Shown here: piece after piece, positions 1 through 64,000 of the stretch | How the letters are laid out: each line of letters opens with the position of its first letter | Numbering within the stretch: position 1 is the stretch's first letter | DNA from: an uncultured bacterium | Lineage (GTDB): Bacteria > Patescibacteriota > Patescibacteriia > Patescibacteriales > UBA12465 | Direction: 5' to 3' | Length of the DNA stretch: 64,000 nt | Assembly: GCA_942492765.1 (NCBI GenBank) | Contig: OW818634.1 | Coordinates: 473,159 to 537,158 of the forward strand | The notes under the pieces: generated by a model | What the model was told of the DNA's origin: nothing | Databases searched by the model: none | What the model saw: the letters and a program-made list of their open reading frames with translations, nothing else | Position numbers and translations under genes: made by a program

Positions 1-374
1 ACAACTCTTTCAATGCCGTTGATGATGAAGGTTCCCTTGTCGGTCATAAGCGGGAAATCGCCCAAAAAGACTTCCTGATTCAAGGAGCGTCCGCTTTTCT
101 TATTTAATAATCTGGTCTTGACGCGCAAAGGCGCTTCATAGGTGATATTCTTCTCGCGGCTTTCTACCTCGGAGAATTTCGGTTCGTCCAGATAATAATC
201 TTCAAAATATAATTCTAAATCCCGGCCGATGAAATCGGTAACCGGATTTATCTCGTCAAAAAGTTCTGCTAAACCTTCTTTTAAAAACCACTTATAACTA
301 TCCGTCTGGATCTCGATTAGCTCCGGCATCGGCATGACTTCGGCCAGCTCGGAAAATGATTTTCGTTTAGACAT
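1..374 (-). CDS. rpoB: DNA-directed RNA polymerase beta subunit, N-terminal fragment (gene continues past window start)
   Basis: Own translation of the minus strand from ATG at 374: [35 protein letters not shown]...[23 protein letters not shown], a canonical RpoB N-terminus. Absent from the ORF track because it is cut by the window edge. Confidence 0.85.
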
Positions 375-550
375 AGGACTTATATTTATATAAATATAGA
401 AAAAACAAAAAATAAAAAAAATCTCTTAACAAAAAAATCCCCACCCCAATTTGGTTTGAGTTTCGTGTTTTATTAAATTAATTTATTTTTTGGTAAATCA
501 CTTTTTAGATAAAAAAGTGTTAAGATATTCCTATAATATTATAATATTTA

Positions 551-1981
551 TTATTTGTCAATACACATCTTCTCCACAATCTCTTCCCTGGCGACCTCCC
601 GGTCATCCCAAGGGATTTTCCGGCCATTTTCGACACAAATGAACTGTTCCGCCCCTTTTCCAGTTAAAATGACTAAATCACCTTCTTTGGCTAATTCTAG
701 CGCTTTCTTTATAGCTTCGCGCCTATCCAATATCTTGAATAAATCCTTGTTAAGCTCCCGGCCAGCGTTCTCTGCCCCAGCTGCCACCTGATTGATTATC
801 AGGGCCGGATCCTCGTCATAGGGGTCTTCATTGGTGATAACTATAAAATCAGCATATTTAGCCGCTAAACTGCCTAAAATCGGCCGGCGCGCCTTGTCTC
901 TCCCGCCCCCAGTAGAGCCAAGCAAATGAATAATCTTATTATGGGGCAAAAACTCAAGCGTCTGATAGAGCTTAATCATCGCTTCCGGCTCAAAGGCATA
1001 ATCGACGATGACGGTAAAATCCTGCCCGGCGCTGATGATTTCCATCTTGCCGGCCAAGCCCCTGATTTCTTCTAAACCCGACTTTATCTGCGCAAAATTG
1101 AGCTTCTGATTCATACCGACGGCGGCCGTCGCTAGCGCATTAGCGGCGTTAAAATCTCCCAAGAGCTTCAAGCCGACAGGCTGGCCATCAATAGTCATCT
1201 TCGTGCCGCTGCCGCTCGCTTCTACATTCGCGCCCCGCACGAGAGTAAAATCCTTAATAACTGCTTCGCCGGCTAGCTTGGCCGACAAAGAAGCGATAGA
1301 AACCTGGGGATCAAGAGTGTAAGCCATCTTCGCTTCTGCCCAAAAATTCAAAAAATAATCAGCATTCTCATCATCGCCATTAGCTATGATAGTTTTCAAA
1401 ACGCGGGTCAGATCCAGCTTCTTGAGCTGGCTAGCCGGCTTAGTCACCTGACGTTCATCATTAATATACTTTGTCCGGCAATTCTTAAGATGCTTGAATA
1501 ATTCCCCTTTAGCAGCGCGATAATTTTCAAAACTGCCATGGGCTTCGATATGTTCGGGGTAGAGGCCGGTGAAGACGAGGGTATCGTAATTGATAAATAG
1601 ATGGCGGAACTGATCGATGCCCTGGGAAGTAGTTTCCACGATCGCATAGCGGCAATTATTCTTGACCATGCTGCGCAGAATCTTCTGAATGAAGAAGCGG
1701 CCAGGCATAGTCATCTTCTTATCATTAAGCCATTCGCGGTTGCCGTCGGAGAATACCGAGGTGGAAGTAAGGCCGGCCTTATAGCCAGCGGCATTCAGCA
1801 TGCGCGCAATCATATAGACGACCGAGGTCTTACCGGTCGTGCCGGTGACGCCGATCACTATGAGCTTCCGGCTCGGGAAGCGATACCACAAAGCCGCCGC
1901 CAAATTTATCAGAAAATGATAAGGCGGCTGGAGCGCTTTAAAAAGCTTCGCGGGAATGATTTTTTTTATGGATTCTAACAT
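551..1981 (-). CDS. murE: Mur ligase family protein, MurE-like
   Basis: P-loop GVTGTTGKTS, VIVDYAFEPEA, and C-terminal VITNEDPYDEDP resembling the MurE DNPRxEDP region. ORF is open to 2017 but that codon is TTG; first ATG is at 1981. N-terminal domain is unusually short. Confidence 0.6.
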   Translation of the reverse strand: MLESIKKIIPAKLFKALQPPYHFLINLAAALWYRFPSRKLIVIGVTGTTGKTSVVYMIARMLNAAGYKAGLTSTSVFSDGNREWLNDKKMTMPGRFFIQKILRSMVKNNCRYAIVETTSQGIDQFRHLFINYDTLVFTGLYPEHIEAHGSFENYRAAKGELFKHLKNCRTKYINDERQVTKPASQLKKLDLTRVLKTIIANGDDENADYFLNFWAEAKMAYTLDPQVSIASLSAKLAGEAVIKDFTLVRGANVEASGSGTKMTIDGQPVGLKLLGDFNAANALATAAVGMNQKLNFAQIKSGLEEIRGLAGKMEIISAGQDFTVIVDYAFEPEAMIKLYQTLEFLPHNKIIHLLGSTGGGRDKARRPILGSLAAKYADFIVITNEDPYDEDPALIINQVAAGAENAGRELNKDLFKILDRREAIKKALELAKEGDLVILTGKGAEQFICVENGRKIPWDDREVAREEIVEKMCIDK

Positions 1982-2106
1982 GGGGATATTATAACATGCG
2001 GGCGGAAGTTGTTCCAATATTATCTTATTAGTTTGATTGACAAAAAAGTGGTAATTATGATATATTTTTTTATTACTTTAACAATCATACACTTAAATAA
2101 TCAGCC

Positions 2107-2553
2107 ATGAAAAAACAACCACCCAAAGGAATCATGATTATTGATTGCAATCATAGACCTAGCGCTCCTAGAAGTGCAACAATAAGAGAACATAATGGCA
2201 ATGGTATTATAAATTTTGATTTAAATAATATGAAAGCCATTCCCGTCTCTTCTAAACTTAAAACGGGAGAAGCATTTATTAATCTAGAAGAAACAATTAG
2301 AAGATTCGGCCATAATTGGAAAAATAAGCCAGCCGATGCTAATGTGCTAGATAATATCAAAAAACAACTTGATGGAATCCCAAAAAAATTCAATCGACCA
2401 GGCATTTATTTATTATTCCCCGCAACCACCTATCTGAAAAAGGGTGGAAAACTATGTATCCGAGCGCTTAATTATGCTCAAAACGGCTGGTACGAAACCT
2501 TACTTTTCGACGAAGACCACTTTTCTAACAACGATTTTGTGGTGTGCACATGA
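2107..2553 (+). CDS. hypothetical protein (member of a 3-paralog family in this window)
   Basis: 148-aa ORF, AT-rich. Shares the ordered motifs TGEAF / I-x7-P / IYLLF / GKLCIRAL / DFVV with ORFs 37275-37868 and 39927-40466. Confidence 0.5.
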   Translation: MKKQPPKGIMIIDCNHRPSAPRSATIREHNGNGIINFDLNNMKAIPVSSKLKTGEAFINLEETIRRFGHNWKNKPADANVLDNIKKQLDGIPKKFNRPGIYLLFPATTYLKKGGKLCIRALNYAQNGWYETLLFDEDHFSNNDFVVCT

Positions 2554-2584
2554 TTCCGCCGCTTGAACGTCATTGAAATAAAAC

Positions 2585-2613
2585 AAAAAGACCTTTAACA
2601 TAAAGGTCTTTTT
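2585..2613. terminator. bidirectional rho-independent terminator between convergent genes
   Basis: aaaaa-GACCTTTA-aca-TAAAGGTC-ttttt; 8-bp stem flanked by an A-run and a T-run. Confidence 0.7.
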
Positions 2614-2633
2614 CATTTCTTTAAATTTATATC

Positions 2634-5291
2634 CTATCTCGCGAAAAACATCTCGTCGTCATCATCTAGGGGTGTTTTCTTTTCGGCTGAGGTTGCCTTA
2701 GCGGCCGGCTTCTCTGTCTTGGCTGAAGATTTAACTTTCTTATCTTCTCTTATCTTCTCCAATATCTCATCTTCGTCATTAATCGCTGCCTCTTCTTCGT
2801 CTGGAGTCAATCTTAATTCTGCTTCAGCTTTAGTTTCTTCTTCTGCGCTAATTTCTTCATCTTCTTCAACCTCCTCGATTTCTGGGGCGACCTCATCCTT
2901 TTCTGATTCTTCTTCAACCGCTTCTTCTAATTCTTCTTCCTCTTCGATCGTTTCTGCTTGTTCCTCTGCTTCAGCTTCCGCATTCTTAAATACTAAGCCG
3001 CTGTCCTCTTCGTCTTCTCCCAGATATTTATCGGGCGCGGCGGATGTCGCGCGATTATGAACCGGGATACCGACAATATCGCTGCCGCCCATAGCTTCAA
3101 ATTGTTCCGGGCTAATCATGACTTCGCGCGGCTTAGCGCCATTGGACGGACCGATGATGCCGGCTTCTTCGAGCATATCAAGAATCTTAGCTGCTCGGCC
3201 ATAACCGATAGAAAGACGACGCTGCAGCATCGAGGTCGAAGCCTTACCGGCCTTAACGATCAGCTCTTTCGCCTCTTCGAACAGCTCATCTTCATCGCCG
3301 TGGTTGCCGTCAAGACCGACGCCGGCATTCCCGCCGACTTTCTGGCGATCAGTGATGCCTTCAAGATATTCGGCTGCTCCGCTCTTATCTTTTATATAAT
3401 TGACGACATCGTTAATCTCTTCATCGCTCAGATAAGCGCCCTGGATGCGTTTCGGCTTGGAAAATTCCGCCGACATGAATAACATATCGCCTTGGCCTAA
3501 TAATTTTTCTGCGCCAGCTGAATCAAGAATAGTCTTCGAATCGACTAATGAGGCGACCGAGAAAGCGATGCGCGTCGGCACATTCGCTTTAATGAGCCCG
3601 GTAATAACATCGACGCTCGGACGCTGCGTCGCTAAGATCAAATGGATGCCGATAGCGCGCGACATCTGAGCTAGACGGATGATAGCCGCTTCCATATCTT
3701 TTCCGGCGGTCATCATAAAATCAGCGAGTTCGTCGATGATGAAAACGATATACGGCATCTTCTCCGCTCCGCTCATGGAATTATAAGACTGGATATTTCT
3801 CTTGCCCGCCTTATTGAGAACGTCATAGCGGCGCTCCATTTCGTTCAAGCACCACTTCAAAGCATTGATAGTCTTATTGACGTCAGTAATGACCGGGGTC
3901 AGGAGATGCGGGATGCCGTTATAAGTCGGGAGTTCCACTCTCTTCGGATCGACCATGATAAAACGCAGGTCGTCCGGATTGTTCTGATATAATAAACTGA
4001 CAATGATAGCATTCAAACAGACGGATTTTCCGGAATTAGTCGCGCCCGCTACCAGCAAGTGAGGCATCTTCGTCAGGTCATAAAGCCAGGCCGTGCCCGC
4101 GACATCCTTGCCGAGCGCGACAAAGAGATTATTCTTGCGCGCCTTGAAAGCGTCATCTTCTAATATCTCCCTCAGGCCGACGATAGCTTTGGCCCTGTTC
4201 GGAACTTCGATGCCGACCAGTGATTTTCCGGGAATAGGCGCTTCAATTCTAATCGGATGAGCAGCCAAGGCGAGCGATAGGTCGTTATTCAAAGTAGTGA
4301 TGCGCGATAATTTTACGCCTTCAGCCGGACGGAAGGCATACTGAGTAACAGTCGGACCAACCTTGGTCTCTCCCATCTCGACGTCGATGCCGAATTTCTC
4401 CAAAGTCTTTTTGATCTTCTGGGCGTTCACTTCGGTATCGCCGCCGATAGCCTTGCTGAACTTATTATTCAACAACTCCAAAGGCATATCTATCTTGATC
4501 GAACGCTTCGGCCAGACGATCTTTTCCTGGACCTTCTTCCCTTCTTTCTTAATAGCGGGACTGACGATCTCGTCAGCCTCTTCCTCTTCTTCCTCTTCTT
4601 CGACTTTCTCTAGTTTCGCCGGAATCTCTTTTTTCTGCCAGGCGCCGAGTGCCTCTGCTTTCGCTTCCTCGATCAGCTTCTTGCCTTCATCATCTTCTTC
4701 AGCGGAAGTTGAGAACAAGTTCTGGAAAAAGATGCCAAAAGGCTGAAAAATTTTCGCGAAGATGCTATCGCGCCCGACTAAGCGGGCCAATGAGGTATTG
4801 AAGACGAGAACCAACGATATTAATAATATAGCGATGAGAACCAATATTCCTCCCCAGAGTCCGAAGATATAAAAGAATAATTGGCTCAGATATAGGCCGA
4901 CATAGCCGCCGCCGATACCTTCAAGAACCGAACCCTGCCATTCCGCGGCCGGGAGAAAAAAATGGAAAAGGGTCTGATAAGAGACGAATAGTAAAAATAG
5001 GCCGAGATAATCCGTGAATTTCAAAGGCTTTTGGGATTTGCGAATTAGGATCAAGGCCCAATATAGGACAATCAAAGGGACAAGCCACTTGCCGAAACCG
5101 AAGATAAGCGTCAGCCACTTAGAAACGAATAGGCCGAAATGTCCAGACAGATTGAATAAGCCCAAGAGACTGACCAGTCCGAAAACTAGCAGGAAGACGA
5201 TCATGATACTGCGCTTAGCCTTGTCGTCGAGATCGAATTCCGGCAGAGCGATATAATCAAGAGGATTAGAATTTTTCTTTTTGCGACCCAT
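2634..5291 (-). CDS. ftsK: DNA translocase FtsK/SpoIIIE with long acidic C-terminal tail
   Basis: N-terminal TM helices, Walker A GATNSGKS, gamma winged-helix MLQRRLSIGYGRAAKILDMLEEAGIIGP, then about 165 aa of E/D-rich tail. Confidence 0.9.
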   Translation of the reverse strand: MGRKKKNSNPLDYIALPEFDLDDKAKRSIMIVFLLVFGLVSLLGLFNLSGHFGLFVSKWLTLIFGFGKWLVPLIVLYWALILIRKSQKPLKFTDYLGLFLLFVSYQTLFHFFLPAAEWQGSVLEGIGGGYVGLYLSQLFFYIFGLWGGILVLIAILLISLVLVFNTSLARLVGRDSIFAKIFQPFGIFFQNLFSTSAEEDDEGKKLIEEAKAEALGAWQKKEIPAKLEKVEEEEEEEEADEIVSPAIKKEGKKVQEKIVWPKRSIKIDMPLELLNNKFSKAIGGDTEVNAQKIKKTLEKFGIDVEMGETKVGPTVTQYAFRPAEGVKLSRITTLNNDLSLALAAHPIRIEAPIPGKSLVGIEVPNRAKAIVGLREILEDDAFKARKNNLFVALGKDVAGTAWLYDLTKMPHLLVAGATNSGKSVCLNAIIVSLLYQNNPDDLRFIMVDPKRVELPTYNGIPHLLTPVITDVNKTINALKWCLNEMERRYDVLNKAGKRNIQSYNSMSGAEKMPYIVFIIDELADFMMTAGKDMEAAIIRLAQMSRAIGIHLILATQRPSVDVITGLIKANVPTRIAFSVASLVDSKTILDSAGAEKLLGQGDMLFMSAEFSKPKRIQGAYLSDEEINDVVNYIKDKSGAAEYLEGITDRQKVGGNAGVGLDGNHGDEDELFEEAKELIVKAGKASTSMLQRRLSIGYGRAAKILDMLEEAGIIGPSNGAKPREVMISPEQFEAMGGSDIVGIPVHNRATSAAPDKYLGEDEEDSGLVFKNAEAEAEEQAETIEEEEELEEAVEEESEKDEVAPEIEEVEEDEEISAEEETKAEAELRLTPDEEEAAINDEDEILEKIREDKKVKSSAKTEKPAAKATSAEKKTPLDDDDEMFFAR

Positions 5292-5343
5292 ACTTAAATG
5301 ATTATGATTAATAACGTTCTTATTATATCACACGCCAAACCAA

Positions 5344-5370
5344 TAAAAAAGCTCGGTTTTACCCGAGCTC
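5344..5370 (-). terminator. rho-independent terminator after the CDF transporter gene
   Basis: Minus strand reads GCTCGG-gtaaaa-CCGAGC followed by TTTTTT. Confidence 0.6.
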
Positions 5371-5383
5371 TGGCCGGCGGCCA

Positions 5384-6409
5384 TTAATTTATTTCGATGT
5401 CAATAAAGACTGCTTGCGGCACTTGAGCGCGAATCTTCTTCTCCAGCTCATCGATCTTGCGGCCGACTAGGCGCGGCACCCTGTCCATATAATCGACAGA
5501 AAACTTCATGAAATTCTCATAGCTCAACCTGGCCTCCTCGTATTCGTTCTCTAAAAAGTGATGTTTGGACAGTTCTCTAATCAAAGAAGAAGCATTGAAT
5601 TCGATATCGCATTTTATCAGGTACTTATCGACGTCTAAGATGGCTGACTTGAAATCCAAGACCTTCTCGACGGTCGGATCATTATTCAAGATATCGATGA
5701 TGAGTTCTTCGATCTCTTTCGGGATGGACTTAGTGATCAGATAATTGCGGTTCTTAGCGATCAGCATGATGGCCGCCACTCCCAAAAGCAAGCCGATGAT
5801 GATGGAGCCGATCGCATCCCAATAAGACTGGCCCGTCAGGTAAGCTAAGACGATGCTTAAGAAAGCGACGAAGACGCCAATGACAGCTAGTCCGTCCTCA
5901 TAGACTACGGCTAGAGTCGTCGGGTCAGCTTCGGCAATGATCTTGCTTAGTTTCTCCTCAGGAAAATGCTTCTTCAGGTCGCGATAAGCCAGCCAGAGGG
6001 TGAATGACTCGATGATAAATGCGATGATCAAGATATAGAGATTCAGGGGACGGAAATGAGCCTCTTGCCCATTGATAAGAGAAGTGATGCCATGATAGGT
6101 CGTGATGCCGCAGCCGATGAAGAAGATGCCGCAAGCGGAGATGAGCGCCCAGATAAAGCGTTCTTTGCCATAACCGTAAGGATAATCTTCGTCCGGCTTT
6201 TTTACCGATCGGCTGACGCCAATGATCAGCAATGATTGGTTAGCGGTGTCGGCGAGACTGTGGATGGCTTCGGAAAACATCGCTCCGGAACCGGTAACCA
6301 TGAAACCGAAAAATTTAGCCGCGCAGACTACGGCATTTCCCGTGAAGGCGGCGATGACGGGCAAAAGCCCTGAAATCTTCCCGTCTTTTCCTGTTTGAGC
6401 GCTTATCAT
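5384..6409 (-). CDS. cation diffusion facilitator family transporter
   Basis: Six predicted TM segments, HSLADTANQ motif typical of CDF TM2, C-terminal cytoplasmic domain. Confidence 0.75.
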   Translation of the reverse strand: MISAQTGKDGKISGLLPVIAAFTGNAVVCAAKFFGFMVTGSGAMFSEAIHSLADTANQSLLIIGVSRSVKKPDEDYPYGYGKERFIWALISACGIFFIGCGITTYHGITSLINGQEAHFRPLNLYILIIAFIIESFTLWLAYRDLKKHFPEEKLSKIIAEADPTTLAVVYEDGLAVIGVFVAFLSIVLAYLTGQSYWDAIGSIIIGLLLGVAAIMLIAKNRNYLITKSIPKEIEELIIDILNNDPTVEKVLDFKSAILDVDKYLIKCDIEFNASSLIRELSKHHFLENEYEEARLSYENFMKFSVDYMDRVPRLVGRKIDELEKKIRAQVPQAVFIDIEIN

Positions 6410-6430
6410 AATTTATGGATATTAATAGGC

Positions 6431-7462
6431 CTATCTTACCAGTTTGCCGGCTTGTTGCAAGAGATCGTACGAAGTGGCGGCGACTCGGTTTCGAGCTTTC
6501 GCGAATTTCTGCCGATAATAGGCGCCATTCTTCACAACCAGCTTCGCTCTTTTCAGAAGCGCCCCCGTCTTCAAGTCATCAAGCTCTACGACTAATTCCG
6601 GACAACCGATAAAACGCGCGAAATTGCGATTGCGCAGATCATAGGCGACATTTATTTCCGGAGTTAAAGCGCCGGCCGCCATGACACAAGAATGGAGCAT
6701 CATACCGATGACTAGATCCAGGGTTCCATAAAAGCCTTTCTGCGCGGCCGGAGCCAGATCGATGACTTTCAAATTTTTTATCTGCAAGCGCGGATAAATC
6801 TGCTCCTCGCCGGGATGATGCTTAAGATAATAGACTTGAGCGCCATAATTATCTTGAAAATATTCCGCTGTTTCTCGATAAGCTTTCAAGATATCCTTCT
6901 CCCAGCGGCCGAATCCCAACCAGCCGGAATAATTAAGATTCAATCCGAGCTTGAAGCCCGACTTAACCTTGGCTGGTTTGATCTCTTCTAAGCAGAAAGC
7001 CGGATCGCCGATGACTTTGACTTTAGTCGCCGGGATTCCCTGCTTGACCAGGAATCTCTTAGTATAATTCTCGCGCACGCCGACAAGAGCAGCCTTTCTT
7101 GCTAAAGCGACCAAGCTCTCGCGCTCTGTCTTCTTCAAAGCCGGGGCGCCGACCTCACGGATATAGCCGACACCGTAAATCACTAAAGGGATCCTGATAG
7201 CGACGATCATCTCTTTGGAAAACGGCAAAAAATATCGATAAAAGACCCCGCCTCCGCCAAAAACCGCTAGGTCGGAACGATTAATAACTGCCGCCTGCCG
7301 AGCATCCAGAGTCTTCAAGACTTCAATCGGAAAATCGCTTATCTTAGCGCCCGGATAAGCGGCGCGAAGCTGCTCCTGAACGGCCAAGACTATTCCCAAA
7401 TCTCCTTTATTAGTCTTATCCCAGACGTGAATATGGGCGATTGATAACGGCTTTGACGCCAT
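6431..7462 (-). CDS. polysaccharide pyruvyl transferase family protein
   Basis: N-terminal HVWDKTNKGDLGI and VFGGGGVF motifs typical of PS_pyruv_trans. Confidence 0.6.
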   Translation of the reverse strand: MASKPLSIAHIHVWDKTNKGDLGIVLAVQEQLRAAYPGAKISDFPIEVLKTLDARQAAVINRSDLAVFGGGGVFYRYFLPFSKEMIVAIRIPLVIYGVGYIREVGAPALKKTERESLVALARKAALVGVRENYTKRFLVKQGIPATKVKVIGDPAFCLEEIKPAKVKSGFKLGLNLNYSGWLGFGRWEKDILKAYRETAEYFQDNYGAQVYYLKHHPGEEQIYPRLQIKNLKVIDLAPAAQKGFYGTLDLVIGMMLHSCVMAAGALTPEINVAYDLRNRNFARFIGCPELVVELDDLKTGALLKRAKLVVKNGAYYRQKFAKARNRVAATSYDLLQQAGKLVR

Positions 7463-7465
7463 ATT

Positions 7466-8488
7466 TTATAATTTTAAATTAGCTTTGACCTGCTTGATCA
7501 GCTCGAAGGCGGCTCTCTCGTCATTATCGAACTTCAAGAGCCAGTAGGTCGCCGTCCTGATAGATGTCCAATTATAATAAAGGTCAATGCGCGCCCGCAA
7601 ATCGCTCGTCATTTCTTCTCCTTTAGCGGCCAGATAGGTATCGAGAAATAATTTTTCCATCACGAGGGCCGAGGTCACATCGCCGACCTTCCTGATGAAC
7701 TTATATTCCAGCTGCTGCAGGAAGGAACCGAGATCGCGCGCGTGATCGGCCAAGCAGAGATCAGTAAAATCAATCAAGCCGACCCGATTTACTGATGTCT
7801 GCAAGATGTTTTCCGGATGAGCGTCGCCATGGATGAGCGACAATTTTCCGCCCTTACTGAAATAGGCCTCCTCCTTCTCGATAAAATAAGAATAGATGCG
7901 GTTCAAATCGTCATCATATTTTCCTGGGAAACGCGCCGCTACTTCCTTGAGGATATTTTCCGATCCGGGGATGACCGTCCTGATCCGGGAATTGATCGGA
8001 TTAAAATTAGCCCGTTCATCTACCGGCAAAGAATGCAGCCGCGCGAATAATTTCGCGCTGGCGACGATAATCTTCTCGACCGTTTCAAAATCCTTATTCT
8101 TGATGAAATGCAGGAGACTCTCGCCTTTCAAGCCGCGATAAAAAGTCCCTCGGAAATAAGGAGAATAGAACAGGGGGTCGGGCAGGTCATTACTCTCATT
8201 AGGAAAGCCGGCGGCCCAGAGATATTTGAGCGCCAGATAGACGTTCTCCCTCTCCTCGCTGCTATGCGCCGAACAGACGATCGGAATCTTGTCTTCCGTG
8301 CCGTCCGGCTTGGCAAAGTAGGCCGTGAAGCTGATGACGACATGATAAGTCGTCGCCCAAACCAGCTTCTTATAAGGCTTTATCTCCACTCTCTTGATGT
8401 CGACGAAAGCGGGATAATGAGGCAGGACCTCTTTCCGAAATAATCCCAGCACATACGCTTCATCAAACAGCTGTAAGATCTTGTTCAT
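7466..8488 (-). CDS. APH/choline-kinase-fold phosphotransferase (possible sugar kinase)
   Basis: LIHGDAHPENIL catalytic loop and IDFTDL. ATG at 8488 forms an ATGA overlap with the upstream GH57 stop. ORF track extends to 8527. Confidence 0.6.
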   Translation of the reverse strand: MNKILQLFDEAYVLGLFRKEVLPHYPAFVDIKRVEIKPYKKLVWATTYHVVISFTAYFAKPDGTEDKIPIVCSAHSSEERENVYLALKYLWAAGFPNESNDLPDPLFYSPYFRGTFYRGLKGESLLHFIKNKDFETVEKIIVASAKLFARLHSLPVDERANFNPINSRIRTVIPGSENILKEVAARFPGKYDDDLNRIYSYFIEKEEAYFSKGGKLSLIHGDAHPENILQTSVNRVGLIDFTDLCLADHARDLGSFLQQLEYKFIRKVGDVTSALVMEKLFLDTYLAAKGEEMTSDLRARIDLYYNWTSIRTATYWLLKFDNDERAAFELIKQVKANLKL

Positions 8489-9654
8489 ACGGTTTTCTGC
8501 CAATGCTTCTTCCAATGGCTTTCCCAAATTAATTTTTTTATCTTAAGATAACAGGCTTCGGCCTCTAATTTCTTCTTCTTGGTCTTGAGGTTGGCAAAAG
8601 AACGGACCGAGCGAATCATATCTTCCAGGCCGCGTTCAATCTCATCTGGACTCCAGGCATAGGGGCCGTAAATCTTAGAAAAATCGTGAGCGCTCGCCCA
8701 CCAGAAAGTGCAGCTGGCTAATCCGCGGACTAGATGCCAGCGATGCCAATAAAAATTCTTGTCATCCTTATATTTAGCGCCCAGATCAAGAGCGAGGTTG
8801 GCGAGCTTCCAAAGATTGACCTGGATCTTATTATCCTTATCAAGCCAGAGATGATAAGGATGATTATTCTTAACGTCTTTCGGGCTTGATTCCCAAGAGG
8901 AAGATTTCAATTCTACCTTCAGCGGCCTGCCCTTGACCAATTTGATGAAGGCAGACAAAGTCGCGGTCTTCAGGTCCTTGGACTTAGCGATTTTCTCAAT
9001 CTCTGCCGTCGGATCTTCATGGCGCAGGCCGTAAAGTTCAGCATCGGTCGCAGTCAGGACTATCCTGTCTTCCTTGACCATCGGCCAGATAATATCCGGC
9101 GGATAAGAGCTAGAGATGGCTCGATCCCTAAAGATAACTTTCAGGCCGCTCGCAGCATCAATATATATCTTCCCTGCCTCGGGGCGATGCTGGTTAGCCG
9201 CGCTATAAGCGATCTCATCCAAAATTATCCAAGAATAACCGAGGCGCTTCACTAATTTAGACAAGGCCGGCGAATAAGCCATTTCCGGCAAAAAAAATCC
9301 GGCCGGCTTGAAATTCTTCCCGAAATGCTTCTTCAATATCTTTTCATTAGTCTTGATCTGGCGGATAACTTCCGTTTCCGGCAGAAGCGGCAAGAAGCCA
9401 TGGAAAGCGGCCGAACCAGTAAGCTCTACGCGGCCCTTCCTGACTAAGAATTTCAGGCGGTCCAAGAAAGCATTTTGTTTTTCATCCGCTAAGCGCTCCA
9501 ATAAGCAGCCGCTCACGTTCCAGGTCGCGCGCATTTCCGGATGCTCCTCCATCAAGCGCAATAAGCGCCAATAGCTCTTATCCAGGGCCTTATGGATGCT
9601 ATAAGATTCGGCGTTAGCCGGCTGATAAAAATGCAAGAAATTAAGCCAGAGCAT
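8485..9654 (-). CDS. glycoside hydrolase family 57-like protein
   Basis: N-terminus MLWLNFLHFYQP... (the HxxQP start typical of GH57), length 389 aa, sits next to glgA. Confidence 0.55.
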   Translation of the reverse strand: MLWLNFLHFYQPANAESYSIHKALDKSYWRLLRLMEEHPEMRATWNVSGCLLERLADEKQNAFLDRLKFLVRKGRVELTGSAAFHGFLPLLPETEVIRQIKTNEKILKKHFGKNFKPAGFFLPEMAYSPALSKLVKRLGYSWIILDEIAYSAANQHRPEAGKIYIDAASGLKVIFRDRAISSSYPPDIIWPMVKEDRIVLTATDAELYGLRHEDPTAEIEKIAKSKDLKTATLSAFIKLVKGRPLKVELKSSSWESSPKDVKNNHPYHLWLDKDNKIQVNLWKLANLALDLGAKYKDDKNFYWHRWHLVRGLASCTFWWASAHDFSKIYGPYAWSPDEIERGLEDMIRSVRSFANLKTKKKKLEAEACYLKIKKLIWESHWKKHWQKTV

Positions 9655-9671
9655 AAATTTTTTATAATATC

Positions 9672-11144
9672 TTATTTCTTATACTTAAGCGCTTTCTGAT
9701 AGAGCTCCAGATATTTTTTGGCCGGGATCTCCCAGCTATGCGAGCGCCTCATCGCCCTCTTGACCAAAGATGTCCAGACAGATTTGTGCTTAAAATTTTC
9801 CAGAGCCGAAATGATTGCCGTATAGAAAAGAGTTTCATCTTCGGCTTTGAAGGTGAAGCCTGTGCCCTTGCCGGTCGCTGGATCGAAATTCTCGACCGTA
9901 TCGTGCAGCCCGCCGATTTCTCGGACTATCGGGATGCAGCCATAACGCATCGCGATCAGCTGGTTGATTCCGCAAGGCTCATGGTTCGAGGGCAGCAAGA
10001 AAAAATCAGAACCGGCATAGACCAAGGTCTCATATTTCTGATTAGCCTCATGCGAAGGCACGACGACCAGCTGCTTGGAATACTTGCGCGCTATCTTCTG
10101 CAGTTCCTTGATATATTTCTTATCGCCCGAACCGATAATGATGAACTGGGCGTCTATCTTCACGAGCTGCGGAAAAATCTTGATTATCAGTTCAAAACCT
10201 TTCTGGAAAGTAACCCGGGAGGTCGTGCAGAATATCGGCACATCCTTATTGACCGGCAAGCCGAAGAGCTTTTGCAGGTATTTCTTATTATCCGCCTTAG
10301 CCGCGGGATTGGAAAAAGAGTAACGCTTAGCCAAGGTCTTGTCTTTCTCCGGATTATAAGAATTGTAATCGATGCCATTGATGATTCCGAACAAGCGGTT
10401 AGAACGATTCTTCAAGATGCGGTGCAGATCTTGGCCGAAGCGCTTAGTCATGATCTCTTCGCGATAATTTTCGCTGACCGTGTTGATGACGTCAGCCGAC
10501 AGGATCGCGCGCTTGGCGAAATTAATACTCTCAATCGCCGGATCAGACAGATGCGGCAAGCGGGAACGGCCATAATCCTTGGCGGACGGAGGTATTTCCC
10601 ACCAATTATGCCCGAGCTGGAAAATCAAGTTATGGATAGTGAAAACGGTTCTAGATTTCTCTAAAGTCTTGGAATAGCGGAAATCAGTCTTAAGATAATA
10701 AGGGATGAGGCCGGTTTGCCAATCATGGCAATGGATAATATCAGCGGAGAATTTCAGAAGCGATAATAGCTTCAAGGCAGCCACATCAAAGATTAAAAAA
10801 CGAGCGTTCTCATGAGATGATCCATAAATATGACGATGGTGAGAGAAGAATTTCGGGCATTCCACGAAATAGACCGGCAAGCCGGGCATGAGATAACCTT
10901 TCCAATAATTAACCTTGACGCTTTCTTGACTGTTCAAGTGCAGGGTCACATTATCTTGCACTAAACGTAGATTATTCTCCTTCTTATCTATCAGGCGGCC
11001 ATAAAGGGGCGTGATGATAATCACGTCCTGGCCTAATCTTTTCAGGGCTTTAGGCAGACTGCGAGCCACGTCGGCCATGCCTCCAGTCTTAGAAAAAGGC
11101 GCGACTTCGGAAGATATATGGACGATCTTTAATTTTTTTGGCAT
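9672..11144 (-). CDS. glgA: glycogen/starch synthase
   Basis: N-terminal SSEVAPFSKTGGMADV (KTGGL motif), GT5/GT-B length 490 aa. Confidence 0.85.
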   Translation of the reverse strand: MPKKLKIVHISSEVAPFSKTGGMADVARSLPKALKRLGQDVIIITPLYGRLIDKKENNLRLVQDNVTLHLNSQESVKVNYWKGYLMPGLPVYFVECPKFFSHHRHIYGSSHENARFLIFDVAALKLLSLLKFSADIIHCHDWQTGLIPYYLKTDFRYSKTLEKSRTVFTIHNLIFQLGHNWWEIPPSAKDYGRSRLPHLSDPAIESINFAKRAILSADVINTVSENYREEIMTKRFGQDLHRILKNRSNRLFGIINGIDYNSYNPEKDKTLAKRYSFSNPAAKADNKKYLQKLFGLPVNKDVPIFCTTSRVTFQKGFELIIKIFPQLVKIDAQFIIIGSGDKKYIKELQKIARKYSKQLVVVPSHEANQKYETLVYAGSDFFLLPSNHEPCGINQLIAMRYGCIPIVREIGGLHDTVENFDPATGKGTGFTFKAEDETLFYTAIISALENFKHKSVWTSLVKRAMRRSHSWEIPAKKYLELYQKALKYKK

Positions 11145-11617
11145 AAACGCGAGTTTAAGGCGCAGATAGCGATAGCGAGCGCATCAGCCGCATCATCCGG
11201 CTGAGGCAGGGTAGACAGCTTGAGTATCAGTTTCACCATCTTCTGCACTTGTTTCTTAGGAGCCTGTCCATAAGCGGACACGGCTTGCTTGACTTGCGCC
11301 GGCGTAAAATCTATGACCGGAAGATTGTTCTGCTTAAGCGTCAGGAGCGCAACGCCGCGCGCTTGGCCTACTATCAAGGCGGTGCGCACATTCTTATTGA
11401 AAAATAATTGCTCAATCGCCGCCAGGTCCGGCTTATATTTCTTGATTATCTTATCTAATTCGGAATTAAGAAGAAGCAAGCGAGCGGTCAGGTCTTCGCC
11501 AGCTTTGGTCTTGATCGAACCATAAGCCAAGCAGGTCAATTTACCGCCCTCGTCCTTGATCAATCCATAGCCGGTATCGGCTATTCCCGGATCAATCCCT
11601 AAGATAATCTTGGCCAT
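11129..11617 (-). CDS. ruvC: crossover junction endodeoxyribonuclease RuvC
   Basis: ILGIDPGIADTGYG catalytic start, 162 aa, DAADALAIA near the C-terminus. Confidence 0.9.
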   Translation of the reverse strand: MAKIILGIDPGIADTGYGLIKDEGGKLTCLAYGSIKTKAGEDLTARLLLLNSELDKIIKKYKPDLAAIEQLFFNKNVRTALIVGQARGVALLTLKQNNLPVIDFTPAQVKQAVSAYGQAPKKQVQKMVKLILKLSTLPQPDDAADALAIAICALNSRLCQKN

Positions 11618-11628
11618 AAGCCGAGAAT

Positions 11629-12348
11629 TTATAATAAATTAGAATAGTAGTCGTTAACGTCTTCGTTGCTATCAAGTTCTTCGAAGAATTTATCCATCTT
11701 TTCCGCGTGTTCCGCCGGCAATTCGATCTTGTCTTTGGCGACATACTCGATTTCAGCCGCTTCCGGTTTCAGTCCCTTAGAGGCCAGGAGGTCGCAGACT
11801 TTCTGCAAGTCTTTGACTTCAGTATAGACCGTGATACCTTCCTCTTCTTTCTTGAAGTCGACGATGCCTAGATCAATCAGCTCTAACTCTAATTCATCGC
11901 CATTCACTTTCTTCTCTTTGGCGGCTTCGCTAGAAACACGGATGACTCCAAGCTGGGAAAAATTCCATAAAACCGAACCGAAGGCGCCGCCGTTCTTAGT
12001 GAAGAGATGGCGTACGGTCGAACCGCTTCGATTCTTATTGTCGGTCAGGCATTTGACCACGACCTGGACGTTAGGCGGCACGACGCCTTCATAAAATAAT
12101 TCTTCAACCTGTTCGCCTCCCAATTCGCCCGTCCCCTTCTTAATGGCTCGTTCGATATTATCCTTGGGCATGCTGGCGTCGCGGGCGCGATCGACGGCTG
12201 CCCGCAAAGACGGGTTAGCGTTGATATCGCCACCTTTTCTCGCAGCAATAGTGATGACATTGGCTAATTTAGTAAAAACTGCGCCGCGCTTGGCGTCGAC
12301 TAATTCTTTCTGACGATGAGTGGTCGCCCACTTGGAATGTCCGGACAT
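11629..12348 (-). CDS. yebC: YebC/PmpR family DNA-binding regulator
   Basis: MSGHSKWATTHRQKE... canonical start at the internal ATG 12348. The ORF-track start 12381 adds 11 unlikely residues. Confidence 0.85.
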   Translation of the reverse strand: MSGHSKWATTHRQKELVDAKRGAVFTKLANVITIAARKGGDINANPSLRAAVDRARDASMPKDNIERAIKKGTGELGGEQVEELFYEGVVPPNVQVVVKCLTDNKNRSGSTVRHLFTKNGGAFGSVLWNFSQLGVIRVSSEAAKEKKVNGDELELELIDLGIVDFKKEEEGITVYTEVKDLQKVCDLLASKGLKPEAAEIEYVAKDKIELPAEHAEKMDKFFEELDSNEDVNDYYSNLL

Positions 12349-12485
12349 AAAAAAATTGATTATATTATTTTCTGGCCGCACAGATACGGCGCCAGAGGAA
12401 TATTCCTCTCACCAAACTTTAGCGTAAATTGAAATAAAAATCAAGATGAATTATAATGAAAATACCAGTAAAATAACCAAAAAAT

Positions 12486-13406
12486 ATGAAAACTTTAAAT
12501 TTGCCTAATCTCGACGAAAGCGTTTCCGCCGCCCTAGACTTCTTCGCTAAAAATAAGCCGCCCCGTCTGGATCTCAAACATTTTGATTTTCCCATCGTCG
12601 TCGGCAGCGGCAACGCCTATAATACCGGCCTGGCTATTTTCGGAAATCAGCCGGCGATTATCGCGAATGAGAGCAATTTTAAACAAACCTGCCGGAATTA
12701 TCAAGCGCTTATCAAGGCCAAGAAGATAACCCAAGCTCTGATAATTTCTGCCAGCGGCGAGAAGGATTCTATCTGGGAAACTGAGCTGGCTAAAAAATGC
12801 GGCCTGAAAACGACTTTATTGACCTGCAACCAGGACTCTAGCGCCGCCAAGATAGCTGATAGGGTTATCGCCTACAAAAAACTGCCGGAACCATATACTT
12901 ATAATACTTCGACCTATCTCGGCATGTTCATTTCTGCCAGCGGCGAGAAGGCTGCCGACATCAAGAAATTCATCTCTAGATTAAAATTGGGAAGAAAGCT
13001 GGAAGAGCACAAGGCTTACGCCTTTATACTGCCAGATGAATTTGCCGCCATCACCCCGATGCTGGAAATAAAGAAGAATGAACTGTTCGGACCGCACTTG
13101 TCCCTGCGCGCTTTCACCTACGGCGAAGCCCGGCATGCTAAATTCGTCCATCCTTGGAAGGAAGAGCTAGTCATCAGTCTGGGCAAGAATGAATATTTCG
13201 GAGACAAGCAGCACCGTTTCGAAATAAGCTTGCCAAAAAATGCCGATATCGGCCTAGTCATGGCTTTGACTTATCATATTACCGGCCGCATTCAGAGAAT
13301 CATGCCTCCATATTTTAAGAAAAATATCGCCGGATTCTGCTTAGATTACGGCTATAAAGCCTACGGGCAGAAGAAACCTTTTGATATCATCGTCCCGGGC
13401 AATTGA
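12486..13406 (+). CDS. hypothetical protein, possibly double SIS-fold sugar-phosphate isomerase
   Basis: 306-aa ORF. VVGSGNAYNTG and the twice-repeated ISASGEK resemble SIS phosphosugar-binding motifs. Function call is weak. Confidence 0.45.
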   Translation: MKTLNLPNLDESVSAALDFFAKNKPPRLDLKHFDFPIVVGSGNAYNTGLAIFGNQPAIIANESNFKQTCRNYQALIKAKKITQALIISASGEKDSIWETELAKKCGLKTTLLTCNQDSSAAKIADRVIAYKKLPEPYTYNTSTYLGMFISASGEKAADIKKFISRLKLGRKLEEHKAYAFILPDEFAAITPMLEIKKNELFGPHLSLRAFTYGEARHAKFVHPWKEELVISLGKNEYFGDKQHRFEISLPKNADIGLVMALTYHITGRIQRIMPPYFKKNIAGFCLDYGYKAYGQKKPFDIIVPGN

Positions 13407-13584
13407 AAATAATCGCGAGAAAGGCTAGTATAGAAAGCGGCTTAACCAAACCTATATCAGCGAATCAATCAAGCGACAATTCAAGAAGATCGGGGTAGAG
13501 GCCGGCTTAGTCGGCCTCAAGATCCTCCATCTTTCTGGAAAGACCCTGATCAATATATTCCGGCTCGGCGCCGGATTTTTCCGT

Positions 13585-14829
13585 TTGCTCTTCAAAGACA
13601 TATTTTATGCGGTCCTGGCCAAGATCTATTATGGCATCTTCAAGCTGAAAAAAAATGAGTTGGCAAATAATGCGGTGACTGAGGTGTCTAAAAATCACCT
13701 AGTTTATTTCTTCATCTTTTCCCTGACCGTCCTATTCGTCTTTACCAACCTCGTAGACCAGAGCCGAGCCGGCAGCCTAGAAACCAAGATATCAAAGACT
13801 GTCATGGCTGACCTTATTCCGGCTGATTTAGGGTCTCGCCAGGATGAAGAATTGATTGAAGAGACGGCTATCCCTGCCAATATCTTGGCAGCGGACCAGA
13901 AAAAATACGCCGGCGACGCCTATTCTTTAGATAAGCAGGATAGCTTGATCGCCCTAGAAGACGCCGATGACAATCTCTCCTCATTCAATGATGAAGGCGA
14001 CACGATATTGAAGCCGCTCTTTACCGGCGCTTCTTCTCCCGGCAGCGAAGGCTATATTCCGCAACGCAGCGAAATCATCTATTATGCCGTTCAGAACGGC
14101 GACACTGTCAGCACGATCGCTCGCCGCTTCGGCTTGACCGTCAACACTATACTTTGGGCCAACAACCTGAGCGCGTTCAGCCTGATACGCCCTGGCGACA
14201 GCCTGACGATATTGCCGGCTAGCGGCATCATGTATACTGTTAAGCCAGGAGATACGGCTTCTAAGATTGCCGCTAAATACGGGATAGAGGCTGATAAGAT
14301 CATCAGTTCCAATAATGTCAGCAGTGGCCTCAAGGCCGGACAAAAATTAATATTGCCAGGCGCCAGAAAGATTGTTGAGCAGGCCGCTGTTTCCCGACCG
14401 GCTACTCAGAGCGGCTTGTCAGTCATCAGTAATTTAATAAAAACCCCGGCCGTCAAAGCCGGCACCGGCAAGATGGCTTGGCCGACTGTCGGCTATCGCA
14501 TCACCCAATATTTCTCTTGGCGCCATAATGGTATCGATATCGGCAATAAGATCGGCACGCCGATCTACGCAGCCGACGATGGCGTCGTCGAAATTTCGCA
14601 AGGCGGATATAACGGCGGCTATGGCAATACCATCGTCATCAACCACGGTAATGGCATCAAGACTCGCTATGGGCACGCCTCCAAGCTCTTCGTTAAAGTC
14701 GGAGACGTCGTCGAAAAGGGCGAGAATATCGCCGCCATGGGTTCGACCGGCCGTTCTACCGGATCACACCTGCATTTCGAAGTACTCGTCAATAAAGTAA
14801 GGACTAATCCTCTTAATTATATTAAATAA
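13585..14829 (+). CDS. LysM-domain M23 family metallopeptidase
   Basis: Two LysM repeats (YYAVQNGDTVSTIARRFG..., YTVKPGDTASKIAAKYG...), M23 motifs HNGIDI and GSTGRSTGSHLHFEV. Start codon is TTG. Confidence 0.85.
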   Translation: MLFKDIFYAVLAKIYYGIFKLKKNELANNAVTEVSKNHLVYFFIFSLTVLFVFTNLVDQSRAGSLETKISKTVMADLIPADLGSRQDEELIEETAIPANILAADQKKYAGDAYSLDKQDSLIALEDADDNLSSFNDEGDTILKPLFTGASSPGSEGYIPQRSEIIYYAVQNGDTVSTIARRFGLTVNTILWANNLSAFSLIRPGDSLTILPASGIMYTVKPGDTASKIAAKYGIEADKIISSNNVSSGLKAGQKLILPGARKIVEQAAVSRPATQSGLSVISNLIKTPAVKAGTGKMAWPTVGYRITQYFSWRHNGIDIGNKIGTPIYAADDGVVEISQGGYNGGYGNTIVINHGNGIKTRYGHASKLFVKVGDVVEKGENIAAMGSTGRSTGSHLHFEVLVNKVRTNPLNYIK

Positions 14830-14832
14830 TCT

Positions 14833-15090
14833 ATGTCTATCTTTTTAGGATTGCTGATCCTGGCCGCCGGAGTATTCTTGGTCGTGAGCACCGAGTGGTT
14901 CCTGAGCAATTTCGGGCGCATCGCTTGGTTCGAAGACAAGCTCGGAACCGAGGGCGGATCGCGTCTAGGCTATAAGCTAGTCGGCATCGCCTTCATAATA
15001 ATCGGCATTATTGTCATGACCGGCAGCGGCAACGAATTCGGCCAATGGGCGCTAAGCCCCTTATTGAAATATAGCGGCGGGGCGAAATAA
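14833..15090 (+). CDS. small membrane protein
   Basis: 85-aa ORF with two hydrophobic helices, 4 nt after the M23 gene. Confidence 0.45.
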   Translation: MSIFLGLLILAAGVFLVVSTEWFLSNFGRIAWFEDKLGTEGGSRLGYKLVGIAFIIIGIIVMTGSGNEFGQWALSPLLKYSGGAK

Positions 15091-15139
15091 CGCTTGACCG
15101 CGAAAATATTAATTGCTAATCTTTAATCGCGAAAGCTGA

Positions 15140-15213
15140 GGGCCCTTAGCTCAGCTGGCTAGAGCACCTGCTTTGCAAGCAGGGGGTCATCGGTTCGAAT
15201 CCGATAGGGTCCA
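15140..15213 (+). tRNA. tRNA-Ala(UGC)
   Basis: Manual cloverleaf: GGGCCCT/AGGGTCC acceptor, GCTC..GAGC D-stem, CCTGC-TTTGCAA-GCAGG anticodon arm, ATCGG-TTCGAAT-CCGAT T-arm. CCA not encoded. Confidence 0.95.
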
Positions 15214-16702
15214 CATTACGAGATTTGGAGCATTCCAAGTCTCTTTTTGTTTCTAAGATTGGCGATAATTTCGGAGTTTGAAATGTGTAAAAATTAAAAG
15301 AGGGCTTTTCCTTAAAAATCGAACTCTGAACTTTAAGTTTAGTGGCATAATTGGCCTTTTGATAGAAGTCCGGCAGATCGCACATAAAATCAAAAACCTT
15401 ATCAAGATTCTTTTTAACGTCAAAACCATCGTCTTTACAATTCAAGAGTCTTTCCTGCTTATCAGACATCATAATTTTTACTTTATCCAATTCTTCCCTA
15501 AAATCCTCATCATCCAATAATTCCTTTTTCTTCATCTCGATTAATTTATCTTTCTCAGCTTTTAAATTTTCCAGTTGCGACTTGAGCGAACCAAAATTAC
15601 TATGTATCTCATTCTTTCTCTCGTCATAAACATCAATAATCGCTTTTTTAACGGCCTTGGCCATATAGGGCTGATAACTAATCTTTTTTAAACCAAGCGA
15701 AAAACTGTCTTCAACTTCTTTTTTAGTAATTGATTTTAACTGACCGCATTTTTTGTTATAGCATTTATAATAGGGATATTTAATGCCCATCTTACCGGTT
15801 GAAAAACAAGCAGTTAATGGACTACCACAATGCGGACAAACTACAAAATGCCTTAGAGGAAAACTTTCGTTAACTCGGCCCAAAGAAATGCAGTCGCCCT
15901 TATCAGCATTTCTAAATAATTTCTGACACTGCCAAAAAATACGCTCATCAATAAATTTTTCATGACTGCCGGCGTATTCTTGATTTTTAACTGTCATAAT
16001 CCCGATATAAAATTTTTCTCGGAGTAATTCGTGGAGCGTTTGCAAAGTTAACTCCCGGCCTTTATGCGTTCTAAAGCCTTTATCATTTAACATCTTTCTG
16101 ACTTGTTCAATTTGATATAAGCCGGTCGCAAACCGATCAAAAGCTAATTTAATTAAAGGCATACGTACCTTGTCGAAAATTATCATCGCTTTATTTTGAG
16201 CGTCTCGAGCGTTTAAATAGCCAAAGGGGGCTTTAAAACACCAAACGCCTTGTTTTATCCTTTCGTGCATACAAGAGGCGATTCTTTCGCTCCTAACATC
16301 ATTATCAAATTGAGCGACCGAGGCAACAATCGTTCCAACTAATCGACCGCTCGGCGTCTCGTCAACCGTTTCCGTCGTCGATATAAACTTAATTTTAAGT
16401 TTATAGAGCGACGCCAGGATGCCGGTATAGTCATTAACATTTCGAGACAGGCGGTCGATTTTATAAACAATTACACAATCAAGATTTTTAGCATTTTTTA
16501 CACAGTATTTTAATAATTCTTTTAAGCCCGGCCGTTCAATAGTTTTTGCCGACACGCCGTCATCGTGAAACAACTCGACAATTTCAATGTCGTGTTTAAG
16601 AGCATATTCCAAACAAGCGTTTTTCTGTTGTTCTAAACTAACACCGGATTGAGCCTGATCTTCAGTCGAAACCCGATAATAGATAATTCCTTTTTTAGTC
16701 AT
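15146..16702 (-). CDS. large serine recombinase (integrase)
   Basis: IIYYRVSTEDQ catalytic Ser, VYKIDRLSRN, recombinase domain, zinc ribbon CPHCGSPL...YYKCYNKKC, coiled-coil LENLKAEKDKLIEMKK. ATG at 16702 (track start 16813 is upstream junk). The last ~22 codons are antisense of tRNA-Ala. Confidence 0.9.
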   Translation of the reverse strand: MTKKGIIYYRVSTEDQAQSGVSLEQQKNACLEYALKHDIEIVELFHDDGVSAKTIERPGLKELLKYCVKNAKNLDCVIVYKIDRLSRNVNDYTGILASLYKLKIKFISTTETVDETPSGRLVGTIVASVAQFDNDVRSERIASCMHERIKQGVWCFKAPFGYLNARDAQNKAMIIFDKVRMPLIKLAFDRFATGLYQIEQVRKMLNDKGFRTHKGRELTLQTLHELLREKFYIGIMTVKNQEYAGSHEKFIDERIFWQCQKLFRNADKGDCISLGRVNESFPLRHFVVCPHCGSPLTACFSTGKMGIKYPYYKCYNKKCGQLKSITKKEVEDSFSLGLKKISYQPYMAKAVKKAIIDVYDERKNEIHSNFGSLKSQLENLKAEKDKLIEMKKKELLDDEDFREELDKVKIMMSDKQERLLNCKDDGFDVKKNLDKVFDFMCDLPDFYQKANYATKLKVQSSIFKEKPSFNFYTFQTPKLSPILETKRDLECSKSRNVDPIGFEPMTPCLQSRCSSQLS

Positions 16703-16739
16703 AAATTTAAAATTAATAAAAAGAGAGCAGTAAAACTGT

Positions 16740-16852
16740 TGGACACAATTAAGCAAAAACCTAATTGAAACAGCTACTGCTCCCTTTATCTCAAAACGAC
16801 ATCTCGCCGTCATTATGACTTAAGCAGATTTTCGCCATATTAATTGTGTCCA
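16740..16852. repeat. 13-bp perfect inverted repeat flanking an 87-bp segment upstream of the recombinase gene
   Basis: TGGACACAATTAA at 16740-16752 and its exact reverse complement TTAATTGTGTCCA at 16840-16852. Confidence 0.8.
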
Positions 16853-16893
16853 TTAAGGATATTAGCATAAATTTCTATTTTTACAAGATTAAG

Positions 16894-17046
16894 CTACATC
16901 AAGGTCGGATTAATATGGCGTTTATAATACTCAAAAGCCAAATAAGCTAATTGATACAAATCACGGCTAACTTCCATTAATTGAGCGTCGGTATATTCCG
17001 AAGATTTCGGGCCGACTAACTCTTTCATTTTTTCTAGTGTTAACAT
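16894..17046 (-). CDS. small hypothetical protein (50 aa), paralog of 17072-17221
   Basis: Own translation: MLTLEKMKELVGPKSSEYTDAQLMEVSRDLYQLAYLAFEYYKRHINPTLM. Aligns without gaps to the neighbouring small ORF. Below the ORF-track size cutoff. Confidence 0.4.
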   Translation of the reverse strand: MLTLEKMKELVGPKSSEYTDAQLMEVSRDLYQLAYLAFEYYKRHINPTLM

Positions 17047-17071
17047 ATATTTTATTGATTATTATTTATAT

Positions 17072-17221
17072 TTATTTAAATAAGTTAGGATTTTGCTGAT
17101 GGATATCAAAGGCGAGATGAGCAAAGGCATAAATATCGTGCCTTATTTCTTCAAGCTCTTCATCGGAAAACCGCTTAGCACGACCTCCCAGCAGTTTTCG
17201 CAGAGCCTCTAAGCTCATCAT
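17072..17221 (-). CDS. small hypothetical protein (49 aa), paralog of 16894-17046
   Basis: Own translation: MMSLEALRKLLGGRAKRFSDEELEEIRHDIYAFAHLAFDIHQQNPNLFK. Shared columns LE..L.G......D..L.E...D.Y..A.LAF. Confidence 0.4.
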   Translation of the reverse strand: MMSLEALRKLLGGRAKRFSDEELEEIRHDIYAFAHLAFDIHQQNPNLFK

Positions 17222-17276
17222 TCAATCCCGAAAAATGTCTGCAGAACATTTTAATTAGTGAATTAAAATGTCTTTG

Positions 17277-18131
17277 TTAAAAGACAATATCATCTATATT
17301 CAGTTCTTTATTATTCGTTATTTTTTCTGATTTATTATTTTTAATAATTTTATCTAATTCTTCGTTGTTTATTTCGTTTATTTTATAAATAGTTTCTTTA
17401 ATTTGACCTAAGCGGTCGCTGTAGAATTCCCGTTCTTTAATCAGATCTAAAGAATCGGGGCTAAAGAAGTCTAAGAAATTGTCCACCTCGTCCGGGTAGT
17501 CAATTATTTCCGGTTGATTAAGGTTTTTTGAGTAGAAAAATTTTCGTTTCCTAAAATATCTCGGATCGAACATTTCCTTGCTTAAATATTTCGAGATATA
17601 AATACCGATATTCTTGGCGTTATTAATAGGCCTAAAATTAATAAAACCATTTTTCCAATATTTGTCGGCAAACCACCGTTCGTATTCTTTCCGCTTATCG
17701 CCAGTTTCAAATTCCGGCAGAGGATAGTTAGAAACTAAATGATAATGAACTCTTTTTGACTGCGACTGAAATTCGGGAACGGCTAAATATTGAAAATCAT
17801 TTTGGCCATAACTGATCCGCTTAATAAAGCGGTCAAAATATTTATTGGCCGTTTTTAAATCCAATATTTCGTCTTTGAATGTCAGCGTCAAAAAAGTTTT
17901 GAGTTGCGGATTAGAATTAATCAGGCGAGTTATTTTCTGCCTGGCTCGCTTAACATTATCTTCTCTAATTTTAATCTGCTCCGATTCTAAGCGAATATGC
18001 TTAAATTCAGGGCGATGAATTTTCCGATACTGTGGCCAACCGACCCAATATGATTTCTCATACTCAAATATCTCAATAATATTTCCGGACTTGATGATTT
18101 TTTTCTTGACCTCATAAGGTAAACCACCCAT
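17277..18131 (-). CDS. HUH-superfamily rolling-circle replication initiator (Rep)
   Basis: Three ordered RCR motifs: FLTLTF (motif 1), VHYHLV (HUH, motif 2), IYISKYLSK (catalytic Tyr, motif 3). Confidence 0.75.
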   Translation of the reverse strand: MGGLPYEVKKKIIKSGNIIEIFEYEKSYWVGWPQYRKIHRPEFKHIRLESEQIKIREDNVKRARQKITRLINSNPQLKTFLTLTFKDEILDLKTANKYFDRFIKRISYGQNDFQYLAVPEFQSQSKRVHYHLVSNYPLPEFETGDKRKEYERWFADKYWKNGFINFRPINNAKNIGIYISKYLSKEMFDPRYFRKRKFFYSKNLNQPEIIDYPDEVDNFLDFFSPDSLDLIKEREFYSDRLGQIKETIYKINEINNEELDKIIKNNKSEKITNNKELNIDDIVF

Positions 18132-18148
18132 ACGCTTTTTATTATTGT

Positions 18149-18213
18149 CTTAGATTAATAACTTGCTTTTTCGACTCGTGTAATATGAGTGAATAATCAA
18201 GTTATTTATTAAG
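18149..18213. repeat. AT-rich imperfect inverted repeat, candidate double-strand origin with AACTTGAT word
   Basis: Arms CTTAGATTAATAACTTG (18149-18165) and CAAGTTATTTATTAAG (18198-18213). On the rep-coding strand the stem/loop junction reads AACTTGATT (plus 18195-18203). Confidence 0.4.
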
Positions 18214-18231
18214 TTTTTAAAGTACACGCTC

Positions 18232-18265
18232 GGGCGTTAGCAGAACGCCCTCGCTTTTGTTTTTT
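18232..18265 (+). terminator. terminator-like hairpin oriented antisense to the rep leader
   Basis: GGGCGTT-agcag-AACGCCC followed by TCGCTTTTGTTTTTT on the plus strand only. Confidence 0.45.
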
Positions 18266-18277
18266 ACGCCTATCCGG

Positions 18278-18342
18278 CCATTCCGTTTTTCGGCCCGGCT
18301 CCCCCACGGGGGATCCGCCGGGTCCGAAAAAACGGAAAATGG
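18278..18342. repeat. long GC-rich imperfect hairpin, candidate single-strand origin
   Basis: CCATT-CCG-TTTTT-CGG-CCCGGC-[TCCCCC ac GGGGGA]-tcc-GCCGGG-t-CCG-AAAAAA-CGG-aa-AATGG. A GC-rich island inside an AT-rich spacer. Confidence 0.6.
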
Positions 18343-18437
18343 CGAGAAAAGAGGGCAATATAAACAAAAAACCATAAGCTTAGTGTTTATGGTCTTATGA
18401 TAACGAATTAAGTTTTAGCAATATATCCCCGGTAAAA

Positions 18438-19112
18438 TTATTTTACTTGTCCGGTCAGTTTCTTGGAATAATCCAGGAGTCTTTTAATAATTTTAGCGAT
18501 ATCTTGATAACCGAGGGTTTTGTCGGGGTATTTTTCATTAATTATCGAGGCAATTTCCTTGTCTTTTTTGCCGTTTTGGCGTAACCGGTATGTTTCCAGG
18601 TCTCGGACGATATTAGTCCGTGGCGAGGCTTTTAGGGGCTTATGATCGGACAATCTAACGACTGTCCGTCTTATTTCATTCCAATTATTTTGCAGTTCCG
18701 TGATAGTCGTTTCCGGATTTAAGCGGATAACGGTAAATTGCTCTTTAGGGTTGGACGGATTTTTAATATTAAAAGGATAAAGTTCCTCGGGCAGACCAGA
18801 ATAGCTGATAATATCTCGTTGTTCAATAAAATCTTTTAATGAAGTCTGATAAGCGGAGGACAAATGATATTTTAATCGCAAGTCGGAAACAGCTTTATCA
18901 TAATTAACCGTAAACTGATGAACATCGTCGAGATTTTTTATTTTAATTGTCGTTTTTACAGATTCAGACAAATTAATATAGTTCTCCATCCCCTCCCCGG
19001 GAACATATAATTTAAGTATCGGCACATTTTCTCGGATGTATTGGATGTCAGCTCTAAAACCCTCATTCGTGGCATAAATTATATGGATATTTTGAGAAAA
19101 ATTAGAGGGCAT
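18438..19112 (-). CDS. hypothetical protein, third gene of the XRE-ImmA operon
   Basis: 224-aa ORF starting 4 nt after the ImmA stop. C-terminal segment RDLETYRLRQNGKKDKEIASIINEKY...IAKIIKRL looks HTH-like. No recognisable catalytic motif. Confidence 0.55.
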   Translation of the reverse strand: MPSNFSQNIHIIYATNEGFRADIQYIRENVPILKLYVPGEGMENYINLSESVKTTIKIKNLDDVHQFTVNYDKAVSDLRLKYHLSSAYQTSLKDFIEQRDIISYSGLPEELYPFNIKNPSNPKEQFTVIRLNPETTITELQNNWNEIRRTVVRLSDHKPLKASPRTNIVRDLETYRLRQNGKKDKEIASIINEKYPDKTLGYQDIAKIIKRLLDYSKKLTGQVK

Positions 19113-19116
19113 AATT

Positions 19117-19623
19117 TCAAGAAATATTTTTTATTAATTTCTCATTAATTACTTTGTGCCAAAGAGCTTCATCGCTAACAATGTACCTATTTGCTAATAA
19201 TTTCATATCCTTTTTACCATTTTCGATATCCTTCTTTAACATGCTTGTTGGCATCAATAACTCGGCGGCGAATTGATTTGCCTCAGTTTCTTCCGGCTTA
19301 TTACTATCTGAATCTAAATATACATGAGAAGTGGTGTGTCTGAGAATCATGTGACCTATTTCATGAGCTACTGTAAATCTTTGACGATGGATATTCTTAT
19401 TATCATTATAACCAATAACTGGTTTCCCGTTATTATCTATTTGAATACCATCAGTTTTATCACCTAAATCCCATTTATAAACTTCTAAGCTATATTTATT
19501 TTTTAAAAAAGGGATAATAGTGTTTAAAAGAATCGGCGGCTCTAAAATACCTAATTCTTCAATTAATTCCTTAGCTAGTTTTCTAGCTAAAATAATTCTT
19601 GGGGTAATTTTATCTTCAGGCAT
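19117..19623 (-). CDS. ImmA/IrrE family zinc metallopeptidase
   Basis: HEIGHMILRH (HExxH) followed by EANQFAAELLMP, the M78/COG2856 signature. 8-nt overlap with the upstream XRE gene. Confidence 0.85.
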   Translation of the reverse strand: MPEDKITPRIILARKLAKELIEELGILEPPILLNTIIPFLKNKYSLEVYKWDLGDKTDGIQIDNNGKPVIGYNDNKNIHRQRFTVAHEIGHMILRHTTSHVYLDSDSNKPEETEANQFAAELLMPTSMLKKDIENGKKDMKLLANRYIVSDEALWHKVINEKLIKNIS

Positions 19624-19948
19624 CTTTTTGTTTTTTTATAAAATCGACAAAGTCCATTATTTGTTTCTGATCTTTTGGCGTCAAATCTTTATCTGACCTC
19701 AAGGCCGCTCTAAAGCTAGGGGTTTCATCCTTACCTAAAAAAAACTTAATGTCCCTATGCAAGAACTCGGCAAACTTATCAAGGTCGTCGACGGAAACCT
19801 TTCTGTCCCCCGCCTCAATCAATGATATTGCTGTGGCCGACTCGAAGCCTACATGTTCGGCCAAATCTTTTTGAGAAATACCAGCCGCATCTCTTGCCTC
19901 TTTAATTCTAGCCCCTATTAATTTATATGGGTTTTCTTCATTTTTCAT
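19616..19948 (-). CDS. XRE-family helix-turn-helix transcriptional regulator
   Basis: IGARIKEARDAAGISQKDLAEHVGFESATAISLIEAGDRKVS is a typical HTH_3. Confidence 0.85.
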   Translation of the reverse strand: MKNEENPYKLIGARIKEARDAAGISQKDLAEHVGFESATAISLIEAGDRKVSVDDLDKFAEFLHRDIKFFLGKDETPSFRAALRSDKDLTPKDQKQIMDFVDFIKKQKDA

Positions 19949-19966
19949 ATTGATAAATTTTTATTT

Positions 19967-20005
19967 TCAAATTGACTTGACAAATCTATTTCAATTTGAT
20001 AATAT
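19967..20005 (+). promoter_or_regulatory. sigma70-like promoter bracketed by a 9-bp inverted repeat (candidate XRE operator)
   Basis: -35 TTGACA 19977-19982, 17-nt spacer, -10 TAATAT 20000-20005. TCAAATTGA (19967-19975) and TCAATTTGA (19991-19999) are exact reverse complements. Confidence 0.6.
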
Positions 20006-20073
20006 TATATTAGCAAAAAGAAAACCACTTGTAAAGGCCGATGGTTTTCCACTAATTAACCTAGAGCAAAAAT

Positions 20074-20400
20074 ATGATCTACCAATACAAAGGAAATTAC
20101 GTCTATAATAAACTCTCAATAACACAATATGCCAGCGATGGCATAGGGGTATATTATTGCGGCAGCAAAAACGCTGATGGTTCCCTGTTCCCCCTATACA
20201 TAGGCCGAGCAAAAGGAGAAAATGTCTCTATAAAAAGCAGACTTCTTGATCATTTTAGAGACGACAACTGGTCTGATGTTAGTATTTTTGGCTATCGTGA
20301 ATGTACCACGATGAAAGAAGCGGAAGATTTAGAAGCCGCAGAAATAGCAAAATTCAAGCCAAAATATAACACCCAGCTAAAAGCTATCAGATACTTCTAA
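20074..20400 (+). CDS. small stand-alone GIY-YIG nuclease-domain protein
   Basis: GVYYCG ... LYIGRA ... SRLLDH ... EAEDLEAAEI ... KPKYN reproduce the GIY, YIG, Arg, Glu and Asn positions of the fold. 108 aa. Confidence 0.6.
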   Translation: MIYQYKGNYVYNKLSITQYASDGIGVYYCGSKNADGSLFPLYIGRAKGENVSIKSRLLDHFRDDNWSDVSIFGYRECTTMKEAEDLEAAEIAKFKPKYNTQLKAIRYF

Positions 20401-20415
20401 AAGCTAACCAACTAA

Positions 20416-20446
20416 AGCCGTTCTATCTCACAGAGCGGCTTTTTTA
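20416..20446. terminator. bidirectional terminator between the GIY-YIG ORF and res
   Basis: AGCCGTTCT-atctcac-AGAGCGGCT followed by TTTTTT. Confidence 0.65.
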
Positions 20447-20450
20447 TTAT

Positions 20451-22685
20451 TTATAACTCCAAAAATTTCCAGTCTTTCAGATCGTTGGGGTTATATTCGT
20501 ATTTTAATCCATTATGATAACGCCAACTATTTTTTTCTTTTAGAACGATTCCACCGTAAAGTTTTTTGCCTTTTTTATTATGCTCGGCAATATATTTTGC
20601 CAAGCCCTCGGCTCGTGATTTAGCTGTTTCGGCGGTTAACCCACCTTTTGTATCAAATAAGCCGATGTGTCCGTCTTTTTGCATTATTACAAAATCAATA
20701 TAAAACGGTTTTTCAATTCCATGCTCTGTATGCGGTACCGCAAAATATGATCCGTCTTTTGTCCCATTCTTAAACCACCACTCAATAGATTTTGCTTTTT
20801 CTAAATATTGAATAAAATCGACTTCTAAATCGCTATCTTCTTCAAATAAACTAGCCGTCCCTATGCCCGATTTCTTTGTGTAATAAGCCTGTATTACAGA
20901 TTTTTTATAATCTTTTTTCGCAAAAGACAATGTATAATTTATTACTTTAGGAACATCCCATGACTCTTCATTTTTTACCAATTCATTTTTTCCTTTGCCA
21001 ACTTCTTCTTGATACATCTCTTTTGCGAGATTAATAACGTCAACCATTATTTGACGATTTTCCTCGGCAAGAACGGCCGCCTGAATCTTGGGCCATTCGT
21101 CTTCATTCCGAGAGGCCTCAAAAAATGAATAAATCGAACTTTTTATACGACCGATAGAGCGTTGTTCCGGTTCAAATGGGGCAAGATTATTTCGAGCAAA
21201 CATATCAAAAGCATTTTGCAATTCAACTTCATTTTTAGGTATATCAAGAGTGCCTTTTTTATCTATACTCGCCATTTCTTTATCGACATCCGCAATATGA
21301 CCACTCGCAATAAGGCTAGTTTTTAATATGCTGTGCTTAAATGAAAACTTTTCTTTGAGTTTTAACTTCTTGCCCGCCTCGATAAATAGAGGAGTAAAAT
21401 CAGACGAAAGACGAGTTTCTTCTCGAAAACGTTTTGAGTGATAAGAAACTAAACCGAGATTTTTATAATTTTTAATCCTATACCCCGTGTAAGTAGTAAT
21501 ATAATCACGAGATAAATCTTCTGCAACTTTTATATCTTGTAAACTTGTAAAAACATAACCGACATTTAAATCTTGATCTGAATAATGCCTTTGCTCCGGC
21601 ATACGCATAATACGTCCTAGTGTTTGGATAGAAAAAGTTATATTTTCCTCTCGCCATTGCCTAAATAAAACCAAGATTGTCGCCCGAGGACAATCCCAAC
21701 CAAGCGAGATTGCCTGTTTGAATATCATCACCTCAACTTCATTTTCATTCTTTTCTATATTGGCCAGATTTATTTTATTATCTTTATCTGAAAGATAAAT
21801 AGCGAGCCTGCCATTCTCCGTCGTATAACCAAATTTCTTAAGTAAAGCAAGAATCTCATCCTTTTTATCGACCACGCCCTGCATTGCATCCGGCAATTGG
21901 ATTAATAATAAAGGATTTACATCCGACCCCTCCGCCTCAAGATTTTTCCGTAATTCAAGTCGTTTTTTTATTGCACTTTCTAACACGAGTTCATCAGCAG
22001 ATTTATCGCTCTTCTTTTTATCTATTATATAATTCTCAAATCCGGGGTTGATAATAATTTCTTTCTTAATCATCTCCTCGTCTTTTACATCTTTAAGTTC
22101 CACTTCAACAATTCTATTAGCATTATTGAGTTGTGGGGTGGCGGAAACTTCTATTGTAATTTTAGGGCCAATATCCTGTATTAATTCTTTCGACTTCTCG
22201 CTATTAGCTGTATGATGGCTTTCATCTATAATGAGAAAAATTATTCTGCCCTCGTCTTTTGTGCGAGAAATAATATTTGAAAGATTATTATCCCTCTCGT
22301 TAGCACGAATATATAAATTGTCCTTTTTATTAATACTTGCCCAGTTTAAAAACAAAATCTCATTTTCACTAATTTTTCTATCATCTAAATCTTCAAAGTA
22401 AGAGCATTTTATACCTACGCCGTTTTGGTCGTAATATTTTTTAAGATTGTTTCGACTTTGGTCGTGTAATTTGTTGACAGCAATCCAAATAAACGAAAAC
22501 TTTTTACCATCTATACGAGAATCTACTAATCTTTTTAAAAATTCCGCCATCATCAGCGTTTTGCCGGAACCGGTCGGTGCTTTAAAAATTAATACCTTGT
22601 CACCGTCTGTATCTAAAAGTCTATTGGTCTCACGCTTGAGATCAACGACGGCGTTCTCTTGATAATTTTTAAATTCAAATATCAT
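20451..22685 (-). CDS. res: Type III restriction enzyme Res subunit (helicase + PD-(D/E)xK nuclease)
   Basis: SF2 motifs FKAPTGSGKTLMMA and LIIDESHH. C-terminal PFYIDFVIMQKDGHIGLFDTKGG is nuclease-like. ATG at 22685 preferred; the track start 22739 is TTG and overlaps the upstream ORF. Confidence 0.8.
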   Translation of the reverse strand: MIFEFKNYQENAVVDLKRETNRLLDTDGDKVLIFKAPTGSGKTLMMAEFLKRLVDSRIDGKKFSFIWIAVNKLHDQSRNNLKKYYDQNGVGIKCSYFEDLDDRKISENEILFLNWASINKKDNLYIRANERDNNLSNIISRTKDEGRIIFLIIDESHHTANSEKSKELIQDIGPKITIEVSATPQLNNANRIVEVELKDVKDEEMIKKEIIINPGFENYIIDKKKSDKSADELVLESAIKKRLELRKNLEAEGSDVNPLLLIQLPDAMQGVVDKKDEILALLKKFGYTTENGRLAIYLSDKDNKINLANIEKNENEVEVMIFKQAISLGWDCPRATILVLFRQWREENITFSIQTLGRIMRMPEQRHYSDQDLNVGYVFTSLQDIKVAEDLSRDYITTYTGYRIKNYKNLGLVSYHSKRFREETRLSSDFTPLFIEAGKKLKLKEKFSFKHSILKTSLIASGHIADVDKEMASIDKKGTLDIPKNEVELQNAFDMFARNNLAPFEPEQRSIGRIKSSIYSFFEASRNEDEWPKIQAAVLAEENRQIMVDVINLAKEMYQEEVGKGKNELVKNEESWDVPKVINYTLSFAKKDYKKSVIQAYYTKKSGIGTASLFEEDSDLEVDFIQYLEKAKSIEWWFKNGTKDGSYFAVPHTEHGIEKPFYIDFVIMQKDGHIGLFDTKGGLTAETAKSRAEGLAKYIAEHNKKGKKLYGGIVLKEKNSWRYHNGLKYEYNPNDLKDWKFLEL

Positions 22686-22704
22686 ATATTCTATTAATTT
22701 TTCT

Positions 22705-23442
22705 TTAAAATACTGTTTTTGATATCTTTTCAACTCCAATAATTAGCTCTTCAATATCTTCTTGTTTCGGTTCAACTTTTTTATCATGGTCACATAAGTT
22801 TCGCAAATCAGCTAATCTCTGAATATAACGCCAATCTTTAACTTCAATAATATCAGCATCTTTAATGGACTGATTATAATCATTTATCGTTGAATTCTTT
22901 TTTAAAATTTTGACATTATGATTATCACAAACCTCTGATAAGTGTTTTTCTAAAACAACGCCAGCTACGGCTCCGGCTCCACGAGCAAAACCCTTTTTAT
23001 TTAACTCCTTAGCCACTTCTAATTCTGAATCAAATAAATCAGCTTGCATTAACTGTTTTATATCAAAAAGGGAACTTTCAAATCTCTTTTGACACGACTT
23101 AATTATTGTTAATTGATTAACAAAAAATGATCTTGCAAAATCAACTTGTTTTGCTGGCTTATAATCAAACTCAACCATCACTCCCTCACTCCTTGGTGGT
23201 GTATAAATTAGAGCCTTTTTCAAAGCATCATTCTTTTTATTTTCATAATAATTTTTAAAATCATCTAATCTATCTGATAAAACTACTTTTACCAAATATA
23301 ATGCCTCCGAATACCAAATTTCATATTCTTCTCGAAATTTCAATAAATTATTATTATCTCCCTTTAGAATACCCAACAAAACATCTCCTTCTTGTACGAG
23401 TTTTTCTATATCATTCTTATATCTTTCTAAATTAAAAACCAT
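22705..23442 (-). CDS. hypothetical protein with C-terminal HEPN-like Rx4H motif, inserted between mod and res
   Basis: 245-aa ORF, 5 nt after the mod stop and 19 nt before the res ATG. ...GAGAVAGVVLEKHLSEV... then LADLRNLCDHD (R214-x4-H219, nt 22803-22786). Confidence 0.55.
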   Translation of the reverse strand: MVFNLERYKNDIEKLVQEGDVLLGILKGDNNNLLKFREEYEIWYSEALYLVKVVLSDRLDDFKNYYENKKNDALKKALIYTPPRSEGVMVEFDYKPAKQVDFARSFFVNQLTIIKSCQKRFESSLFDIKQLMQADLFDSELEVAKELNKKGFARGAGAVAGVVLEKHLSEVCDNHNVKILKKNSTINDYNQSIKDADIIEVKDWRYIQRLADLRNLCDHDKKVEPKQEDIEELIIGVEKISKTVF

Positions 23443-23447
23443 AATAA

Positions 23448-25181
23448 TTACTTAAAAATTTCCCTGTACACTTTCAATATCACCTCCGGAATTGCACATA
23501 ATGTCACTTTTTTCTTTATATCAGCAAACTTTTTCGCATGAGGGTCGTCTCCCATTGAAAAAACATAAGTGTTAAAATGCCCGTCAATATTTTTTATTAC
23601 TTTTTTATAATCATCTATTGCTTCCTCATAAAAAATAACACCAACGTATTTATCTGTATTCTTAAAAATTTTATATTCCGGAGTTTCTTTTATAGGTTCA
23701 AAAGCGTTCTCTAAAATACAGAGCATATCAGTAGATTCTTTAACTAGTTTTCTCTTATTTTTATCTGTTGGTTCTGCTTCAACAAAATCTGTTTTATAAT
23801 ATTTAAGATTTCCTCCCAACCCGTCTATCTTTTCATTCTTCTGATTTTTATAACCGGTAATTATTTTCTTTACACGTGGATAACAAATTTCTGTACAAAT
23901 TTCACCCTGATTATCAGTACAAAGAATAAAATTAAATTTACTTTTATTATCTTTATTGATTTCTAACACAGCTTGTCCTGTTGTGCCTGACCCAGCAAAA
24001 AAATCAAGAATAGTGGCATTTTTATTTAAATCAACTGAATTAATTAGTCTTTTAATAATCTCCGTCGGCTTGGAATACTTAAATACGTGATGATCAAAAA
24101 TATCTTTTATAATAACGGAACCTTCGCCTGTTTTTATATCTGTTATTATATTCTTATAAGGGGTGCCTCTATCCAACTTATTTCCTTCATTATCAACAAA
24201 TAAATAATTCTTATAATAAACTGCCCAACCGCTTTTTTTAGTTTTAGATTTTTTAAAGACTATATAACCATTCTTAATACCCCACTGAACTTTTTCCTTG
24301 CCCCATTTCCATGTCCAACCATCATTAATAAACTTTGCTCTTCCGTTTGGATAACTAATGCTCCCATCTGGACAACTTATTGGATAATTTAATGAGTCAC
24401 TATATCTTAAGCCACCTCTATCGAGATTATCTACATAATGAGGACCCCTATCGGCGAAATAATCATCTCGTAATTTATAACGATTTACATCATACCCCTC
24501 AACATTCTTATTAAATTTCGTATTATTTATATTTCGTGCATAGACTAAAATATATTCTGTTACCGTGTCTATTGTTCTTGCATCGCTTGACCCAGTTTTA
24601 CTATGCCAAATAATATTTGCAATAAAATTTTCTGGTCCGAAAATCTCATCACAAAGCATTTTTAAAGGAGCTTGCTCATTATCATCAATACTAATAAAAA
24701 TTACCCCGCTCGCTTTCAAAAGATTTTTTGAAAGCTTCAAACGCTTTTCCATAAATGAAAGCCATTTACTGTGCCTAAAACTGTCCTCTTTATCAACAAA
24801 TTTATCATTATAGATAAAATCATTGTTGCCGGTATTATACGGCGGATCAATATATATTAAATCAATTGCCTCTTGGTGTGTAAAATTTAAAACAGCGAGC
24901 GAATGATAATTATCGCCCTCAATCAAAAAATTCACGAGCTTTGTTTTATCCGATTCAATAGCCTTATTCTTCACCTCTTTTAAAATAGGAAATGGCCGAC
25001 CCGCCATTTCATTTGGGAACATCTCATTTGGAGTACGAGCGTCTGGATTGACTAAAATATCTATTTTTTCTTCCGGCAAATCTCTGTGCCAAACAAGCCC
25101 ATATGTTGTGCTTTTAATTTTAATAATCTCTTTTATTAATTCTTCATTCGACCACCCTTCGTAATTCGTCTTTTTTGACAT
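23448..25181 (-). CDS. mod: Type III-style DNA methyltransferase (Mod; N6A/N4C beta class)
   Basis: LIYIDPPYNTG (motif IV) precedes FFAGSGTTGQAV (motif I), with the TRD between them. ATG at 25181 (MSKKTNYEGW...); track start 25244 is an upstream extension. Confidence 0.85.
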   Translation of the reverse strand: MSKKTNYEGWSNEELIKEIIKIKSTTYGLVWHRDLPEEKIDILVNPDARTPNEMFPNEMAGRPFPILKEVKNKAIESDKTKLVNFLIEGDNYHSLAVLNFTHQEAIDLIYIDPPYNTGNNDFIYNDKFVDKEDSFRHSKWLSFMEKRLKLSKNLLKASGVIFISIDDNEQAPLKMLCDEIFGPENFIANIIWHSKTGSSDARTIDTVTEYILVYARNINNTKFNKNVEGYDVNRYKLRDDYFADRGPHYVDNLDRGGLRYSDSLNYPISCPDGSISYPNGRAKFINDGWTWKWGKEKVQWGIKNGYIVFKKSKTKKSGWAVYYKNYLFVDNEGNKLDRGTPYKNIITDIKTGEGSVIIKDIFDHHVFKYSKPTEIIKRLINSVDLNKNATILDFFAGSGTTGQAVLEINKDNKSKFNFILCTDNQGEICTEICYPRVKKIITGYKNQKNEKIDGLGGNLKYYKTDFVEAEPTDKNKRKLVKESTDMLCILENAFEPIKETPEYKIFKNTDKYVGVIFYEEAIDDYKKVIKNIDGHFNTYVFSMGDDPHAKKFADIKKKVTLCAIPEVILKVYREIFK

Positions 25182-25232
25182 AAAAAAAAATAATAAATCC
25201 CCCGTCAAATCAACGGCAATAAATATATTCTT

Positions 25233-25293
25233 ATTATAACACAAAAAATCTGTGACGAAAACGGTTGTCTTTAAGCCAATTTTGTGTTATAAT
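25233..25293. promoter_or_regulatory. mirrored pair of divergent extended -10 promoters (14-bp perfect inverted repeat)
   Basis: TTTTGTGTTATAAT occurs on the plus strand at 25280-25293 (with -35 TTGTCT 25265-25270, 17-nt spacer). Its exact reverse complement is at 25233-25246, facing mod. Confidence 0.65.
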
Positions 25294-25337
25294 TAAAGTA
25301 GTTTTAGATAAAAATATGATAAAAAAATAATAATTAT

Positions 25338-26225
25338 ATGGGAATTATCTCTTTGTTTATTTCTATAAAAACCGTAACGGTCGTCATATTTCTTCTAATT
25401 CTTTTTGCTTTAATAATAAAATTTCTATTTTCAAAAAAATCGGAAAGCAATATTATTAAAATTATCGGCGGATTAGTAGTCTTTATCGTTGCCATAATTT
25501 CAGACAATGGCTGGGTATTTTGGACCTCACTTTTTATTGGGGGGTTAATTATTGCCAGTGAAGACTTTATGAAATTTTTAGTTGCCATATTAAAAACACG
25601 TGGTGATAAAATTTCCGATACAGTTGCCTCTTTTGGAGCCACCAGAGAAGAGCCGGCGACACCGCAGGAAGACGATGAAAAAAAGAACGAAGAATTTAAG
25701 GACATTGTTCCCGAAAAAGAAATAACTGATCACGCTAACCGAGAAGATAGTCATCGAGATTGGATAAAAAAAACAAGAATATCAGAGGAACTTGTTTTAA
25801 ATTATTATAAAGAAATATTCAATAGAGTCATAGAAAAACAAATTAAAATTACAGACGAAAACTCTAATTTTATAATTGCTGACGGAATTTTAAAAAATGA
25901 TATTGGCAAAATTATAACCATTTTTGAAATTAAATTTTTAAGAAAATTCGACCCATTCATGATTAATATTAATATAAGAAGAACTCTTGAAAGAATGAGA
26001 TTTATTGTACCAAGTGATGTAATAATATCTCTAAATATTGTTTTTGAGGGCGATGTCGACGAACGAAGCTTGGATAGAATTTTTAATAGACTTACATACA
26101 AAAATTTTCAATTAATTTTATTTAAACTTAAAGATGAGAAAATAAATAAAATTGCCCAAAATGTAATGCGTAACGATAGTGTCCTAAAGCATTCTTTAAG
26201 CAATACAAATAAGTCATTTTATTAA
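25338..26225 (+). CDS. membrane-anchored protein with C-terminal PD-(D/E)xK-like motif
   Basis: Three N-terminal hydrophobic helices, an acidic linker, then NFIIADGIL-x11-IFEIKF (D182, E197, K199; nt 25881-25934). No other recognisable domain. Confidence 0.5.
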   Translation: MGIISLFISIKTVTVVIFLLILFALIIKFLFSKKSESNIIKIIGGLVVFIVAIISDNGWVFWTSLFIGGLIIASEDFMKFLVAILKTRGDKISDTVASFGATREEPATPQEDDEKKNEEFKDIVPEKEITDHANREDSHRDWIKKTRISEELVLNYYKEIFNRVIEKQIKITDENSNFIIADGILKNDIGKIITIFEIKFLRKFDPFMININIRRTLERMRFIVPSDVIISLNIVFEGDVDERSLDRIFNRLTYKNFQLILFKLKDEKINKIAQNVMRNDSVLKHSLSNTNKSFY

Positions 26226-26323
26226 AAACTCCTAACAACGCCCCAAAAACTCCGCCCAATACTTAATTTCCTCAATAATTTCGTCTAAAGAGTTGGAAAT
26301 CCGTTTTTTAACGACCACAAAAT

Positions 26324-26356
26324 AAAAAACCTCCAAATTTCTTTGGAGGTTTTTTT
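26324..26356. terminator. bidirectional rho-independent terminator
   Basis: AAAAAA-CCTCCAAA-tttc-TTTGGAGG-TTTTTTT. Confidence 0.8.
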
Positions 26357-26376
26357 AGAATGTTCAAATCTTAAAA

Positions 26377-27462
26377 TCAACAAAAGTCCTCAGGACGCAA
26401 ACCGGGATTAAAGATATTTATTTCTCGATATGCCGGAATAACCGATAATGTTCTCATGAAACTGAAGCCTTCGAGCTTGTTCAGGAGGCTGGGGATTATC
26501 GGCCGCCTTGATTCCGCTATTTTAGCTATCTTCTCTAAATCCTTGTTAGTCATAAGAGCGATGGAAAGGAGCGGATCGTGGTTGATGACATGACGGAAAT
26601 TTACCAAAAAATCATAAGCTAGTTCTAAATTCCGAACATCCCGCTGACAATCTTCATCGTCATTTACCTTTTTATAAAAATGGGGGTATTCCCATTGATA
26701 CAAAGCCTCGAAATTTTTAGCGATTTCAGACTTGCAGTAAGACACGGCCCCTTTTTCGCTGCTCTCTTTAATCAAAGAAAATAGGCAATTATCCCAACGT
26801 TCTTGCAAACTATTCCCTAGAAAGAAAAATTCCTTAGGCAATTGTTCGGGGGTGAAAAAACCGCGCCGCAACGCATCTTCGAAATCCGATAAAATAGCGA
26901 TCTTATCGATAATGCTGATGAGCCGATATTCTTGAATCTTGCCAAGATCGTTATCCGGATCCCAATGATGGGAACGATGCTGATATATCCCCTGCAGCGT
27001 TTCCCAGGATAGATTGAGATCATAGATATTTCGGAGAAGGACGACACTCATGACCTCATGGCCGAATTCCCGGCCGGACTTTTTAGTAATGAATCCTTCC
27101 CCAATATGAGCACCAGCGGGATAACCCATATCGTGGCCGAAATATATCGCTCTGGCCAACCCGGTATTAAGTCCCAAGATGCTGGCGGCTTGGGTAATCA
27201 GGGCAAGGCCTTCGATAGTGTGAGATTGTCTGTTTCTTGCCAACGGATCATTGCAGTCAAAGACCTGTTTTTTCCATCTCAGATCTCCAAAAGCCGGGCA
27301 AGAAAATATCTTTATCTCATCTAAAATGAACGGATCAATGACTTGGTTATATAAATATCTAGGACCTCCGTTCGGATAACTCCGCCCTAGGCTGTCCTCC
27401 GACTTGAACGCCTTCCCGGCTAATGAGTCGAGGTAAGGCCGAAAATCGATTTTCTGTTTCAT
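26377..27462 (-). CDS. HD-domain dNTP triphosphohydrolase (dGTPase)-like protein
   Basis: NRQSHTIEGLALITQAASILGLN...YFGHDMGYPAGAHIGE...FGHEVMSV...LSWETLQGIYQH parallels the dGTPase pattern RxxHSLEV...HDxGHxPFGHxGE...FEHNxQS...GIxKH. Confidence 0.65.
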   Translation of the reverse strand: MKQKIDFRPYLDSLAGKAFKSEDSLGRSYPNGGPRYLYNQVIDPFILDEIKIFSCPAFGDLRWKKQVFDCNDPLARNRQSHTIEGLALITQAASILGLNTGLARAIYFGHDMGYPAGAHIGEGFITKKSGREFGHEVMSVVLLRNIYDLNLSWETLQGIYQHRSHHWDPDNDLGKIQEYRLISIIDKIAILSDFEDALRRGFFTPEQLPKEFFFLGNSLQERWDNCLFSLIKESSEKGAVSYCKSEIAKNFEALYQWEYPHFYKKVNDDEDCQRDVRNLELAYDFLVNFRHVINHDPLLSIALMTNKDLEKIAKIAESRRPIIPSLLNKLEGFSFMRTLSVIPAYREINIFNPGLRPEDFC

Positions 27463-27566
27463 TATCTAGAGTTTTATTGGTTTATTTTAAAGTTCAGAAA
27501 TATCTTGATTATCTTTTGATAATCATTTTAGTTTAATGATATATGAGGAAAATGTCAATTGAGATG

Positions 27567-28556
27567 CTACTGCGCCAAAGCGATTATCTCATTGATCAGC
27601 CCTTGATAGCTCAGCCCGGAATCCATCATCAGCATCGGGAACATCGAAATATCCGTGAAACCCGGCAAAGTATTTATCTCATTTATATAAATACGGCCGC
27701 GGCTAAGGAAAAAATCGACGCGCGCGAAGCCTTGGCAGCCAGCTAGACGATAAATCTTTTCTGCCAGTCTCCTAATTTCTTTGGCTTGGGCTAAAGTGAT
27801 CTTGGCTGGAACGACTGCCTGCGCTTCGCCCTTCTTATACTTATCTTCGTAATCGTAAAAATCCTTAGCTAACCGCAATTCTCCTGGTCGGGAGACGAGC
27901 AGCTTCTTGTTGCCCATAACTGCGACCTCTATCTCCTTCGGGCCATCGAGCCCTTCCTCGATGACAATCTTATTATCATGCTTCAAAGCCGCCTTGATAG
28001 CCGGCGCAAGCCCAGCTGACTTAACGACGCGAGTAATGCCGATAGACGAACCGGAATTAGCCGGTTTTACGTAAAGAGGAAATTTTAGGATATTCTTTAT
28101 TCTGTCTAATTCGTGTTTTATCTCTGACGGATTGAAAGCCTGATAATCAAGCACCCCATATCCGACCTGGCGGATATTATTAGCCGTTATAGCGGTCTTG
28201 AAGGCAGCCTTATCCATGCACAACGCCGAGCTAAGCACGCGACATCCACAATACTTTATCTTTTGAGACTCCAAGAGGCTCTGCAAGACGCCATCTTCCC
28301 CATATTTGCCATGCGTCATCAAGAGGGCGGCATCAAATATCCTAGAAAAATCTTCCAGACCGATGCGACGATTAGCCGCTGGCTGCAATTTCTTAATATC
28401 TTTAATGAGATAAAAGCAGCCGTCCTGCTTGCGCCAATAAATCAGAGCTAGCCTATACTTCTTATAGTCGAAATTCTTCGCTACGTTGCCAGCAGAAACG
28501 ACAGACACGTCATGCTCGTTGCTCAGGCCGCCGAAAAATAAGCCGATGGTTTTCAT
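27567..28556 (-). CDS. ddl: D-alanine--D-alanine ligase
   Basis: MKTIGLFFGGLSNEHDVSVVSA start, ATP-grasp body, C-terminal EINTLPGFT. Confidence 0.9.
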   Translation of the reverse strand: MKTIGLFFGGLSNEHDVSVVSAGNVAKNFDYKKYRLALIYWRKQDGCFYLIKDIKKLQPAANRRIGLEDFSRIFDAALLMTHGKYGEDGVLQSLLESQKIKYCGCRVLSSALCMDKAAFKTAITANNIRQVGYGVLDYQAFNPSEIKHELDRIKNILKFPLYVKPANSGSSIGITRVVKSAGLAPAIKAALKHDNKIVIEEGLDGPKEIEVAVMGNKKLLVSRPGELRLAKDFYDYEDKYKKGEAQAVVPAKITLAQAKEIRRLAEKIYRLAGCQGFARVDFFLSRGRIYINEINTLPGFTDISMFPMLMMDSGLSYQGLINEIIALAQ

Positions 28557-28640
28557 AATGTTAGAAAAATATTTAAAATATGATTATATTATAGGCCGGA
28601 ACCGGATATTTTTAAAGATGAGGCGTATTATGCCAGAATC

Positions 28641-28669
28641 TTGACAATCTCAAAAATCCACTTTAATAT
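28641..28669 (+). promoter_or_regulatory. near-consensus sigma70-like promoter of an orphan transcription unit
   Basis: -35 TTGACA 28641-28646, 17-nt spacer, -10 TAATAT 28664-28669. Confidence 0.6.
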
Positions 28670-28687
28670 AAAGGCAAAACGAACGAT

Positions 28688-28903
28688 ATGGAAATTAGTT
28701 CTTTCTCAATCGTCTTCGTTTGTCTCCTCTCAATGGCCCTCCCTTTGATTAACACTTGCGTTCCAGATCCTATGGAAACGCCGATCAACGGGAAACTGCC
28801 GTCTATCTACGACGGCGGCCCCAGCCAAAAATCACCCTTTTTAAACGGTTACAAAACACTATTGGGTGACGAGCTGGTACCACTTACCGGAGACCGAAGA
28901 TGA
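28688..28903 (+). CDS. possible small secreted peptide (71 aa); coding status uncertain
   Basis: Only sizeable ORF in the promoter-to-terminator unit. Hydrophobic N-terminus MEISSFSIVFVCLLSMALPLINTC. No clear SD. The region also folds into many hairpins. Confidence 0.3.
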   Translation: MEISSFSIVFVCLLSMALPLINTCVPDPMETPINGKLPSIYDGGPSQKSPFLNGYKTLLGDELVPLTGDRR

Positions 28904-29027
28904 GGCGTAATGTGCAGGAAAGCGTTGATTTATTTTTTTCAACGGCCCATTATGCCGACGACTCCATCTTTCCATTTTAATATTATTTATTAACATGGAT
29001 TGAAAATTTTTATTTAAGCTGAGAAAA

Positions 29028-29056
29028 GGCGAACGAAACATTGTTCGCCTTTTTTA
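29028..29056 (+). terminator. rho-independent terminator closing the orphan unit
   Basis: GGCGAAC-gaaacatt-GTTCGCC followed by TTTTTT. Confidence 0.75.
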
Positions 29057-29117
29057 TTTGCAAACAGCTAGGCTCGTCCACCTTTCCGCTCGACCCCAAA
29101 AATGGTAAAATTACTAT

Positions 29118-31904
29118 ATGTCTAAAACTAAACCCAAACTCATCATCATTGACGGAAATGCCCTTATTCATCGCAGTTTCCACGCTATTCCCCCGACCCT
29201 AAGAACTAAGGACGGCCAGATGGTCAACGCTGTCTATGGCTTCACCTCCTTCCTGCTCAAGGCTCTAAATGAATTCCATCCGGAGTACGTCGTCCTGACC
29301 TTAGATAGGAAGGCTCCGACCTTCCGCCATGAGGCTTACACGGATTATAAGGCGACGCGCGTCAAGGCGCCAGACGAATTATATGAACAGATTCCTTATG
29401 TAAAAAAAGTAGCGGCAGCTTTCAATATCCCGATCTTCGAGCTCGACGGCTATGAGGCTGACGACCTGATCGGCACTATCTGCGAGCAGACCAAGAAGCA
29501 TAAGAACCTGGAGAACATAATCATTACCGGTGACCTAGATACGCTCCAGCTTATCGACGATAAGACGAAAGTCTATACCATGAGCCGCGGCCTGTCCGAT
29601 AGCGTCTTATACGGAGTTGACCAGGTTAAAGAACGCTATAATCTTCAGCCCGACCAAGTTATCGATTACAAAGCTTTGCGCGGCGATGTCAGCGACAATA
29701 TTCCTGGAGTAAAAGGCATCGGCGAGAAGACGGCCAGCGACCTGCTAGTAGAATTCAAGACCTTGGACGGAGTCTACAAGGCCGTTGAAAAAGATAGCGA
29801 AAAAATTAGGCCGCGAATCTTAGAACTATTAAAAGCGAACAAAGCTAATGCTTATATGAGTCGGGAGCTCGCGACGATTAATCTGGAGGCGCCTATAAAA
29901 TTCTCTCTGACCGACGTAGAATTCTCCTCTTTTAAATTGGATAATGTCATGACTCTTTTCAGTGAACTAGAATTCCGCTCTCTCCTTAATAAAGTGAAAG
30001 ATGTCAGAGACGCCCTTAATAAAGCTCATGGCGGACGAGCCGAAACCGAGACTGAAACTACGGGAATAGAAACTAAAGACAAGAGCAGAAAGATGGAATC
30101 GACGAAATTCGCGCGCAACGCCAAAAAATTCGACTATCAGCTGATAGATGACGATAAGAAATTCACAGCCTTCTTGAAAAAGATAAAGACACGAAAAGAC
30201 TTCACCTATGACACAGAGACTTCCGGCCTTGATCCGATAACGGCCGAACTCTTAGGCGTCAGTTTCTCCTGGAAAGAAGGCGAAGCTTATTTCATCTTGG
30301 CCGATGCTAAGCGTCTAGAAGCTTTGCGGCCGATCCTGGAAAATCCGCAAATCAAGAAATATGGGCATAATCTCAAATTCGATTGGCGGGTTCTTAAGAA
30401 TCAAGGCATCGACGTGCAGGGACTGTCATTCGATACGATGATCGCGTCATACCTGCTTAATCCTTCCAGCCGCCAGCATAATCTTGATTCACTCGTCTTT
30501 ACCGAACTGGGATTCGAGAAGATCAGCAAGGCCGATTTAGCCAGCTCCCAGCCGACCCAGATGGCGCTTGATTTCAAAGCATTAGACGCTGATAAATTAA
30601 GCCTCTACTCTTGCGAGGACGCCGATTTCACTAACCGCCTCGTCGCGATCTTGTCGAAGCGGCTTAAAGAAGAAAAGCTCGAGGAGCTGTTCGCTAAGAT
30701 TGAGATGCCGCTCATTCCGATCTTAGGCGCCATGGAAAATAACGGCATCAAGATGGAAACAGCGCCGCTCTCAAAACTGAGCGCCGAGGTCGCCGCCAAA
30801 TTAGAAAAACTGGAAAAAGAGATTCATAAATTAGCCGGGAGTAAATTCAATATCAATTCCACCAAGCAATTGAAGGAAGTGCTGTTCGAGAAACTAGAGA
30901 TACCGACTGATAACCTGAAGAAGACTAAGACCGGCTTCTCCACGGCTGAAGATGAGCTGATCAAGATGCGCGACTTGCATCCGATCATCCCCTTCATCCA
31001 GGACTACCGAGAATTGAATAAGCTGCAGACGACTTATCTGAGCGCTTTGCCGCTCATGATCAACCCAAAAACCGGACGCATCCACACCAGCTTCAATCAG
31101 ACGATTACCGCGACCGGGCGCCTATCATCAACCGAGCCGAATCTGCAGAATATCCCAACCCGCACTGAAGAGGGCCAGAAGATCCGAAGCGCTTTCGTCG
31201 CCGCATCAGGCTACGAGCTGGCCGGATTCGATTATTCGCAAATTGAGCTGCGCTTGGCGGCCCATATTTCCGGCGACAAAAAGATGATTGCTACCTTCAA
31301 TGACGGCGAGGACATCCATAGCGCGACGGCGGCAGAAATAAATGAAGTGGCGCTCGCAGACGTGACTAAACAGATGCGCCGCGAAGCTAAGGCTATTAAT
31401 TTCGGCATTATTTACGGCCAGGGACCGCACGGGCTCAGCCAAGGCGCCGGCATCTCTTACGCGCGCGCCAGCGAATTCATCAAAAAATATTTTCTCACTT
31501 ACCCGAATATCAAGAAAATGATGGACTCTTCCATCAAGGAGGCGCAAGAAAAAGGCTACGCCATCACGCTCTTCGGCCGCAAGCGCTCCTTGCCGGAAAT
31601 AACTTCATCGATTCCGGCTATACGCCGCAGCGCCGAACGCATGGCCATAAATACACCACTCCAAGGCACGGCCGCCGATCTGATAAAGATAGCGATGATC
31701 GAGATTGCGAAACTCTTAGAAGGAAAAGAAGGCGAGATCAAGATGCTCCTCCAAGTGCATGACGAATTAATATTTGAGATCAGGAAAGACAAGTTAGAAG
31801 CTTATCTGCCCCAGATAAAAAAAATCATGGAATCCGGCCTCAAGCTGCGCGTGCCGATACTCGTCGAGGAGAACTCTGGCCATAGCTGGGGCGAGCTGAA
31901 GTAG
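29118..31904 (+). CDS. polA: DNA polymerase I (5'-3' exo, 3'-5' exo-like and polymerase domains)
   Basis: LIIIDGNALIHRSFHA, DNIPGVKGIGEKTA, YDTETSGLD, and pol motifs DYSQIELRLAAH, RREAKAINFGIIYG, QVHDEL. Confidence 0.95.
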   Translation: MSKTKPKLIIIDGNALIHRSFHAIPPTLRTKDGQMVNAVYGFTSFLLKALNEFHPEYVVLTLDRKAPTFRHEAYTDYKATRVKAPDELYEQIPYVKKVAAAFNIPIFELDGYEADDLIGTICEQTKKHKNLENIIITGDLDTLQLIDDKTKVYTMSRGLSDSVLYGVDQVKERYNLQPDQVIDYKALRGDVSDNIPGVKGIGEKTASDLLVEFKTLDGVYKAVEKDSEKIRPRILELLKANKANAYMSRELATINLEAPIKFSLTDVEFSSFKLDNVMTLFSELEFRSLLNKVKDVRDALNKAHGGRAETETETTGIETKDKSRKMESTKFARNAKKFDYQLIDDDKKFTAFLKKIKTRKDFTYDTETSGLDPITAELLGVSFSWKEGEAYFILADAKRLEALRPILENPQIKKYGHNLKFDWRVLKNQGIDVQGLSFDTMIASYLLNPSSRQHNLDSLVFTELGFEKISKADLASSQPTQMALDFKALDADKLSLYSCEDADFTNRLVAILSKRLKEEKLEELFAKIEMPLIPILGAMENNGIKMETAPLSKLSAEVAAKLEKLEKEIHKLAGSKFNINSTKQLKEVLFEKLEIPTDNLKKTKTGFSTAEDELIKMRDLHPIIPFIQDYRELNKLQTTYLSALPLMINPKTGRIHTSFNQTITATGRLSSTEPNLQNIPTRTEEGQKIRSAFVAASGYELAGFDYSQIELRLAAHISGDKKMIATFNDGEDIHSATAAEINEVALADVTKQMRREAKAINFGIIYGQGPHGLSQGAGISYARASEFIKKYFLTYPNIKKMMDSSIKEAQEKGYAITLFGRKRSLPEITSSIPAIRRSAERMAINTPLQGTAADLIKIAMIEIAKLLEGKEGEIKMLLQVHDELIFEIRKDKLEAYLPQIKKIMESGLKLRVPILVEENSGHSWGELK

Positions 31905-31944
31905 CCCTCGAAAATAAAAAGCCGTATCTAAAAAGATACGGCTA

Positions 31945-32415
31945 TCAATTACCGAACAGCAGATCGGACATCCACGGCGATAATAAGAGGAGAATGACTA
32001 AAAGGGTCATGAAAGTCAGAGAAGCGGTCAATCCGTACAGCATGCCACCGTAAATGACTGAAAAGACCATCCCGCCGGCAGCGACCGTAATTATCAGCAG
32101 ATAATGCATAATCGTGGCCGTCTCTCTCTTGAACCATTTCGAAACGGTCATCCAATAGAGCAACGTGATCAGAAAAGAGCTGAAGACGAAATTCCATGAT
32201 GAGGGAATGAAATACTCTGTATCAATCCGAGTGAACATCGCGATATCTTTCTCTGTCATATCCGGCAGAGCGCCATACTTCTGGCTCAACAAATAAAGGG
32301 CTAGATTAGGCGACAAAACGACAACGACCAGAAAGAACTTTAGGACCATTTCTACTAAAGTGACCCAAAATATCTTTCTTCGAGCCCAAAGATAATTCTT
32401 ATTTTTGGCTTCCAT
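31945..32415 (-). CDS. hypothetical integral membrane protein
   Basis: Four hydrophobic segments. Start moved to MEAKNKNY (32415) so it no longer overlaps divergent murD. Confidence 0.5.
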   Translation of the reverse strand: MEAKNKNYLWARRKIFWVTLVEMVLKFFLVVVVLSPNLALYLLSQKYGALPDMTEKDIAMFTRIDTEYFIPSSWNFVFSSFLITLLYWMTVSKWFKRETATIMHYLLIITVAAGGMVFSVIYGGMLYGLTASLTFMTLLVILLLLSPWMSDLLFGN

Positions 32416-32464
32416 GTTTTCTTTTTTTATAGAACTGCTAATATCTAACCATAGAATCAACCAA

Positions 32465-33802
32465 ATGTCCATAATAGCAAAAAACGCCGAAAAAATCAGA
32501 TTGGCTGAGCTCGGAACCAAGAAAATTGCCCTGCTCGGCTTTGGCCTGGATAATCAGGCTCTTTTAGCTTTACTGGAAAAACATAAGATAAAAGCGGAAA
32601 TCACCATCTGCGATGCCCGCCCCTTATCCGTTCTGCCCGCAGCCAGATCAGCTTATTCTAAGATAGATTTCCGACTCGGCGCGGCTTTCAATAAGGACTT
32701 GTACGAATTCGATATTCTTTTCCGCTCCCCAGGCTGGCCAGTCGCCTGTCCGGGAATCCGGGAAGCCCTAAAGAAAGGCCGGACTGAATTATCCAGCCCC
32801 CTCAACCTCTTCTTCTCTCTCTGCCCATCCAAGAACATCATCGGCGTAACCGGAACTAAAGGAAAAGGGACCACCGCCAGCCTGATTTATAAAATATTAA
32901 AAGACGCGGACAAACGCGTCTTCCTCGGTGGCAATATCGGCATACCGCCGCTAAGCTTCTTAGATAAGATCAAGCCGACTGACTATGTCGTCTTGGAATT
33001 ATCCAGCTTCCAACTAGAAGATCTTAAATATTCGCCGCGCTGGGCCGTCATTACTAATCTATTCAAAGAACACCTCGCTCCAGCTGATCCTAATAATCCT
33101 AATTTCCATCCTTCTTATGAGGCCTATTGGCGAGCAAAATTACAAATCGCTAAGAATGCGAACAATAAATATCTCATAATAAATGAGGTTTTGGCTGCTA
33201 AGGCCAAGGCGGCTAAGCTGAGGGCGAAAATAATCTATTTTTCACCCAGTTCCCTGCCATCGAGATTAGTCGGCGACTTCAATCGCCAGAATATCGCCGC
33301 CGCGGTCGCCATCGCCCAGCTTTTAAAGATAAAAACGGGCGCTTACCAGAAGACCGTCGCCAATTTTTCTAACCTCGAACATCGTTTAGAGTTTGTCAAA
33401 GAGACAAAAGGCGTCAAATATTTTGACAATAGCTTCTCGACTACGCCCGAGAGCACAGAACTAGACCTGGAATCTTTTTCCGCGCCAATAATCCTCATCG
33501 CTGGCGGATCAGACAAAGGAGCTGATTTCCGTCCTCTAGCCAAGACTATCAGGCAGCGCGTAAAATTATTGATCCTGCTCCCAGGAAAGGCGACGCCGCG
33601 ACTAAAAAAGACAGTTGAGACGAGCGGCCTTTCAAAAAATCGCTTAAAAATGGCGGCCGATATGAAAAAGGCCGTTACTCTCGCCAAAGCAGCCAGCGCG
33701 CCCGGCGACGTTATCCTGCTCTCAACTGCCTGTGCGAGCTTCGGAATCTTCAAGAATTACAAAGAACGCGGCGACCTCTTCAAAAAATATGTCAGAGAAT
33801 AA
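32465..33802 (+). CDS. murD: UDP-N-acetylmuramoylalanine--D-glutamate ligase
   Basis: Rossmann-like N-terminus KIALLGFGLDNQAL, P-loop GVTGTKGKGTT, MurD-sized. ATG at 32465 preferred. Confidence 0.8.
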   Translation: MSIIAKNAEKIRLAELGTKKIALLGFGLDNQALLALLEKHKIKAEITICDARPLSVLPAARSAYSKIDFRLGAAFNKDLYEFDILFRSPGWPVACPGIREALKKGRTELSSPLNLFFSLCPSKNIIGVTGTKGKGTTASLIYKILKDADKRVFLGGNIGIPPLSFLDKIKPTDYVVLELSSFQLEDLKYSPRWAVITNLFKEHLAPADPNNPNFHPSYEAYWRAKLQIAKNANNKYLIINEVLAAKAKAAKLRAKIIYFSPSSLPSRLVGDFNRQNIAAAVAIAQLLKIKTGAYQKTVANFSNLEHRLEFVKETKGVKYFDNSFSTTPESTELDLESFSAPIILIAGGSDKGADFRPLAKTIRQRVKLLILLPGKATPRLKKTVETSGLSKNRLKMAADMKKAVTLAKAASAPGDVILLSTACASFGIFKNYKERGDLFKKYVRE

Positions 33803-34628
33803 GAAAGAAAATCCTAAGAATATAATCGGCGTCTTCGATTCGGGTCTCGGCGGCCTGACAGTCTTGAAATACTTCTTGCGCGACCTGCCGGATTACAATT
33901 ATATATATCTCGGAGATAATGCCCGCCTGCCTTATGGCGAAAAATCTCAAGAGACTATCTATGAATACTCCCGCGAAGCTGTCGACTTCTTATTTGCCGC
34001 CGGCTGCAATCTAGTAATCATCGCTTGCAATACCGCCTCCTCCCAGGCGCTACGACGCCTGCAGCAAGAATATCTGCCAAGTGCTTATCCGGATCGCCGT
34101 ATCCTAGGCGTCATCAGGCCGCTAGCTGAAGCGATCGCGAATAACACTAAAATAAAATCTGTCGGCATCATCGGCACCAAGGCCACCATAAAATCCAACG
34201 CCTACAAGCTAGAACTGGAAAAATTAAAGCCGGAACTGAAGATAGAGCAGCAAGCCACCCCGTTGCTCGTGCCTCTTATCGAAGAGGGCTGGGCTCATAA
34301 GCCGGAAACTAAGATGATCCTGAAAAAATACCTGAGGCCGCTCAAAGCTAAACAGATTGACGCGCTGGTCCTGGGCTGTACGCACTACCCTTTCCTGCAC
34401 AAGGAAATAGCTAGTATCATGGGACGACGCATCTTCGTGCCGCAACCTGGAGAAATAATCGCCAGAAGTCTAGCTGATTATCTTATTCGCCATGAAGAAC
34501 TAGGATTGAAGCCGTCTGCTGACCACAAATATAAATTCTATACGACCGATGATACGCGTTCGTTCCAAGAGTGGGGCGAAAAATTCCTGGGGCGGAAGAT
34601 AGATGATCTAGAACAAATCAAATTATGA
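33789..34628 (+). CDS. murI: glutamate racemase
   Basis: IGVFDSGLGGLTV, IIACNTAS, LVLGCTHYPF (the two catalytic Cys motifs). ATG at 33789. Confidence 0.9.
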   Translation: MSENKKENPKNIIGVFDSGLGGLTVLKYFLRDLPDYNYIYLGDNARLPYGEKSQETIYEYSREAVDFLFAAGCNLVIIACNTASSQALRRLQQEYLPSAYPDRRILGVIRPLAEAIANNTKIKSVGIIGTKATIKSNAYKLELEKLKPELKIEQQATPLLVPLIEEGWAHKPETKMILKKYLRPLKAKQIDALVLGCTHYPFLHKEIASIMGRRIFVPQPGEIIARSLADYLIRHEELGLKPSADHKYKFYTTDDTRSFQEWGEKFLGRKIDDLEQIKL

Positions 34629-35587
34629 TAATCTCCCTTTACGGCGCCGATTCTTTCCGGTCTCGGCGCTTCCTGCAAGAACTTAAGAATAAATTCATCA
34701 AGGATGTGGACCCGAATTCCCATAGTTTCAGCGTGGTCGACGGAGCAACCGCGACTCTAGGCAGCATCAGCGAACAAATAAATACCGGGTCCCTCTTCGT
34801 CAAAAAAAGATTCGTCGTCATTGAGAATATTTTCAAAAATAAATCAGAAAAGATCTTCAGCGAGCTGGCTCCCTATCTGGAAAAACTAGCCAAGAGCGAC
34901 GACAACATCTTAATCTTCCGCGATGAAGATATCGAGGGCAAGACTATGAAGGCGCCGGCTAAGAAATTATTAGCCTTCTTCAAGCTCCAGCCTTATACCC
35001 AAGAATTCAAGGAGCTTCTTCCGGCTCAGCTCGCTTCCTTCATCAAGAAAGAAGCGGCGCTATATGATAAAGATATTAGCGCTCCAGCCGCTTCTCTCTT
35101 GATCGATTTGACCGGAGGCGATCTTTGGCAAATCAGCGCCGAAGTAAAAAAACTATCCTTCCGGAATGATGAGAAAATAATCAGTTCAGAAATGATTAAA
35201 GAAATGGTTCCGGGATCTTATGATGAAAACATCTTCGGCCTGACCGACGCTATCAGCGCAAAAAACCGAAAGATGGCTATCAGCTTGCTAGAAGAACAAT
35301 ATGCCGCCGGGCTAAGCGATGAGTACTTATTGACTATGCTCATCCGCCAATTCAAGATATTGCTCCAGATCCGTGAAGCTCTCGATGCTAATACAAACCC
35401 GGCCGATATCGCTAGCCGCCTGAAAGTTCATCCTTATGTCGCAAAAAAAGGCGCGCAGCAAGCCAGGAATTTCAGCGCCCCCGTCCTAAAAGATTACCTT
35501 AATCGCCTAGTCTATCTGGACTTTTCCAATAAGACCGGGCGCGGCGACATCAAAACTGAGCTCAGCCTGCTTATTTCCGCCCTTTAA
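34625..35587 (+). CDS. holA: DNA polymerase III delta subunit
   Basis: MIISLYGADSFRSRRFL start, 320 aa, ATGA overlap with murI, typical HolA length and helical C-terminus. Confidence 0.7.
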   Translation: MIISLYGADSFRSRRFLQELKNKFIKDVDPNSHSFSVVDGATATLGSISEQINTGSLFVKKRFVVIENIFKNKSEKIFSELAPYLEKLAKSDDNILIFRDEDIEGKTMKAPAKKLLAFFKLQPYTQEFKELLPAQLASFIKKEAALYDKDISAPAASLLIDLTGGDLWQISAEVKKLSFRNDEKIISSEMIKEMVPGSYDENIFGLTDAISAKNRKMAISLLEEQYAAGLSDEYLLTMLIRQFKILLQIREALDANTNPADIASRLKVHPYVAKKGAQQARNFSAPVLKDYLNRLVYLDFSNKTGRGDIKTELSLLISAL

Positions 35588-35602
35588 TAAAATCACGAAA
35601 GC

Positions 35603-35631
35603 TTGCCTTTTTATTTATTATTTGTTATATT
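35603..35631 (+). promoter_or_regulatory. sigma70-like promoter of the tRNA cluster
   Basis: -35 TTGCCT 35603-35608, 17-nt spacer, -10 TATATT 35626-35631, 17 nt before tRNA-Ile. Confidence 0.55.
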
Positions 35632-35648
35632 TTTACTCGTAAAATTAC

Positions 35649-35725
35649 GGGCAATTAGCTCAGTTGGTTAGAGCGCAACACTGATAATGTTGAGGTCGGA
35701 GGTTCGAATCCTCCATTGCCCACCA
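35649..35725 (+). tRNA. tRNA-Ile(GAU), CCA encoded
   Basis: GGGCAAT/ATTGCCC acceptor, CAACA-CTGATAA-TGTTG anticodon arm, GGAGG-TTCGAAT-CCTCC T-arm, then ACCA. Confidence 0.95.
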
Positions 35726-35784
35726 ATTTTCCAGAATTGATCAGTCCGCCGGAGAAAAACATGATAGCCAAGCCAATAAATCAT

Positions 35785-35857
35785 AGCGGGGTAGAGCAGT
35801 TGGCAGCTCGCTAGGCCCATAACCTAGAGGTCGTCGGTTCGAGTCCGACCCCCGCAA
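35785..35857 (+). tRNA. tRNA-Met(CAU), initiator-like (1:72 mismatch)
   Basis: AGCGGGG/CCCCGCA acceptor with A1 opposite A72, CTAGG-CCCATAA-CCTAG anticodon arm (C at position 33), GTCGG-TTCGAGT-CCGAC T-arm. Confidence 0.8.
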
Positions 35858-35881
35858 CAGGATAGTTTAACAAATAAATAC

Positions 35882-36195
35882 GCCTCGGTAGCTCAGTGGT
35901 AGAGCAAAGGACTGATTTTCGGTCCGCTCAATGGAAACATTGAGATGAAAATCGGGTGAATTCGGGGAAACCTTAAATCGCGAAGGCGATAAGGCAATCC
36001 CGAGCCAAGCCTTAACAGGGATAAAAGTTAAGGAAGGTGTAGAGACTAGCGGGTGAGCCCAACAATAACCCCGCCAAGAGCGCCCGACTCCGTCCTTAAG
36101 AGATTAAGCGGAGATGATATAGTCCAATCCTTGAGGAAACTCAAGCCAGAATATGGAAAATCCTTGTGTCGTCAGTTCAATTCTGACCCGGGGCA
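35882..36195 (+). tRNA. tRNA-Phe(GAA) interrupted by a group I intron in the anticodon loop
   Basis: The exons join to GCCTCGGTAGCTCAGTGGTAGAGCAAAGGACT|GAAAATCCTTGTGTCGTCAGTTCAATTCTGACCCGGGGCA, a perfect Phe cloverleaf with loop CUGAAAA. Confidence 0.9.
35914..36155 (+). ncRNA. group I intron (Azoarcus/IC3-like), no internal ORF
   Basis: P1: exon GGACU (35909-35913) pairs with intron GGUCC (35921-35925), giving a U.G wobble at the splice site. GAAA-capped P2 (35927-35944). Core strings AAUUCGGGGAAACC, CCCGAGCCAAGCC and GGAAGGUGUAGAGACUAGCGGG. GAAA-capped 3' hairpin 36130-36145. Terminal G at 36155. Confidence 0.9.
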
Positions 36196-36200
36196 CACAT

Positions 36201-36228
36201 TTGATAAAAAATGAACCCATGGTATAAT
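36201..36228 (+). promoter_or_regulatory. sigma70-like promoter for the LAGLIDADG-like gene
   Basis: -35 TTGATA 36201-36206, 16-nt spacer, -10 TATAAT 36223-36228. It lies inside a 13-bp-stem hairpin (AATGAACCCATGG...CCGTGGGTTCATT). Confidence 0.5.
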
Positions 36229-36255
36229 TATAATATTACCGTGGGTTCATTTTTT

Positions 36256-36939
36256 ATGCGTACCGATAAAAAAATCGTCATTAAATTAAGAAAACAAGGC
36301 CAATCTTATAACCAGATAAGCGCTGCTTTAAAAGTGCCAAAAAGCACCCTGAGTAACTGGCTGAAAGATATCCCCCTCTCTGCCGAGGCACAGGCCAAGA
36401 TCTTGGCGCGAACCAACGCTAACGCGATCGTGAAACTGATAGCCAGAAACAAACGGCAGACGGCAATCTCTCAAGCCAGGCATCAGATTATCCGCCAAGA
36501 GGCGAAAAAAGAAGCTAAAAAATTACTCACTGATCCGTTATTCTTGGCGGGCGTATCTTTATACTGGGCGGAAGGTTATAAACAAGGCGCCCATGGCAGC
36601 AAATGGAAAAGCATCGATTTCGCCAATTCCGACCCGGAAATGATCAGATTAATGATGAAATTCTTTATCAAATTCCTCGGTCTTAAAAAGACGGAAATAC
36701 GTATCCAATTGATGCTCCATAATCCGAAAGATTCCCTTAAAACTGTAGATTTTTGGCATAATCTTACCGGCATCCCGAAAGCCAATTTTATCAAGACTTG
36801 CCATGTAATCAGCCGCGCCAGTTTACAAAAAAGAAATAAGAAGTTAGAATATGGGACGGTACATATAAGGATAAATGATGTTAGTCGTTTCTTCCGCCTA
36901 ATCGGCTGGATAGACGGCTTGCAAACAAAATTCACTTAA
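36256..36939 (+). CDS. free-standing HTH + LAGLIDADG-like homing endonuclease homolog
   Basis: N-terminal HTH SYNQISAALKVPKSTLSNWLK, then DPLFLAGVSLYWAEGYK (LAGLIDADG-type helix with acidic residue) and FANSDPEMIRLMMKFF. ATG at 36256 preferred. The stop codon abuts tRNA-Pro. Confidence 0.55.
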   Translation: MRTDKKIVIKLRKQGQSYNQISAALKVPKSTLSNWLKDIPLSAEAQAKILARTNANAIVKLIARNKRQTAISQARHQIIRQEAKKEAKKLLTDPLFLAGVSLYWAEGYKQGAHGSKWKSIDFANSDPEMIRLMMKFFIKFLGLKKTEIRIQLMLHNPKDSLKTVDFWHNLTGIPKANFIKTCHVISRASLQKRNKKLEYGTVHIRINDVSRFFRLIGWIDGLQTKFT

Positions 36940-37010
36940 CGGGGTGTCGTATACCGGTAGTACGCATGCTTTGGGAGCATGTTGACTGGGTTCAATTCCC
37001 AGCACCCCGA
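36940..37010 (+). tRNA. tRNA-Pro(UGG)
   Basis: CGGGGTG/CACCCCG acceptor, CATGC-TTTGGGA-GCATG anticodon arm, CTGGG-TTCAATT-CCCAG T-arm. Confidence 0.9.
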
Positions 37011-37020
37011 CATTTAAAAA

Positions 37021-37052
37021 ACAGGTCTCTTATTCAGAGGCCTGTTTTTTGT
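37021..37052 (+). terminator. rho-independent terminator after the tRNA cluster
   Basis: ACAGGTCTCT-tattc-AGAGGCCTGT followed by TTTTTT. Confidence 0.75.
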
Positions 37053-37116
37053 TTAGACAACTAATAAAATTAAATCATTAAAATTGGCTAATATTTATAT
37101 AAATTATCTAAATATC

Positions 37117-37145
37117 TTGACAATTAAGTAAAAATATACTATAAT
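37117..37145 (+). promoter_or_regulatory. consensus sigma70-like promoter
   Basis: -35 TTGACA 37117-37122, 17-nt spacer, -10 TATAAT 37140-37145. Confidence 0.6.
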
Positions 37146-37274
37146 AATTTAGTAAGAATTTAAAAGCTCCTTGACAATAAAAAGTTAATAAATGATTCAA
37201 TTATCGGCCAGAATCTTGAAAAACAGGGTTTTGACCAATAATTGAATCTAAATATTAACTTAAAACTACGAATC

Positions 37275-37868
37275 ATGAAAAAAGATGTTTTTAGAAAAAC
37301 AAAAAAAATTATTTTTTTGATGCTAACTCCAATTATATTATGTTTTTATGTCCAGGTATTTGGACAGGGGAGTGCATCTTATGATGAGCAATCAAGAATT
37401 AGCAATCCTTTAGTTCTTTTATCTGATAAAACTCCGGTTATAGAGGCTCGGGGAGGAGCTGCCACGATTGCCGAAGCTACAAACACATTTACCTCCTATA
37501 TTGATCCCAATTTTAAAAAATGGGATCTAGATAAATCTAGTCTGGCAACAAAAGAAATTAGCGTCAAAATTTACTGGGTAGGTGATTCATTTTTTAGTCC
37601 GACAAACGCACTTATGTATCTTAATAAAAATTTAGATAAACTTTGCCTCACTCAATCACAAATTATCTACTTTTGTAAAAGATATCCGTCCAAAATGATC
37701 GACGAGCGATACGGGAAAAAAGGAACATTTTTTCTTTTCAAAGCAAGAGAAAAATATTTTCTAGCTAAAGTAAATAAAGATGCAGACGGCCTCAATATTA
37801 GCGTTTTCCGTTTAAACAGCTTCGGAGCATGCGCCTTTGATTATTTATTTGTCGTCCCTATAAATTAA
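37275..37868 (+). CDS. secreted/membrane-anchored hypothetical protein (3-paralog family)
   Basis: Signal-anchor MKKDVFRKTKKIIFLMLTPIILCFYVQVFG. Motifs VGDSFF, LTQSQIIYFCKRYP, FFLFK, LNISVFRL and FVVP shared with 39927-40466 and 2107-2553. ATG at 37275 (track start is TTG). Confidence 0.55.
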   Translation: MKKDVFRKTKKIIFLMLTPIILCFYVQVFGQGSASYDEQSRISNPLVLLSDKTPVIEARGGAATIAEATNTFTSYIDPNFKKWDLDKSSLATKEISVKIYWVGDSFFSPTNALMYLNKNLDKLCLTQSQIIYFCKRYPSKMIDERYGKKGTFFLFKAREKYFLAKVNKDADGLNISVFRLNSFGACAFDYLFVVPIN

Positions 37869-37973
37869 GCCCCCCAGGACATTAATAACTTCGCAAACAT
37901 TTTTGTACATTTCCAAAGAGCCATTGAAACAAACAATGGCTCTTTTTATTTACCCTAAATTTGTTATCCCAAA

Positions 37974-39083
37974 TTACCTAACTACTGTTTGGTTGCTAAT
38001 GCCCCACTTTGATATTAACCCGACAACTTTCTGCGCTCCCCACCCTATCCCGACAAACAGAGCTAGATACAGAATCGTCGCTAGCCAATCCGGCATATAA
38101 CCGTAGAAGATATTATAGCGATACAGAATGGGCCAATGCCAAAGATAGATCTCATAAGAAAATAATCCAAAGATAGAAAATAACTTAAACTCCGTCTTCT
38201 TCATCACGAACACCAGAACGATTGCCGCCACTGCGATCAAGCTCATCCATTGCTCTTTAGAGGCGCTTTCGCCGATACCAGAGTTGATATTTGCATAAAC
38301 GAAGGCTGCTAATAACCCGAGTATGACCAGATAATAGCCGATAGTGCGCCAACCCTTAGAGAACTTCCGTAATATTTCAGCATTTGGCAATTTCGTCACC
38401 GCCCAAGCCGCTAAGACGCCCAGCGGGAAAGCGATAGTGTGAACTTTATAAAGACGCATGACATCACTGAAGAAGGCCGGCTGAAAACGCACGAGCGCTT
38501 CCCCGGCGACTAACAAAATGATGGCGGTCAGCCAAGGGCGCTTCTTAAAGAAGACCAGTGGGAATAATAAATAATAAAAAAGGATAAAGGTAAAATACCA
38601 GAGCGGCGAGTTGATGTCATTATAAAGATCAGCATGGGTAAAAATTCCCAAGATCGCCTTGCCCATAAAAGCTAAGGAATAGCTTTTCCCGAGAATAAAA
38701 AAATCAGCCGCCAAGAAAACCGCAAGCGCCAGCCAAAAGGGTGTGAATAATTTTAATAAGCGGCGCTTATAAAATTGCCAGGGAGTCAGATCCTTCTGCA
38801 AGCTGCTAGCGGCTATGCCAAAACCGGACAAAAATAAAAATAAGTTGACGCCGACGCCAGCCATAATTGAGAGCGGCCAGAGAAAACGATGGTCAGAAAC
38901 TAAAAAATAACCGATATGGGAGATAACGATCATGAGAATCGCCACTCCCTTTAGCTCAGTCGTCAAGGATGCCGGAAACCATTCGGTAATCTTCTTCGGC
39001 CGCACAGAAATAAGCAGAGCCGCAAAAAACAAAACCGAGAATATCCAAGTCGCCTGGATCGGGTTACTGATTGATATGATCAT
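37974..39083 (-). CDS. acyltransferase family 3 membrane protein (OatA-type O-acyltransferase domain)
   Basis: About 10 TM helices, GVAILMIVISHIGY near the N-terminus, typical Acyl_transf_3 profile. Confidence 0.7.
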   Translation of the reverse strand: MIISISNPIQATWIFSVLFFAALLISVRPKKITEWFPASLTTELKGVAILMIVISHIGYFLVSDHRFLWPLSIMAGVGVNLFLFLSGFGIAASSLQKDLTPWQFYKRRLLKLFTPFWLALAVFLAADFFILGKSYSLAFMGKAILGIFTHADLYNDINSPLWYFTFILFYYLLFPLVFFKKRPWLTAIILLVAGEALVRFQPAFFSDVMRLYKVHTIAFPLGVLAAWAVTKLPNAEILRKFSKGWRTIGYYLVILGLLAAFVYANINSGIGESASKEQWMSLIAVAAIVLVFVMKKTEFKLFSIFGLFSYEIYLWHWPILYRYNIFYGYMPDWLATILYLALFVGIGWGAQKVVGLISKWGISNQTVVR

Positions 39084-39828
39084 AAATTATGTCCGCCCAG
39101 AGCTTGTAGCCGCTAGCGGAAGGATGAAATAAATCTTTTGAATAATGGTCGCCTGATTTCTTGAACAGATCCACAGTAGATCCATATAAATCTATATACG
39201 GGACAGAGTACTTATCAGCCATATCCTTGATGATGCCGTTAAATTCCTTGGTCCGCGCATCGAAAATGCTCTGATAAGGCGGAAGCATCAATTCTTCGGA
39301 GCCGACAAACGGGATATTGATAACGTAAACGGACGCTTTCGTCTCCTGCTTCAGGCGGCTCAATATCTCTTCGTAATTCCGCCTAAACTCCTTGGCGGAA
39401 ATTTCGTTATGGATATCGTTAGCGCCAATCAAGATAGTGACTAAGCCAGGATTTTCCTTGATCGCGTCCGACAGGAGCTTGTCGATGACGTCAGCCGTCA
39501 TCGCGCCTGGAATAGAATGATTATTCAAAATAACTTGCCGACTATCGCCCGTGAGTTTCTGCGCTAATAGATAGGGCCAGATCTCTTCATAAGTATCAGT
39601 GCCGACTCCAGCCGTCAGGCTATCGCCTAAAGCGACGTAAGTAAGAGTAGCGGTTGCTAAGCCATTCATATTATTTATAAGATAGGTTTCATTTATCTCA
39701 ACCGGCTTCAGATTAGCTCCGCCCAGCACTCCATAAATATGGGAGTAGGCGCGATTCAAATAAACTCCCAAAAGAACAAGGATGATCGCGGCTAATATTA
39801 AAATTTTCCTAAGATTATGGTTATTCAT
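39064..39828 (-). CDS. SGNH/GDSL hydrolase family protein
   Basis: VALGDSLTAGVG (block I), GANDI (block III), DLFHPSASGY (block V DxxH). Its stop overlaps the downstream acyltransferase start by 20 nt. Confidence 0.75.
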   Translation of the reverse strand: MNNHNLRKILILAAIILVLLGVYLNRAYSHIYGVLGGANLKPVEINETYLINNMNGLATATLTYVALGDSLTAGVGTDTYEEIWPYLLAQKLTGDSRQVILNNHSIPGAMTADVIDKLLSDAIKENPGLVTILIGANDIHNEISAKEFRRNYEEILSRLKQETKASVYVINIPFVGSEELMLPPYQSIFDARTKEFNGIIKDMADKYSVPYIDLYGSTVDLFKKSGDHYSKDLFHPSASGYKLWADIIYDHINQ

Positions 39829-39926
39829 ACCAATATTATATACTAAAATCATCTTGGCGACCAATATTAGACTAATAAAAAGCCCCGAGTTCTAAAAATT
39901 TAGAAACTGCGGGGCAAATTTAGCCG

Positions 39927-40466
39927 TTAAACAGGGAGAGGATTTTTAAAAAAAACACGATTCTTATAGACTCCCAGCCAGACATTCTGATACTCCAGCC
40001 GTCCCGCATAAGCGCGAAAGGGCTTGTCTGACTTGCTAGAATGAGGCCCTACTCGAAATACGCATAGATTCTCGACCGGATTTTCTGGATTTATCGGCAA
40101 GTCTTCGTCTATCTTAGCAAGAAAAAAATTAAGATAAGGCGAAAACCAATTAGGACAGCTTTCACATAATTTAGCTATCTGGCTTTGAGGAATCCATTTA
40201 GCTTCCCAATCGCCGCTGATAGCGCCAAAAATTTCCATGAAAGTTGCATCTCCGATGACCTCGCTGGTACGAAAGTATGTTGCTGGCGTCGGTCTACCTG
40301 GTCGCTGCTCTTTAAGAACGGGAAAGTTCGAACATATTACAACGGATTCGAACACTTTATTGACCTCAACCCTGGAGCGGCCGTCAAGAGCGGGAATCAA
40401 GATATCCTGCCCGCCGAGGGCTGGCCCTAAAATAAGACTTGCTTCTGTCTTCTCCATATTCATCAA
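39927..40466 (-). CDS. hypothetical protein (3-paralog family)
   Basis: 179 aa. IGDATF, IPQSQIAKLCESCP, NFFLAK, ENLCVFRV and VFF, colinear with 37275-37868. Confidence 0.55.
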   Translation of the reverse strand: MMNMEKTEASLILGPALGGQDILIPALDGRSRVEVNKVFESVVICSNFPVLKEQRPGRPTPATYFRTSEVIGDATFMEIFGAISGDWEAKWIPQSQIAKLCESCPNWFSPYLNFFLAKIDEDLPINPENPVENLCVFRVGPHSSKSDKPFRAYAGRLEYQNVWLGVYKNRVFFKNPLPV

Positions 40467-40656
40467 TTTTTAAGGTAACTATTCCAAAATGTTTATTTTC
40501 TACTCGGACTTTATATTAAAACATAAAAAATCAATCAAGTCAAGACTAATAGCTAAAAACAATAATTAAGCTCGTATTCCAGAAAGACTTGATTTTTATT
40601 TACTATTATGTTAATGTTTCCCTATATTAATTAACTAAATAATTTAGAAATTCCGT

Positions 40657-40917
40657 ATGCCAAACAAGAAATCGGCAGCCAAAGAACTGCGCAAAGCTGT
40701 TAAAAGAAGCGCTGCCAACAAGAAAGTTTCCGCTAAATTGAAGGATCTCGTCAAAACCAGCTTAAAGCAGATCAAGGCCGGCGATAAGAAGATCAAGGAA
40801 GATTATACCAAGACCATCAAGGCCATTGATAAGGCGACTAAGAAGGGCGTCATCAAAAAGAATACCGCTTCCCGCAAGAAGTCGAGACTAATGAAAAAAA
40901 TCAACGCTTTAAAATAA
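40657..40917 (+). CDS. rpsT: 30S ribosomal protein S20
   Basis: MPNKKSAAKELRKAVKRSAANKKVSAKLKDLVK..., 86 aa basic helical protein. Confidence 0.9.
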   Translation: MPNKKSAAKELRKAVKRSAANKKVSAKLKDLVKTSLKQIKAGDKKIKEDYTKTIKAIDKATKKGVIKKNTASRKKSRLMKKINALK

Positions 40918-40994
40918 GCGCTTTTAATAATTAATGTACTCTTTCTTGGATGCGGAACGATTAACCGCTTCTCGGATAGAGCGAATCAACCACC

Positions 40995-41369
40995 ATGTTA
41001 GACAAGAAAAACAAGGAAAAAATCATCAAGAAGTTCCGTGTCCATGACACTGATACCGGCTCCTCTCAGGTCCAGATCGCGATCCTGACCGAAGAGATTA
41101 AAGAGTTGACCGAGCACCTAAAGAAGCACAAGCATGATTTCTCTTCCCGCCGCGGCTTACTGAAGAAGGTCGGCGAAAGACGCAAGCTCCTCAAGTACTT
41201 GCAAAAGGAGAGCGCTGAGCAATTCAAAGAACTGACCGATAAGCTGAAACTTAAGATCGCTCAGAAGCTGGAAGAAGAAGAGGAAGAAGAAAAGAAGAAA
41301 GAGAAGAAGTATATCGAAGCCGAAGAAGGCGAAGAGATTAAGGATGAGGCTATCGAAGAAGCCAAATAA
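40995..41369 (+). CDS. rpsO: 30S ribosomal protein S15 with charged C-terminal extension
   Basis: [53 protein letters not shown], followed by about 35 aa of E/K-rich tail. Confidence 0.9.
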
Positions 41370-41378
41370 TCAACAAAT

Positions 41379-41879
41379 ATGATAAAACATACAGAACAAC
41401 GAGTCGGAATCCTGGTAGATGTTTCTAACATGTATCATTCGGCTAAGAATCTGTATAATCGTAAGGTAAATTTCAAGGAGATCCTAGCTAAAGCAGTGGC
41501 CGACCGGAAGTTGATCCGGGCCACTGCTTATGCTATCCGGACAGAAAACCAGGAAGAAACGCCTTTTTTCGAGGCTCTCGACCAGCAAGGATTCGAGGTG
41601 AAGATGAAAGACCTCCAGATTTTCGCCGGCGGCGCCAAGAAGGGCGATTGGGATGTGGGCATCGCTATCGATGCGATCAAGCTGGCTGATAAATTAGACG
41701 TCATCGTCATAGTTTCCGGCGATGGCGATTACCTGCCGCTCGTATCTTATCTGCAGAACAATAAAGGCTGCCTCGTTGAAATCATGGCTTTCAGAAAAAC
41801 CTGCTCTTCTAAACTGATCGAAGAAGCTGATGATTTTACTGACCTGAGCGCAAATAAGAAATTTCTGCTTTATCGCTAA
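41379..41879 (+). CDS. NYN/LabA-like domain protein
   Basis: VGILVDVSNMYHSAKNLY and VIVSGDGDYLPLV match the NYN (PIN-like) acidic motifs. Sits between rpsO and pnp. Confidence 0.7.
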   Translation: MIKHTEQRVGILVDVSNMYHSAKNLYNRKVNFKEILAKAVADRKLIRATAYAIRTENQEETPFFEALDQQGFEVKMKDLQIFAGGAKKGDWDVGIAIDAIKLADKLDVIVIVSGDGDYLPLVSYLQNNKGCLVEIMAFRKTCSSKLIEEADDFTDLSANKKFLLYR

Positions 41880-41980
41880 TTAAAATTTAAATAATCTAAT
41901 AAATTAACGCGCCTGACCGATAAATAGATAGCGCTGTATGCCAATACAGTTCTGTAATTTAGCGGCCAGGCAGAAACAAA

Positions 41981-44257
41981 ATGAAAAAAGTATTCACCGG
42001 GGAGTGGCTTGGCCGCCCTCTCACTATTACGACCGGGCATGTCGCCCTGCAAGCTGACGCAGCCGTCTGGGTCCAGTACGGCGAGACCGTCGTCCAGGCG
42101 ACAGTCGTCCAATCTAAGACCGAGCGCGAAGGCATCGATTTCTTCCCGCTGATGGTTGATTTTGAAGAGAAGCTGTATGCCGCTGGCATAATCAAAGGTT
42201 CTCAATGGATCAAGCGCGAAGGCCGTCCGACCGATTTATCGGTCTTGACCGGGCGCATGATCGACCGCGTTATCCGCCCCCTCTTTGAGACGGAGGACAA
42301 ACGCGATATCCAAGTAATCATCACGACTCTAGCGGTTGACCAGGAGAACGATTACGATATCGTCGCCCTGATCGCGGCTTCAGCGGCTTTATCCATTTCC
42401 GGCCTTAAGTGGCACGGTCCGATTGGCGGCATCCGCGTCGGCCTGATCGAGGATAAACTCGTCTTCAATCCGACCTATGAAGAGCAAGCTAAGAGTTCTC
42501 TCGATTTAATCGTCGCCGGCACTGCTGGCAAAGTCATCATGATTGAAGCCGGCGCTAACGAAGTTCCGGAAGATCTAATGTTGCAAGCGATTATCGCCGG
42601 ACGCGACCAGATGCAAGGCGCGATCGATCTGATCAATAAATTGAAGGCCGAAGTCGCTCCGAGAAAAATCGCCACGGACGGCAAGAAGGCCGGCACTCCG
42701 GAAGAACAGCAAGCGGCTGCCGACAAGCAAGCCTTGCTCGCTATCGGCGAAGCTTGGCTGAAAGAAAATATCAAGAATATCTTATTCAATAAGGATTATT
42801 ATACTAAGGGCGAAAGAAAATTAGCGGTTGCCGCCATTAAGGAGGGGCTGGAATCTCATCTGATTTCTCAGGGGCTAGCTGGCGATAAGCGCGGCTTCAT
42901 CATCAAGAAATTAGTGGAGAAGATGATCGATGAAGAGATCACTAACGCAATCCTCAAGGACAAGCATCGCGTCGATGGCCGCGCGCTTAACGAAATCCGC
43001 GGCTTATCCGCTGAAGTCGCCGTTCTGCCTCGCGATCACGGCACTTCCCTTTTCTCCCGAGGCGAAACCCAGGTCATGTCTATCGTCACTCTTGGCGCCC
43101 CCGGCTTAGAACAATCCCTGGAAGGCCTTGAGGGCAAGAGCAAAAAAAGATACATGCATCATTATAATTTCCCGCCATATTCTGTCGGCGAAGCCTCTCC
43201 TTTGCGCGGCACTGGCAGACGCGAAGTCGGCCATGGCGCTTTAGCAGAAAAAGCCTTGATGCCGGTCGTACCGGCCAAGGAAGACTTCCCTTATGCTATC
43301 CGTGTTGTCAGCGAAACCCTAGGCTCCAATGGTTCATCCTCCATGGCCTCGACTTGCGCTTCTACTTTAGCTTTAATGGACGCCGGCGTACCGATCAAGC
43401 GTCCCGTTGTTGGCATTGCCATGGGCTTAGCTTCTAACAAGGATATGAGCCAATGGGTAGTGCTGACCGATATCCAGGACTTAGAAGATGGTGACGGCGG
43501 TATGGATTTCAAAATCACCGGCACGGAAAAAGGCTTGACTGCCATTCAATTAGACACCAAGACCACCGGCTTAAGCGAAGAAATCGTCGCTAAAACCCTG
43601 ACTCAGGGCCGTGAAGCCTTGAATCAGATTCTAGGCGTCATCAAATCAGCCATCGCCGAGCCGCGCGCAGAATTATCAAAATACGCTCCGAGATTAGTCA
43701 GCTTCTCTGTCGATCCTGAAAAGATCGGCGCCATCATCGGTCCGGGCGGCAAAGTCATTAACCGTATCATTGATGAGACCGGGGTCAGCATCGATATCGA
43801 GGATAGCGGCTTAGTCATGATTTGCGGCACTGATGCCGCCATGGTCGAAGAAGCTGTCAGACAAGTTAAGGAAATTGTCCACGTCTTCGCCGCTGGCGAG
43901 ATCGTCAAGGGCAAGGTTGTCAGGATATTAGACTTCGGAGCCTTCGTTTCCCTGAACGCCAGCCAAGATGGCATGGTTCATGTCAGCGAATTAGCCCCTT
44001 ACCGCGTTGAAAAGCCATCTGACTTCTTAACTGTCGGCGATATGGTTACCGTCAAGATCAAAGAGATCGATGATCAGGGCCGCGTTAACCTGACCATGAA
44101 AGGGCTAGAGGAAAATGCTCCTCTCTGGGCAACTGAAAAGGGTAAATCTACCGGCAGCTCTTTTGGCGGCGGCAGCCGCCCCAGCTTCGGCGGAAATGGC
44201 CACTCTGGCGGCCCGGCTCGCCCTAGCCGCTTCGGCGATAGACGCCCAAGAGTCTAG
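41981..44257 (+). CDS. pnp: polyribonucleotide nucleotidyltransferase (PNPase)
   Basis: Two RNase PH domains, KH (IGAIIGPGGKVINRI) and S1 (GKVVRILDFGAFVSL) domains, G-rich tail. Confidence 0.95.
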   Translation: MKKVFTGEWLGRPLTITTGHVALQADAAVWVQYGETVVQATVVQSKTEREGIDFFPLMVDFEEKLYAAGIIKGSQWIKREGRPTDLSVLTGRMIDRVIRPLFETEDKRDIQVIITTLAVDQENDYDIVALIAASAALSISGLKWHGPIGGIRVGLIEDKLVFNPTYEEQAKSSLDLIVAGTAGKVIMIEAGANEVPEDLMLQAIIAGRDQMQGAIDLINKLKAEVAPRKIATDGKKAGTPEEQQAAADKQALLAIGEAWLKENIKNILFNKDYYTKGERKLAVAAIKEGLESHLISQGLAGDKRGFIIKKLVEKMIDEEITNAILKDKHRVDGRALNEIRGLSAEVAVLPRDHGTSLFSRGETQVMSIVTLGAPGLEQSLEGLEGKSKKRYMHHYNFPPYSVGEASPLRGTGRREVGHGALAEKALMPVVPAKEDFPYAIRVVSETLGSNGSSSMASTCASTLALMDAGVPIKRPVVGIAMGLASNKDMSQWVVLTDIQDLEDGDGGMDFKITGTEKGLTAIQLDTKTTGLSEEIVAKTLTQGREALNQILGVIKSAIAEPRAELSKYAPRLVSFSVDPEKIGAIIGPGGKVINRIIDETGVSIDIEDSGLVMICGTDAAMVEEAVRQVKEIVHVFAAGEIVKGKVVRILDFGAFVSLNASQDGMVHVSELAPYRVEKPSDFLTVGDMVTVKIKEIDDQGRVNLTMKGLEENAPLWATEKGKSTGSSFGGGSRPSFGGNGHSGGPARPSRFGDRRPRV

Positions 44258-44341
44258 ATGACTGGTTAAAACCTTAATATTGACTTTTATTTAAGAATAA
44301 GTTATTATTTTTCAATAAAAATAATACCGAAAAAAAACCTT

Positions 44342-44749
44342 ATGTTAGCAATTAAATTAGCGAAAACTGGCAAGACCAACAAGAAAATGTTCCGGGTGAT
44401 CATTTCTGAAAAAAGCCGCGATCCGTACGGTGATGTTTTAGAAATATTGGGCTCTTATAATCCTCATTCTAAGGAATTAGCCGTCAAAGCCGACAGAATC
44501 AAATATTGGCTTTCTAAGGGCGCCCAGATGACCGCTTCTATCAACAACCTCATGATCGAAAAGAAGATTATCGAGGGCGAAAAAGTCACCGCGTCAAAGG
44601 CTAAAAAAACCAGCGAAAAGCGCCTAGGCCAGATCAAGGCTAAGGCCGACAAGAAAGCCGCCCGCGAGGCCGCTCCGATTGTCGAGGCTCCGGTCGCCGA
44701 AGCTCCCGTCGCTGAAGAAGTTCCAGCAGAAGAAGCTAAGGCCGAATAA
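44342..44749 (+). CDS. rpsP: 30S ribosomal protein S16 with A/E/P-rich C-terminal extension
   Basis: MLAIKLAKTGKTNKKMFRVIISEKSRDPYGDVLEILGSYNP... Confidence 0.9.
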   Translation: MLAIKLAKTGKTNKKMFRVIISEKSRDPYGDVLEILGSYNPHSKELAVKADRIKYWLSKGAQMTASINNLMIEKKIIEGEKVTASKAKKTSEKRLGQIKAKADKKAAREAAPIVEAPVAEAPVAEEVPAEEAKAE

Positions 44750-44768
44750 GCCCAGCTAGAAAGCTAAA

Positions 44769-44797
44769 TTGACACTGTAGATTGAAAAAGTTATAAT
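44769..44797 (+). promoter_or_regulatory. perfect-consensus sigma70-like promoter
   Basis: -35 TTGACA 44769-44774, 17-nt spacer, -10 TATAAT 44792-44797. Confidence 0.65.
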
Positions 44798-44895
44798 TAT
44801 CGATATAAAGCTGCTGATGTGGCAGTTATTTAATAACAATTCTTTCTGGTTTACGGATGAAAATCCGAACCAAGCTGGAAAGACGAATGAAAACT

Positions 44896-45225
44896 ATGGA
44901 AGACAAACAGTTCCTGGAAATGGTGGTAAAAGCCATCGTCGCTAACCCGAACGATGTAGTCGTAGACCGGACCATCGATGAAAGAGGCGTCCTGTTGACC
45001 CTCAAAACGAATCCGGCTGACATGGGTTATGTCATCGGCCGCAAAGGTCAGACCGCGCAGTCAATCCGCACCCTGTTAAAGATCATCGGTGCTAAGAATA
45101 ACTCCCGCGTCAACCTGAAGATTTATGATCCCGAGGGTCCTGCTCGCCACGAGTCTCGCGAATCAAGCCGCGACACTAGCCGCGACGATATCGACACTTC
45201 CGCGATCGACGATTTAAAAATCTAA
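44896..45225 (+). CDS. KH-domain RNA-binding protein (YlqC/UPF0109-like)
   Basis: FLEMVVKAIVANPNDVVVD...MGYVIGRKGQTAQSIRTLLK. ATG at 44896 preferred. Classical position between rpsP and trmD. Confidence 0.8.
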   Translation: MEDKQFLEMVVKAIVANPNDVVVDRTIDERGVLLTLKTNPADMGYVIGRKGQTAQSIRTLLKIIGAKNNSRVNLKIYDPEGPARHESRESSRDTSRDDIDTSAIDDLKI

Positions 45226-45250
45226 ATCTCAAGAAGATTAAATAAACAAG

Positions 45251-45271
45251 AAAGCCCGAAAGGGCTTTTTT
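45251..45271 (+). terminator. rho-independent terminator
   Basis: AGCCC-gaaa-GGGCT followed by TTTTTT. Confidence 0.65.
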
Positions 45272-45320
45272 GTTAGAATCCGTCTCAGTCTGCTATAATT
45301 GACTAAGACGCATAAACCAT

Positions 45321-45992
45321 ATGAAATTTCAACTATTATCCATCTTCCCTAGTATATTCGACTCTTATCTCAACGAGAGTATCCTTAAGCGCGCGCAAGA
45401 CAAGAAAGCGGCCGAATTCAAGGTCCATAACCTGCGCGACTGGACGAGCGATAAGCACAAAACTGTCGACGATGCTCCTTACGGCGGCGGCGCGGGCATG
45501 CTTATGAAGATAGAGCCGCTCTATAAGGCCCTTGAGGATATCAAAAAATCGAGCAAGAAAATTAATCCGAAGAAAAGGAGAATATTATTGATGTCTGCCG
45601 GCGGCCAGAAATGGACCCAAGCTTTAGCCCAGAAATACTCTAAACTCGAGGAAATAATTTTCGTCTGCGGCCGCTACGAAGGCGTAGATGCCAGGCTGAA
45701 AAAGTTTATCGATGAAGAGATTTCTATCGGCGACTATGTCCTGACTGGCGGCGAACTCCCTGCCCTGACTATTATCGATTCGATCGTCCGCCTGCTGCCA
45801 GGCGTACTCGGCAATGCCCGGAGCGTTATCGAAGAATCTCATTCAGAAAGCGGCGTTTTAGAATACCCGCAATATACCCGTCCGGAAATATTTATGGCCA
45901 AGGGCAAAAAATACCCGGTTCCTAAAGTTCTGCTTTCCGGCGATCATAAGAAGATTGAAGAATGGCGGAAAAAATCCCTGAAGAAGGCCTAG
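45321..45992 (+). CDS. trmD: tRNA (guanine37-N1)-methyltransferase
   Basis: FQLLSIFPSIFDSYLNESILKRA, DDAPYGGGAGM, GRYEGVDAR, SIGDYVLTGGELPA. Confidence 0.95.
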   Translation: MKFQLLSIFPSIFDSYLNESILKRAQDKKAAEFKVHNLRDWTSDKHKTVDDAPYGGGAGMLMKIEPLYKALEDIKKSSKKINPKKRRILLMSAGGQKWTQALAQKYSKLEEIIFVCGRYEGVDARLKKFIDEEISIGDYVLTGGELPALTIIDSIVRLLPGVLGNARSVIEESHSESGVLEYPQYTRPEIFMAKGKKYPVPKVLLSGDHKKIEEWRKKSLKKA

Positions 45993-46067
45993 ATAGCCTC
46001 CGAATATAAAAAAGCTCGGAATTATTTCCGGGCTTTTTTGTGTATTTATATCAAACTATGGCTTAAT

Positions 46068-47078
46068 TTATTGCTTAATAACTTTCCAGCCTTTATCGGT
46101 CCGGGCGATGCGCCCTTCAATAGAGAATCCGGCCGCTTTCTTATGGCCGCCGCCGCCGAAATTCTGAGCCAAGACCGCCACATCTATCTCCTCATCCGTC
46201 GTCCGCAAGCTCCCCTTTATCCTACCCCCTTCTTCGCGCAGAAGCAAGGCGACTTTAACGCCGCTGAGAGTGCTCAGAAAGGAGACGATGTCACCGAACA
46301 GATCCAGACTCAAAGACGCCTCCGGCTTGAGCAACTCTGCTAACTCTGCCTCCGTCAGACCGGAAGACGCCAGTCCAGTCTCTTCATTGAAATGCATATT
46401 CTCTAGCGCCCTACCCCAAATCTTCAAGGAGACGAAACTCTTATTATTGACGGTATTGCTGACTATTTTCGGAAGCGAAGCGCCGCGCAACAGCATTTCC
46501 GAAGAGACGGCAATCGCCTCTTGAGAAGAATTAGCGTGCAAGAAATGGCCGGTATCGGTCATCAGGCCAATAAGGATGCAGCTGGCCAGATCCTTAGTTA
46601 CTTCGAGTTCGTTGGCTTTCAGAAAATGATAGATTATCTCTGTCGTAGAAGCTTTCTCCGGCAGGCGTATCTCCAAGTCGGCATAAGTCTCCACCGGCTG
46701 ATGATGGTCGAATTCTATGATATACGGGCGCTTAGTTATCTGCCCGCTGGCTGCGGCCTCGATCATGGTTCTCAGGTGAACTTCCAGACCGGTACGGGAA
46801 ATAGAGCCGCAATCCAGGACCAGGATAACGTCAAACCCTAACAAGTCTTCCGGTTCGACTGCGGAAATCATGTCTTCATTGGGAATAAAGCCATATGTGC
46901 CTATAGGCTTCTTATCGGCATAGGCGCGGATGTCCAATTCCAAGAATCGAGCCACCTCGATCATCGCGCCCACAGACGACAAAGCATCGGCATCCGGAGA
47001 GGTGTGGCCGACTATCAGGATACGCCTAGAAAAGCGGAGATGATTATAAGCTGATTGTAATTTTTCGGTCAGATTCAT
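46068..47078 (-). CDS. DHH-family phosphoesterase (NrnA-like)
   Basis: GHTSPDADALSS, LDCGS, FDHHQP (DHH) and DHHA1 GGGGHKKAAG. Confidence 0.8.
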   Translation of the reverse strand: MNLTEKLQSAYNHLRFSRRILIVGHTSPDADALSSVGAMIEVARFLELDIRAYADKKPIGTYGFIPNEDMISAVEPEDLLGFDVILVLDCGSISRTGLEVHLRTMIEAAASGQITKRPYIIEFDHHQPVETYADLEIRLPEKASTTEIIYHFLKANELEVTKDLASCILIGLMTDTGHFLHANSSQEAIAVSSEMLLRGASLPKIVSNTVNNKSFVSLKIWGRALENMHFNEETGLASSGLTEAELAELLKPEASLSLDLFGDIVSFLSTLSGVKVALLLREEGGRIKGSLRTTDEEIDVAVLAQNFGGGGHKKAAGFSIEGRIARTDKGWKVIKQ

Positions 47079-47170
47079 AACCGTCTATACTATACTAAAA
47101 ATAAAAAAAAGTCCAGGCTGGCCGGATCTTCTTTTCACGTTCTAATATAGCTATCCAAAGGCATAAATGC

Positions 47171-47536
47171 CTAAGCATCATCTTCTTCATCTTCATCATC
47201 TTCCGATTCATCATCAACGCCCGCAATCAGCCTTTCAATCTTACTGGCTTCTTTTTCCGTCGCATCAAATTCCCAAATCAGGTGCGGCACCTGTCTCAGC
47301 TTAACGCGAGATTTTAAGATCCGCACTAACTCCCCGGTAGCAGACGTCAGATGTCTCAGGGCTGTCCCGACCAGATTATCAGGCAAAACTGAAAAACCGA
47401 CATGAGCCTGCTTAAGGTCAGAACTGCATTCTACATAGGTTATAGTAATCAAAGCATTTGGCAAGCCGACCTCGCGGCTGACGGCAGCAGCTAGCTCTTC
47501 TCTTAATATTTCATTCAGGCGCGCAACTTTAGACAT
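47171..47536 (-). CDS. rbfA: ribosome-binding factor A with acidic tail
   Basis: VARLNEILREELA...ITITYVECSSDLKQAHV...LRQVPHLIWEFD. Confidence 0.85.
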   Translation of the reverse strand: MSKVARLNEILREELAAAVSREVGLPNALITITYVECSSDLKQAHVGFSVLPDNLVGTALRHLTSATGELVRILKSRVKLRQVPHLIWEFDATEKEASKIERLIAGVDDESEDDEDEEDDA

Positions 47537-47557
47537 AGAAAATATGTTGGGAAGTGA

Positions 47558-49531
47558 TTAAATCTTATCAACGACTCTTTCTTCTTGATAGACATAGAGG
47601 ATATCGCCTTCGACAATGAGCGGTTTGCCTTCATATTTTAGGCCGGCCTCCTGATCCTGCTCGACTTGGTCGACGTCCTGCTTGCCTGACTGCAGACGAG
47701 TCAATTTTCCGGAAACGATGAAATCATCGCCGCGCTTGACTGCGATCAGACTATTATTCTTCAAGATGCCATCCAAAACCTTGCCGCCGACGATCTGGCT
47801 ATTATTTTCCGTGCGGAAGATAGCTAAAACCTTCAAGCGTCCTAGGTCGATACGGTTTATTTCCGGCTTAACCAGGAGCTGCATCTCATCTTTGACGAAT
47901 TTTATCAGGTCATAGATGATCGTGAATATCTTGATGGTCACCTGCTTCTCGCGGATCAAAGTCTCTATTGCCGGAGACATCCGGACATTGAATCCTAAAA
48001 TTTTGGCGCCCGCGTCTTCGGCGCGTTTGACGTCGCCTTCAGTTATATAACCTAGGCCCTTGCTGATAACTTTGACTTTGACCTTTTCATTATTCAATTT
48101 CATCAAGGATTCTTCAATTGCTTCAGCTGAACCCAAGAAATCAGTCTTGATAATGACATTGACTTTAGGAATCTTATCTTCCCCGGCCTCATCGCCAGCA
48201 GAAATGAAACTATCAGCATTCTGAGCTCCGGATCTGATCTTCTTAATCTTAATCTTCTCGCCTTCTCCGACATTCAGAATATCACCTACGGCCGGAGAAA
48301 TCTTAAGACCTAATATCTTGACTGGAGTAGAAGGGCCGGCCTCCTTAACATCCTCGCCCTTATAGTTCTTCAAAGTCTTGACCTTGCCATAAACGACATC
48401 GTTAAAGCATAATTGATCGCCGACGTGTAAGGTTCCGTTCTGAATAAGGATGGTTGCCAAAGGTCCGGCCGCCTTGTCGACGTTAGATTCGACGACAGTT
48501 CCGGCCGCAGCGGCGTCAGGATTAGCTTTCAAGGCTGCGCCTTCAGTTTCCGCTACTAATAACACCATATCTAATAATTCTTCAATGCCGGTTCCGTCTT
48601 TAGCGGAAATAGGCGAGCAGATGGTTTTTCCGCCCCAATCTTCCGGAGTAATATTTAATTGCGTAGCTAATTCCTGCTTGACTCTGTTAACATCAGCCGT
48701 CGGCTTATCAATCTTATTGATCGCGACCAGATACGGAATCTTCGCGGCTTCAATAATACGGAAAGCTTCGACGGTCTGCGGCTTAACGCCGTCGTCAGCC
48801 GCTACCACCAAGATAGCGATATCGGCAACTTTGGCGCCGCGGCTACGCATAGCGGTAAAGGCTTCATGGCCAGGAGTATCGATAAAAGTCAGGACGCGGC
48901 CTTTGCGGGTAATCTGATAAGCGCCGATATGCTGGGTGATACCGCCCGCTTCGCCGGCGACGACATTCGTGCTGCGGATAGAATCTAATAATTTAGTCTT
49001 GCCATGATCGACATGGCCCATGACGACAATAACCGGAGGGCGATCCCGCATATCTTTCTCAGCTTCGCCAGCCAAGATAGTTTCTAATTTCTTGTCTTCC
49101 TTCTCATTATCCTCGACCTTAGTTTCGGCCATATGGACATCCAGATTCAAATTCTCACCGATGATCATCGCCGTATCAAAATCAATCTTCTCGTTGATAG
49201 AAGTAAAAACGCCATTCTTCATAAGTTCAGCTAAGACCCGGTTAACTGGAATACCGGCAATTTCGGCAAAGGCCCGGACGGTCACGACTTTTGGAACGAA
49301 AATAGTCTTAGTCTCCTTGGGCAGAACCTCGTCCTGTTTCTTCATAGCCGCGGCCATCTTCTTCTGCTCCCATTGGCGCCTCAAAAACGGCCATTCCTTG
49401 ATAATCTTCTTGGCCGTATTATTATCTACTTTAATAGCCTTCTGCCCGATAGCAAAACCGAGCTGAGGCAATAAATCGCGCAGCTCCTGAGGGGGTATCC
49501 TTAAGATGCGGGCTAATTCGGTAATATTCAT
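47558..49531 (-). CDS. infB: translation initiation factor IF-2
   Basis: G-domain VVMGHVDHGKTKLLD, DTPGHEAF, NKID. 657 aa. Confidence 0.95.
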   Translation of the reverse strand: MNITELARILRIPPQELRDLLPQLGFAIGQKAIKVDNNTAKKIIKEWPFLRRQWEQKKMAAAMKKQDEVLPKETKTIFVPKVVTVRAFAEIAGIPVNRVLAELMKNGVFTSINEKIDFDTAMIIGENLNLDVHMAETKVEDNEKEDKKLETILAGEAEKDMRDRPPVIVVMGHVDHGKTKLLDSIRSTNVVAGEAGGITQHIGAYQITRKGRVLTFIDTPGHEAFTAMRSRGAKVADIAILVVAADDGVKPQTVEAFRIIEAAKIPYLVAINKIDKPTADVNRVKQELATQLNITPEDWGGKTICSPISAKDGTGIEELLDMVLLVAETEGAALKANPDAAAAGTVVESNVDKAAGPLATILIQNGTLHVGDQLCFNDVVYGKVKTLKNYKGEDVKEAGPSTPVKILGLKISPAVGDILNVGEGEKIKIKKIRSGAQNADSFISAGDEAGEDKIPKVNVIIKTDFLGSAEAIEESLMKLNNEKVKVKVISKGLGYITEGDVKRAEDAGAKILGFNVRMSPAIETLIREKQVTIKIFTIIYDLIKFVKDEMQLLVKPEINRIDLGRLKVLAIFRTENNSQIVGGKVLDGILKNNSLIAVKRGDDFIVSGKLTRLQSGKQDVDQVEQDQEAGLKYEGKPLIVEGDILYVYQEERVVDKI

Positions 49532-49903
49532 GGATAATTTAGTTAAAATATTAATCTATTCTTTAAGATTACGTTATTTTTGGCCTTTAGTCAATTTAGG
49601 CGCCCCTTCACAAATCTTTAATTTAATGCTAGAATAATCTCATAATTAACATAATTATTAAATAGTTCTGTTTTTAGAAATTATTGAAAGAATCAACCAC
49701 GGTCCAGCAGCAAGAAGAAATTATTTTTGAGTGTCAAATTACCTATGTTTAACCTGATTTTTAATCTAAAATTAGCTAAAAATCAAGCGAGTTTAATCTC
49801 GCCTCTAAAATAAGCTGCCCGCTACGGGCCAGTGGTTCTGGTTTTTCAAAACTCAATATCGCTTAATTACGCCACCTAATTTCTAAAGACAGCCGCCCTT
49901 TGT

Positions 49904-51427
49904 ATGGAATATTTGAACTATGTCTTGTACGTAGTCTTCATCGCGGGTGGTTTTTTTATTGGCTATCTTTTCTACAAAAAATCAGCCAATTCTAAGATCA
50001 ACAATGCCGCCGATAAGGCCGACAAGCTTATTAACGAAGCGAAGATTAAAGAAAAAGAGCTGCTCCTGAAAGCTCAGGACAAGGCTCTTAACATCATTGA
50101 AGAATCTAAGAAGGAAGAAGCTAACCGCCGCAATGAAATAAATAACTTACAGAAAAGACTGGAGCAGAGAGAAACCTCTTTCTCCCAGAAACTTTTAGAT
50201 TTGCAAGAAAAACAGCAGAAGCTGTTCGACAAGGTCAGCGAGGTCCAAGAAATCAAAGAAAGAATCAAGAATATCAAGGCCGAACAAGAGACTAAATTAG
50301 AGAGTCTCTCTGGACTAAGCCAGGCCGAAGCTAAGGATATACTCCTTAAGAAAATCGAAGAAAAAAGCGCTGAGGACTTGATCGTCCGCATCAACAAGCT
50401 CGAGAACACTGCCGAAGAAGCTCTGGGCGAGAAAGCCAAGAATATCATGGCGCTCGCGATGCAGCGCATGGTTTCCAATTATACCGTCGAGCTCACGACT
50501 ACTTCTGTTGATTTGCCTAATGACGAAATGAAAGGACGCATCATCGGCCGCGAAGGCCGCAATATCAAAGCAATCGAGAATATGACTGGCGTCGAGATCA
50601 TCGTCGATGATACCCCTAACGCCATCACTGTTTCCGGTTTCTCCCTTATCCGCCGCCATATCGCTAAAAAGACCTTGGAATACTTAATAAAAGACGGCCG
50701 CATCCATCCGACTAAGATTGAAGATGCTGTCGAGAACGCCAAGAAAGATATCGCTATCGATATCAAGAAGGCCGGCGAAGAGGCGATGTATGAAGTCGGC
50801 GTGACCGGCTTTGACCCTAAGCTCGTCCAGATCCTGGGCCGCTTGAAATACCGCACCAGCTATGGCCAGAACGCTCTCAAGCATTCTATTGAAGTCGCCC
50901 ATCTAGCTGCCATGCTCGCTGAAGAATTAGGCGCTGACGTGACACTCGCGAAGAAAGGCGGCCTGCTCCATGATATCGGCAAGGCCGTTGACCATGAAGT
51001 CCAAGGCAATCATACCGAGATCGGCCGCGACATCGCCAAGAAATTCAACTTACCGCCAGAAATAATCGCTCCGATTGAAACTCATCATGACGATAAGCCA
51101 TCAACTCTCATCGCTGTGATCGTTAAAGTCGCTGATGCTATCTCTTCCGCTCGTCCGGGTGCTCGTAATGATAATTATGAGAACTACCTACAGCGCTTAG
51201 AAGAGCTGGAAAAGATCGCTATGACCTTTGATGGCATCGAGAAAGTCTATGCTATCCAGGCTGGCCGTGAAGTCCGCGTCTTCGTGCAGCCGGATAAGAT
51301 CGATGACCTTGCTTCTTATAATTTGGCTAGAGATATTGCAAAAAAGATAGAAAATGAGTTAAAATACCCAGGAGAGATTAAAGTGAACGTAATCCGCGAG
51401 ATGCGGGTCACCGAATACGCCAGATAA
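49904..51427 (+). CDS. rny: ribonuclease Y
   Basis: N-terminal TM anchor, coiled coil, KH (GRIIGREGRNIKAIE), HD domain (LLHDIGKAVDHE). Confidence 0.95.
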   Translation: MEYLNYVLYVVFIAGGFFIGYLFYKKSANSKINNAADKADKLINEAKIKEKELLLKAQDKALNIIEESKKEEANRRNEINNLQKRLEQRETSFSQKLLDLQEKQQKLFDKVSEVQEIKERIKNIKAEQETKLESLSGLSQAEAKDILLKKIEEKSAEDLIVRINKLENTAEEALGEKAKNIMALAMQRMVSNYTVELTTTSVDLPNDEMKGRIIGREGRNIKAIENMTGVEIIVDDTPNAITVSGFSLIRRHIAKKTLEYLIKDGRIHPTKIEDAVENAKKDIAIDIKKAGEEAMYEVGVTGFDPKLVQILGRLKYRTSYGQNALKHSIEVAHLAAMLAEELGADVTLAKKGGLLHDIGKAVDHEVQGNHTEIGRDIAKKFNLPPEIIAPIETHHDDKPSTLIAVIVKVADAISSARPGARNDNYENYLQRLEELEKIAMTFDGIEKVYAIQAGREVRVFVQPDKIDDLASYNLARDIAKKIENELKYPGEIKVNVIREMRVTEYAR

Positions 51428-51495
51428 GGCCAAAAACCCTTTAAAAGTCATTTATTTTCGTAACAAAGCTTAAATATTAAGCTAAAAACAAAAAT

Positions 51496-51783
51496 ATGAA
51501 CAAGGCACAATTAATCGACAAAATTCATCATGATGTCGAAGGCCTCAACAAGAAGCAGGCGGAAAAGATGCTCGACGTCTTGACCGACACTATCGTGGAA
51601 GAGCTGAAAAACGACCGCGAAGTGACGATCGCCGGCTTCGGCACTTTCCTGTCTCGGGTCCGTTATTCCCGCGGCGGCGTCAATCCGCAAAAGCCGACGG
51701 AAAGAATAACCATCCCGGCGGTCAAAGTCGCCAAATTCAAAACTGGCTATCACCTGAAGCAGGCTTTGAAAGGAAACAGATAA
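51496..51783 (+). CDS. hup: HU family DNA-binding protein
   Basis: MNKAQLIDKI...VTIAGFGTF...RGGVNPQKPTERITIPAVKVAKFKTG. Confidence 0.9.
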   Translation: MNKAQLIDKIHHDVEGLNKKQAEKMLDVLTDTIVEELKNDREVTIAGFGTFLSRVRYSRGGVNPQKPTERITIPAVKVAKFKTGYHLKQALKGNR

Positions 51784-51845
51784 AATATACGCCCGAAGCT
51801 CCTTTCCCGGGAAACTCGCTTCCTTCTGACAAGGGCGTATTATTA

Positions 51846-51919
51846 GCGCTCGTAGCTCAACTGGATAGAGTACTTGGCTTCGGACCAAGGGGTTGCAGGT
51901 TCAAATCCTGCCGGGCGCA
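51846..51919 (+). tRNA. tRNA-Arg(UCG)
   Basis: GCGCTCG/CGGGCGC acceptor, CTTGG-CTTCGGA-CCAAG anticodon arm, GCAGG-TTCAAAT-CCTGC T-arm. Confidence 0.9.
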
Positions 51920-51944
51920 CATAGCCGGTTAAATCCGGCAATTA

Positions 51945-52018
51945 GGCTGGGTAGCTCAGCTGGTTAGAGCGTAGCACTCATAACGCTAAGGTCGCGGGTT
52001 CGATCCCCGCCCCCGCCA
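51945..52018 (+). tRNA. tRNA with CAU anticodon (elongator Met or lysidine-modified Ile2)
   Basis: GGCTGGG/CCCCGCC acceptor (one T:C mismatch), TAGCA-CTCATAA-CGCTA arm, GCGGG-TTCGATC-CCCGC T-arm. Confidence 0.8.
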
Positions 52019-52089
52019 CAGAACAGGTTTATCGAGCCTGGAAATCAGGCTTGATTAAATAAAATAATAGTATATAATAAAACAGTAAT

Positions 52090-52162
52090 GCGCTCATAGC
52101 TCAGTTGGTAGAGCAGTTGCCTCTTAAGCAAACGGTCGTAGGTTCGAATCCTACTGGGCGCA
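52090..52162 (+). tRNA. tRNA-Lys(CUU)
   Basis: GCGCTCA/TGGGCGC acceptor, GTTGC-CTCTTAA-GCAAA arm, GTAGG-TTCGAAT-CCTAC T-arm. Confidence 0.9.
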
Positions 52163-52170
52163 CAATTACA

Positions 52171-52199
52171 AAAAACAGGCTTTAAATAGCCTGTTTTTT
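52171..52199 (+). terminator. rho-independent terminator after the tRNA trio
   Basis: CAGGCT-ttaaat-AGCCTG followed by TTTTTT. Confidence 0.75.
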
Positions 52200-52363
52200 G
52201 TTATATGCATACTGTTGACTAAAATGAAATAATATCGTAATATATTAAATCAATCTAGATCTTTAAAAAATAGGTTAACTTGGATTAATTGCTGAATTCA
52301 TCTGATGAACTTAGGCGAGATCGGCAATTAATCCAAATATTATTAACCTTAAAAACTACGGCC

Positions 52364-52795
52364 ATGAACACATTAGACTTAAGAGAAAAATTGATAATCG
52401 CCTATTTTGTTAATAAGATGACAAAATCAATCATGTGGATCACTACTCCTCTTTTTTTAATTTTAGTAATTATTTTATGTAGGGGAATTGATCCAATGAA
52501 TATTGTAACCCACTGTCTAGCTTCTTTAGGCGCAGGCCTGCTTACGGCAAATGTTATTGCGAGAACGAGAATAGATGCAAAAATAAGTACTCTCAACAAC
52601 AAAAACATCGAATATATCTATTATAAAAAGAAATCGGAATTAGACCGACTTCTAAAAATTAAAGAGAATCTCCAAACAATCCTACAAGACAAAGGCGAAG
52701 ACCTGGAATTCGATAGCTCGCGAAAAAAGCTGCAAAAAATTAAAAACAAAATTTGCCGGATTAAGTTTGAAATTAACCTTTTTAATCGGTCATAA
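52364..52795 (+). CDS. hypothetical membrane protein with C-terminal coiled-coil
   Basis: AT-rich ORF. Two hydrophobic helices, then a K/E-rich helical tail. ATG at 52364 preferred over the TTG at 52289. Confidence 0.4.
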   Translation: MNTLDLREKLIIAYFVNKMTKSIMWITTPLFLILVIILCRGIDPMNIVTHCLASLGAGLLTANVIARTRIDAKISTLNNKNIEYIYYKKKSELDRLLKIKENLQTILQDKGEDLEFDSSRKKLQKIKNKICRIKFEINLFNRS

Positions 52796-52894
52796 TGGCT
52801 GACGATATTCCTCAAAGGGAGCCCTCCGGTTCCCTTTTTTATTGCCCTTGCGAAAAACGCTATTTTCGCTATAATAAGGGAGTAAAAATATATT

Positions 52895-53473
52895 ATGTCT
52901 AATTTGTTAATCTTCGGGCCTCCGGGCGCTGGTAAAGGCACCCAAGCCGATAGAATCGCCAAGAAATACAAGCTGACCCATTTATCCAGTGGGGATATCC
53001 TGCGCGTTGAACTCAAGAACGGCGAACGGGGAGCTAAAATAAAGAAATACCTAGATGCCGGCAAACTCGTGCCGGACAGCCTGATTATTGAAATAATGGA
53101 CCAGGCGGTCTTGAAAAATACCAAAAAGAGCGGATTCATCTTCGATGGCTATCCACGAACTATCAAGCAGGCTAAGGCCATGGATAGCTTCTTCAAAAAA
53201 AACAAGATAACGCTAAATGCGGTCATAAATCTGAAGCTAGGCGAAGCCGAGGCTGTAAAACGCGCCCTAAGCCGCGGCCAGACTTCCGGGCGATCTGACG
53301 ACAATATCAAGACTCTCAGAGCTCGTCTCGTCGTCTACCGCACTCAAACTGCGCCTCTTTTAGAATATTATAAAGCTCAAAAGAAAGTCATCAATATCGA
53401 CGGCCGGCCGAAGATAGAAACTGTCTTTAAAGAGATCGAGGAGCGCTTAAATAAAAAAGGAGCTATTGGTTAG
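52895..53473 (+). CDS. adk: adenylate kinase (short form without zinc lid)
   Basis: IFGPPGAGKGTQA, SSGDILR, FIFDGYPRT. Confidence 0.95.
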   Translation: MSNLLIFGPPGAGKGTQADRIAKKYKLTHLSSGDILRVELKNGERGAKIKKYLDAGKLVPDSLIIEIMDQAVLKNTKKSGFIFDGYPRTIKQAKAMDSFFKKNKITLNAVINLKLGEAEAVKRALSRGQTSGRSDDNIKTLRARLVVYRTQTAPLLEYYKAQKKVINIDGRPKIETVFKEIEERLNKKGAIG

Positions 53474-53504
53474 CCCCTTTTTTGATCGGCATATTAACCG
53501 ATGC

Positions 53505-53720
53505 TTAATCTATTCCCTTGAAAGAACCCCAGGCTCCGATAGACAGCATATCTTTATGCTTATGGTTTTCCTGCCTAAGCTGCCAATCAGGCTTAGCCTG
53601 AGATTCGAGGCTCGCCTTGGACGTAATATCATAATTATCACGGGGAGTGAACTCTTCTTCGAAGAATTTCCCTTCATGCTCCGGAAAAACTTGTTCCGGC
53701 TTGATTCTTTTAGCGCTCAT
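53505..53720 (-). CDS. small hydrophilic hypothetical protein (71 aa)
   Basis: ORF MSAKRIKPEQVFPEHEGKFFEEEF..., preceded by its own promoter, a structured leader and a GAAAG SD-like element. Confidence 0.4.
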   Translation of the reverse strand: MSAKRIKPEQVFPEHEGKFFEEEFTPRDNYDITSKASLESQAKPDWQLRQENHKHKDMLSIGAWGSFKGID

Positions 53721-53758
53721 CTTTCAATTTTTTAGAGTTTAAAGAACTATTGATGCTT

Positions 53759-53857
53759 AAAAAAGACCGGGCCTGTTCGGGCCCGGTCTTTGATTTGTTT
53801 GTATCTATCTTGATTTTCTAAAATTATACATTATCTACAAACAAAGACCGGCCCATC
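53759..53857 (-). promoter_or_regulatory. attenuator-like set of three mutually exclusive pairing segments ending in a terminator
   Basis: AAAGACCGGGCC (53762-53773), GGGCCCGGTCTTTGATTTGTTTGT (53779-53802) and ACAAACAAAGACCGGCCC (53837-53854). The middle segment can pair with either outer one. The 53764-53789 hairpin is followed on the minus strand by TTTTTT. Confidence 0.5.
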
Positions 53858-53920
53858 TTAATGAAGTGCCAAATAATGAAAGTATAGGTGGTCTTAGCTT
53901 GTAAATTTCTCATGAAATTA

Positions 53921-53949
53921 ATAATAACAAATCATAAAATCCCGGTCAA
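53921..53949 (-). promoter_or_regulatory. sigma70-like promoter downstream of pyrH-like gene
   Basis: Minus strand -35 TTGACC (53949-53944), 17-nt spacer, -10 TATTAT (53926-53921). Confidence 0.5.
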
Positions 53950-53971
53950 GGGTTTGTCCCGATAAGATCAG

Positions 53972-54673
53972 CTATTTAACAATGGTGCCTTTGAATTTCC
54001 CGCCATCAAGGCATCTTTCCAGATTCTTCAAATTGCGTCCATTAAGGATGATGACTTTCATCCTGCCCTTGGCGGCCTCGCGCGAAGCGATCGGATCAAA
54101 AGGCGTATTCAATCCCGGTTCCCAGCGGTTACCGACAATCTTCCTGAAGGCTGGCCAGGAAACCGCCTCTAGCCTCTTAGCGTCCTTATGAGAGCGCGGA
54201 TCCTTATCATAGGCATAATCGATATTAGAGAGATTAATGACTGTCTCAATGCCATTATGCTTAGCCAGTAAGACAGCGACATAATCAGTCGACCAGCCCG
54301 GCTTATACCCGGAAGCGATAATCAGCGCTTTCTTAGAAGCAATCGGCTTAGTCGGGTCGGTTATTATCTCAGGGTGCGCCAACTGCCCGAAAGAAGCGCG
54401 AAGCAATTGCGCATTCAGGCGGGTTGCGCTGATTCCGACCCAATCGCGATCAGCATGGCTTATCGGCGCGATAGCCAGAGCCGCTTTTATATAAGTACGC
54501 GCTGTTACGCCGCCGCCAGCAACGAGATAAAACTTATGTCCTTTCTGGGCCTGTCTGATGATGAAGGCGCGAAATTCCTTCAAGAATTTAGTTTCGATGC
54601 CGCCCGCGGTCACCATCAGCGAGCCGCCGACCGACAAGATGAACGCTTTTTTTCGAACTGAAGATTGCCTCAT
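53972..54673 (-). CDS. pyrH: amino-acid-kinase-fold protein, likely archaeal-type UMP kinase
   Basis: FILSVGGSLM, YLVAGGGVTARTY, 233 aa as in short archaeal-type PyrH. Confidence 0.6.
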   Translation of the reverse strand: MRQSSVRKKAFILSVGGSLMVTAGGIETKFLKEFRAFIIRQAQKGHKFYLVAGGGVTARTYIKAALAIAPISHADRDWVGISATRLNAQLLRASFGQLAHPEIITDPTKPIASKKALIIASGYKPGWSTDYVAVLLAKHNGIETVINLSNIDYAYDKDPRSHKDAKRLEAVSWPAFRKIVGNRWEPGLNTPFDPIASREAAKGRMKVIILNGRNLKNLERCLDGGKFKGTIVK

Positions 54674-54723
54674 ATTTTTAAAATCGCTCCGCTAGATATG
54701 GCGGAGCGATTATTAAATAAGAA

Positions 54724-55785
54724 TTATTTATTTTCCTTGTTCTCTTCGATCTCCTTGCTCTTGATCTCAGCTAGGATAGCCTTGCGGATTTCCGCAGCCA
54801 ATTTCTTATCATCCTTGATCATCTTCTTAGCGGTTTCACGGCCGGTGCCGAGTTTGATATCCTTGAAAGAATAGGAATTGCCGTTCTTCTTGACGACATT
54901 ATACTCGACGCCCAAATCAACCAAGTCGCCAGCGATAGAGATGCCTTCGTTATACATGATATCGAACTCGCAGGTCCGGAAAGGAGCAGCGACTTTATTC
55001 TTGACGATCTTGACCTTCACGCGATTGCCGATGATCTTGTCGCCTTGCTTGATCTGAGCGGCGCGGCGCACTTCGATACGGACAGAACAATAGAATTTCA
55101 AAGCATTGCCGCCAGTCGTCGTTTCTGGATTTCCGAAAAAGACGCCGATCTTGTTTCTTATCTGATTAATAAAGATGACGACGGTATTGGTCTTAGCGAT
55201 AACAGCCGTGAGCTTGCGTAAAGCCTGGCTCATGAGACGAGCCTGCAAACCCATATGCTGATCACCCATCTCGCCCTCGATTTCCTTCTGAGGAACTAGA
55301 GCCGCGACAGAATCAACGACGATGACATCGACCGCGTTAGAGCGGACCAGGGTCTCCACGATCTCTAGGGCTTGTTCGCCGCTATCCGGCTGGGATAACA
55401 GCATCTCTTTGACGTTAACGCCGATCTTAGCGGCATACTCCGGATCCAAGGCATGTTCCGCATCGACAAAAGCGGCAATACCGCCAGTTTTCTGCACTTC
55501 CGCAACGATATGTTGCGCTAATGTTGTCTTGCCGGAAGACTCCGGACCATAAATCTCGATGATACGACCGCGCGGCACACCGCCGACGCCAGTCGCGATA
55601 TCCAGCGATAAGCAGCCGGTAGAAATCGCATCGACATTGGTCTTCGGCGCATCACCAAATTTCATGATCGCGCCCTCGCCGAAGCGACTGCGGATCTGCT
55701 CGATTGCACTCATGGCCGCGTCATTGCGCTTATCTTTATTATCCCCCTTTTCAGAGACCATCTTCTTGTCTTTTTCTTTAGCCAT
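54724..55785 (-). CDS. recA: recombinase RecA
   Basis: [52 protein letters not shown]. Confidence 0.97.
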
Positions 55786-55868
55786 ACGTTTTATGTTATT
55801 TTTTATTAATAAATCTATCTTAGCATACTGCTCGTGACGGAAACTTAAACGAATCTTAAAATCTTTCC

Positions 55869-56327
55869 TTATTTGGCCAAGAACTTGAACGGCAAGGAGA
55901 CGATATGCTCTTCCCCGTCCTTATCTTTGAAGACTACTTCGGCGCCATCAGCATTCTGGCGCCACTCCCAAACCTTATCCAGATTAACATCCGTGGCGGC
56001 ATTTAGCTTTATGCCTCCATCCTTATCCCATTCCTCTTTTATATCAGCCCCAATCTGCTGGAAGGTGCCGGCTTCTTCGACTGCCTGGACTATCGGAGTA
56101 GTCGAAGCTTGATTCTCATAATTTTTACCCAGGCCGATATCAGCCATGCCCTGAACCGCTATCCAAACTGAATCCATGGCTACTTTCGCATTGCGCCAGA
56201 AAAAATTCTGCTCGACCCTTACCTTTTGCTCGGGATCGCCGCTATAGAGGATGGTCGCGACCGCAATCAAGGCGAAAAAGACGACAATTGTGATAATACT
56301 GCTTAAGGCGCTGAAAGGCTTGGCCAT
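55869..56327 (-). CDS. hypothetical membrane-anchored protein
   Basis: 152 aa with a single N-terminal TM helix ([17 protein letters not shown]). Confidence 0.45.
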
Positions 56328-56339
56328 AAATTTTATCTC

Positions 56340-57590
56340 TTATAATAAAGCTTCTTGTTTCTTAAGTTCGTCTGACTCAGAAAAAATGCTTATCTTTCCA
56401 TATTCGCCGTCATACCCGGGCTTGATCATTAATCTTCCTTCTCGGACGCGTTTCAGGCCTTCAGCGATGCGCTCATCAATGTCCGCGACCTTCTTAAGGT
56501 CGGCATCAAGCAGAATAAACAATTCGTTGCCGAGCTCTTTGATCAAGTTCCGATACTGTTTCTGAACAGCAATTGAGGCTCGCCCTTTGACGCCCAGCGC
56601 CTCCGCTATAATCTTATCTAATTCCACGAGTTTTTTAAAGGGAACAGCATTTTTAGGCTTAAAACCAGCTTCCCTGTCGGCTAATTCCTCAACCCGATTG
56701 AGCACGCCGATAATAAGCGGCTTCTGGCATTTCGGGCAAAGGTTCTTATTCTTCCGGCTAACTGACGGCTCACAGCTGAAATTGCAGGCGCGATGACCGT
56801 CGAAATGATACATACCCTCTTCAGGATAGAATTCCAGAGTCATCGTCATGCCTTTCCTGTCTTTGATATTGTCATAGACCTTCTGATAGGAAATCGGCTC
56901 GGAAATCTCCATGATATTGGCTTCGCGCGCAATATTATTCGGATTATGGGCATCGGAATTAGACAAGCAGGTCAGATTATCAAGAGCCGACAAGCGCCAA
57001 TTCATTTCCGGATCGCTCGACAGGCCAGTTTCATAGGCATAAATATGCTTAGTCTGGTCTTTAAAGCATTCCTCGAGCGTGTTGAATCCGGACTTAGAAC
57101 CGAAGACGGAAAACCAAGGCGTCCAGATATGCGCGGGATAGACCAAGAAGCGCGCGTCTATCTTCATGACCAGCTTAACAAATTCCGGAGCAGAAATTCC
57201 GAGTATCGGGCGGCCGTCGGACCGGATATTAAAGCTCTTATCCAATTCCCGATTCAGGGCAGCGGCGGCTTTGAGGCTCGGCGCATGGACGACGAGATGG
57301 ATTCTCCTGACCCTGACTTCATCTTTATATATCAAGGATACTTCGGTACTAAGAATGAATTTTACCTGATCATCGGGGGCGTTTTTCAAGGCATACAGGC
57401 CGGAGCCTGAAAAAGTCTCTTTCAATTCCGAATTTATGCTCTCAAACCAGGCCGGATAAGTAAAATCTCCCGTCGCGATAATATTTACGCCCTTAATGCG
57501 GCAGGCAGCGTCAATATTCGCCAGCGTCAGCTGAGGCGAACAGGCCCGCGAATAGCGGGAATGGATATGGAGATCTAATATCTGCTGCAT
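56340..57590 (-). CDS. PHP-domain protein, endonuclease Q-like
   Basis: LDLHIHSRYSRACS PHP start, internal zinc knuckle CPKCQKPL, C-terminal PGYDGEYG; architecture as in EndoQ. Confidence 0.55.
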   Translation of the reverse strand: MQQILDLHIHSRYSRACSPQLTLANIDAACRIKGVNIIATGDFTYPAWFESINSELKETFSGSGLYALKNAPDDQVKFILSTEVSLIYKDEVRVRRIHLVVHAPSLKAAAALNRELDKSFNIRSDGRPILGISAPEFVKLVMKIDARFLVYPAHIWTPWFSVFGSKSGFNTLEECFKDQTKHIYAYETGLSSDPEMNWRLSALDNLTCLSNSDAHNPNNIAREANIMEISEPISYQKVYDNIKDRKGMTMTLEFYPEEGMYHFDGHRACNFSCEPSVSRKNKNLCPKCQKPLIIGVLNRVEELADREAGFKPKNAVPFKKLVELDKIIAEALGVKGRASIAVQKQYRNLIKELGNELFILLDADLKKVADIDERIAEGLKRVREGRLMIKPGYDGEYGKISIFSESDELKKQEALL

Positions 57591-57597
57591 ATTTTAA

Positions 57598-58335
57598 TTA
57601 CTTCAGCAAACTCTCGGCTATCTGCAGTTCTTCCAGGCTATTTATGCCCATTCCTTCTTGAGGCGGAATAGAAAAAGTCTTGACCTTGTGTCCTTCGTTA
57701 AAAGCAATCTTAACCAAATCGGTTATATAATATTCTCCCTGCTTATTTTGATTGCTCAGCGCGTCGATATGAGAGAAGAGCCATTCCTTATTGAAACAGA
57801 AGCAATTAGGATTTACTTCCGAAATCATTTTTTCATCATCCGTAGCATCTTTAAACTCGACAATTCTCTGGGCATTATCTTCTTTGTCCCGGATCACTCT
57901 TCCCCAATGATAGAAAACCGAACGCCAATCTTCAAAATTATCTAAAGCGACGGTAATCATCGATAATATTCCTTGATGTTTTAAGGGAAAGTCTCTGATA
58001 GTCTCGACTTTATAGAAAGGGTGATCGCCATTTAAGACGAAAATATCGGTAGCTCGCGGATCAATATGATTTCTGGCGCTAGCGACAGCATGGCCAGTGC
58101 CTAATTGCTGCTCTTGGATAGCATATTGGACATCATAATTTTTCAGGGCGGCAGTAATCATTTCTTTATTTTCTGGTGAAACGATTATAATCGGCTTGAG
58201 AACTGGCGCCGTTTTTGAAATAGAATCCAAAAGATAGTCTAACATTGGACGACCCTTCAGCGGAACTAATACTTTCGGCAATTCTGATTTCATGCGCGTC
58301 CCTTTGCCGGCCGCCATTATGACAATCTGCTGCAT
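57598..58335 (-). CDS. sugar-1-phosphate nucleotidyltransferase (GlmU N-terminal-domain-like)
   Basis: MAAGKGTRMKSELPKVLVPLKGRPML. 245 aa, no LbH acetyltransferase domain. Confidence 0.7.
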   Translation of the reverse strand: MQQIVIMAAGKGTRMKSELPKVLVPLKGRPMLDYLLDSISKTAPVLKPIIIVSPENKEMITAALKNYDVQYAIQEQQLGTGHAVASARNHIDPRATDIFVLNGDHPFYKVETIRDFPLKHQGILSMITVALDNFEDWRSVFYHWGRVIRDKEDNAQRIVEFKDATDDEKMISEVNPNCFCFNKEWLFSHIDALSNQNKQGEYYITDLVKIAFNEGHKVKTFSIPPQEGMGINSLEELQIAESLLK

Positions 58336-58431
58336 AAATAATTTCTAATTAAATAAGAGAAATCCAACCGGATTTCTCTTATATTTTACCATTTTTTTAT
58401 TACTCAAGCAAACAGCCTTTTTACCTTAATA

Positions 58432-59853
58432 TTACTTAATATAAGCCAAAATTTTCTCTTTAATTTCCGCCACTTTGTCAATAGCTACCTGGAGACTTCT
58501 AGCCTCAGCATAGATTCTAATAATCGGCTCGGTATTAGAGGCGCGCAGATGGACCCAAGAATCCGACCAATCGATCTTTACTCCGTCAATATCGGTAATT
58601 TTCTCCATCTTATAAGCCTCCTTCATTTTATTAAGCAGTCCTGAAAGATTTATATTCGGCGTCAGATCGATCCTGTCCTTGACCATAAAATATTCCGGAA
58701 AAACTTTCTTATATTCAGACATCTTCTGTTTTTTTTCTGCTAATGCCGAGAGGAATAAGGCGATACCTAGAAGCGCGTCGCGTCCGTAATGGAGTTCCGG
58801 AAAAATTACGCCGCCGTTCCCTTCGCCACCAATGACGGCTTTGAGCGCGCGCATCGAGGCCACGACATTAACCTCGCCGACGGCCGCCGCTTCATATTTG
58901 CCGCCATAATTTTCTGTGACATCTTCCAGGGCGCGAGAAGAAGATAAGTTCGAGACTGTCGCCTTTTCATATTTTCCAGGATTAGCAGCCTTAATCGCCT
59001 CGAAATTACGCAAAACATAGTCAGAAACAGCTACTAGCGTATATTCCTCGCCGAACATGACGCCATTTTCATCTATAAAGGCGAGGCGATCAACGTCTGG
59101 ATCGACGACGATGCCTAAATCCGCTTTTTCTGCAAAAACACGAGACTTTATCTCGACAAGATTCTCGTCTAATGGCTCCGGCTTATGGGCGAAACGCCCA
59201 GTCGGCTCGCAATTAAGCTCAATTATCTTATCAACACCTAATAATCTCAATAATTTCGGCACCATGACGCCGCCGATAGAATTTATTCCGTCGACGACGA
59301 CTTTAAAATTATGTGCGGCAATATCATCTTTCTTTACCAGAGATAATTTCAATATCTCCGCCAGGTGTTCATCGGCTACTTCTCGATTAACAGAATAAAC
59401 TCCTAATTTATCTTCGGTTTCGAAATTAAGATCATGACGCTCGGCTGATTCTAAAATTTGCTGACCGTCGGCAGCCGTCAAGAAATCTCCGGCGGCATTC
59501 AATAGTTTCAGGGCATTCCAGCCGGCCGGGTTATGCGAAGCTGTCAGGATTATTCCTCCTTGAGCTTTCAGCATAATAACACCCATCTCAACGGTCGGCG
59601 TCGTCGCCATCTCTAGGTCAACAACATCCACACCTTGGCTGATAAGCGTCCCGGACACTAAATCTCTCAGCATAGGTCCAGAGACTCGTCCGTCGCGGCC
59701 GATTACAACCCTCACTCTAGTGTTGGGATTATTTTTCTTTAAAAATAGCGCAAAAGCCGAGACGAAACGGACGGTGTCTAGCGGGGTCAGGTTGTCCCCA
59801 ACTTGTCCGCCAATAGTCCCGCGGATACCGGAGATTGATTTAATAAGAGGCAT
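58432..59853 (-). CDS. phosphohexomutase (PGM/PMM/GlmM family)
   Basis: Active-site TASHNPAGWNALK, metal loop VVDPDVDR, 473 aa. Confidence 0.8.
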   Translation of the reverse strand: MPLIKSISGIRGTIGGQVGDNLTPLDTVRFVSAFALFLKKNNPNTRVRVVIGRDGRVSGPMLRDLVSGTLISQGVDVVDLEMATTPTVEMGVIMLKAQGGIILTASHNPAGWNALKLLNAAGDFLTAADGQQILESAERHDLNFETEDKLGVYSVNREVADEHLAEILKLSLVKKDDIAAHNFKVVVDGINSIGGVMVPKLLRLLGVDKIIELNCEPTGRFAHKPEPLDENLVEIKSRVFAEKADLGIVVDPDVDRLAFIDENGVMFGEEYTLVAVSDYVLRNFEAIKAANPGKYEKATVSNLSSSRALEDVTENYGGKYEAAAVGEVNVVASMRALKAVIGGEGNGGVIFPELHYGRDALLGIALFLSALAEKKQKMSEYKKVFPEYFMVKDRIDLTPNINLSGLLNKMKEAYKMEKITDIDGVKIDWSDSWVHLRASNTEPIIRIYAEARSLQVAIDKVAEIKEKILAYIK

Positions 59854-59917
59854 AGTAGATGTAATTTAGCTTTAATAGACTACCTATATTCTATCCCCTA
59901 TTTATTAATTGCTCAAG

Positions 59918-59943
59918 AAAAAACCACCCAGTTACGGGCGGTC
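59918..59943 (-). terminator. rho-independent terminator downstream of 5S rRNA
   Basis: Minus strand ACCGCCC-gtaa-ctGGGTGGT followed by TTTTTT. A second T-run directly follows the 5S closing helix. Confidence 0.6.
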
Positions 59944-59983
59944 TTTTCGAATATTCTGTATTTTGAGTACAAAAAAACACCAT

Positions 59984-60103
59984 TGTTCTGGCGGCGACCT
60001 ACTTTCCCAGGGCTCAGGCCCAAGTATCATCGGCGCTGGAAGGCTTGACTACTGAGTTCGGGATGGGATCAGGTATGACCCTTCCGCTCAAACCACCAGA
60101 ACA
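59984..60103 (-). rRNA. rrf: 5S ribosomal RNA
   Basis: Minus strand TGTTCTGGTGGT...CCCATCCCGAACTCAGTAGTCAAG...GGGAAAGTAGGTCGCCGCCAGAACA, with canonical 5S helices and a loop A/C consensus. Confidence 0.9.
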
Positions 60104-60193
60104 ATGGTGTCTTTTATATAGTTTTATATAATTTTACCATTAGCAATTCAGTAGAGTAAAGTATCAGGAATAACCTTTATAAAATAAAAGTGT

Positions 60194-63202
<3,009 letters not shown>

Positions 63203-63330
63203 CGCTTTTATTTACAAAGCTACAAAAGCGTGTTTTTTGGCATTCCGATACAGCCCCTCGGTCTCGGACGAAAAATTTGAGACAAGGGATCCAAATGCCA
63301 ATCTTACTTTATATTTGATGTCTTTACTCT

Positions 63331-63347
63331 AACATGAATTGTTAAGG
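63331..63347 (-). promoter_or_regulatory. boxA-like antitermination element in the 23S leader
   Basis: Minus strand CCUUAACAAUUCAUGUU, compared with the E. coli rrn boxA region CUCUUUAACAAUUUAUC as I recall it. Confidence 0.45.
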
Positions 63348-63357
63348 TCCGAGGGCG

Positions 63358-63382
63358 CAAAAAAACCGCTTTCGGCGGTTCT
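63358..63382 (-). terminator. terminator-like hairpin with U8 tract inside the putative rRNA leader
   Basis: Minus strand AACCGCC-gaaa-GCGGTT followed by TTTTTTTT. Confidence 0.55.
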
Positions 63383-63489
63383 AAATAATCGCAAAATAGC
63401 TGATCATCTAGAATCGCTGTTTAACATGGTTTCTTACCGATTTACGCATATTATTTTCGGCTTTTTATGCCCTTTTAAAACTGTTAACA

Positions 63490-63517
63490 ATTATAGCCTT
63501 TCTAAAAATAATGTCAA
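63490..63517 (-). promoter_or_regulatory. consensus sigma70-like promoter facing the 23S-5S operon
   Basis: Minus strand -35 TTGACA (63517-63512), 16-nt spacer, -10 TATAAT (63495-63490). Confidence 0.6.
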
Positions 63518-63578
63518 GGGGGTAAAACCCCAGGAAAAAGGCCGAAAAAACCCCTAAAAATTACGGCCTATCCGACCA

Positions 63579-63607
63579 TTGACAAAAGTATTTTTTTGTT
63601 CTATTAT
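63579..63607 (+). promoter_or_regulatory. sigma70-like promoter of ndk, divergent from the rRNA promoter
   Basis: -35 TTGACA 63579-63584, 17-nt spacer, -10 TATTAT 63602-63607. Confidence 0.55.
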
Positions 63608-63685
63608 TCAAAGATTGAAATCAGTTGATTTTAATGAAAATAAAGACAATATACTATTCTTTCACAACTTAAAAATTAATAAGCG

Positions 63686-64000
63686 ATGAACAAGGAAAGG
63701 TCTTTTACGATGATTGGACCCGGCCCCGTCAAACGCGGGGATATCGGGAAGATTATTACTAGGCTGGAATTAGCCGGATTAACGTTAGTACTAATGAAAA
63801 AAATCCTGGCTTCTAGGGCCCAATTAGAACTTCATTATCAAAAAGATAATGACTGGTATGAAAAAAAAGGCGAAAGAGCAATCAGGGAAAGATTGGCAGA
63901 TAAATTGCCAATAGAAAAAACGGCTATCGAATATGGCCGAGACATAATTGAGGGGAAAATAGGCCACATGCTATCCGGACCGATCATCATCATGGTCTGG
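63686..64000 (+). CDS. ndk: nucleoside diphosphate kinase-like protein, N-terminal fragment (runs off the window end)
   Basis: Own translation MNKERSFTMIGPGPVKRGDIGKIITRLELAGLTLVLMKK...HYQ...MLSGPIIIMVW follows the NDK pattern ERTFxMIKPDxV...GxIIxRFExxG...HY...SGPVxAMVW, with an insertion. Confidence 0.65.
   Translation, partial: MNKERSFTMIGPGPVKRGDIGKIITRLELAGLTLVLMKKILASRAQLELHYQKDNDWYEKKGERAIRERLADKLPIEKTAIEYGRDIIEGKIGHMLSGPIIIMVW

Follow-up and report, generated by a model that had tools for sequence, protein, structure and literature searches.

The window, i.e. the whole stretch of 64,000 nucleotides analysed here, carries a Type III restriction-modification (R-M) operon in which a gene encoding a 245-aa protein (hereafter X) is inserted between mod and res (Table 1). 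The three genes are tightly packed on the minus strand in the order mod, X, res, and direct reading gives 5 nt between the mod stop and the X ATG and 19 nt between the X stop and the res ATG. An earlier reading of the sequence alone (the sequence-only reading) had given this order, the coordinates and both gaps, and had described X as embedded in a Type III operon; all of this is confirmed, the embedding is tight, and the mod-res operon is bona fide. The gene calls of the sister contigs L081 and L082 have identical lengths (577, 245 and 744 aa).

Mod is a beta-class N6/N4 DNA methyltransferase, with DPPY in 'IYIDPPYNTG' and FxGxG in 'FFAGSGTTG' read in its translation. Its centre (~24024–24619) is a variable target-recognition region, devoid of any nucleotide match to locus L001 whereas both flanks match at 85–88%. 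The methyltransferase class, the two motifs and the central recognition region are those of a Type III Mod. Res, encoded downstream, is an SF2 helicase that conserves TGSGKT, DESHH and QxxGRxxR (motifs I, II and VI). A C-terminal PD-(D/E)xK-like nuclease motif ('YIDF...LFDTKG') was read by eye only, and in the MAFFT alignment its 'ID...DTK' does not line up with the PD...ExK found in more divergent Res proteins. The hairpin that follows res is likely the terminator closing the operon, the hairpins found among mod, X and res being weak and intragenic only. The promoter scan was uninformative, with 25 sites against 24.6 expected in the AT-rich DNA of this region.

The operon is cargo of a low-GC integrative element, whose GC content is 33.6% versus 45.8% in the rest of the window. 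This block is common to L081–L083 at 93–97.5%, whereas their flanking genes match at 67–69% only. A conserved 86-bp element (26244–26329) was considered as a tRNA or as a copy of the tRNA-Ala end (att repeat) and rejected, as ARAGORN and Rfam returned nothing and no alignment to the tRNA was obtained.

Table 1. Operon, protein domains and island features in the window (positions counted from its first nucleotide)
Feature	Position	Strand	Basis or remark
Low-GC integrative element (~11 kb) carrying the operon	15140–26240	.	GC, shared block; right-hand boundary approximate
tRNA-Ala	15140–15214		tRNA search
Large serine recombinase	15146–16813		Pfam Resolvase/Recombinase, phrog_95 integrase
Rolling-circle Rep	17277–18131		PF23343, phrog_3419
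224-aa gene	18438–19112		
HTH/ImmA/GIY-YIG-like insert	19115–20450		
GC-rich strong hairpin, 11-bp stem	20414–20442	.	Directly 3' of res; best terminator-like site in the region
Res, Type III, 744 aa	20451–22685	-	Pfam ResIII 4.1e-21, DEAD 8e-9; PADLOC REase_III 1.5e-18
X, 245-aa two-domain protein, predicted latent RNase effector	22705–23442	-	Homologs, AF2, dN/dS, hhalign
X C-terminal HEPN domain (predicted), residues 138–245	22708–23031	-	AF2, Foldseek, sub-threshold Pfam
X predicted catalytic motif R214-N215-L-C-D-H219 (R-N-x3-H)	22786–22803	-	Conservation, alignment to 'RNNAAH'
X N-terminal domain, residues 1–133	23044–23442	-	All-helical (AF2), family-specific, most variable part
Mod, Type III, 577 aa from ATG	23448–25181	-	Pfam N6_N4_Mtase 6.4e-35; PADLOC MTase_III 5.8e-89
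295-aa ORF	25338–26225		

Homologs of X form at least 4,440 clusters at 90% identity (~2,900 at 50%), found in many bacterial phyla and some archaea, and its dN/dS is 0.04–0.06 in comparisons with L081, L001 and L002. Therefore, X is a real, functional gene under purifying selection. Direct scans with X gave no match at threshold in Pfam, NCBIfam, PADLOC, PDB sequences (single sequence and profile) or a phage genome collection; the only marginal matches, one to PADLOC PDC-M57A (E 0.04) and one over 26 residues to 4mi7 (E 0.9), were dismissed as noise.

The full-length AF2 model (monomer, pLDDT 83) displays two domains. In the N-terminal one, the helices span residues 4–25, 32–54, 56–66, 74–79 and 99–133, and neither a specific fold match in PDB or viral structures nor a sequence-family match was found. 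Its mean column identity is 0.43 versus 0.61 for the C-domain. Compared with the proteins of the window, those of L016 are 40% identical in the N-domain versus 76% in the C-domain and 89% in Res, and long forms of the family carry a ~25-aa insertion in the N-domain. This domain is proposed to be a sensor or autoinhibitory module; its fast evolution is as expected of a sensor.

The sequence-only reading had called X HEPN-like from its C-terminal peptide and its R214/H219 dyad, both of which it had read rightly (R214, nt 22801–22803; H219, nt 22786–22788). The bare Rx4H dyad is within chance, since shuffles of the X sequence contain Rx4H in 11%, Rx4-6H in 30% and R[NDH]x3H in 1.8% of cases, and the weight of the assignment comes from conservation, fold and profile homology. 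The motif of X, which is of the Rx4-6H form with a polar residue after R, is invariant as R-N-x3-H in all 46 close homologs, and each of R214, N215 and H219 is found in 129 of the 133 representatives at 33–52% identity; conservation in homologs had been named beforehand as a test. The model of the C-domain alone (pLDDT 91.8, pTM 0.83) is compact and all-alpha with a four-helix up-down core. Structure comparison, also proposed beforehand, places HEPN-superfamily structures without exception at Foldseek ranks 1–35 in the PDB, including 1o3u, 2q00, HepT, 2hsb, 1wol, AbiV and Csm6', with a best TMq of 0.77 at 2.7 A (2hsb) and a probability of 0.84–1.00 for the top 19, and the full-length model has the same top matches. 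The E-values are weak (0.04–0.3), as commonly seen with small bundles of helices, so that the fold call relies on how consistent the matches are and on profile homology.

Among the 46 family members, sub-threshold Pfam matches point to DUF4145 (23/46), HEPN (17/46) and HEPN_Apea (15/46). The 23 matches to PF13643 (DUF4145) are all below threshold (best E 0.002), and X itself gives no match to this model at E ≤ 0.1, thus lying under the Pfam gathering threshold of 23.1 bits. Homology to bona fide members is nevertheless demonstrated. Indeed, tblastn links X to WP_004740261, an Acinetobacter protein annotated by PGAP as 'DUF4145 domain-containing protein' (E 3e-9), and hhalign aligns the X family profile with it nearly full-length (99.4%, E 2.5e-21) and with WP_005065062, also from Acinetobacter (99.1%, E 3.7e-19). 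With 32.3 bits for PF13643 and 38.5 bits for PF05168, the latter protein passes both Pfam thresholds, and the X motif aligns with the 'RNNAAH' of these HEPN/DUF4145 proteins. Motif invariance, the structural matches, the sub-threshold Pfam hits and the homology to the Acinetobacter proteins together identify X, as judged from sequence and predicted structure, as a HEPN-domain protein whose nearest family is DUF4145, so that both the earlier HEPN call and its guess of a DUF4145 type were correct. X and its close relatives are unannotated everywhere because they fall below the Pfam gathering score. HEPN RNases display metal-independent endoribonuclease activity and usually act as dimers whose active site is composite. 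However, an intact motif is also present in some HEPN domains that have other targets or play a regulatory part.

The context of the family was surveyed in 80 genome loci with four home-made HMMs, a census that may miss other defence neighbours. X was found in operons of Types I, IIG and III, but usually on its own, as most of the 80 loci have no adjacent R-M gene. Insertion into R-M operons with gaps of at most 12 nt recurs in four arrangements: mod-X-res in Type III operons (L001, L002, L004, L013, L016, L088), R-X-MS (L022, L023, L039), classical Type I operons with X (L003, L025, L056, L069; in L025, X precedes HsdR) and X located after Type IIG fusions (L006, L008, L012, L014, L020). The relatives carried by small Acinetobacter plasmids stand alone, near RelE/ParE toxin–antitoxin (TA) pairs. 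No MNT nucleotidyltransferase lies beside X in the window or in the 80 loci, and none of the 19 same-strand ORFs of 70–170 aa located after X are mutually related, so that a small partner or antitoxin conserved downstream of X was rejected. A recurrent two-gene module with HSDR_N_2 was considered from upstream neighbours of ~170–250 aa and rejected: L017 encodes an HNH protein there, L029 and L066 have no Pfam match, and the HSDR_N-type matches of individually scanned neighbours (L022; HSDR_N in L006) fall inside large R-M proteins. The autonomy of X is supported by the many loci without R-M neighbour, the solitary plasmid relatives and the lack of a small neighbour or MNT partner.

The Res homologs of this widespread Type III family come mostly from Patescibacteria. 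Eight operons whose Res is orthologous (71–88% identical) were informative, and only one of them carries X. In six of the eight, mod abuts res, several of these having a different accessory gene after res, and in another one a RelA_SpoT gene occupies the mod|res slot. The accessory genes found instead of X in orthologous cores encode a DUF3644-HEPN, SduA_C, Fic and a ~945-aa ATPase; in L089, a DUF3644/EC042_2821 gene lies right after res. A 268-aa gene located after res in L093 was tried as an X homolog and rejected (hhalign probability 0.6%). As X occurs in several R-M types, is mostly alone and is mostly absent from orthologous cores, it appears as an optional, exchangeable accessory cassette. 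This weakens the idea of an obligate three-component system.

The suggestion that such an insertion is not a standard architecture is not supported either. The 2013 census of Anantharaman et al. associated at least 16 clades of HEPN with R-M systems, described several as 'embedded in R-M operons', and listed DUF4145 as 'in operon with R-M' (PMC3710099). It also applied the PrrC–PrrI paradigm to all R-M-linked HEPNs, in line with the statement of the sequence-only reading that these had been predicted computationally as second-line effectors (PMC3710099). X shares with the DUF4145 clade (PF13643) a homologous C-domain, the R-N-x3-H motif, the conserved acidic residue of the first core helix (E165 in X) and the location in R-M operons. 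However, X and its close relatives differ from it by their score, below the Pfam gathering threshold, and by a family-specific helical N-domain of ~135 aa unlike the listed partner domains: the 46 members have no Pfam match to REase, Zn ribbon, DpnII/MboI-NTD or AbiJ-NTD1. The other R-M-embedded HEPNs, namely Abi2/AbiF/AbiD, ApeA (epsilonproteobacteria), AbiU2, AbiJ solos, Ymh and EC042_2821/DUF3644, follow the same genomic logic but belong to other clades with other accessory domains, X being closest to DUF4145. HepT (6m6u, 5yep, 7bxo) and minimal HEPN proteins are among the best structural matches of the C-domain, but X differs from HepT–MntA by having no adjacent MNT.

The best functional analogue for the mechanism proposed below is RAZR (PD-T7-4), a DUF4145 RNase that is activated by phage proteins, requires its R and H for defence and cleaves single-stranded RNA, thereby stopping translation (PMC13017515); BxaP is a further precedent (PMC10799925). 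Like X, RAZR is a small single polypeptide with a non-catalytic N-domain and a C-terminal DUF4145-type HEPN. However, RAZR has a Cys4 zinc ribbon as its N-domain whereas that of X is all-helical, with neither conserved Cys4 nor zinc-ribbon Pfam match, and RAZR is encoded by a stand-alone gene whereas X is embedded here in an R-M operon. PrrC–EcoprrI shares with X a HEPN RNase gene located inside an R-M operon as a second line of defence. However, PrrC belongs to a Type Ic operon, has an ABC-type ATPase at its N-terminus and is masked through physical contact with the Type I enzyme, whereas X is in a Type III operon here and mostly without R-M elsewhere, and the Pfam, NCBIfam and PADLOC scans found no ABC/Rad50-like NTPase domain in X, whose N-domain is a ~133-aa helical bundle.

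By analogy with other HEPN families, from which its RNase activity, toxicity and role in phage defence are extrapolated, X would most likely be a latent, metal-independent endoribonuclease. We infer that, in healthy cells, its own N-domain or its oligomeric state would keep it inactive until a phage cue switches it on during infection; once active, it would cleave tRNA, rRNA or mRNA of the cell or of the phage and thereby halt translation, thus acting as an abortive or growth-arrest back-up against phages that have evaded the Type III enzyme. X would be transcribed together with mod and res, and its translation is probably coupled to theirs, so that both layers would be expressed and inherited together. 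A layered DNA and RNA defence would be the most plausible function of the operon. The cassette has inserted into several types of R-M operon, here on a mobile low-GC island. That X is an autonomous sensor-plus-RNase abortive-infection cassette, co-expressed with R-M but optional and exchangeable rather than an obligate subunit, is the reading that we favour, with about an even chance of being right.

X is an accessory that is optional and can be swapped, its kind having been predicted as early as 2013, rather than a sign of a new system type, and current concepts are unchanged, the principle having been exemplified by PrrC and RAZR (PMC3710099, PMC13017515). The X family represents a predicted toxin family missed by current Pfam, NCBIfam and PADLOC models, and is therefore invisible to defence-system annotation. 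As a DUF4145-like HEPN, X would add a candidate single-gene abortive-infection module, and its operon an example of restriction layered with an RNA-targeting back-up. Furthermore, the different effectors present at the same two positions of orthologous Type III cores provide a natural experiment on whether they cooperate with the restriction enzyme or ride along.

The recurrent embedding of X beside a restriction subunit in unrelated R-M types could mean a physical or functional coupling beyond co-expression. X may act as a PrrC-like guard in a three-component system, bound to Mod2Res, most likely to Res, and kept inactive by it until a phage anti-restriction protein disables the enzyme and X is freed to cleave RNA. 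X is nearly always beside a restriction or translocase gene (before Res, after R in R-X-MS, before HsdR, after Type IIG), gaps of 1–19 nt suggest coupled translation and matched stoichiometry, and besides the PrrC–PrrI precedent, it was argued in 2013 that R-M-linked HEPNs associate with nuclease/helicase subunits and not with methylases (PMC3710099). However, a family that occurs with four unrelated R-M architectures, but in most cases with none, is hard to square with a specific protein–protein interface; orthologous Type III cores function without X; in L016 the N-domain has been replaced while Res is still 89% identical, the opposite of co-evolution with Res; in L045 another gene separates X from res; and X lacks an ATPase or regulatory domain like that of PrrC. 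This guard is thus unlikely, and the context, i.e. mostly non-R-M loci and orthologous cores without X, argues against an obligate R-M partner.

The mobile island suggests another role, in which the X toxin would not act against phages but would stabilise the R-M operon or the ~11-kb element, through post-segregational killing or competitive exclusion. A serine recombinase and a rolling-circle Rep on the same element, the frequency of HEPN toxins in TA systems (PMC3710099) and the plasmid relatives that adjoin RelE/ParE pairs are consistent with it. However, no cognate antitoxin was found (neither MNT nor conserved small neighbour), and a stable toxin without labile antidote cannot give post-segregational killing, which makes such addiction improbable. 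In Type III systems, Res must be held back until the genome is methylated, and an element that has to establish in naive hosts could use an X located exactly between mod and res to process or bind the mod-X-res mRNA and thereby delay or limit Res, a role similar to that of C proteins. This has very little probability, as most family members are outside R-M operons, orthologous operons manage without X, and no common mRNA-processing logic fits an order that varies (R-X-MS, M-X-S, after a single-chain Type IIG).

It is also rather improbable, though less so than addiction, that the mod|res junction and the res 3' end are dedicated slots for interchangeable toxin effectors tied mechanistically to Res, X guarding Res integrity; if true, this would make a three-part DNA-plus-RNA system. 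Effector translation or activity would then be tied to Res, and X would fire, for example, when an anti-restriction protein blocks Res. Examples of genes in such slots are the X HEPN, the RelA_SpoT/toxSAS-like gene, the DUF3644 HEPN and a Shedu-type nuclease.

The C-terminal domain of X, the 245-aa protein encoded between mod and res of the Type III R-M operon, is a diverged DUF4145-like HEPN domain with an intact catalytic motif, on the basis of the conserved motif, uniform HEPN Foldseek matches and profile homology. X matches no Pfam, NCBIfam or PADLOC family at threshold and lacks a sequence relative in the PDB. AlphaFold2 models it as two helical domains (pLDDT 83) with a boundary at residues ~131-137, and residues 136-245 modelled alone reach a pLDDT of 91.8 and a pTM of 0.83. 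Compared with the PDB by Foldseek, this second model has HEPN-superfamily structures, without exception, as its top 35 matches, including TM0613, SsR10, HepT, AF_0298 (TMq 0.77, 2.7 A), ST0689, YutE, AbiV and Csm6'; the E-values are weak (0.04-0.3), as small helical bundles usually give, yet the match list is uniform. Among the sub-threshold Pfam matches of 46 members, the three commonest families are DUF4145 (23/46), HEPN (PF05168, 17/46) and HEPN_Apea (15/46). Furthermore, residues 125-239 match by tblastn (E 3e-9) Acinetobacter plasmid genes named by PGAP 'DUF4145 domain-containing protein' and 'HEPN domain-containing protein'. One of the encoded proteins exceeds the Pfam gathering scores of both PF05168 and PF13643, and hhalign aligns the X family profile with the Acinetobacter proteins at 99.4% (E 2.5e-21, almost full length) and 99.1%.

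The HEPN identity proposed by the sequence-only reading is therefore borne out by fold matches, profile homology and motif conservation. The C-terminal peptide and the R214/H219 coordinates that it quoted are exact, but a bare Rx4H dyad occurs in 11% of shuffled X sequences and is thus not significant by itself. Among 46 close homologs R214, N215 and H219 do not vary, and each is present in 129 of 133 representatives sharing only 33-52% identity with X; the first long helix of the C-domain contains R154, G157, G161, E165 and H167, which at least 96% of these 133 retain. The N-terminal ~133 residues, which have no recognisable relative in sequence and structure comparisons, are a family-specific helical domain. 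Residues 128-240, in the HEPN domain region, also match a phage family of unassigned function, phrog_2039 (312-position profile, E 6e-6), which indicates that HEPN relatives occur in phage genomes; tblastn of X against a phage genome collection found nothing.

The X family is very large and unnamed. Clustering at 90% identity gives at least 4,440 clusters, and at 50% identity 2,949 representatives, of which 513 have E<=1e-30; there are at least 380 confirmed genome loci in many bacterial phyla and some archaea. X is under strong purifying selection (dN/dS 0.04-0.06), similar to that of mod and res. In a census of 80 genome loci, X lies inside R-M operons (gaps <=12 nt) of various types at 18, of which 14 rank among the 25 with an X most similar to that of the window. 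The neighbourhoods of more distant, slightly longer forms are mostly unrelated, and on the Acinetobacter plasmids the relatives occur as solitary genes. In L045, whose Type III operon is more distant, an additional 241-aa gene without a Pfam match is present.

The order, coordinates and gaps noted for mod, X and res are confirmed by the ORF listing and by direct reading of the minus strand, which gives intergenic gaps of 5 nt (mod-X) and 19 nt (X-res). The lengths of the three genes are identical in L081 and L082, two sister contigs carrying a near-identical block, according to independent gene calls. Co-transcription is supported by the shortness of these gaps, by a strong hairpin just past res and by the lack of strong terminators within the operon. 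By profile, Mod is a Type III methyltransferase (Pfam N6_N4_Mtase, 6.4e-35; PADLOC MTase_III, 5.8e-89) with DPPY and FxGxG motifs, and Res a Type III-type SF2 helicase (Pfam ResIII, 4.1e-21; PADLOC REase_III, 1.5e-18) with intact helicase motifs I, II and VI, whose C-terminal ID...DTK motif is read as PD-(D/E)xK, a putative nuclease motif. The centre of mod (~24024-24619) has no nucleotide match to three relatives' loci (L001, L002 and L016), both flanks matching at 75-88%. Between the window and L001, Mod is 64-71% identical and Res 97%. The central divergence looks like an exchange of target-recognition domain, which would confer a different DNA specificity on otherwise related Type III systems.

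A survey of orthologous Type III operons, as the sequence-only reading had suggested, covered those of Res homologs 71-88% identical to the Res of the window, out of ~7,500 homologs in all; eight of these operons are informative. It recovered the same insertion in a single one (L088; 270-aa form, hhalign E 4e-88), the other seven lacking it. In six of the eight, mod abuts res, and four of these six carry another gene directly 3' of res. Accessory genes are thus accommodated at the mod|res junction and at the 3' end of res, and the survey indicates that X is an optional, exchangeable cassette. The RelA_SpoT-domain gene found in the mod|res slot of L094 possibly encodes a toxSAS-type toxin (alarmone or tRNA-modifying). 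The Res proteins of L016 and the window share 89% identity whereas their X proteins share only 54-60%, with 40% identity in the N-domain and 76% in the C-domain, and window positions 23090-23399 (X residues ~15-118) have no nucleotide match; this locus looks like an N-domain replacement within an otherwise conserved operon.

The architecture had been considered non-standard, but HEPN domains embedded in R-M operons were already described. Indeed, Anantharaman et al. 2013 (PMC3710099) linked at least 16 HEPN clades to R-M systems, several being 'embedded in R-M operons' and DUF4145 being given as 'in operon with R-M'; they also put forward the second-line RNase model and proposed that N-terminal domains are inhibitors freed by viral components. 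The arrangement is therefore of a sort already known from computational prediction. The new elements are modest. They are an abundant DUF4145-like subfamily that lacks annotation and carries an N-domain of its own, the documented occurrence of this subfamily in Type III operons, and evidence that X is one among several accessories able to replace one another on a single Type III scaffold.

The most likely reading, with about even chances, is that X is an autonomous sensor-effector, a predicted RNase that complements the Type III enzyme. Inhibited by its N-domain, the HEPN RNase would stay inactive until it received a phage cue, upon which it would cut RNA and arrest translation, providing a back-up against phages that evade restriction. 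This reading is drawn from a HEPN active site that is intact, the fast evolution of the N-domain and several precedents: RAZR/PD-T7-4, a DUF4145 RNase that phage proteins activate and whose R and H are essential (PMC13017515), BxaP (PMC10799925) and the paradigm, PrrC-PrrI (PMC3710099). X could also be a PrrC-like guard under the physical control of Res, which is unlikely; the varied and solitary contexts of X and the lack of a conserved neighbour indicate that it needs no fixed partner. Neither an MNT nor a conserved small neighbour was found beside X in the genome loci surveyed, and a role as addiction toxin serving the element that carries the operon is quite improbable. Least probable of all is that X regulates the expression of res, the gene that follows it.

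The operon lies within a GC trough of ~11 kb (~15140-26240; 33.6% versus 45.8% in the rest of the window). The block is common to L081-L083 at 93-97.5% identity while the flanking genes there match at only 67-69%; the R-M/X operon is therefore cargo of a mobile element.

Features of the window and of relatives' loci
Feature	Position	Strand	Remarks
mod	25181->23448	minus	577 aa
X	23442->22705	minus	245 aa
res	22685->20451	minus	744 aa
tRNA-Ala	15140-15214		trough start
Large serine recombinase	15146-16813		3' end overlaps tRNA-Ala on opposite strand (15146-15214)
Rolling-circle Rep	17277-18131		PF23343, phrog_3419
224-aa gene			unannotated; within trough
1.34-kb insertion	19115-20450		between res stop and 224-aa gene
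ImmA/IrrE M78 metallopeptidase gene	19117-19623		in insertion; overlaps HTH gene
XRE-type HTH gene	19616-19948		in insertion
Small ORF	20074-20400		weakly GIY-YIG-like; strand opposite to HTH/ImmA genes
295-aa ORF	25338-26225	plus	divergent from mod
86-bp element	26244-26329
Type III mod-X-res	L001, L002, L004, L013, L016
Type III mod-X-241aa-res	L045		241-aa gene at 6819-7544, between X and res
Type-I-like HsdR - X - HsdM/S-fusion	L022, L023, L039
Classical Type I with X	L003, L025, L056, L069
X immediately after single-chain Type IIG/MmeI-like enzyme	L006, L008, L012, L014, L020
Long-form X	L016:4549-5367		272 aa
DUF3644 + EC042_2821 REase-like gene	L089:6843-7841		after res; another HEPN family
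Fic; Shedu SduA_C nuclease	L090:1329-2486; 6745-7767		before mod; after res
~945-aa protein	L095:6737-9583		directly after res; no Pfam match
~945-aa protein	P0317		directly after res; AAA_21/SMC_N matches
RelA_SpoT-domain gene	L094:3431-4498		355 aa, 64.8 bits; exactly between mod (1669-3429) and res (4501-6732); DUF6119 gene after res

The 1.34-kb insertion is missing from L081/L083, otherwise 93-97.5% identical, and from L001; in these loci the 224-aa gene lies 4-5 nt past res. The 295-aa ORF has a hydrophobic N-terminal third and a very low GC content (24-35%); it matches no family and is missing at the equivalent position in L081/L082. The 86-bp element matched no tRNA, Rfam family or repeat of the tRNA-Ala end, and these identities were rejected. 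It is 88-94% conserved in L001, L081 and L082, the sequence on either side being unmatched, and may be the other boundary of the island or an att site.

Follow-up and report, generated by a model that had tools for sequence, protein, structure and literature searches.

A variable cargo slot with a predicted membrane-anchored PD-(D/E)xK-fold protein next to mirrored candidate promoters in a Type III restriction-modification island

Results

The window analyzed here, a 64 kb stretch of DNA, contains an island of about 11 kb (15140-26335, unstranded) with a GC content of about 0.30-0.37 compared to 0.45-0.50 in its flanks, and the GC steps lie at a tRNA-Ala gene and near 26300. The order of elements is tRNA-Ala, a large serine recombinase gene (15146-16813), a rolling-circle Rep gene (17277-18131), a gene for a 224-aa product, a capP/capH-like pair, a GIY-YIG-like gene, res, a gene for a 245-aa product, mod, a promoter region and a cargo slot. 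The Type III restriction-modification (R-M) operon occupies 20451-25181 on the minus strand. Its mod gene (23448-25181) starts at the ATG at 25181 and encodes 577 aa, as do the genes called in the related loci L066 and L025. It is followed by the conserved middle gene for the 245-aa product (22705-23442, minus strand) and by res (20451-22739, minus strand), for which the ATG at 22685 is the probable start and yields 744 aa, the length seen in the relatives. The mod/245-aa/res cassette is very widespread, with more than 3,500 homologues found for its middle gene. On the other side of the promoter region, the plus-strand gene at 25338-26225 encodes a protein of 295 aa (P0001), which is the subject of the analyses below.

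At its right end the island carries a conserved terminal element of about 86 nt with a core of about 75 nt (26244-26329, minus strand), which is 88-95% identical in the related islands L066, L021 and L023. It may code for the first residues of a small peptide (minus-strand ORF 26232-26336, containing KKRISNSLDEIIEEIKYWAEFL) or a recombinase-binding end. A perfect 14-bp hairpin with A- and T-runs on both sides (26324-26355, unstranded), which we read as a bidirectional terminator, separates the cargo gene from a convergent host HD-domain gene (26377-27462, minus strand), and the hairpins at this position in the related islands all differ in sequence. The right boundary of the island is approximate (about 26330-26355), as there is no att repeat to fix it: direct repeats of at least 10 nt common to both island ends were not found, which fits a serine recombinase.

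The region between mod and the 295-aa gene harbors the 14-mer TTTTGTGTTATAAT on the plus strand at 25280-25293 and its exact reverse complement ATTATAACACAAAA at 25233-25246, with a gap of 33 nt. The coordinates, orientations and distances thus agree with the first-pass annotation, in which this pair had been described as twin promoters of the extended -10 type, one facing mod and the other the 295-aa gene. No further mismatch-free copy of the 14-mer exists within the 64 kb window. When the 156-nt intergenic region was shuffled 20,000 times with dinucleotides preserved, a perfect inverted repeat of at least 14 nt occurred in 0.04% of cases (about 4e-4), a significance that is partly accounted for by the fact that both copies fit one consensus. 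The arms of the inverted repeat reach 27 nt with 81% complementarity. The consensus of the extended -10 type is TRTGnTATAAT, and 10 of the 14 positions of the 14-mer fit it. The shorter motif TGnTATAAT, present in both copies, was found eight times in the 64 kb window versus 3.0 expected, mostly upstream of genes.

The plus-strand copy is oriented to the 295-aa gene and the minus-strand copy to mod, and the boxes end 44 nt before the ATG of the former and 51 nt before that of the latter. In the candidate mod-facing promoter, the extended -10 box (25233-25246) reads TTTTGTGTTATAAT on the minus strand, with TG at 25241-25240 and TATAAT at 25238-25233. It is accompanied by a weak -35 element, TTTTCG (25261-25256, minus strand, 3/6 matches), and its predicted start lies at about 25226 on the minus strand, some 45 nt before the mod ATG at 25181. 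The candidate cargo-facing promoter has its extended -10 box at 25280-25293 on the plus strand (TG 25285-25286, TATAAT 25288-25293) and a -35 element, TTGTCT (25265-25270, plus strand), at a spacer of 17 nt, so that 10/12 positions match in addition to the TG; transcription is predicted to start at about 25300 on the plus strand. Judged by sequence, the two boxes are good candidates for extended -10 promoters, being correctly oriented and suitably spaced from their genes, and both would be expected to fire. The predicted cargo-facing transcript begins with a conserved leader (25294-25331, plus strand), the first ~38 nt of which are kept in L066 and L021/L022. This leader includes a vestigial mini-ORF encoding MIKK (25316-25330, plus strand), whose ATG starts the 145-aa cargo gene in L021. 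Similarity to the other islands stops at 25329-25331.

Comparison with related islands showed that the mod-facing box is invariant in L066, L021 and L022, while the cargo-facing box is the same in L066 and reads TATAAA in L021 and L022. The arms carry 0/28 mismatches in L066 and 1/28 in L021, versus 13/122 and 25/122, respectively, in the remaining intergenic region. The centre of the spacer (25256-25269, unstranded; CGAAAACGGTTGTC on the plus strand, GACAACCGTTTTCG on the minus strand) is unchanged in all four aligned islands, and neighbouring spacer positions differ. This centre may correspond to two -35 hexamers back to back or to a putative operator. In the latter case the inverted repeat and its invariant centre would mainly be the binding site of a trans-acting regulator of both transcription units, and the identity of the arms would reflect operator symmetry instead of two independent consensus promoters. 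A backbone protein, e.g. the conserved 224-aa product, or a host factor would be a candidate regulator. Since identity goes four positions past TRTGnTATAAT and weakly extends to 27 nt, since the 14-nt centre is invariant between variable flanks, and since R-M systems often require timed expression, we grant this reading a minor but real chance. However, a centre-to-centre distance of 47 bp between half-sites is large for a simple dimer, a conserved regulator gene beside the site is lacking, and the conserved centre falls where two -35 hexamers are expected. A regulator site common to both promoters was not identified, and the intergenic regions had no match in Rfam. The capH/capP-like repressor was considered as the regulator and rejected, because the sequence upstream of it has no motif in common with the repeat and because L066, L021 and L023 keep the repeat but lack the pair.

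Symmetry-based bidirectional promoters have overlapping -10 elements with starts 7-25 bp apart, most often 18, and are enriched in horizontally acquired DNA (Warman et al., 10.1101/2020.01.31.928960). The region studied here resembles them in its predicted divergent transcription from mirror-symmetric -10 sequences. In contrast to them, its -10 box centres are 47 bp apart and its predicted starts about 74 bp apart, as in two separate back-to-back promoters. With neither overlapping -10 elements nor predicted starts within 7-25 bp, it was not assigned to this promoter type. In JGI metagenomes a scan with the exact spacer pattern gave no match. When the pattern was relaxed to arm-gap-arm, 39 loci matched; most were long perfect hairpins, and none had an island-gene homologue except for one weak partial Mod match (L042). 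Scans of IMG/VR for the promoter region and the end element also gave no match.

The cargo cassette of this island version spans 25332-26243 on the plus strand and consists of 6 nt, the ORF 25338-26225 and 18 nt, its limits being the synteny breakpoints relative to L066, L021 and L023. It is too tight to contain a separate promoter. Over window positions 25331-20452, i.e. mod, the middle gene and res, L066 is 97.5% identical, and it has an unrelated 113-aa ORF where the window has 25338-26225. In L021/L022 the slot is filled by ORFs of 145 and 144 aa, and in L023, which sits at the same chromosomal site as the window island, by ORFs of 98 and 125 aa. Because the promoter region and the ~86-nt end element are preserved in all three of these islands, with unrelated genes in between, the 295-aa gene can be regarded as a promoterless cassette in a variable cargo slot; it is not retained in the slot of L023/L024, L021/L022 or L066. 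No homology was found between the cargo genes of different islands.

These comparisons bear on the proposal of the first-pass annotation that the 295-aa protein could be a dedicated additional effector or sensor of the Type III system, co-regulated with it through the mirrored promoters. The two transcription units are neighbours, diverge from one promoter region with identical -10 boxes and were transferred jointly in one island. In addition, two proteins are encoded in the L021 slot, a small one with a D...ExK-like motif and after it one with a TM helix, so that nuclease-like cargo beside the R-M cassette may recur. However, tblastn searches with Mod and Res detected neither gene near homologues of the ORF (0/10 distinct loci), the near-identical L066 carries its unrelated 113-aa gene and L023 carries others, and the very widespread mod/245-aa/res cassette stands against a rare ORF family. 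The L021 cargo also has no profile similarity to the C-terminal domain of the 295-aa protein. Lack of co-conservation between the gene and the R-M operon had been named in the first-pass annotation as refuting the proposal; with this outcome the proposal is already largely refuted, and we consider it very improbable. Of the suggested co-regulation, a likely co-expression in this one genome stands; the common promoter region is not evidence of a conserved partnership.

The features that the first-pass annotation had described in the protein (three TM helices, an acidic linker and the residues D182, E197 and K199) were all found. The hydrophobic helices comprise residues ~10-31, 42-55 and 60-74, and the membrane region (residues 10-74; 25365-25559, plus strand) is formed by TM1 and a short TM2-TM3 hairpin. 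K and R number about 3 in loop 1 and after TM3 and about 0.3-0.5 at the N-terminus and in loop 2, a positive-inside pattern from which an N-out, C-in topology is predicted. The linker (residues 96-140) contains 14 D/E versus 7 K/R. In the hairpin the motifs G44 G45 and F66-x-G68-G-L-I-I-A-S-E75-x-F77 are invariant, with G44, G45, F66 and G68-E75 present in 39/39 homologues.

The C-terminal part (residues ~132-275; 25731-26162, plus strand) was suspected in the first-pass annotation to have a restriction-endonuclease-like core, and structure prediction combined with Foldseek returned a PD-(D/E)xK fold. AlphaFold2 modelled the full-length protein with a pLDDT of 87.8 and the C-terminal domain with 90.9. 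The modelled domain has the topology alpha-beta-beta-beta-alpha-beta, with DSSP assigning helices to 132-161 and 206-220 and strands to 165-172, 178-186, 192-201 and 229-236. E150 lies on helix 132-161, D182 on strand 178-186, E197 and K199 on strand 192-201, and E237 after strand 229-236. Among 39 homologues E150 is conserved in 34, D182 in 39, E197 in 36 and K199 in 31 (Q in five), and position 237 is acidic in 30. The top Foldseek matches in PDB and BFVD were nearly all PD-(D/E)xK nucleases and included Can2, Card1, YaeQ, BsmI, the R2 endonuclease domain, DrdV, Cas4, NucS, XisH and YqaJ-like, Mrr-like and MmcB-like proteins; scores were weak, with best E-values of 5e-4 (PDB) and 1.5e-4 (BFVD) and TM-scores of ~0.3-0.5. 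By core topology, conserved residues and structural similarity, the modelled domain is assigned to the PD-(D/E)xK superfamily. It shares with minimal members of the Hjc/Mrr/NucS type the alpha-beta-beta-beta-alpha-beta core, the helix-1 glutamate, the strand-2 aspartate and the strand-3 ExK, whereas the similarity reaches the fold level only and the domain is fused to a three-helix anchor with an invariant motif of its own. The domain is probably an active metal-dependent nuclease.

Searches of Pfam, NCBIfam, PADLOC, PHROG and PDB profiles with the ORF, the 39 aligned members and a C-domain profile gave no credible match, in line with the earlier failure to place the protein in a known family. 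DUF7649 was matched weakly by seven members (best E 0.014), and no link at the sequence level was found between the ORF and any solved nuclease. The comparison with Shedu nucleases that had been suggested holds for the architecture, i.e. a single gene with a PD-(D/E)xK-type domain behind a variable N-terminal module as in SduA (DUF4263), but fails at the sequence level. The domain of the ORF is much smaller, DUF4263 is absent from the Pfam families of the 39 aligned homologues, and the ORF itself has no match in Pfam or to Shedu in PADLOC.

Conservation within the protein is highest in the membrane hairpin and not in the nuclease motif, and the membrane domain may therefore carry the main function. 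The key activity could then reside in the membrane, the protein being an abortive-infection or addiction toxin that perturbs the membrane via the invariant TM2-TM3 hairpin, with the PD-(D/E)xK-like domain as a nucleic-acid sensor or regulatory domain instead of an executing nuclease. The clustering of invariant residues in the hairpin argues for this, as do the replacement of K199 in 8/39 homologues and relatives that retain the C-terminal domain and swap the TM module. Nevertheless we regard such a toxin as unlikely: E150, D182 and E197 occur in 87-100% of members, as expected of a working metal site, some restriction enzymes, e.g. BglII, are active with an ExQ version of the motif, and no pore-forming family was matched.

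A word-indexed search assigned the homologues to 61 clusters, and a profile search gave 595 representatives, including relatives that have only the C-terminal domain in common and carry it behind other TM anchors. The family comprises ~100 close and ~600 total representatives at 50% identity. Several homologues are single genes among housekeeping genes (gyrB, dnaX, PBP genes, tRNA genes), as would be the case if the ORF had a chromosomal housekeeping function, e.g. DNA processing at the uptake machinery, and neighboured the R-M island only by chance. This explanation is hardly credible: only six homologue loci were found among 185,579 species-representative genomes, the GC content of the gene is below that of its flanks at every locus, and the ORF lies inside a low-GC island and is missing from close islands, including L023 at the same chromosomal site. 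Moreover, a homologue adjoins a serine recombinase at L004 and a tyrosine integrase at L018, and a same-strand tRNA gene lies 4-92 nt upstream of the homologue in 4/11 loci. One homologue locus is situated within an AIPR/DpnI/DpnII/SocA neighbourhood, which resembles a defence island. The distribution of the family is patchy and tied to mobile elements. A phage, plasmid or viral origin of the ORF was rejected, as it had no match in GenBank phages, PLSDB plasmids or IMG/VR.

Discussion

Taken as a whole, the explanation that we find somewhat probable is that of a mobile R-M island, integrated at the tRNA-Ala gene of a Patescibacteria-type genome, with two back-to-back promoters and an outward cargo slot that holds a membrane-tethered nuclease-like accessory protein. 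The region would then be the variable end of an integrative island of ~11 kb with serine recombinase, Rep and Type III R-M genes. One promoter would drive mod, the middle gene and res, and the other would point outward into the slot, which would be closed on its far side by the conserved ~86-nt terminal element and would here contain the promoterless cassette for the 295-aa protein. The three-helix anchor with the invariant GGLIIASExF motif would hold the minimal PD-(D/E)xK-fold domain at the cytoplasmic membrane face, where the nuclease might cut nucleic acid near the membrane, independently of the R-M enzymes. The most likely function of the protein would be that of an accessory, cytoplasm-facing membrane-tethered nuclease for defence or exclusion, a role in defence being suggested by the genomic context. 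A gene beside the R-M operon does not become part of the R-M system by having a mirrored promoter region in common with it.

Cargo and defence platforms of integrative elements have been described in the literature (PMC11551731; 10.1101/2020.12.28.424599). The island resembles P2/P4-type prophage hotspots, pipolins and tRNA-integrating 'tycheposon'-type elements in that its backbone of integrase and replication genes is conserved, that it is integrated at a tRNA gene, and that unrelated accessory genes replace each other in a slot between conserved flanks. In contrast to these, a large serine recombinase and a rolling-circle Rep are joined by a Type III R-M system in its backbone, in Patescibacteria, and the slot lies behind an outward candidate promoter that is conserved and is the mirror image of the R-M promoter. 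The exchangeable, promoterless single-ORF content directly downstream of a conserved platform promoter is also reminiscent of integron cassettes on the Pc promoter, whereas there is a single slot here and no array. An integron cassette was rejected, because the terminal element folds no better than shuffles (z -1.0, 0.1), no attC-like site was found, and the island recombinase is a large serine recombinase and not an IntI-type tyrosine recombinase.

The 295-aa protein represents a protein family without annotation, in which a minimal restriction-endonuclease-like domain is joined to membrane anchors. Little is known about the mobile elements and defences of the bacteria that carry it. The island itself is a compact integrative R-M element with a sharply bounded cargo slot and a conserved outward promoter. 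The slot offers a handle for accessory and defence genes in Patescibacteria, which can be read between the promoter region and the ~86-nt end element.

A more far-reaching reading, which we regard as distinctly unlikely, combines two proposals. The proteins of the family would be 'gatekeeper' nucleases that their invariant helical hairpin keeps on the inner side of the membrane and docks at the DNA entry route, where they destroy incoming DNA, and the promoter and end element would form a non-integron platform for interchangeable promoterless cassettes. If true, such gatekeepers would shield the island against phages and rival elements or prevent its curing by transformation. The entry route in question would be a competence channel or a phage injection site. 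The family has so far been seen only in Patescibacteria-type (candidate phyla radiation) genomes.

Organization of the island

The ORF at 25338-26225 (plus strand), which encodes a 295-aa membrane-anchored protein, is the last gene of an island of ~11 kb, in which the GC content falls from ~0.45-0.50 to ~0.30-0.37 between tRNA-Ala (15140-15214) and ~26300. A large serine recombinase (15146-16813) comes first, followed by a rolling-circle Rep (17277-18131), a 224-aa gene without family match (18438-19112, minus strand), a capP-like M78 peptidase (19117-19623) paired with a capH-like HTH gene (19616-19948), a 108-aa GIY-YIG/UvrC-like gene divergent from this pair (20074-20400), and the Type III restriction-modification (R-M) operon of res, a 245-aa gene and mod (minus strand, 20451-25181), which precedes the ORF. 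A perfect 14-bp hairpin (26324-26355) lies 3' of the ORF, and beyond it are the host genes: a convergent HD-domain gene, ddl and polA. tRNA-Ala is overlapped, from the other strand, by the final ~22 codons of the recombinase gene; part of the tRNA gene thus seems to be provided by the island end. A direct repeat marking the other island end was not found.

The 245-aa middle gene (22705-23442, minus strand) had no Pfam or NCBIfam match and has homologues in different phyla, more than 3,500 in all, through which related islands were reached. Among 22 homologues the HEPN-like Rx4H motif R213-N-L-C-D-H218 is kept (R213, N214, L215, C216 and H218 invariant, D217 nearly so), and E164 and H166 are invariant. 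The label HEPN, given in the first-pass annotation, is thus plausible at the level of this motif.

The ORF family is a rare accessory gene

An exhaustive profile search gave 595 representatives of the ORF family at E <= 1e-3, 101 of them at E <= 1e-30. Distant representatives share only the linker and the C-terminal domain, which stand behind different membrane anchors, e.g. of the 'FPIISEISxFG' type. With one genome each for 185,579 species, the family was found in just 6 loci, and the homologues came from sources named as Parcubacteria, Saccharibacteria and other Patescibacteria. No copies were found in phage records, plasmid records or IMG/VR.

The homologue gene was lower in GC than its flanks at every locus. 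In locus L004 it and a large serine recombinase gene lie head to head, and the element also has Rep and a C5-methyltransferase; in L018 it is directly upstream of a tyrosine integrase, and Schlafen/AlbA_2 and IceA-like genes are part of that block; and in L007 it adjoins AIPR, DpnI/DpnII and SocA/Panacea genes. In 4 of 11 loci (L008, L012, L015 and L020) a tRNA gene on the same strand lies 4-92 nt upstream of it (Trp, Glu, Gln and Glu, respectively; binomial p ~1.6e-3 against a generous background of 5%). At some of these the homologue is a lone low-GC gene amid housekeeping genes, perhaps what remains of a decayed island, or perhaps transcribed together with the tRNA.

The first-pass annotation had tied the ORF to the Type III system; when all island proteins were used as tblastn queries, Mod and Res were detected in none of 10 distinct homologue loci, so the two are not co-conserved. 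Rarity, low GC, integrase and tRNA settings and the lack of Mod/Res together identify the ORF family as a rare, horizontally moving accessory gene at island edges, belonging neither to the R-M system nor to the core genome. That the ORF is a housekeeping gene is hardly credible.

Related islands carry other genes in the same slot

Three related versions of the island were found. The first, L066, is 97.5% identical to the window over 25331-20452 (promoter region, mod, middle gene and res) and 92% over the 224-aa gene, Rep and recombinase, and is without the capH/capP/GIY-YIG block. L021/L022 are ~85-88% identical to the window, the host polA flank being 85%. L023/L024 occupy the same chromosomal site as the window island, between a LysM-M23 peptidase gene and ddl/polA. 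Where the window has the ORF, L066 holds an unrelated 113-aa gene, L021/L022 a 145-aa and a 144-aa gene, and L023/L024 two genes, of 98 and 125 aa, in the same direction as mod. It is highly improbable that the ORF is a dedicated R-M partner, as these other slot genes and the 10 homologue loci speak against it.

Promoter-side similarity ends at 25331 (L066) or 25329 (L021), and resumes in L066, L021 and L023 at a ~75-86-nt element, 26244-26329(35), which is 88-95% identical. These breakpoints on both sides indicate that the ORF is in a bounded cassette, 25332-26243, starting 6 nt before its ATG and ending 18 nt beyond its stop. Since this leaves too little space for a promoter of its own, the cassette is promoterless and must depend on the backbone's outward promoter. 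A conserved leader ATG at 25316 is the start of the L021 cargo gene (MIKKISK...); remnants of 4 codons (MIKK*) and 3 codons are left in the window and L066, respectively.

The end element (26244-26329; minus-strand ORF 26232-26336) is conserved above the neighbouring genes in four island versions. Its variation is codon-like (KYW, KRW with CGG or AGA), pointing to the beginning of a small peptide, ...KKRISNSLDEIIEEIK-x-W; alternatively, it may be a recombinase-binding end. A terminator-like hairpin precedes it in each island, with a sequence that differs between them.

The alternative cargo of L021 (3445-4319, minus strand) includes a 145-aa protein whose GVDIKA...FFIEAKG stretch resembles, by eye, a D...ExK motif. 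Among its 635 homologues are fusions to a HARE-HTH domain (PF05066), and the 144-aa protein encoded next has an N-terminal TM helix. The two may together correspond to the ORF product in split form, with membrane anchor and nuclease-like domain on separate proteins; homology of the L021 cargo to the ORF was not detected.

Other parts of the island also vary. The capP/capH and GIY-YIG block, situated between res and the 224-aa gene, is missing from L066, L021 and L023, and looks like a separately acquired second cargo module of a small nuclease gene and regulators. Regulators of the capP/capH kind are reported to be DNA-damage-responsive. In these three versions the 224-aa gene comes straight after res, and its product may act as a backbone regulator or as an accessory factor. 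The mod interior (24024-24619) is not similar at the DNA level to mod of L021 and L023, although the sequences on both sides of it are. The target-recognition domain has probably been exchanged here, giving otherwise similar islands another methylation/restriction specificity.

Mirrored -10 boxes between mod and the ORF

The pair of mirrored 14-mers reported earlier was located exactly: TTTTGTGTTATAAT at 25280-25293 (plus strand) and its exact reverse complement ATTATAACACAAAA at 25233-25246, 33 nt apart, with no further perfect copy of the 14-mer in the 64 kb window. Both fit the strong extended -10 consensus TGnTATAAT, and with the preceding TG they also fit the TRTG type familiar from Gram-positive promoters. 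The window has 8 TGnTATAAT sites where 3.0 are expected; since most sites are intergenic and upstream of genes, this organism probably uses the motif.

The boxes are predicted to be two back-to-back promoters. The cargo-facing box has a -35 candidate, TTGTCT, 17 nt upstream (score 10/12 plus TG), and ends 44 nt before the ORF ATG (25338). For the mod-facing box TTTTCG is the sole -35 candidate, and 51 nt separate it from the mod ATG (25181), from which Mod is 577 aa, the length also called in the relatives L066 and L025. A well-placed Shine-Dalgarno sequence is absent for both genes. In bidirectional promoters with overlapping -10 elements the starts are 7-25 bp apart (bioRxiv 10.1101/2020.01.31.928960); box centres 47 bp apart and predicted starts ~74 bp apart rule out this type here.

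When the 156-nt intergenic region was shuffled 20,000 times with dinucleotides preserved, a perfect inverted repeat of at least 14 nt with a spacer of at most 80 nt came up in 0.04% of cases. The actual repeat extends imperfectly to 27-nt arms with 81% complementarity. Part of this non-randomness arises because two consensus boxes facing apart necessarily make an inverted repeat. That the repeat also serves as an operator seems unlikely.

Both 14-mers are unchanged in L066 and differ by a single base in L021 (cargo side, TATAAT to TATAAA); of the remaining shared intergenic region, 13/122 and 25/122 positions differ, respectively. The central GACAACCGTTTTCG, which contains both putative -35 hexamers, is invariant in the compared islands. 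These comparisons moderately support selection on both boxes as island backbone, irrespective of the downstream gene. The mirrored promoter is absent from L023/L024. In the predicted mod 5' leader, a small hairpin (25202-25216, minus strand; CCGTTGATTTGACGG) stands before GGGGGA and a stretch rich in U, and could be an attenuator or a structure acting on translation.

A membrane anchor with a PD-(D/E)xK-fold domain

Hydropathy and the AlphaFold2 model gave one long and two short hydrophobic helices (~10-31, 42-55 and 60-74), followed by a partly helical acidic linker (residues 96-140: 14 D/E, 7 K/R). Among 39 homologues the mean number of K+R was ~3 in the first loop and right after the third helix, against 0.3-0.5 for the N-terminus and the second loop; the positive-inside rule hence predicts a cytoplasmic C-terminal domain. 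Conservation of the protein peaks in the membrane hairpin (G44, G45, F66, G68-G-L-I-I-A-S-E75 and F77 invariant). This would suit the hairpin as the executing part and the PD-(D/E)xK domain as sensor, which we nevertheless regard as quite unlikely.

The C-terminal domain was modelled confidently, with pLDDT 87.8 in the full-length protein and 90.9 alone (pTM 0.84), as helix 132-161, strands 165-172, 178-186 and 192-201, helix 206-220 and strand 229-236; in the model, this order is the PD-(D/E)xK core topology. The conservation pattern fits this fold: of 39 homologues, E150 in the first helix is kept in 34, D182 in 39, G183 in 36, E197 in 36 and K199 in 31 (Q in 5), and position 237 is acidic in 30. 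Foldseek matches were nearly all PD-(D/E)xK nucleases, in the PDB (Can2, Card1, YaeQ, BsmI, R2 endonuclease domain, DrdV, bunyavirus cap-snatching endonuclease, Cas4, NucS/EndoMS, XisH, EcoO109I, MGME1, Exo5) and in BFVD (YqaJ-like, Mrr-like and MmcB-like proteins, a Holliday-junction resolvase). Scores were modest (best E 5e-4 in PDB and 1.5e-4 in BFVD; TM-scores 0.3-0.5), so the fold is supported without a close structural relative in either database. Sequence libraries (Pfam, NCBIfam, PADLOC, PHROG, PDB profiles) did not recognise the protein. The proposed PD-(D/E)xK-like core and the lack of a known family hence both stand: judged from the model and motif, the domain belongs to the superfamily, outside every described family.

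Proposed function and comparison with known systems

The island backbone thus holds a conserved mirror-image pair of promoter-like boxes and, downstream of the outward box, a variable slot with precise bounds, whose product here combines a three-helix anchor with a PD-(D/E)xK-fold domain bearing a conserved acidic/lysine motif. RNA polymerase would start at both boxes, so that the cassette would be expressed alongside mod and res but independently of them. The anchor would tether the nuclease-like domain to the membrane on its cytoplasmic side, where it might cut nearby nucleic acid in defence or exclusion for the island or host. We consider this overall picture somewhat better than an even bet, its weakest step being the specific defence-nuclease function. 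The defence reading comes from the neighbouring genes, the cargo-slot position and the general rule that defence and addiction genes are found in such slots. Cargo platforms of this kind are described in PMC11551731 and 10.1101/2020.12.28.424599.

By sequence the protein is not Shedu. The slot is similar to the cargo hotspots known from prophages and integrative elements. Its likeness to integron cassettes under Pc is superficial; it has neither an attC-like structure nor an IntI integrase. We rate the domain as a novel, membrane-anchored branch within an established nuclease fold, and the cargo platform as new within a familiar concept.

Elsewhere in the window, a perfect 16-nt inverted repeat (36204-36257; ATAAAAAATGAACCCA, 22-nt spacer) directly flanks an extended -10 box, TGGTATAAT (36220-36228), and looks like a putative promoter with operator.
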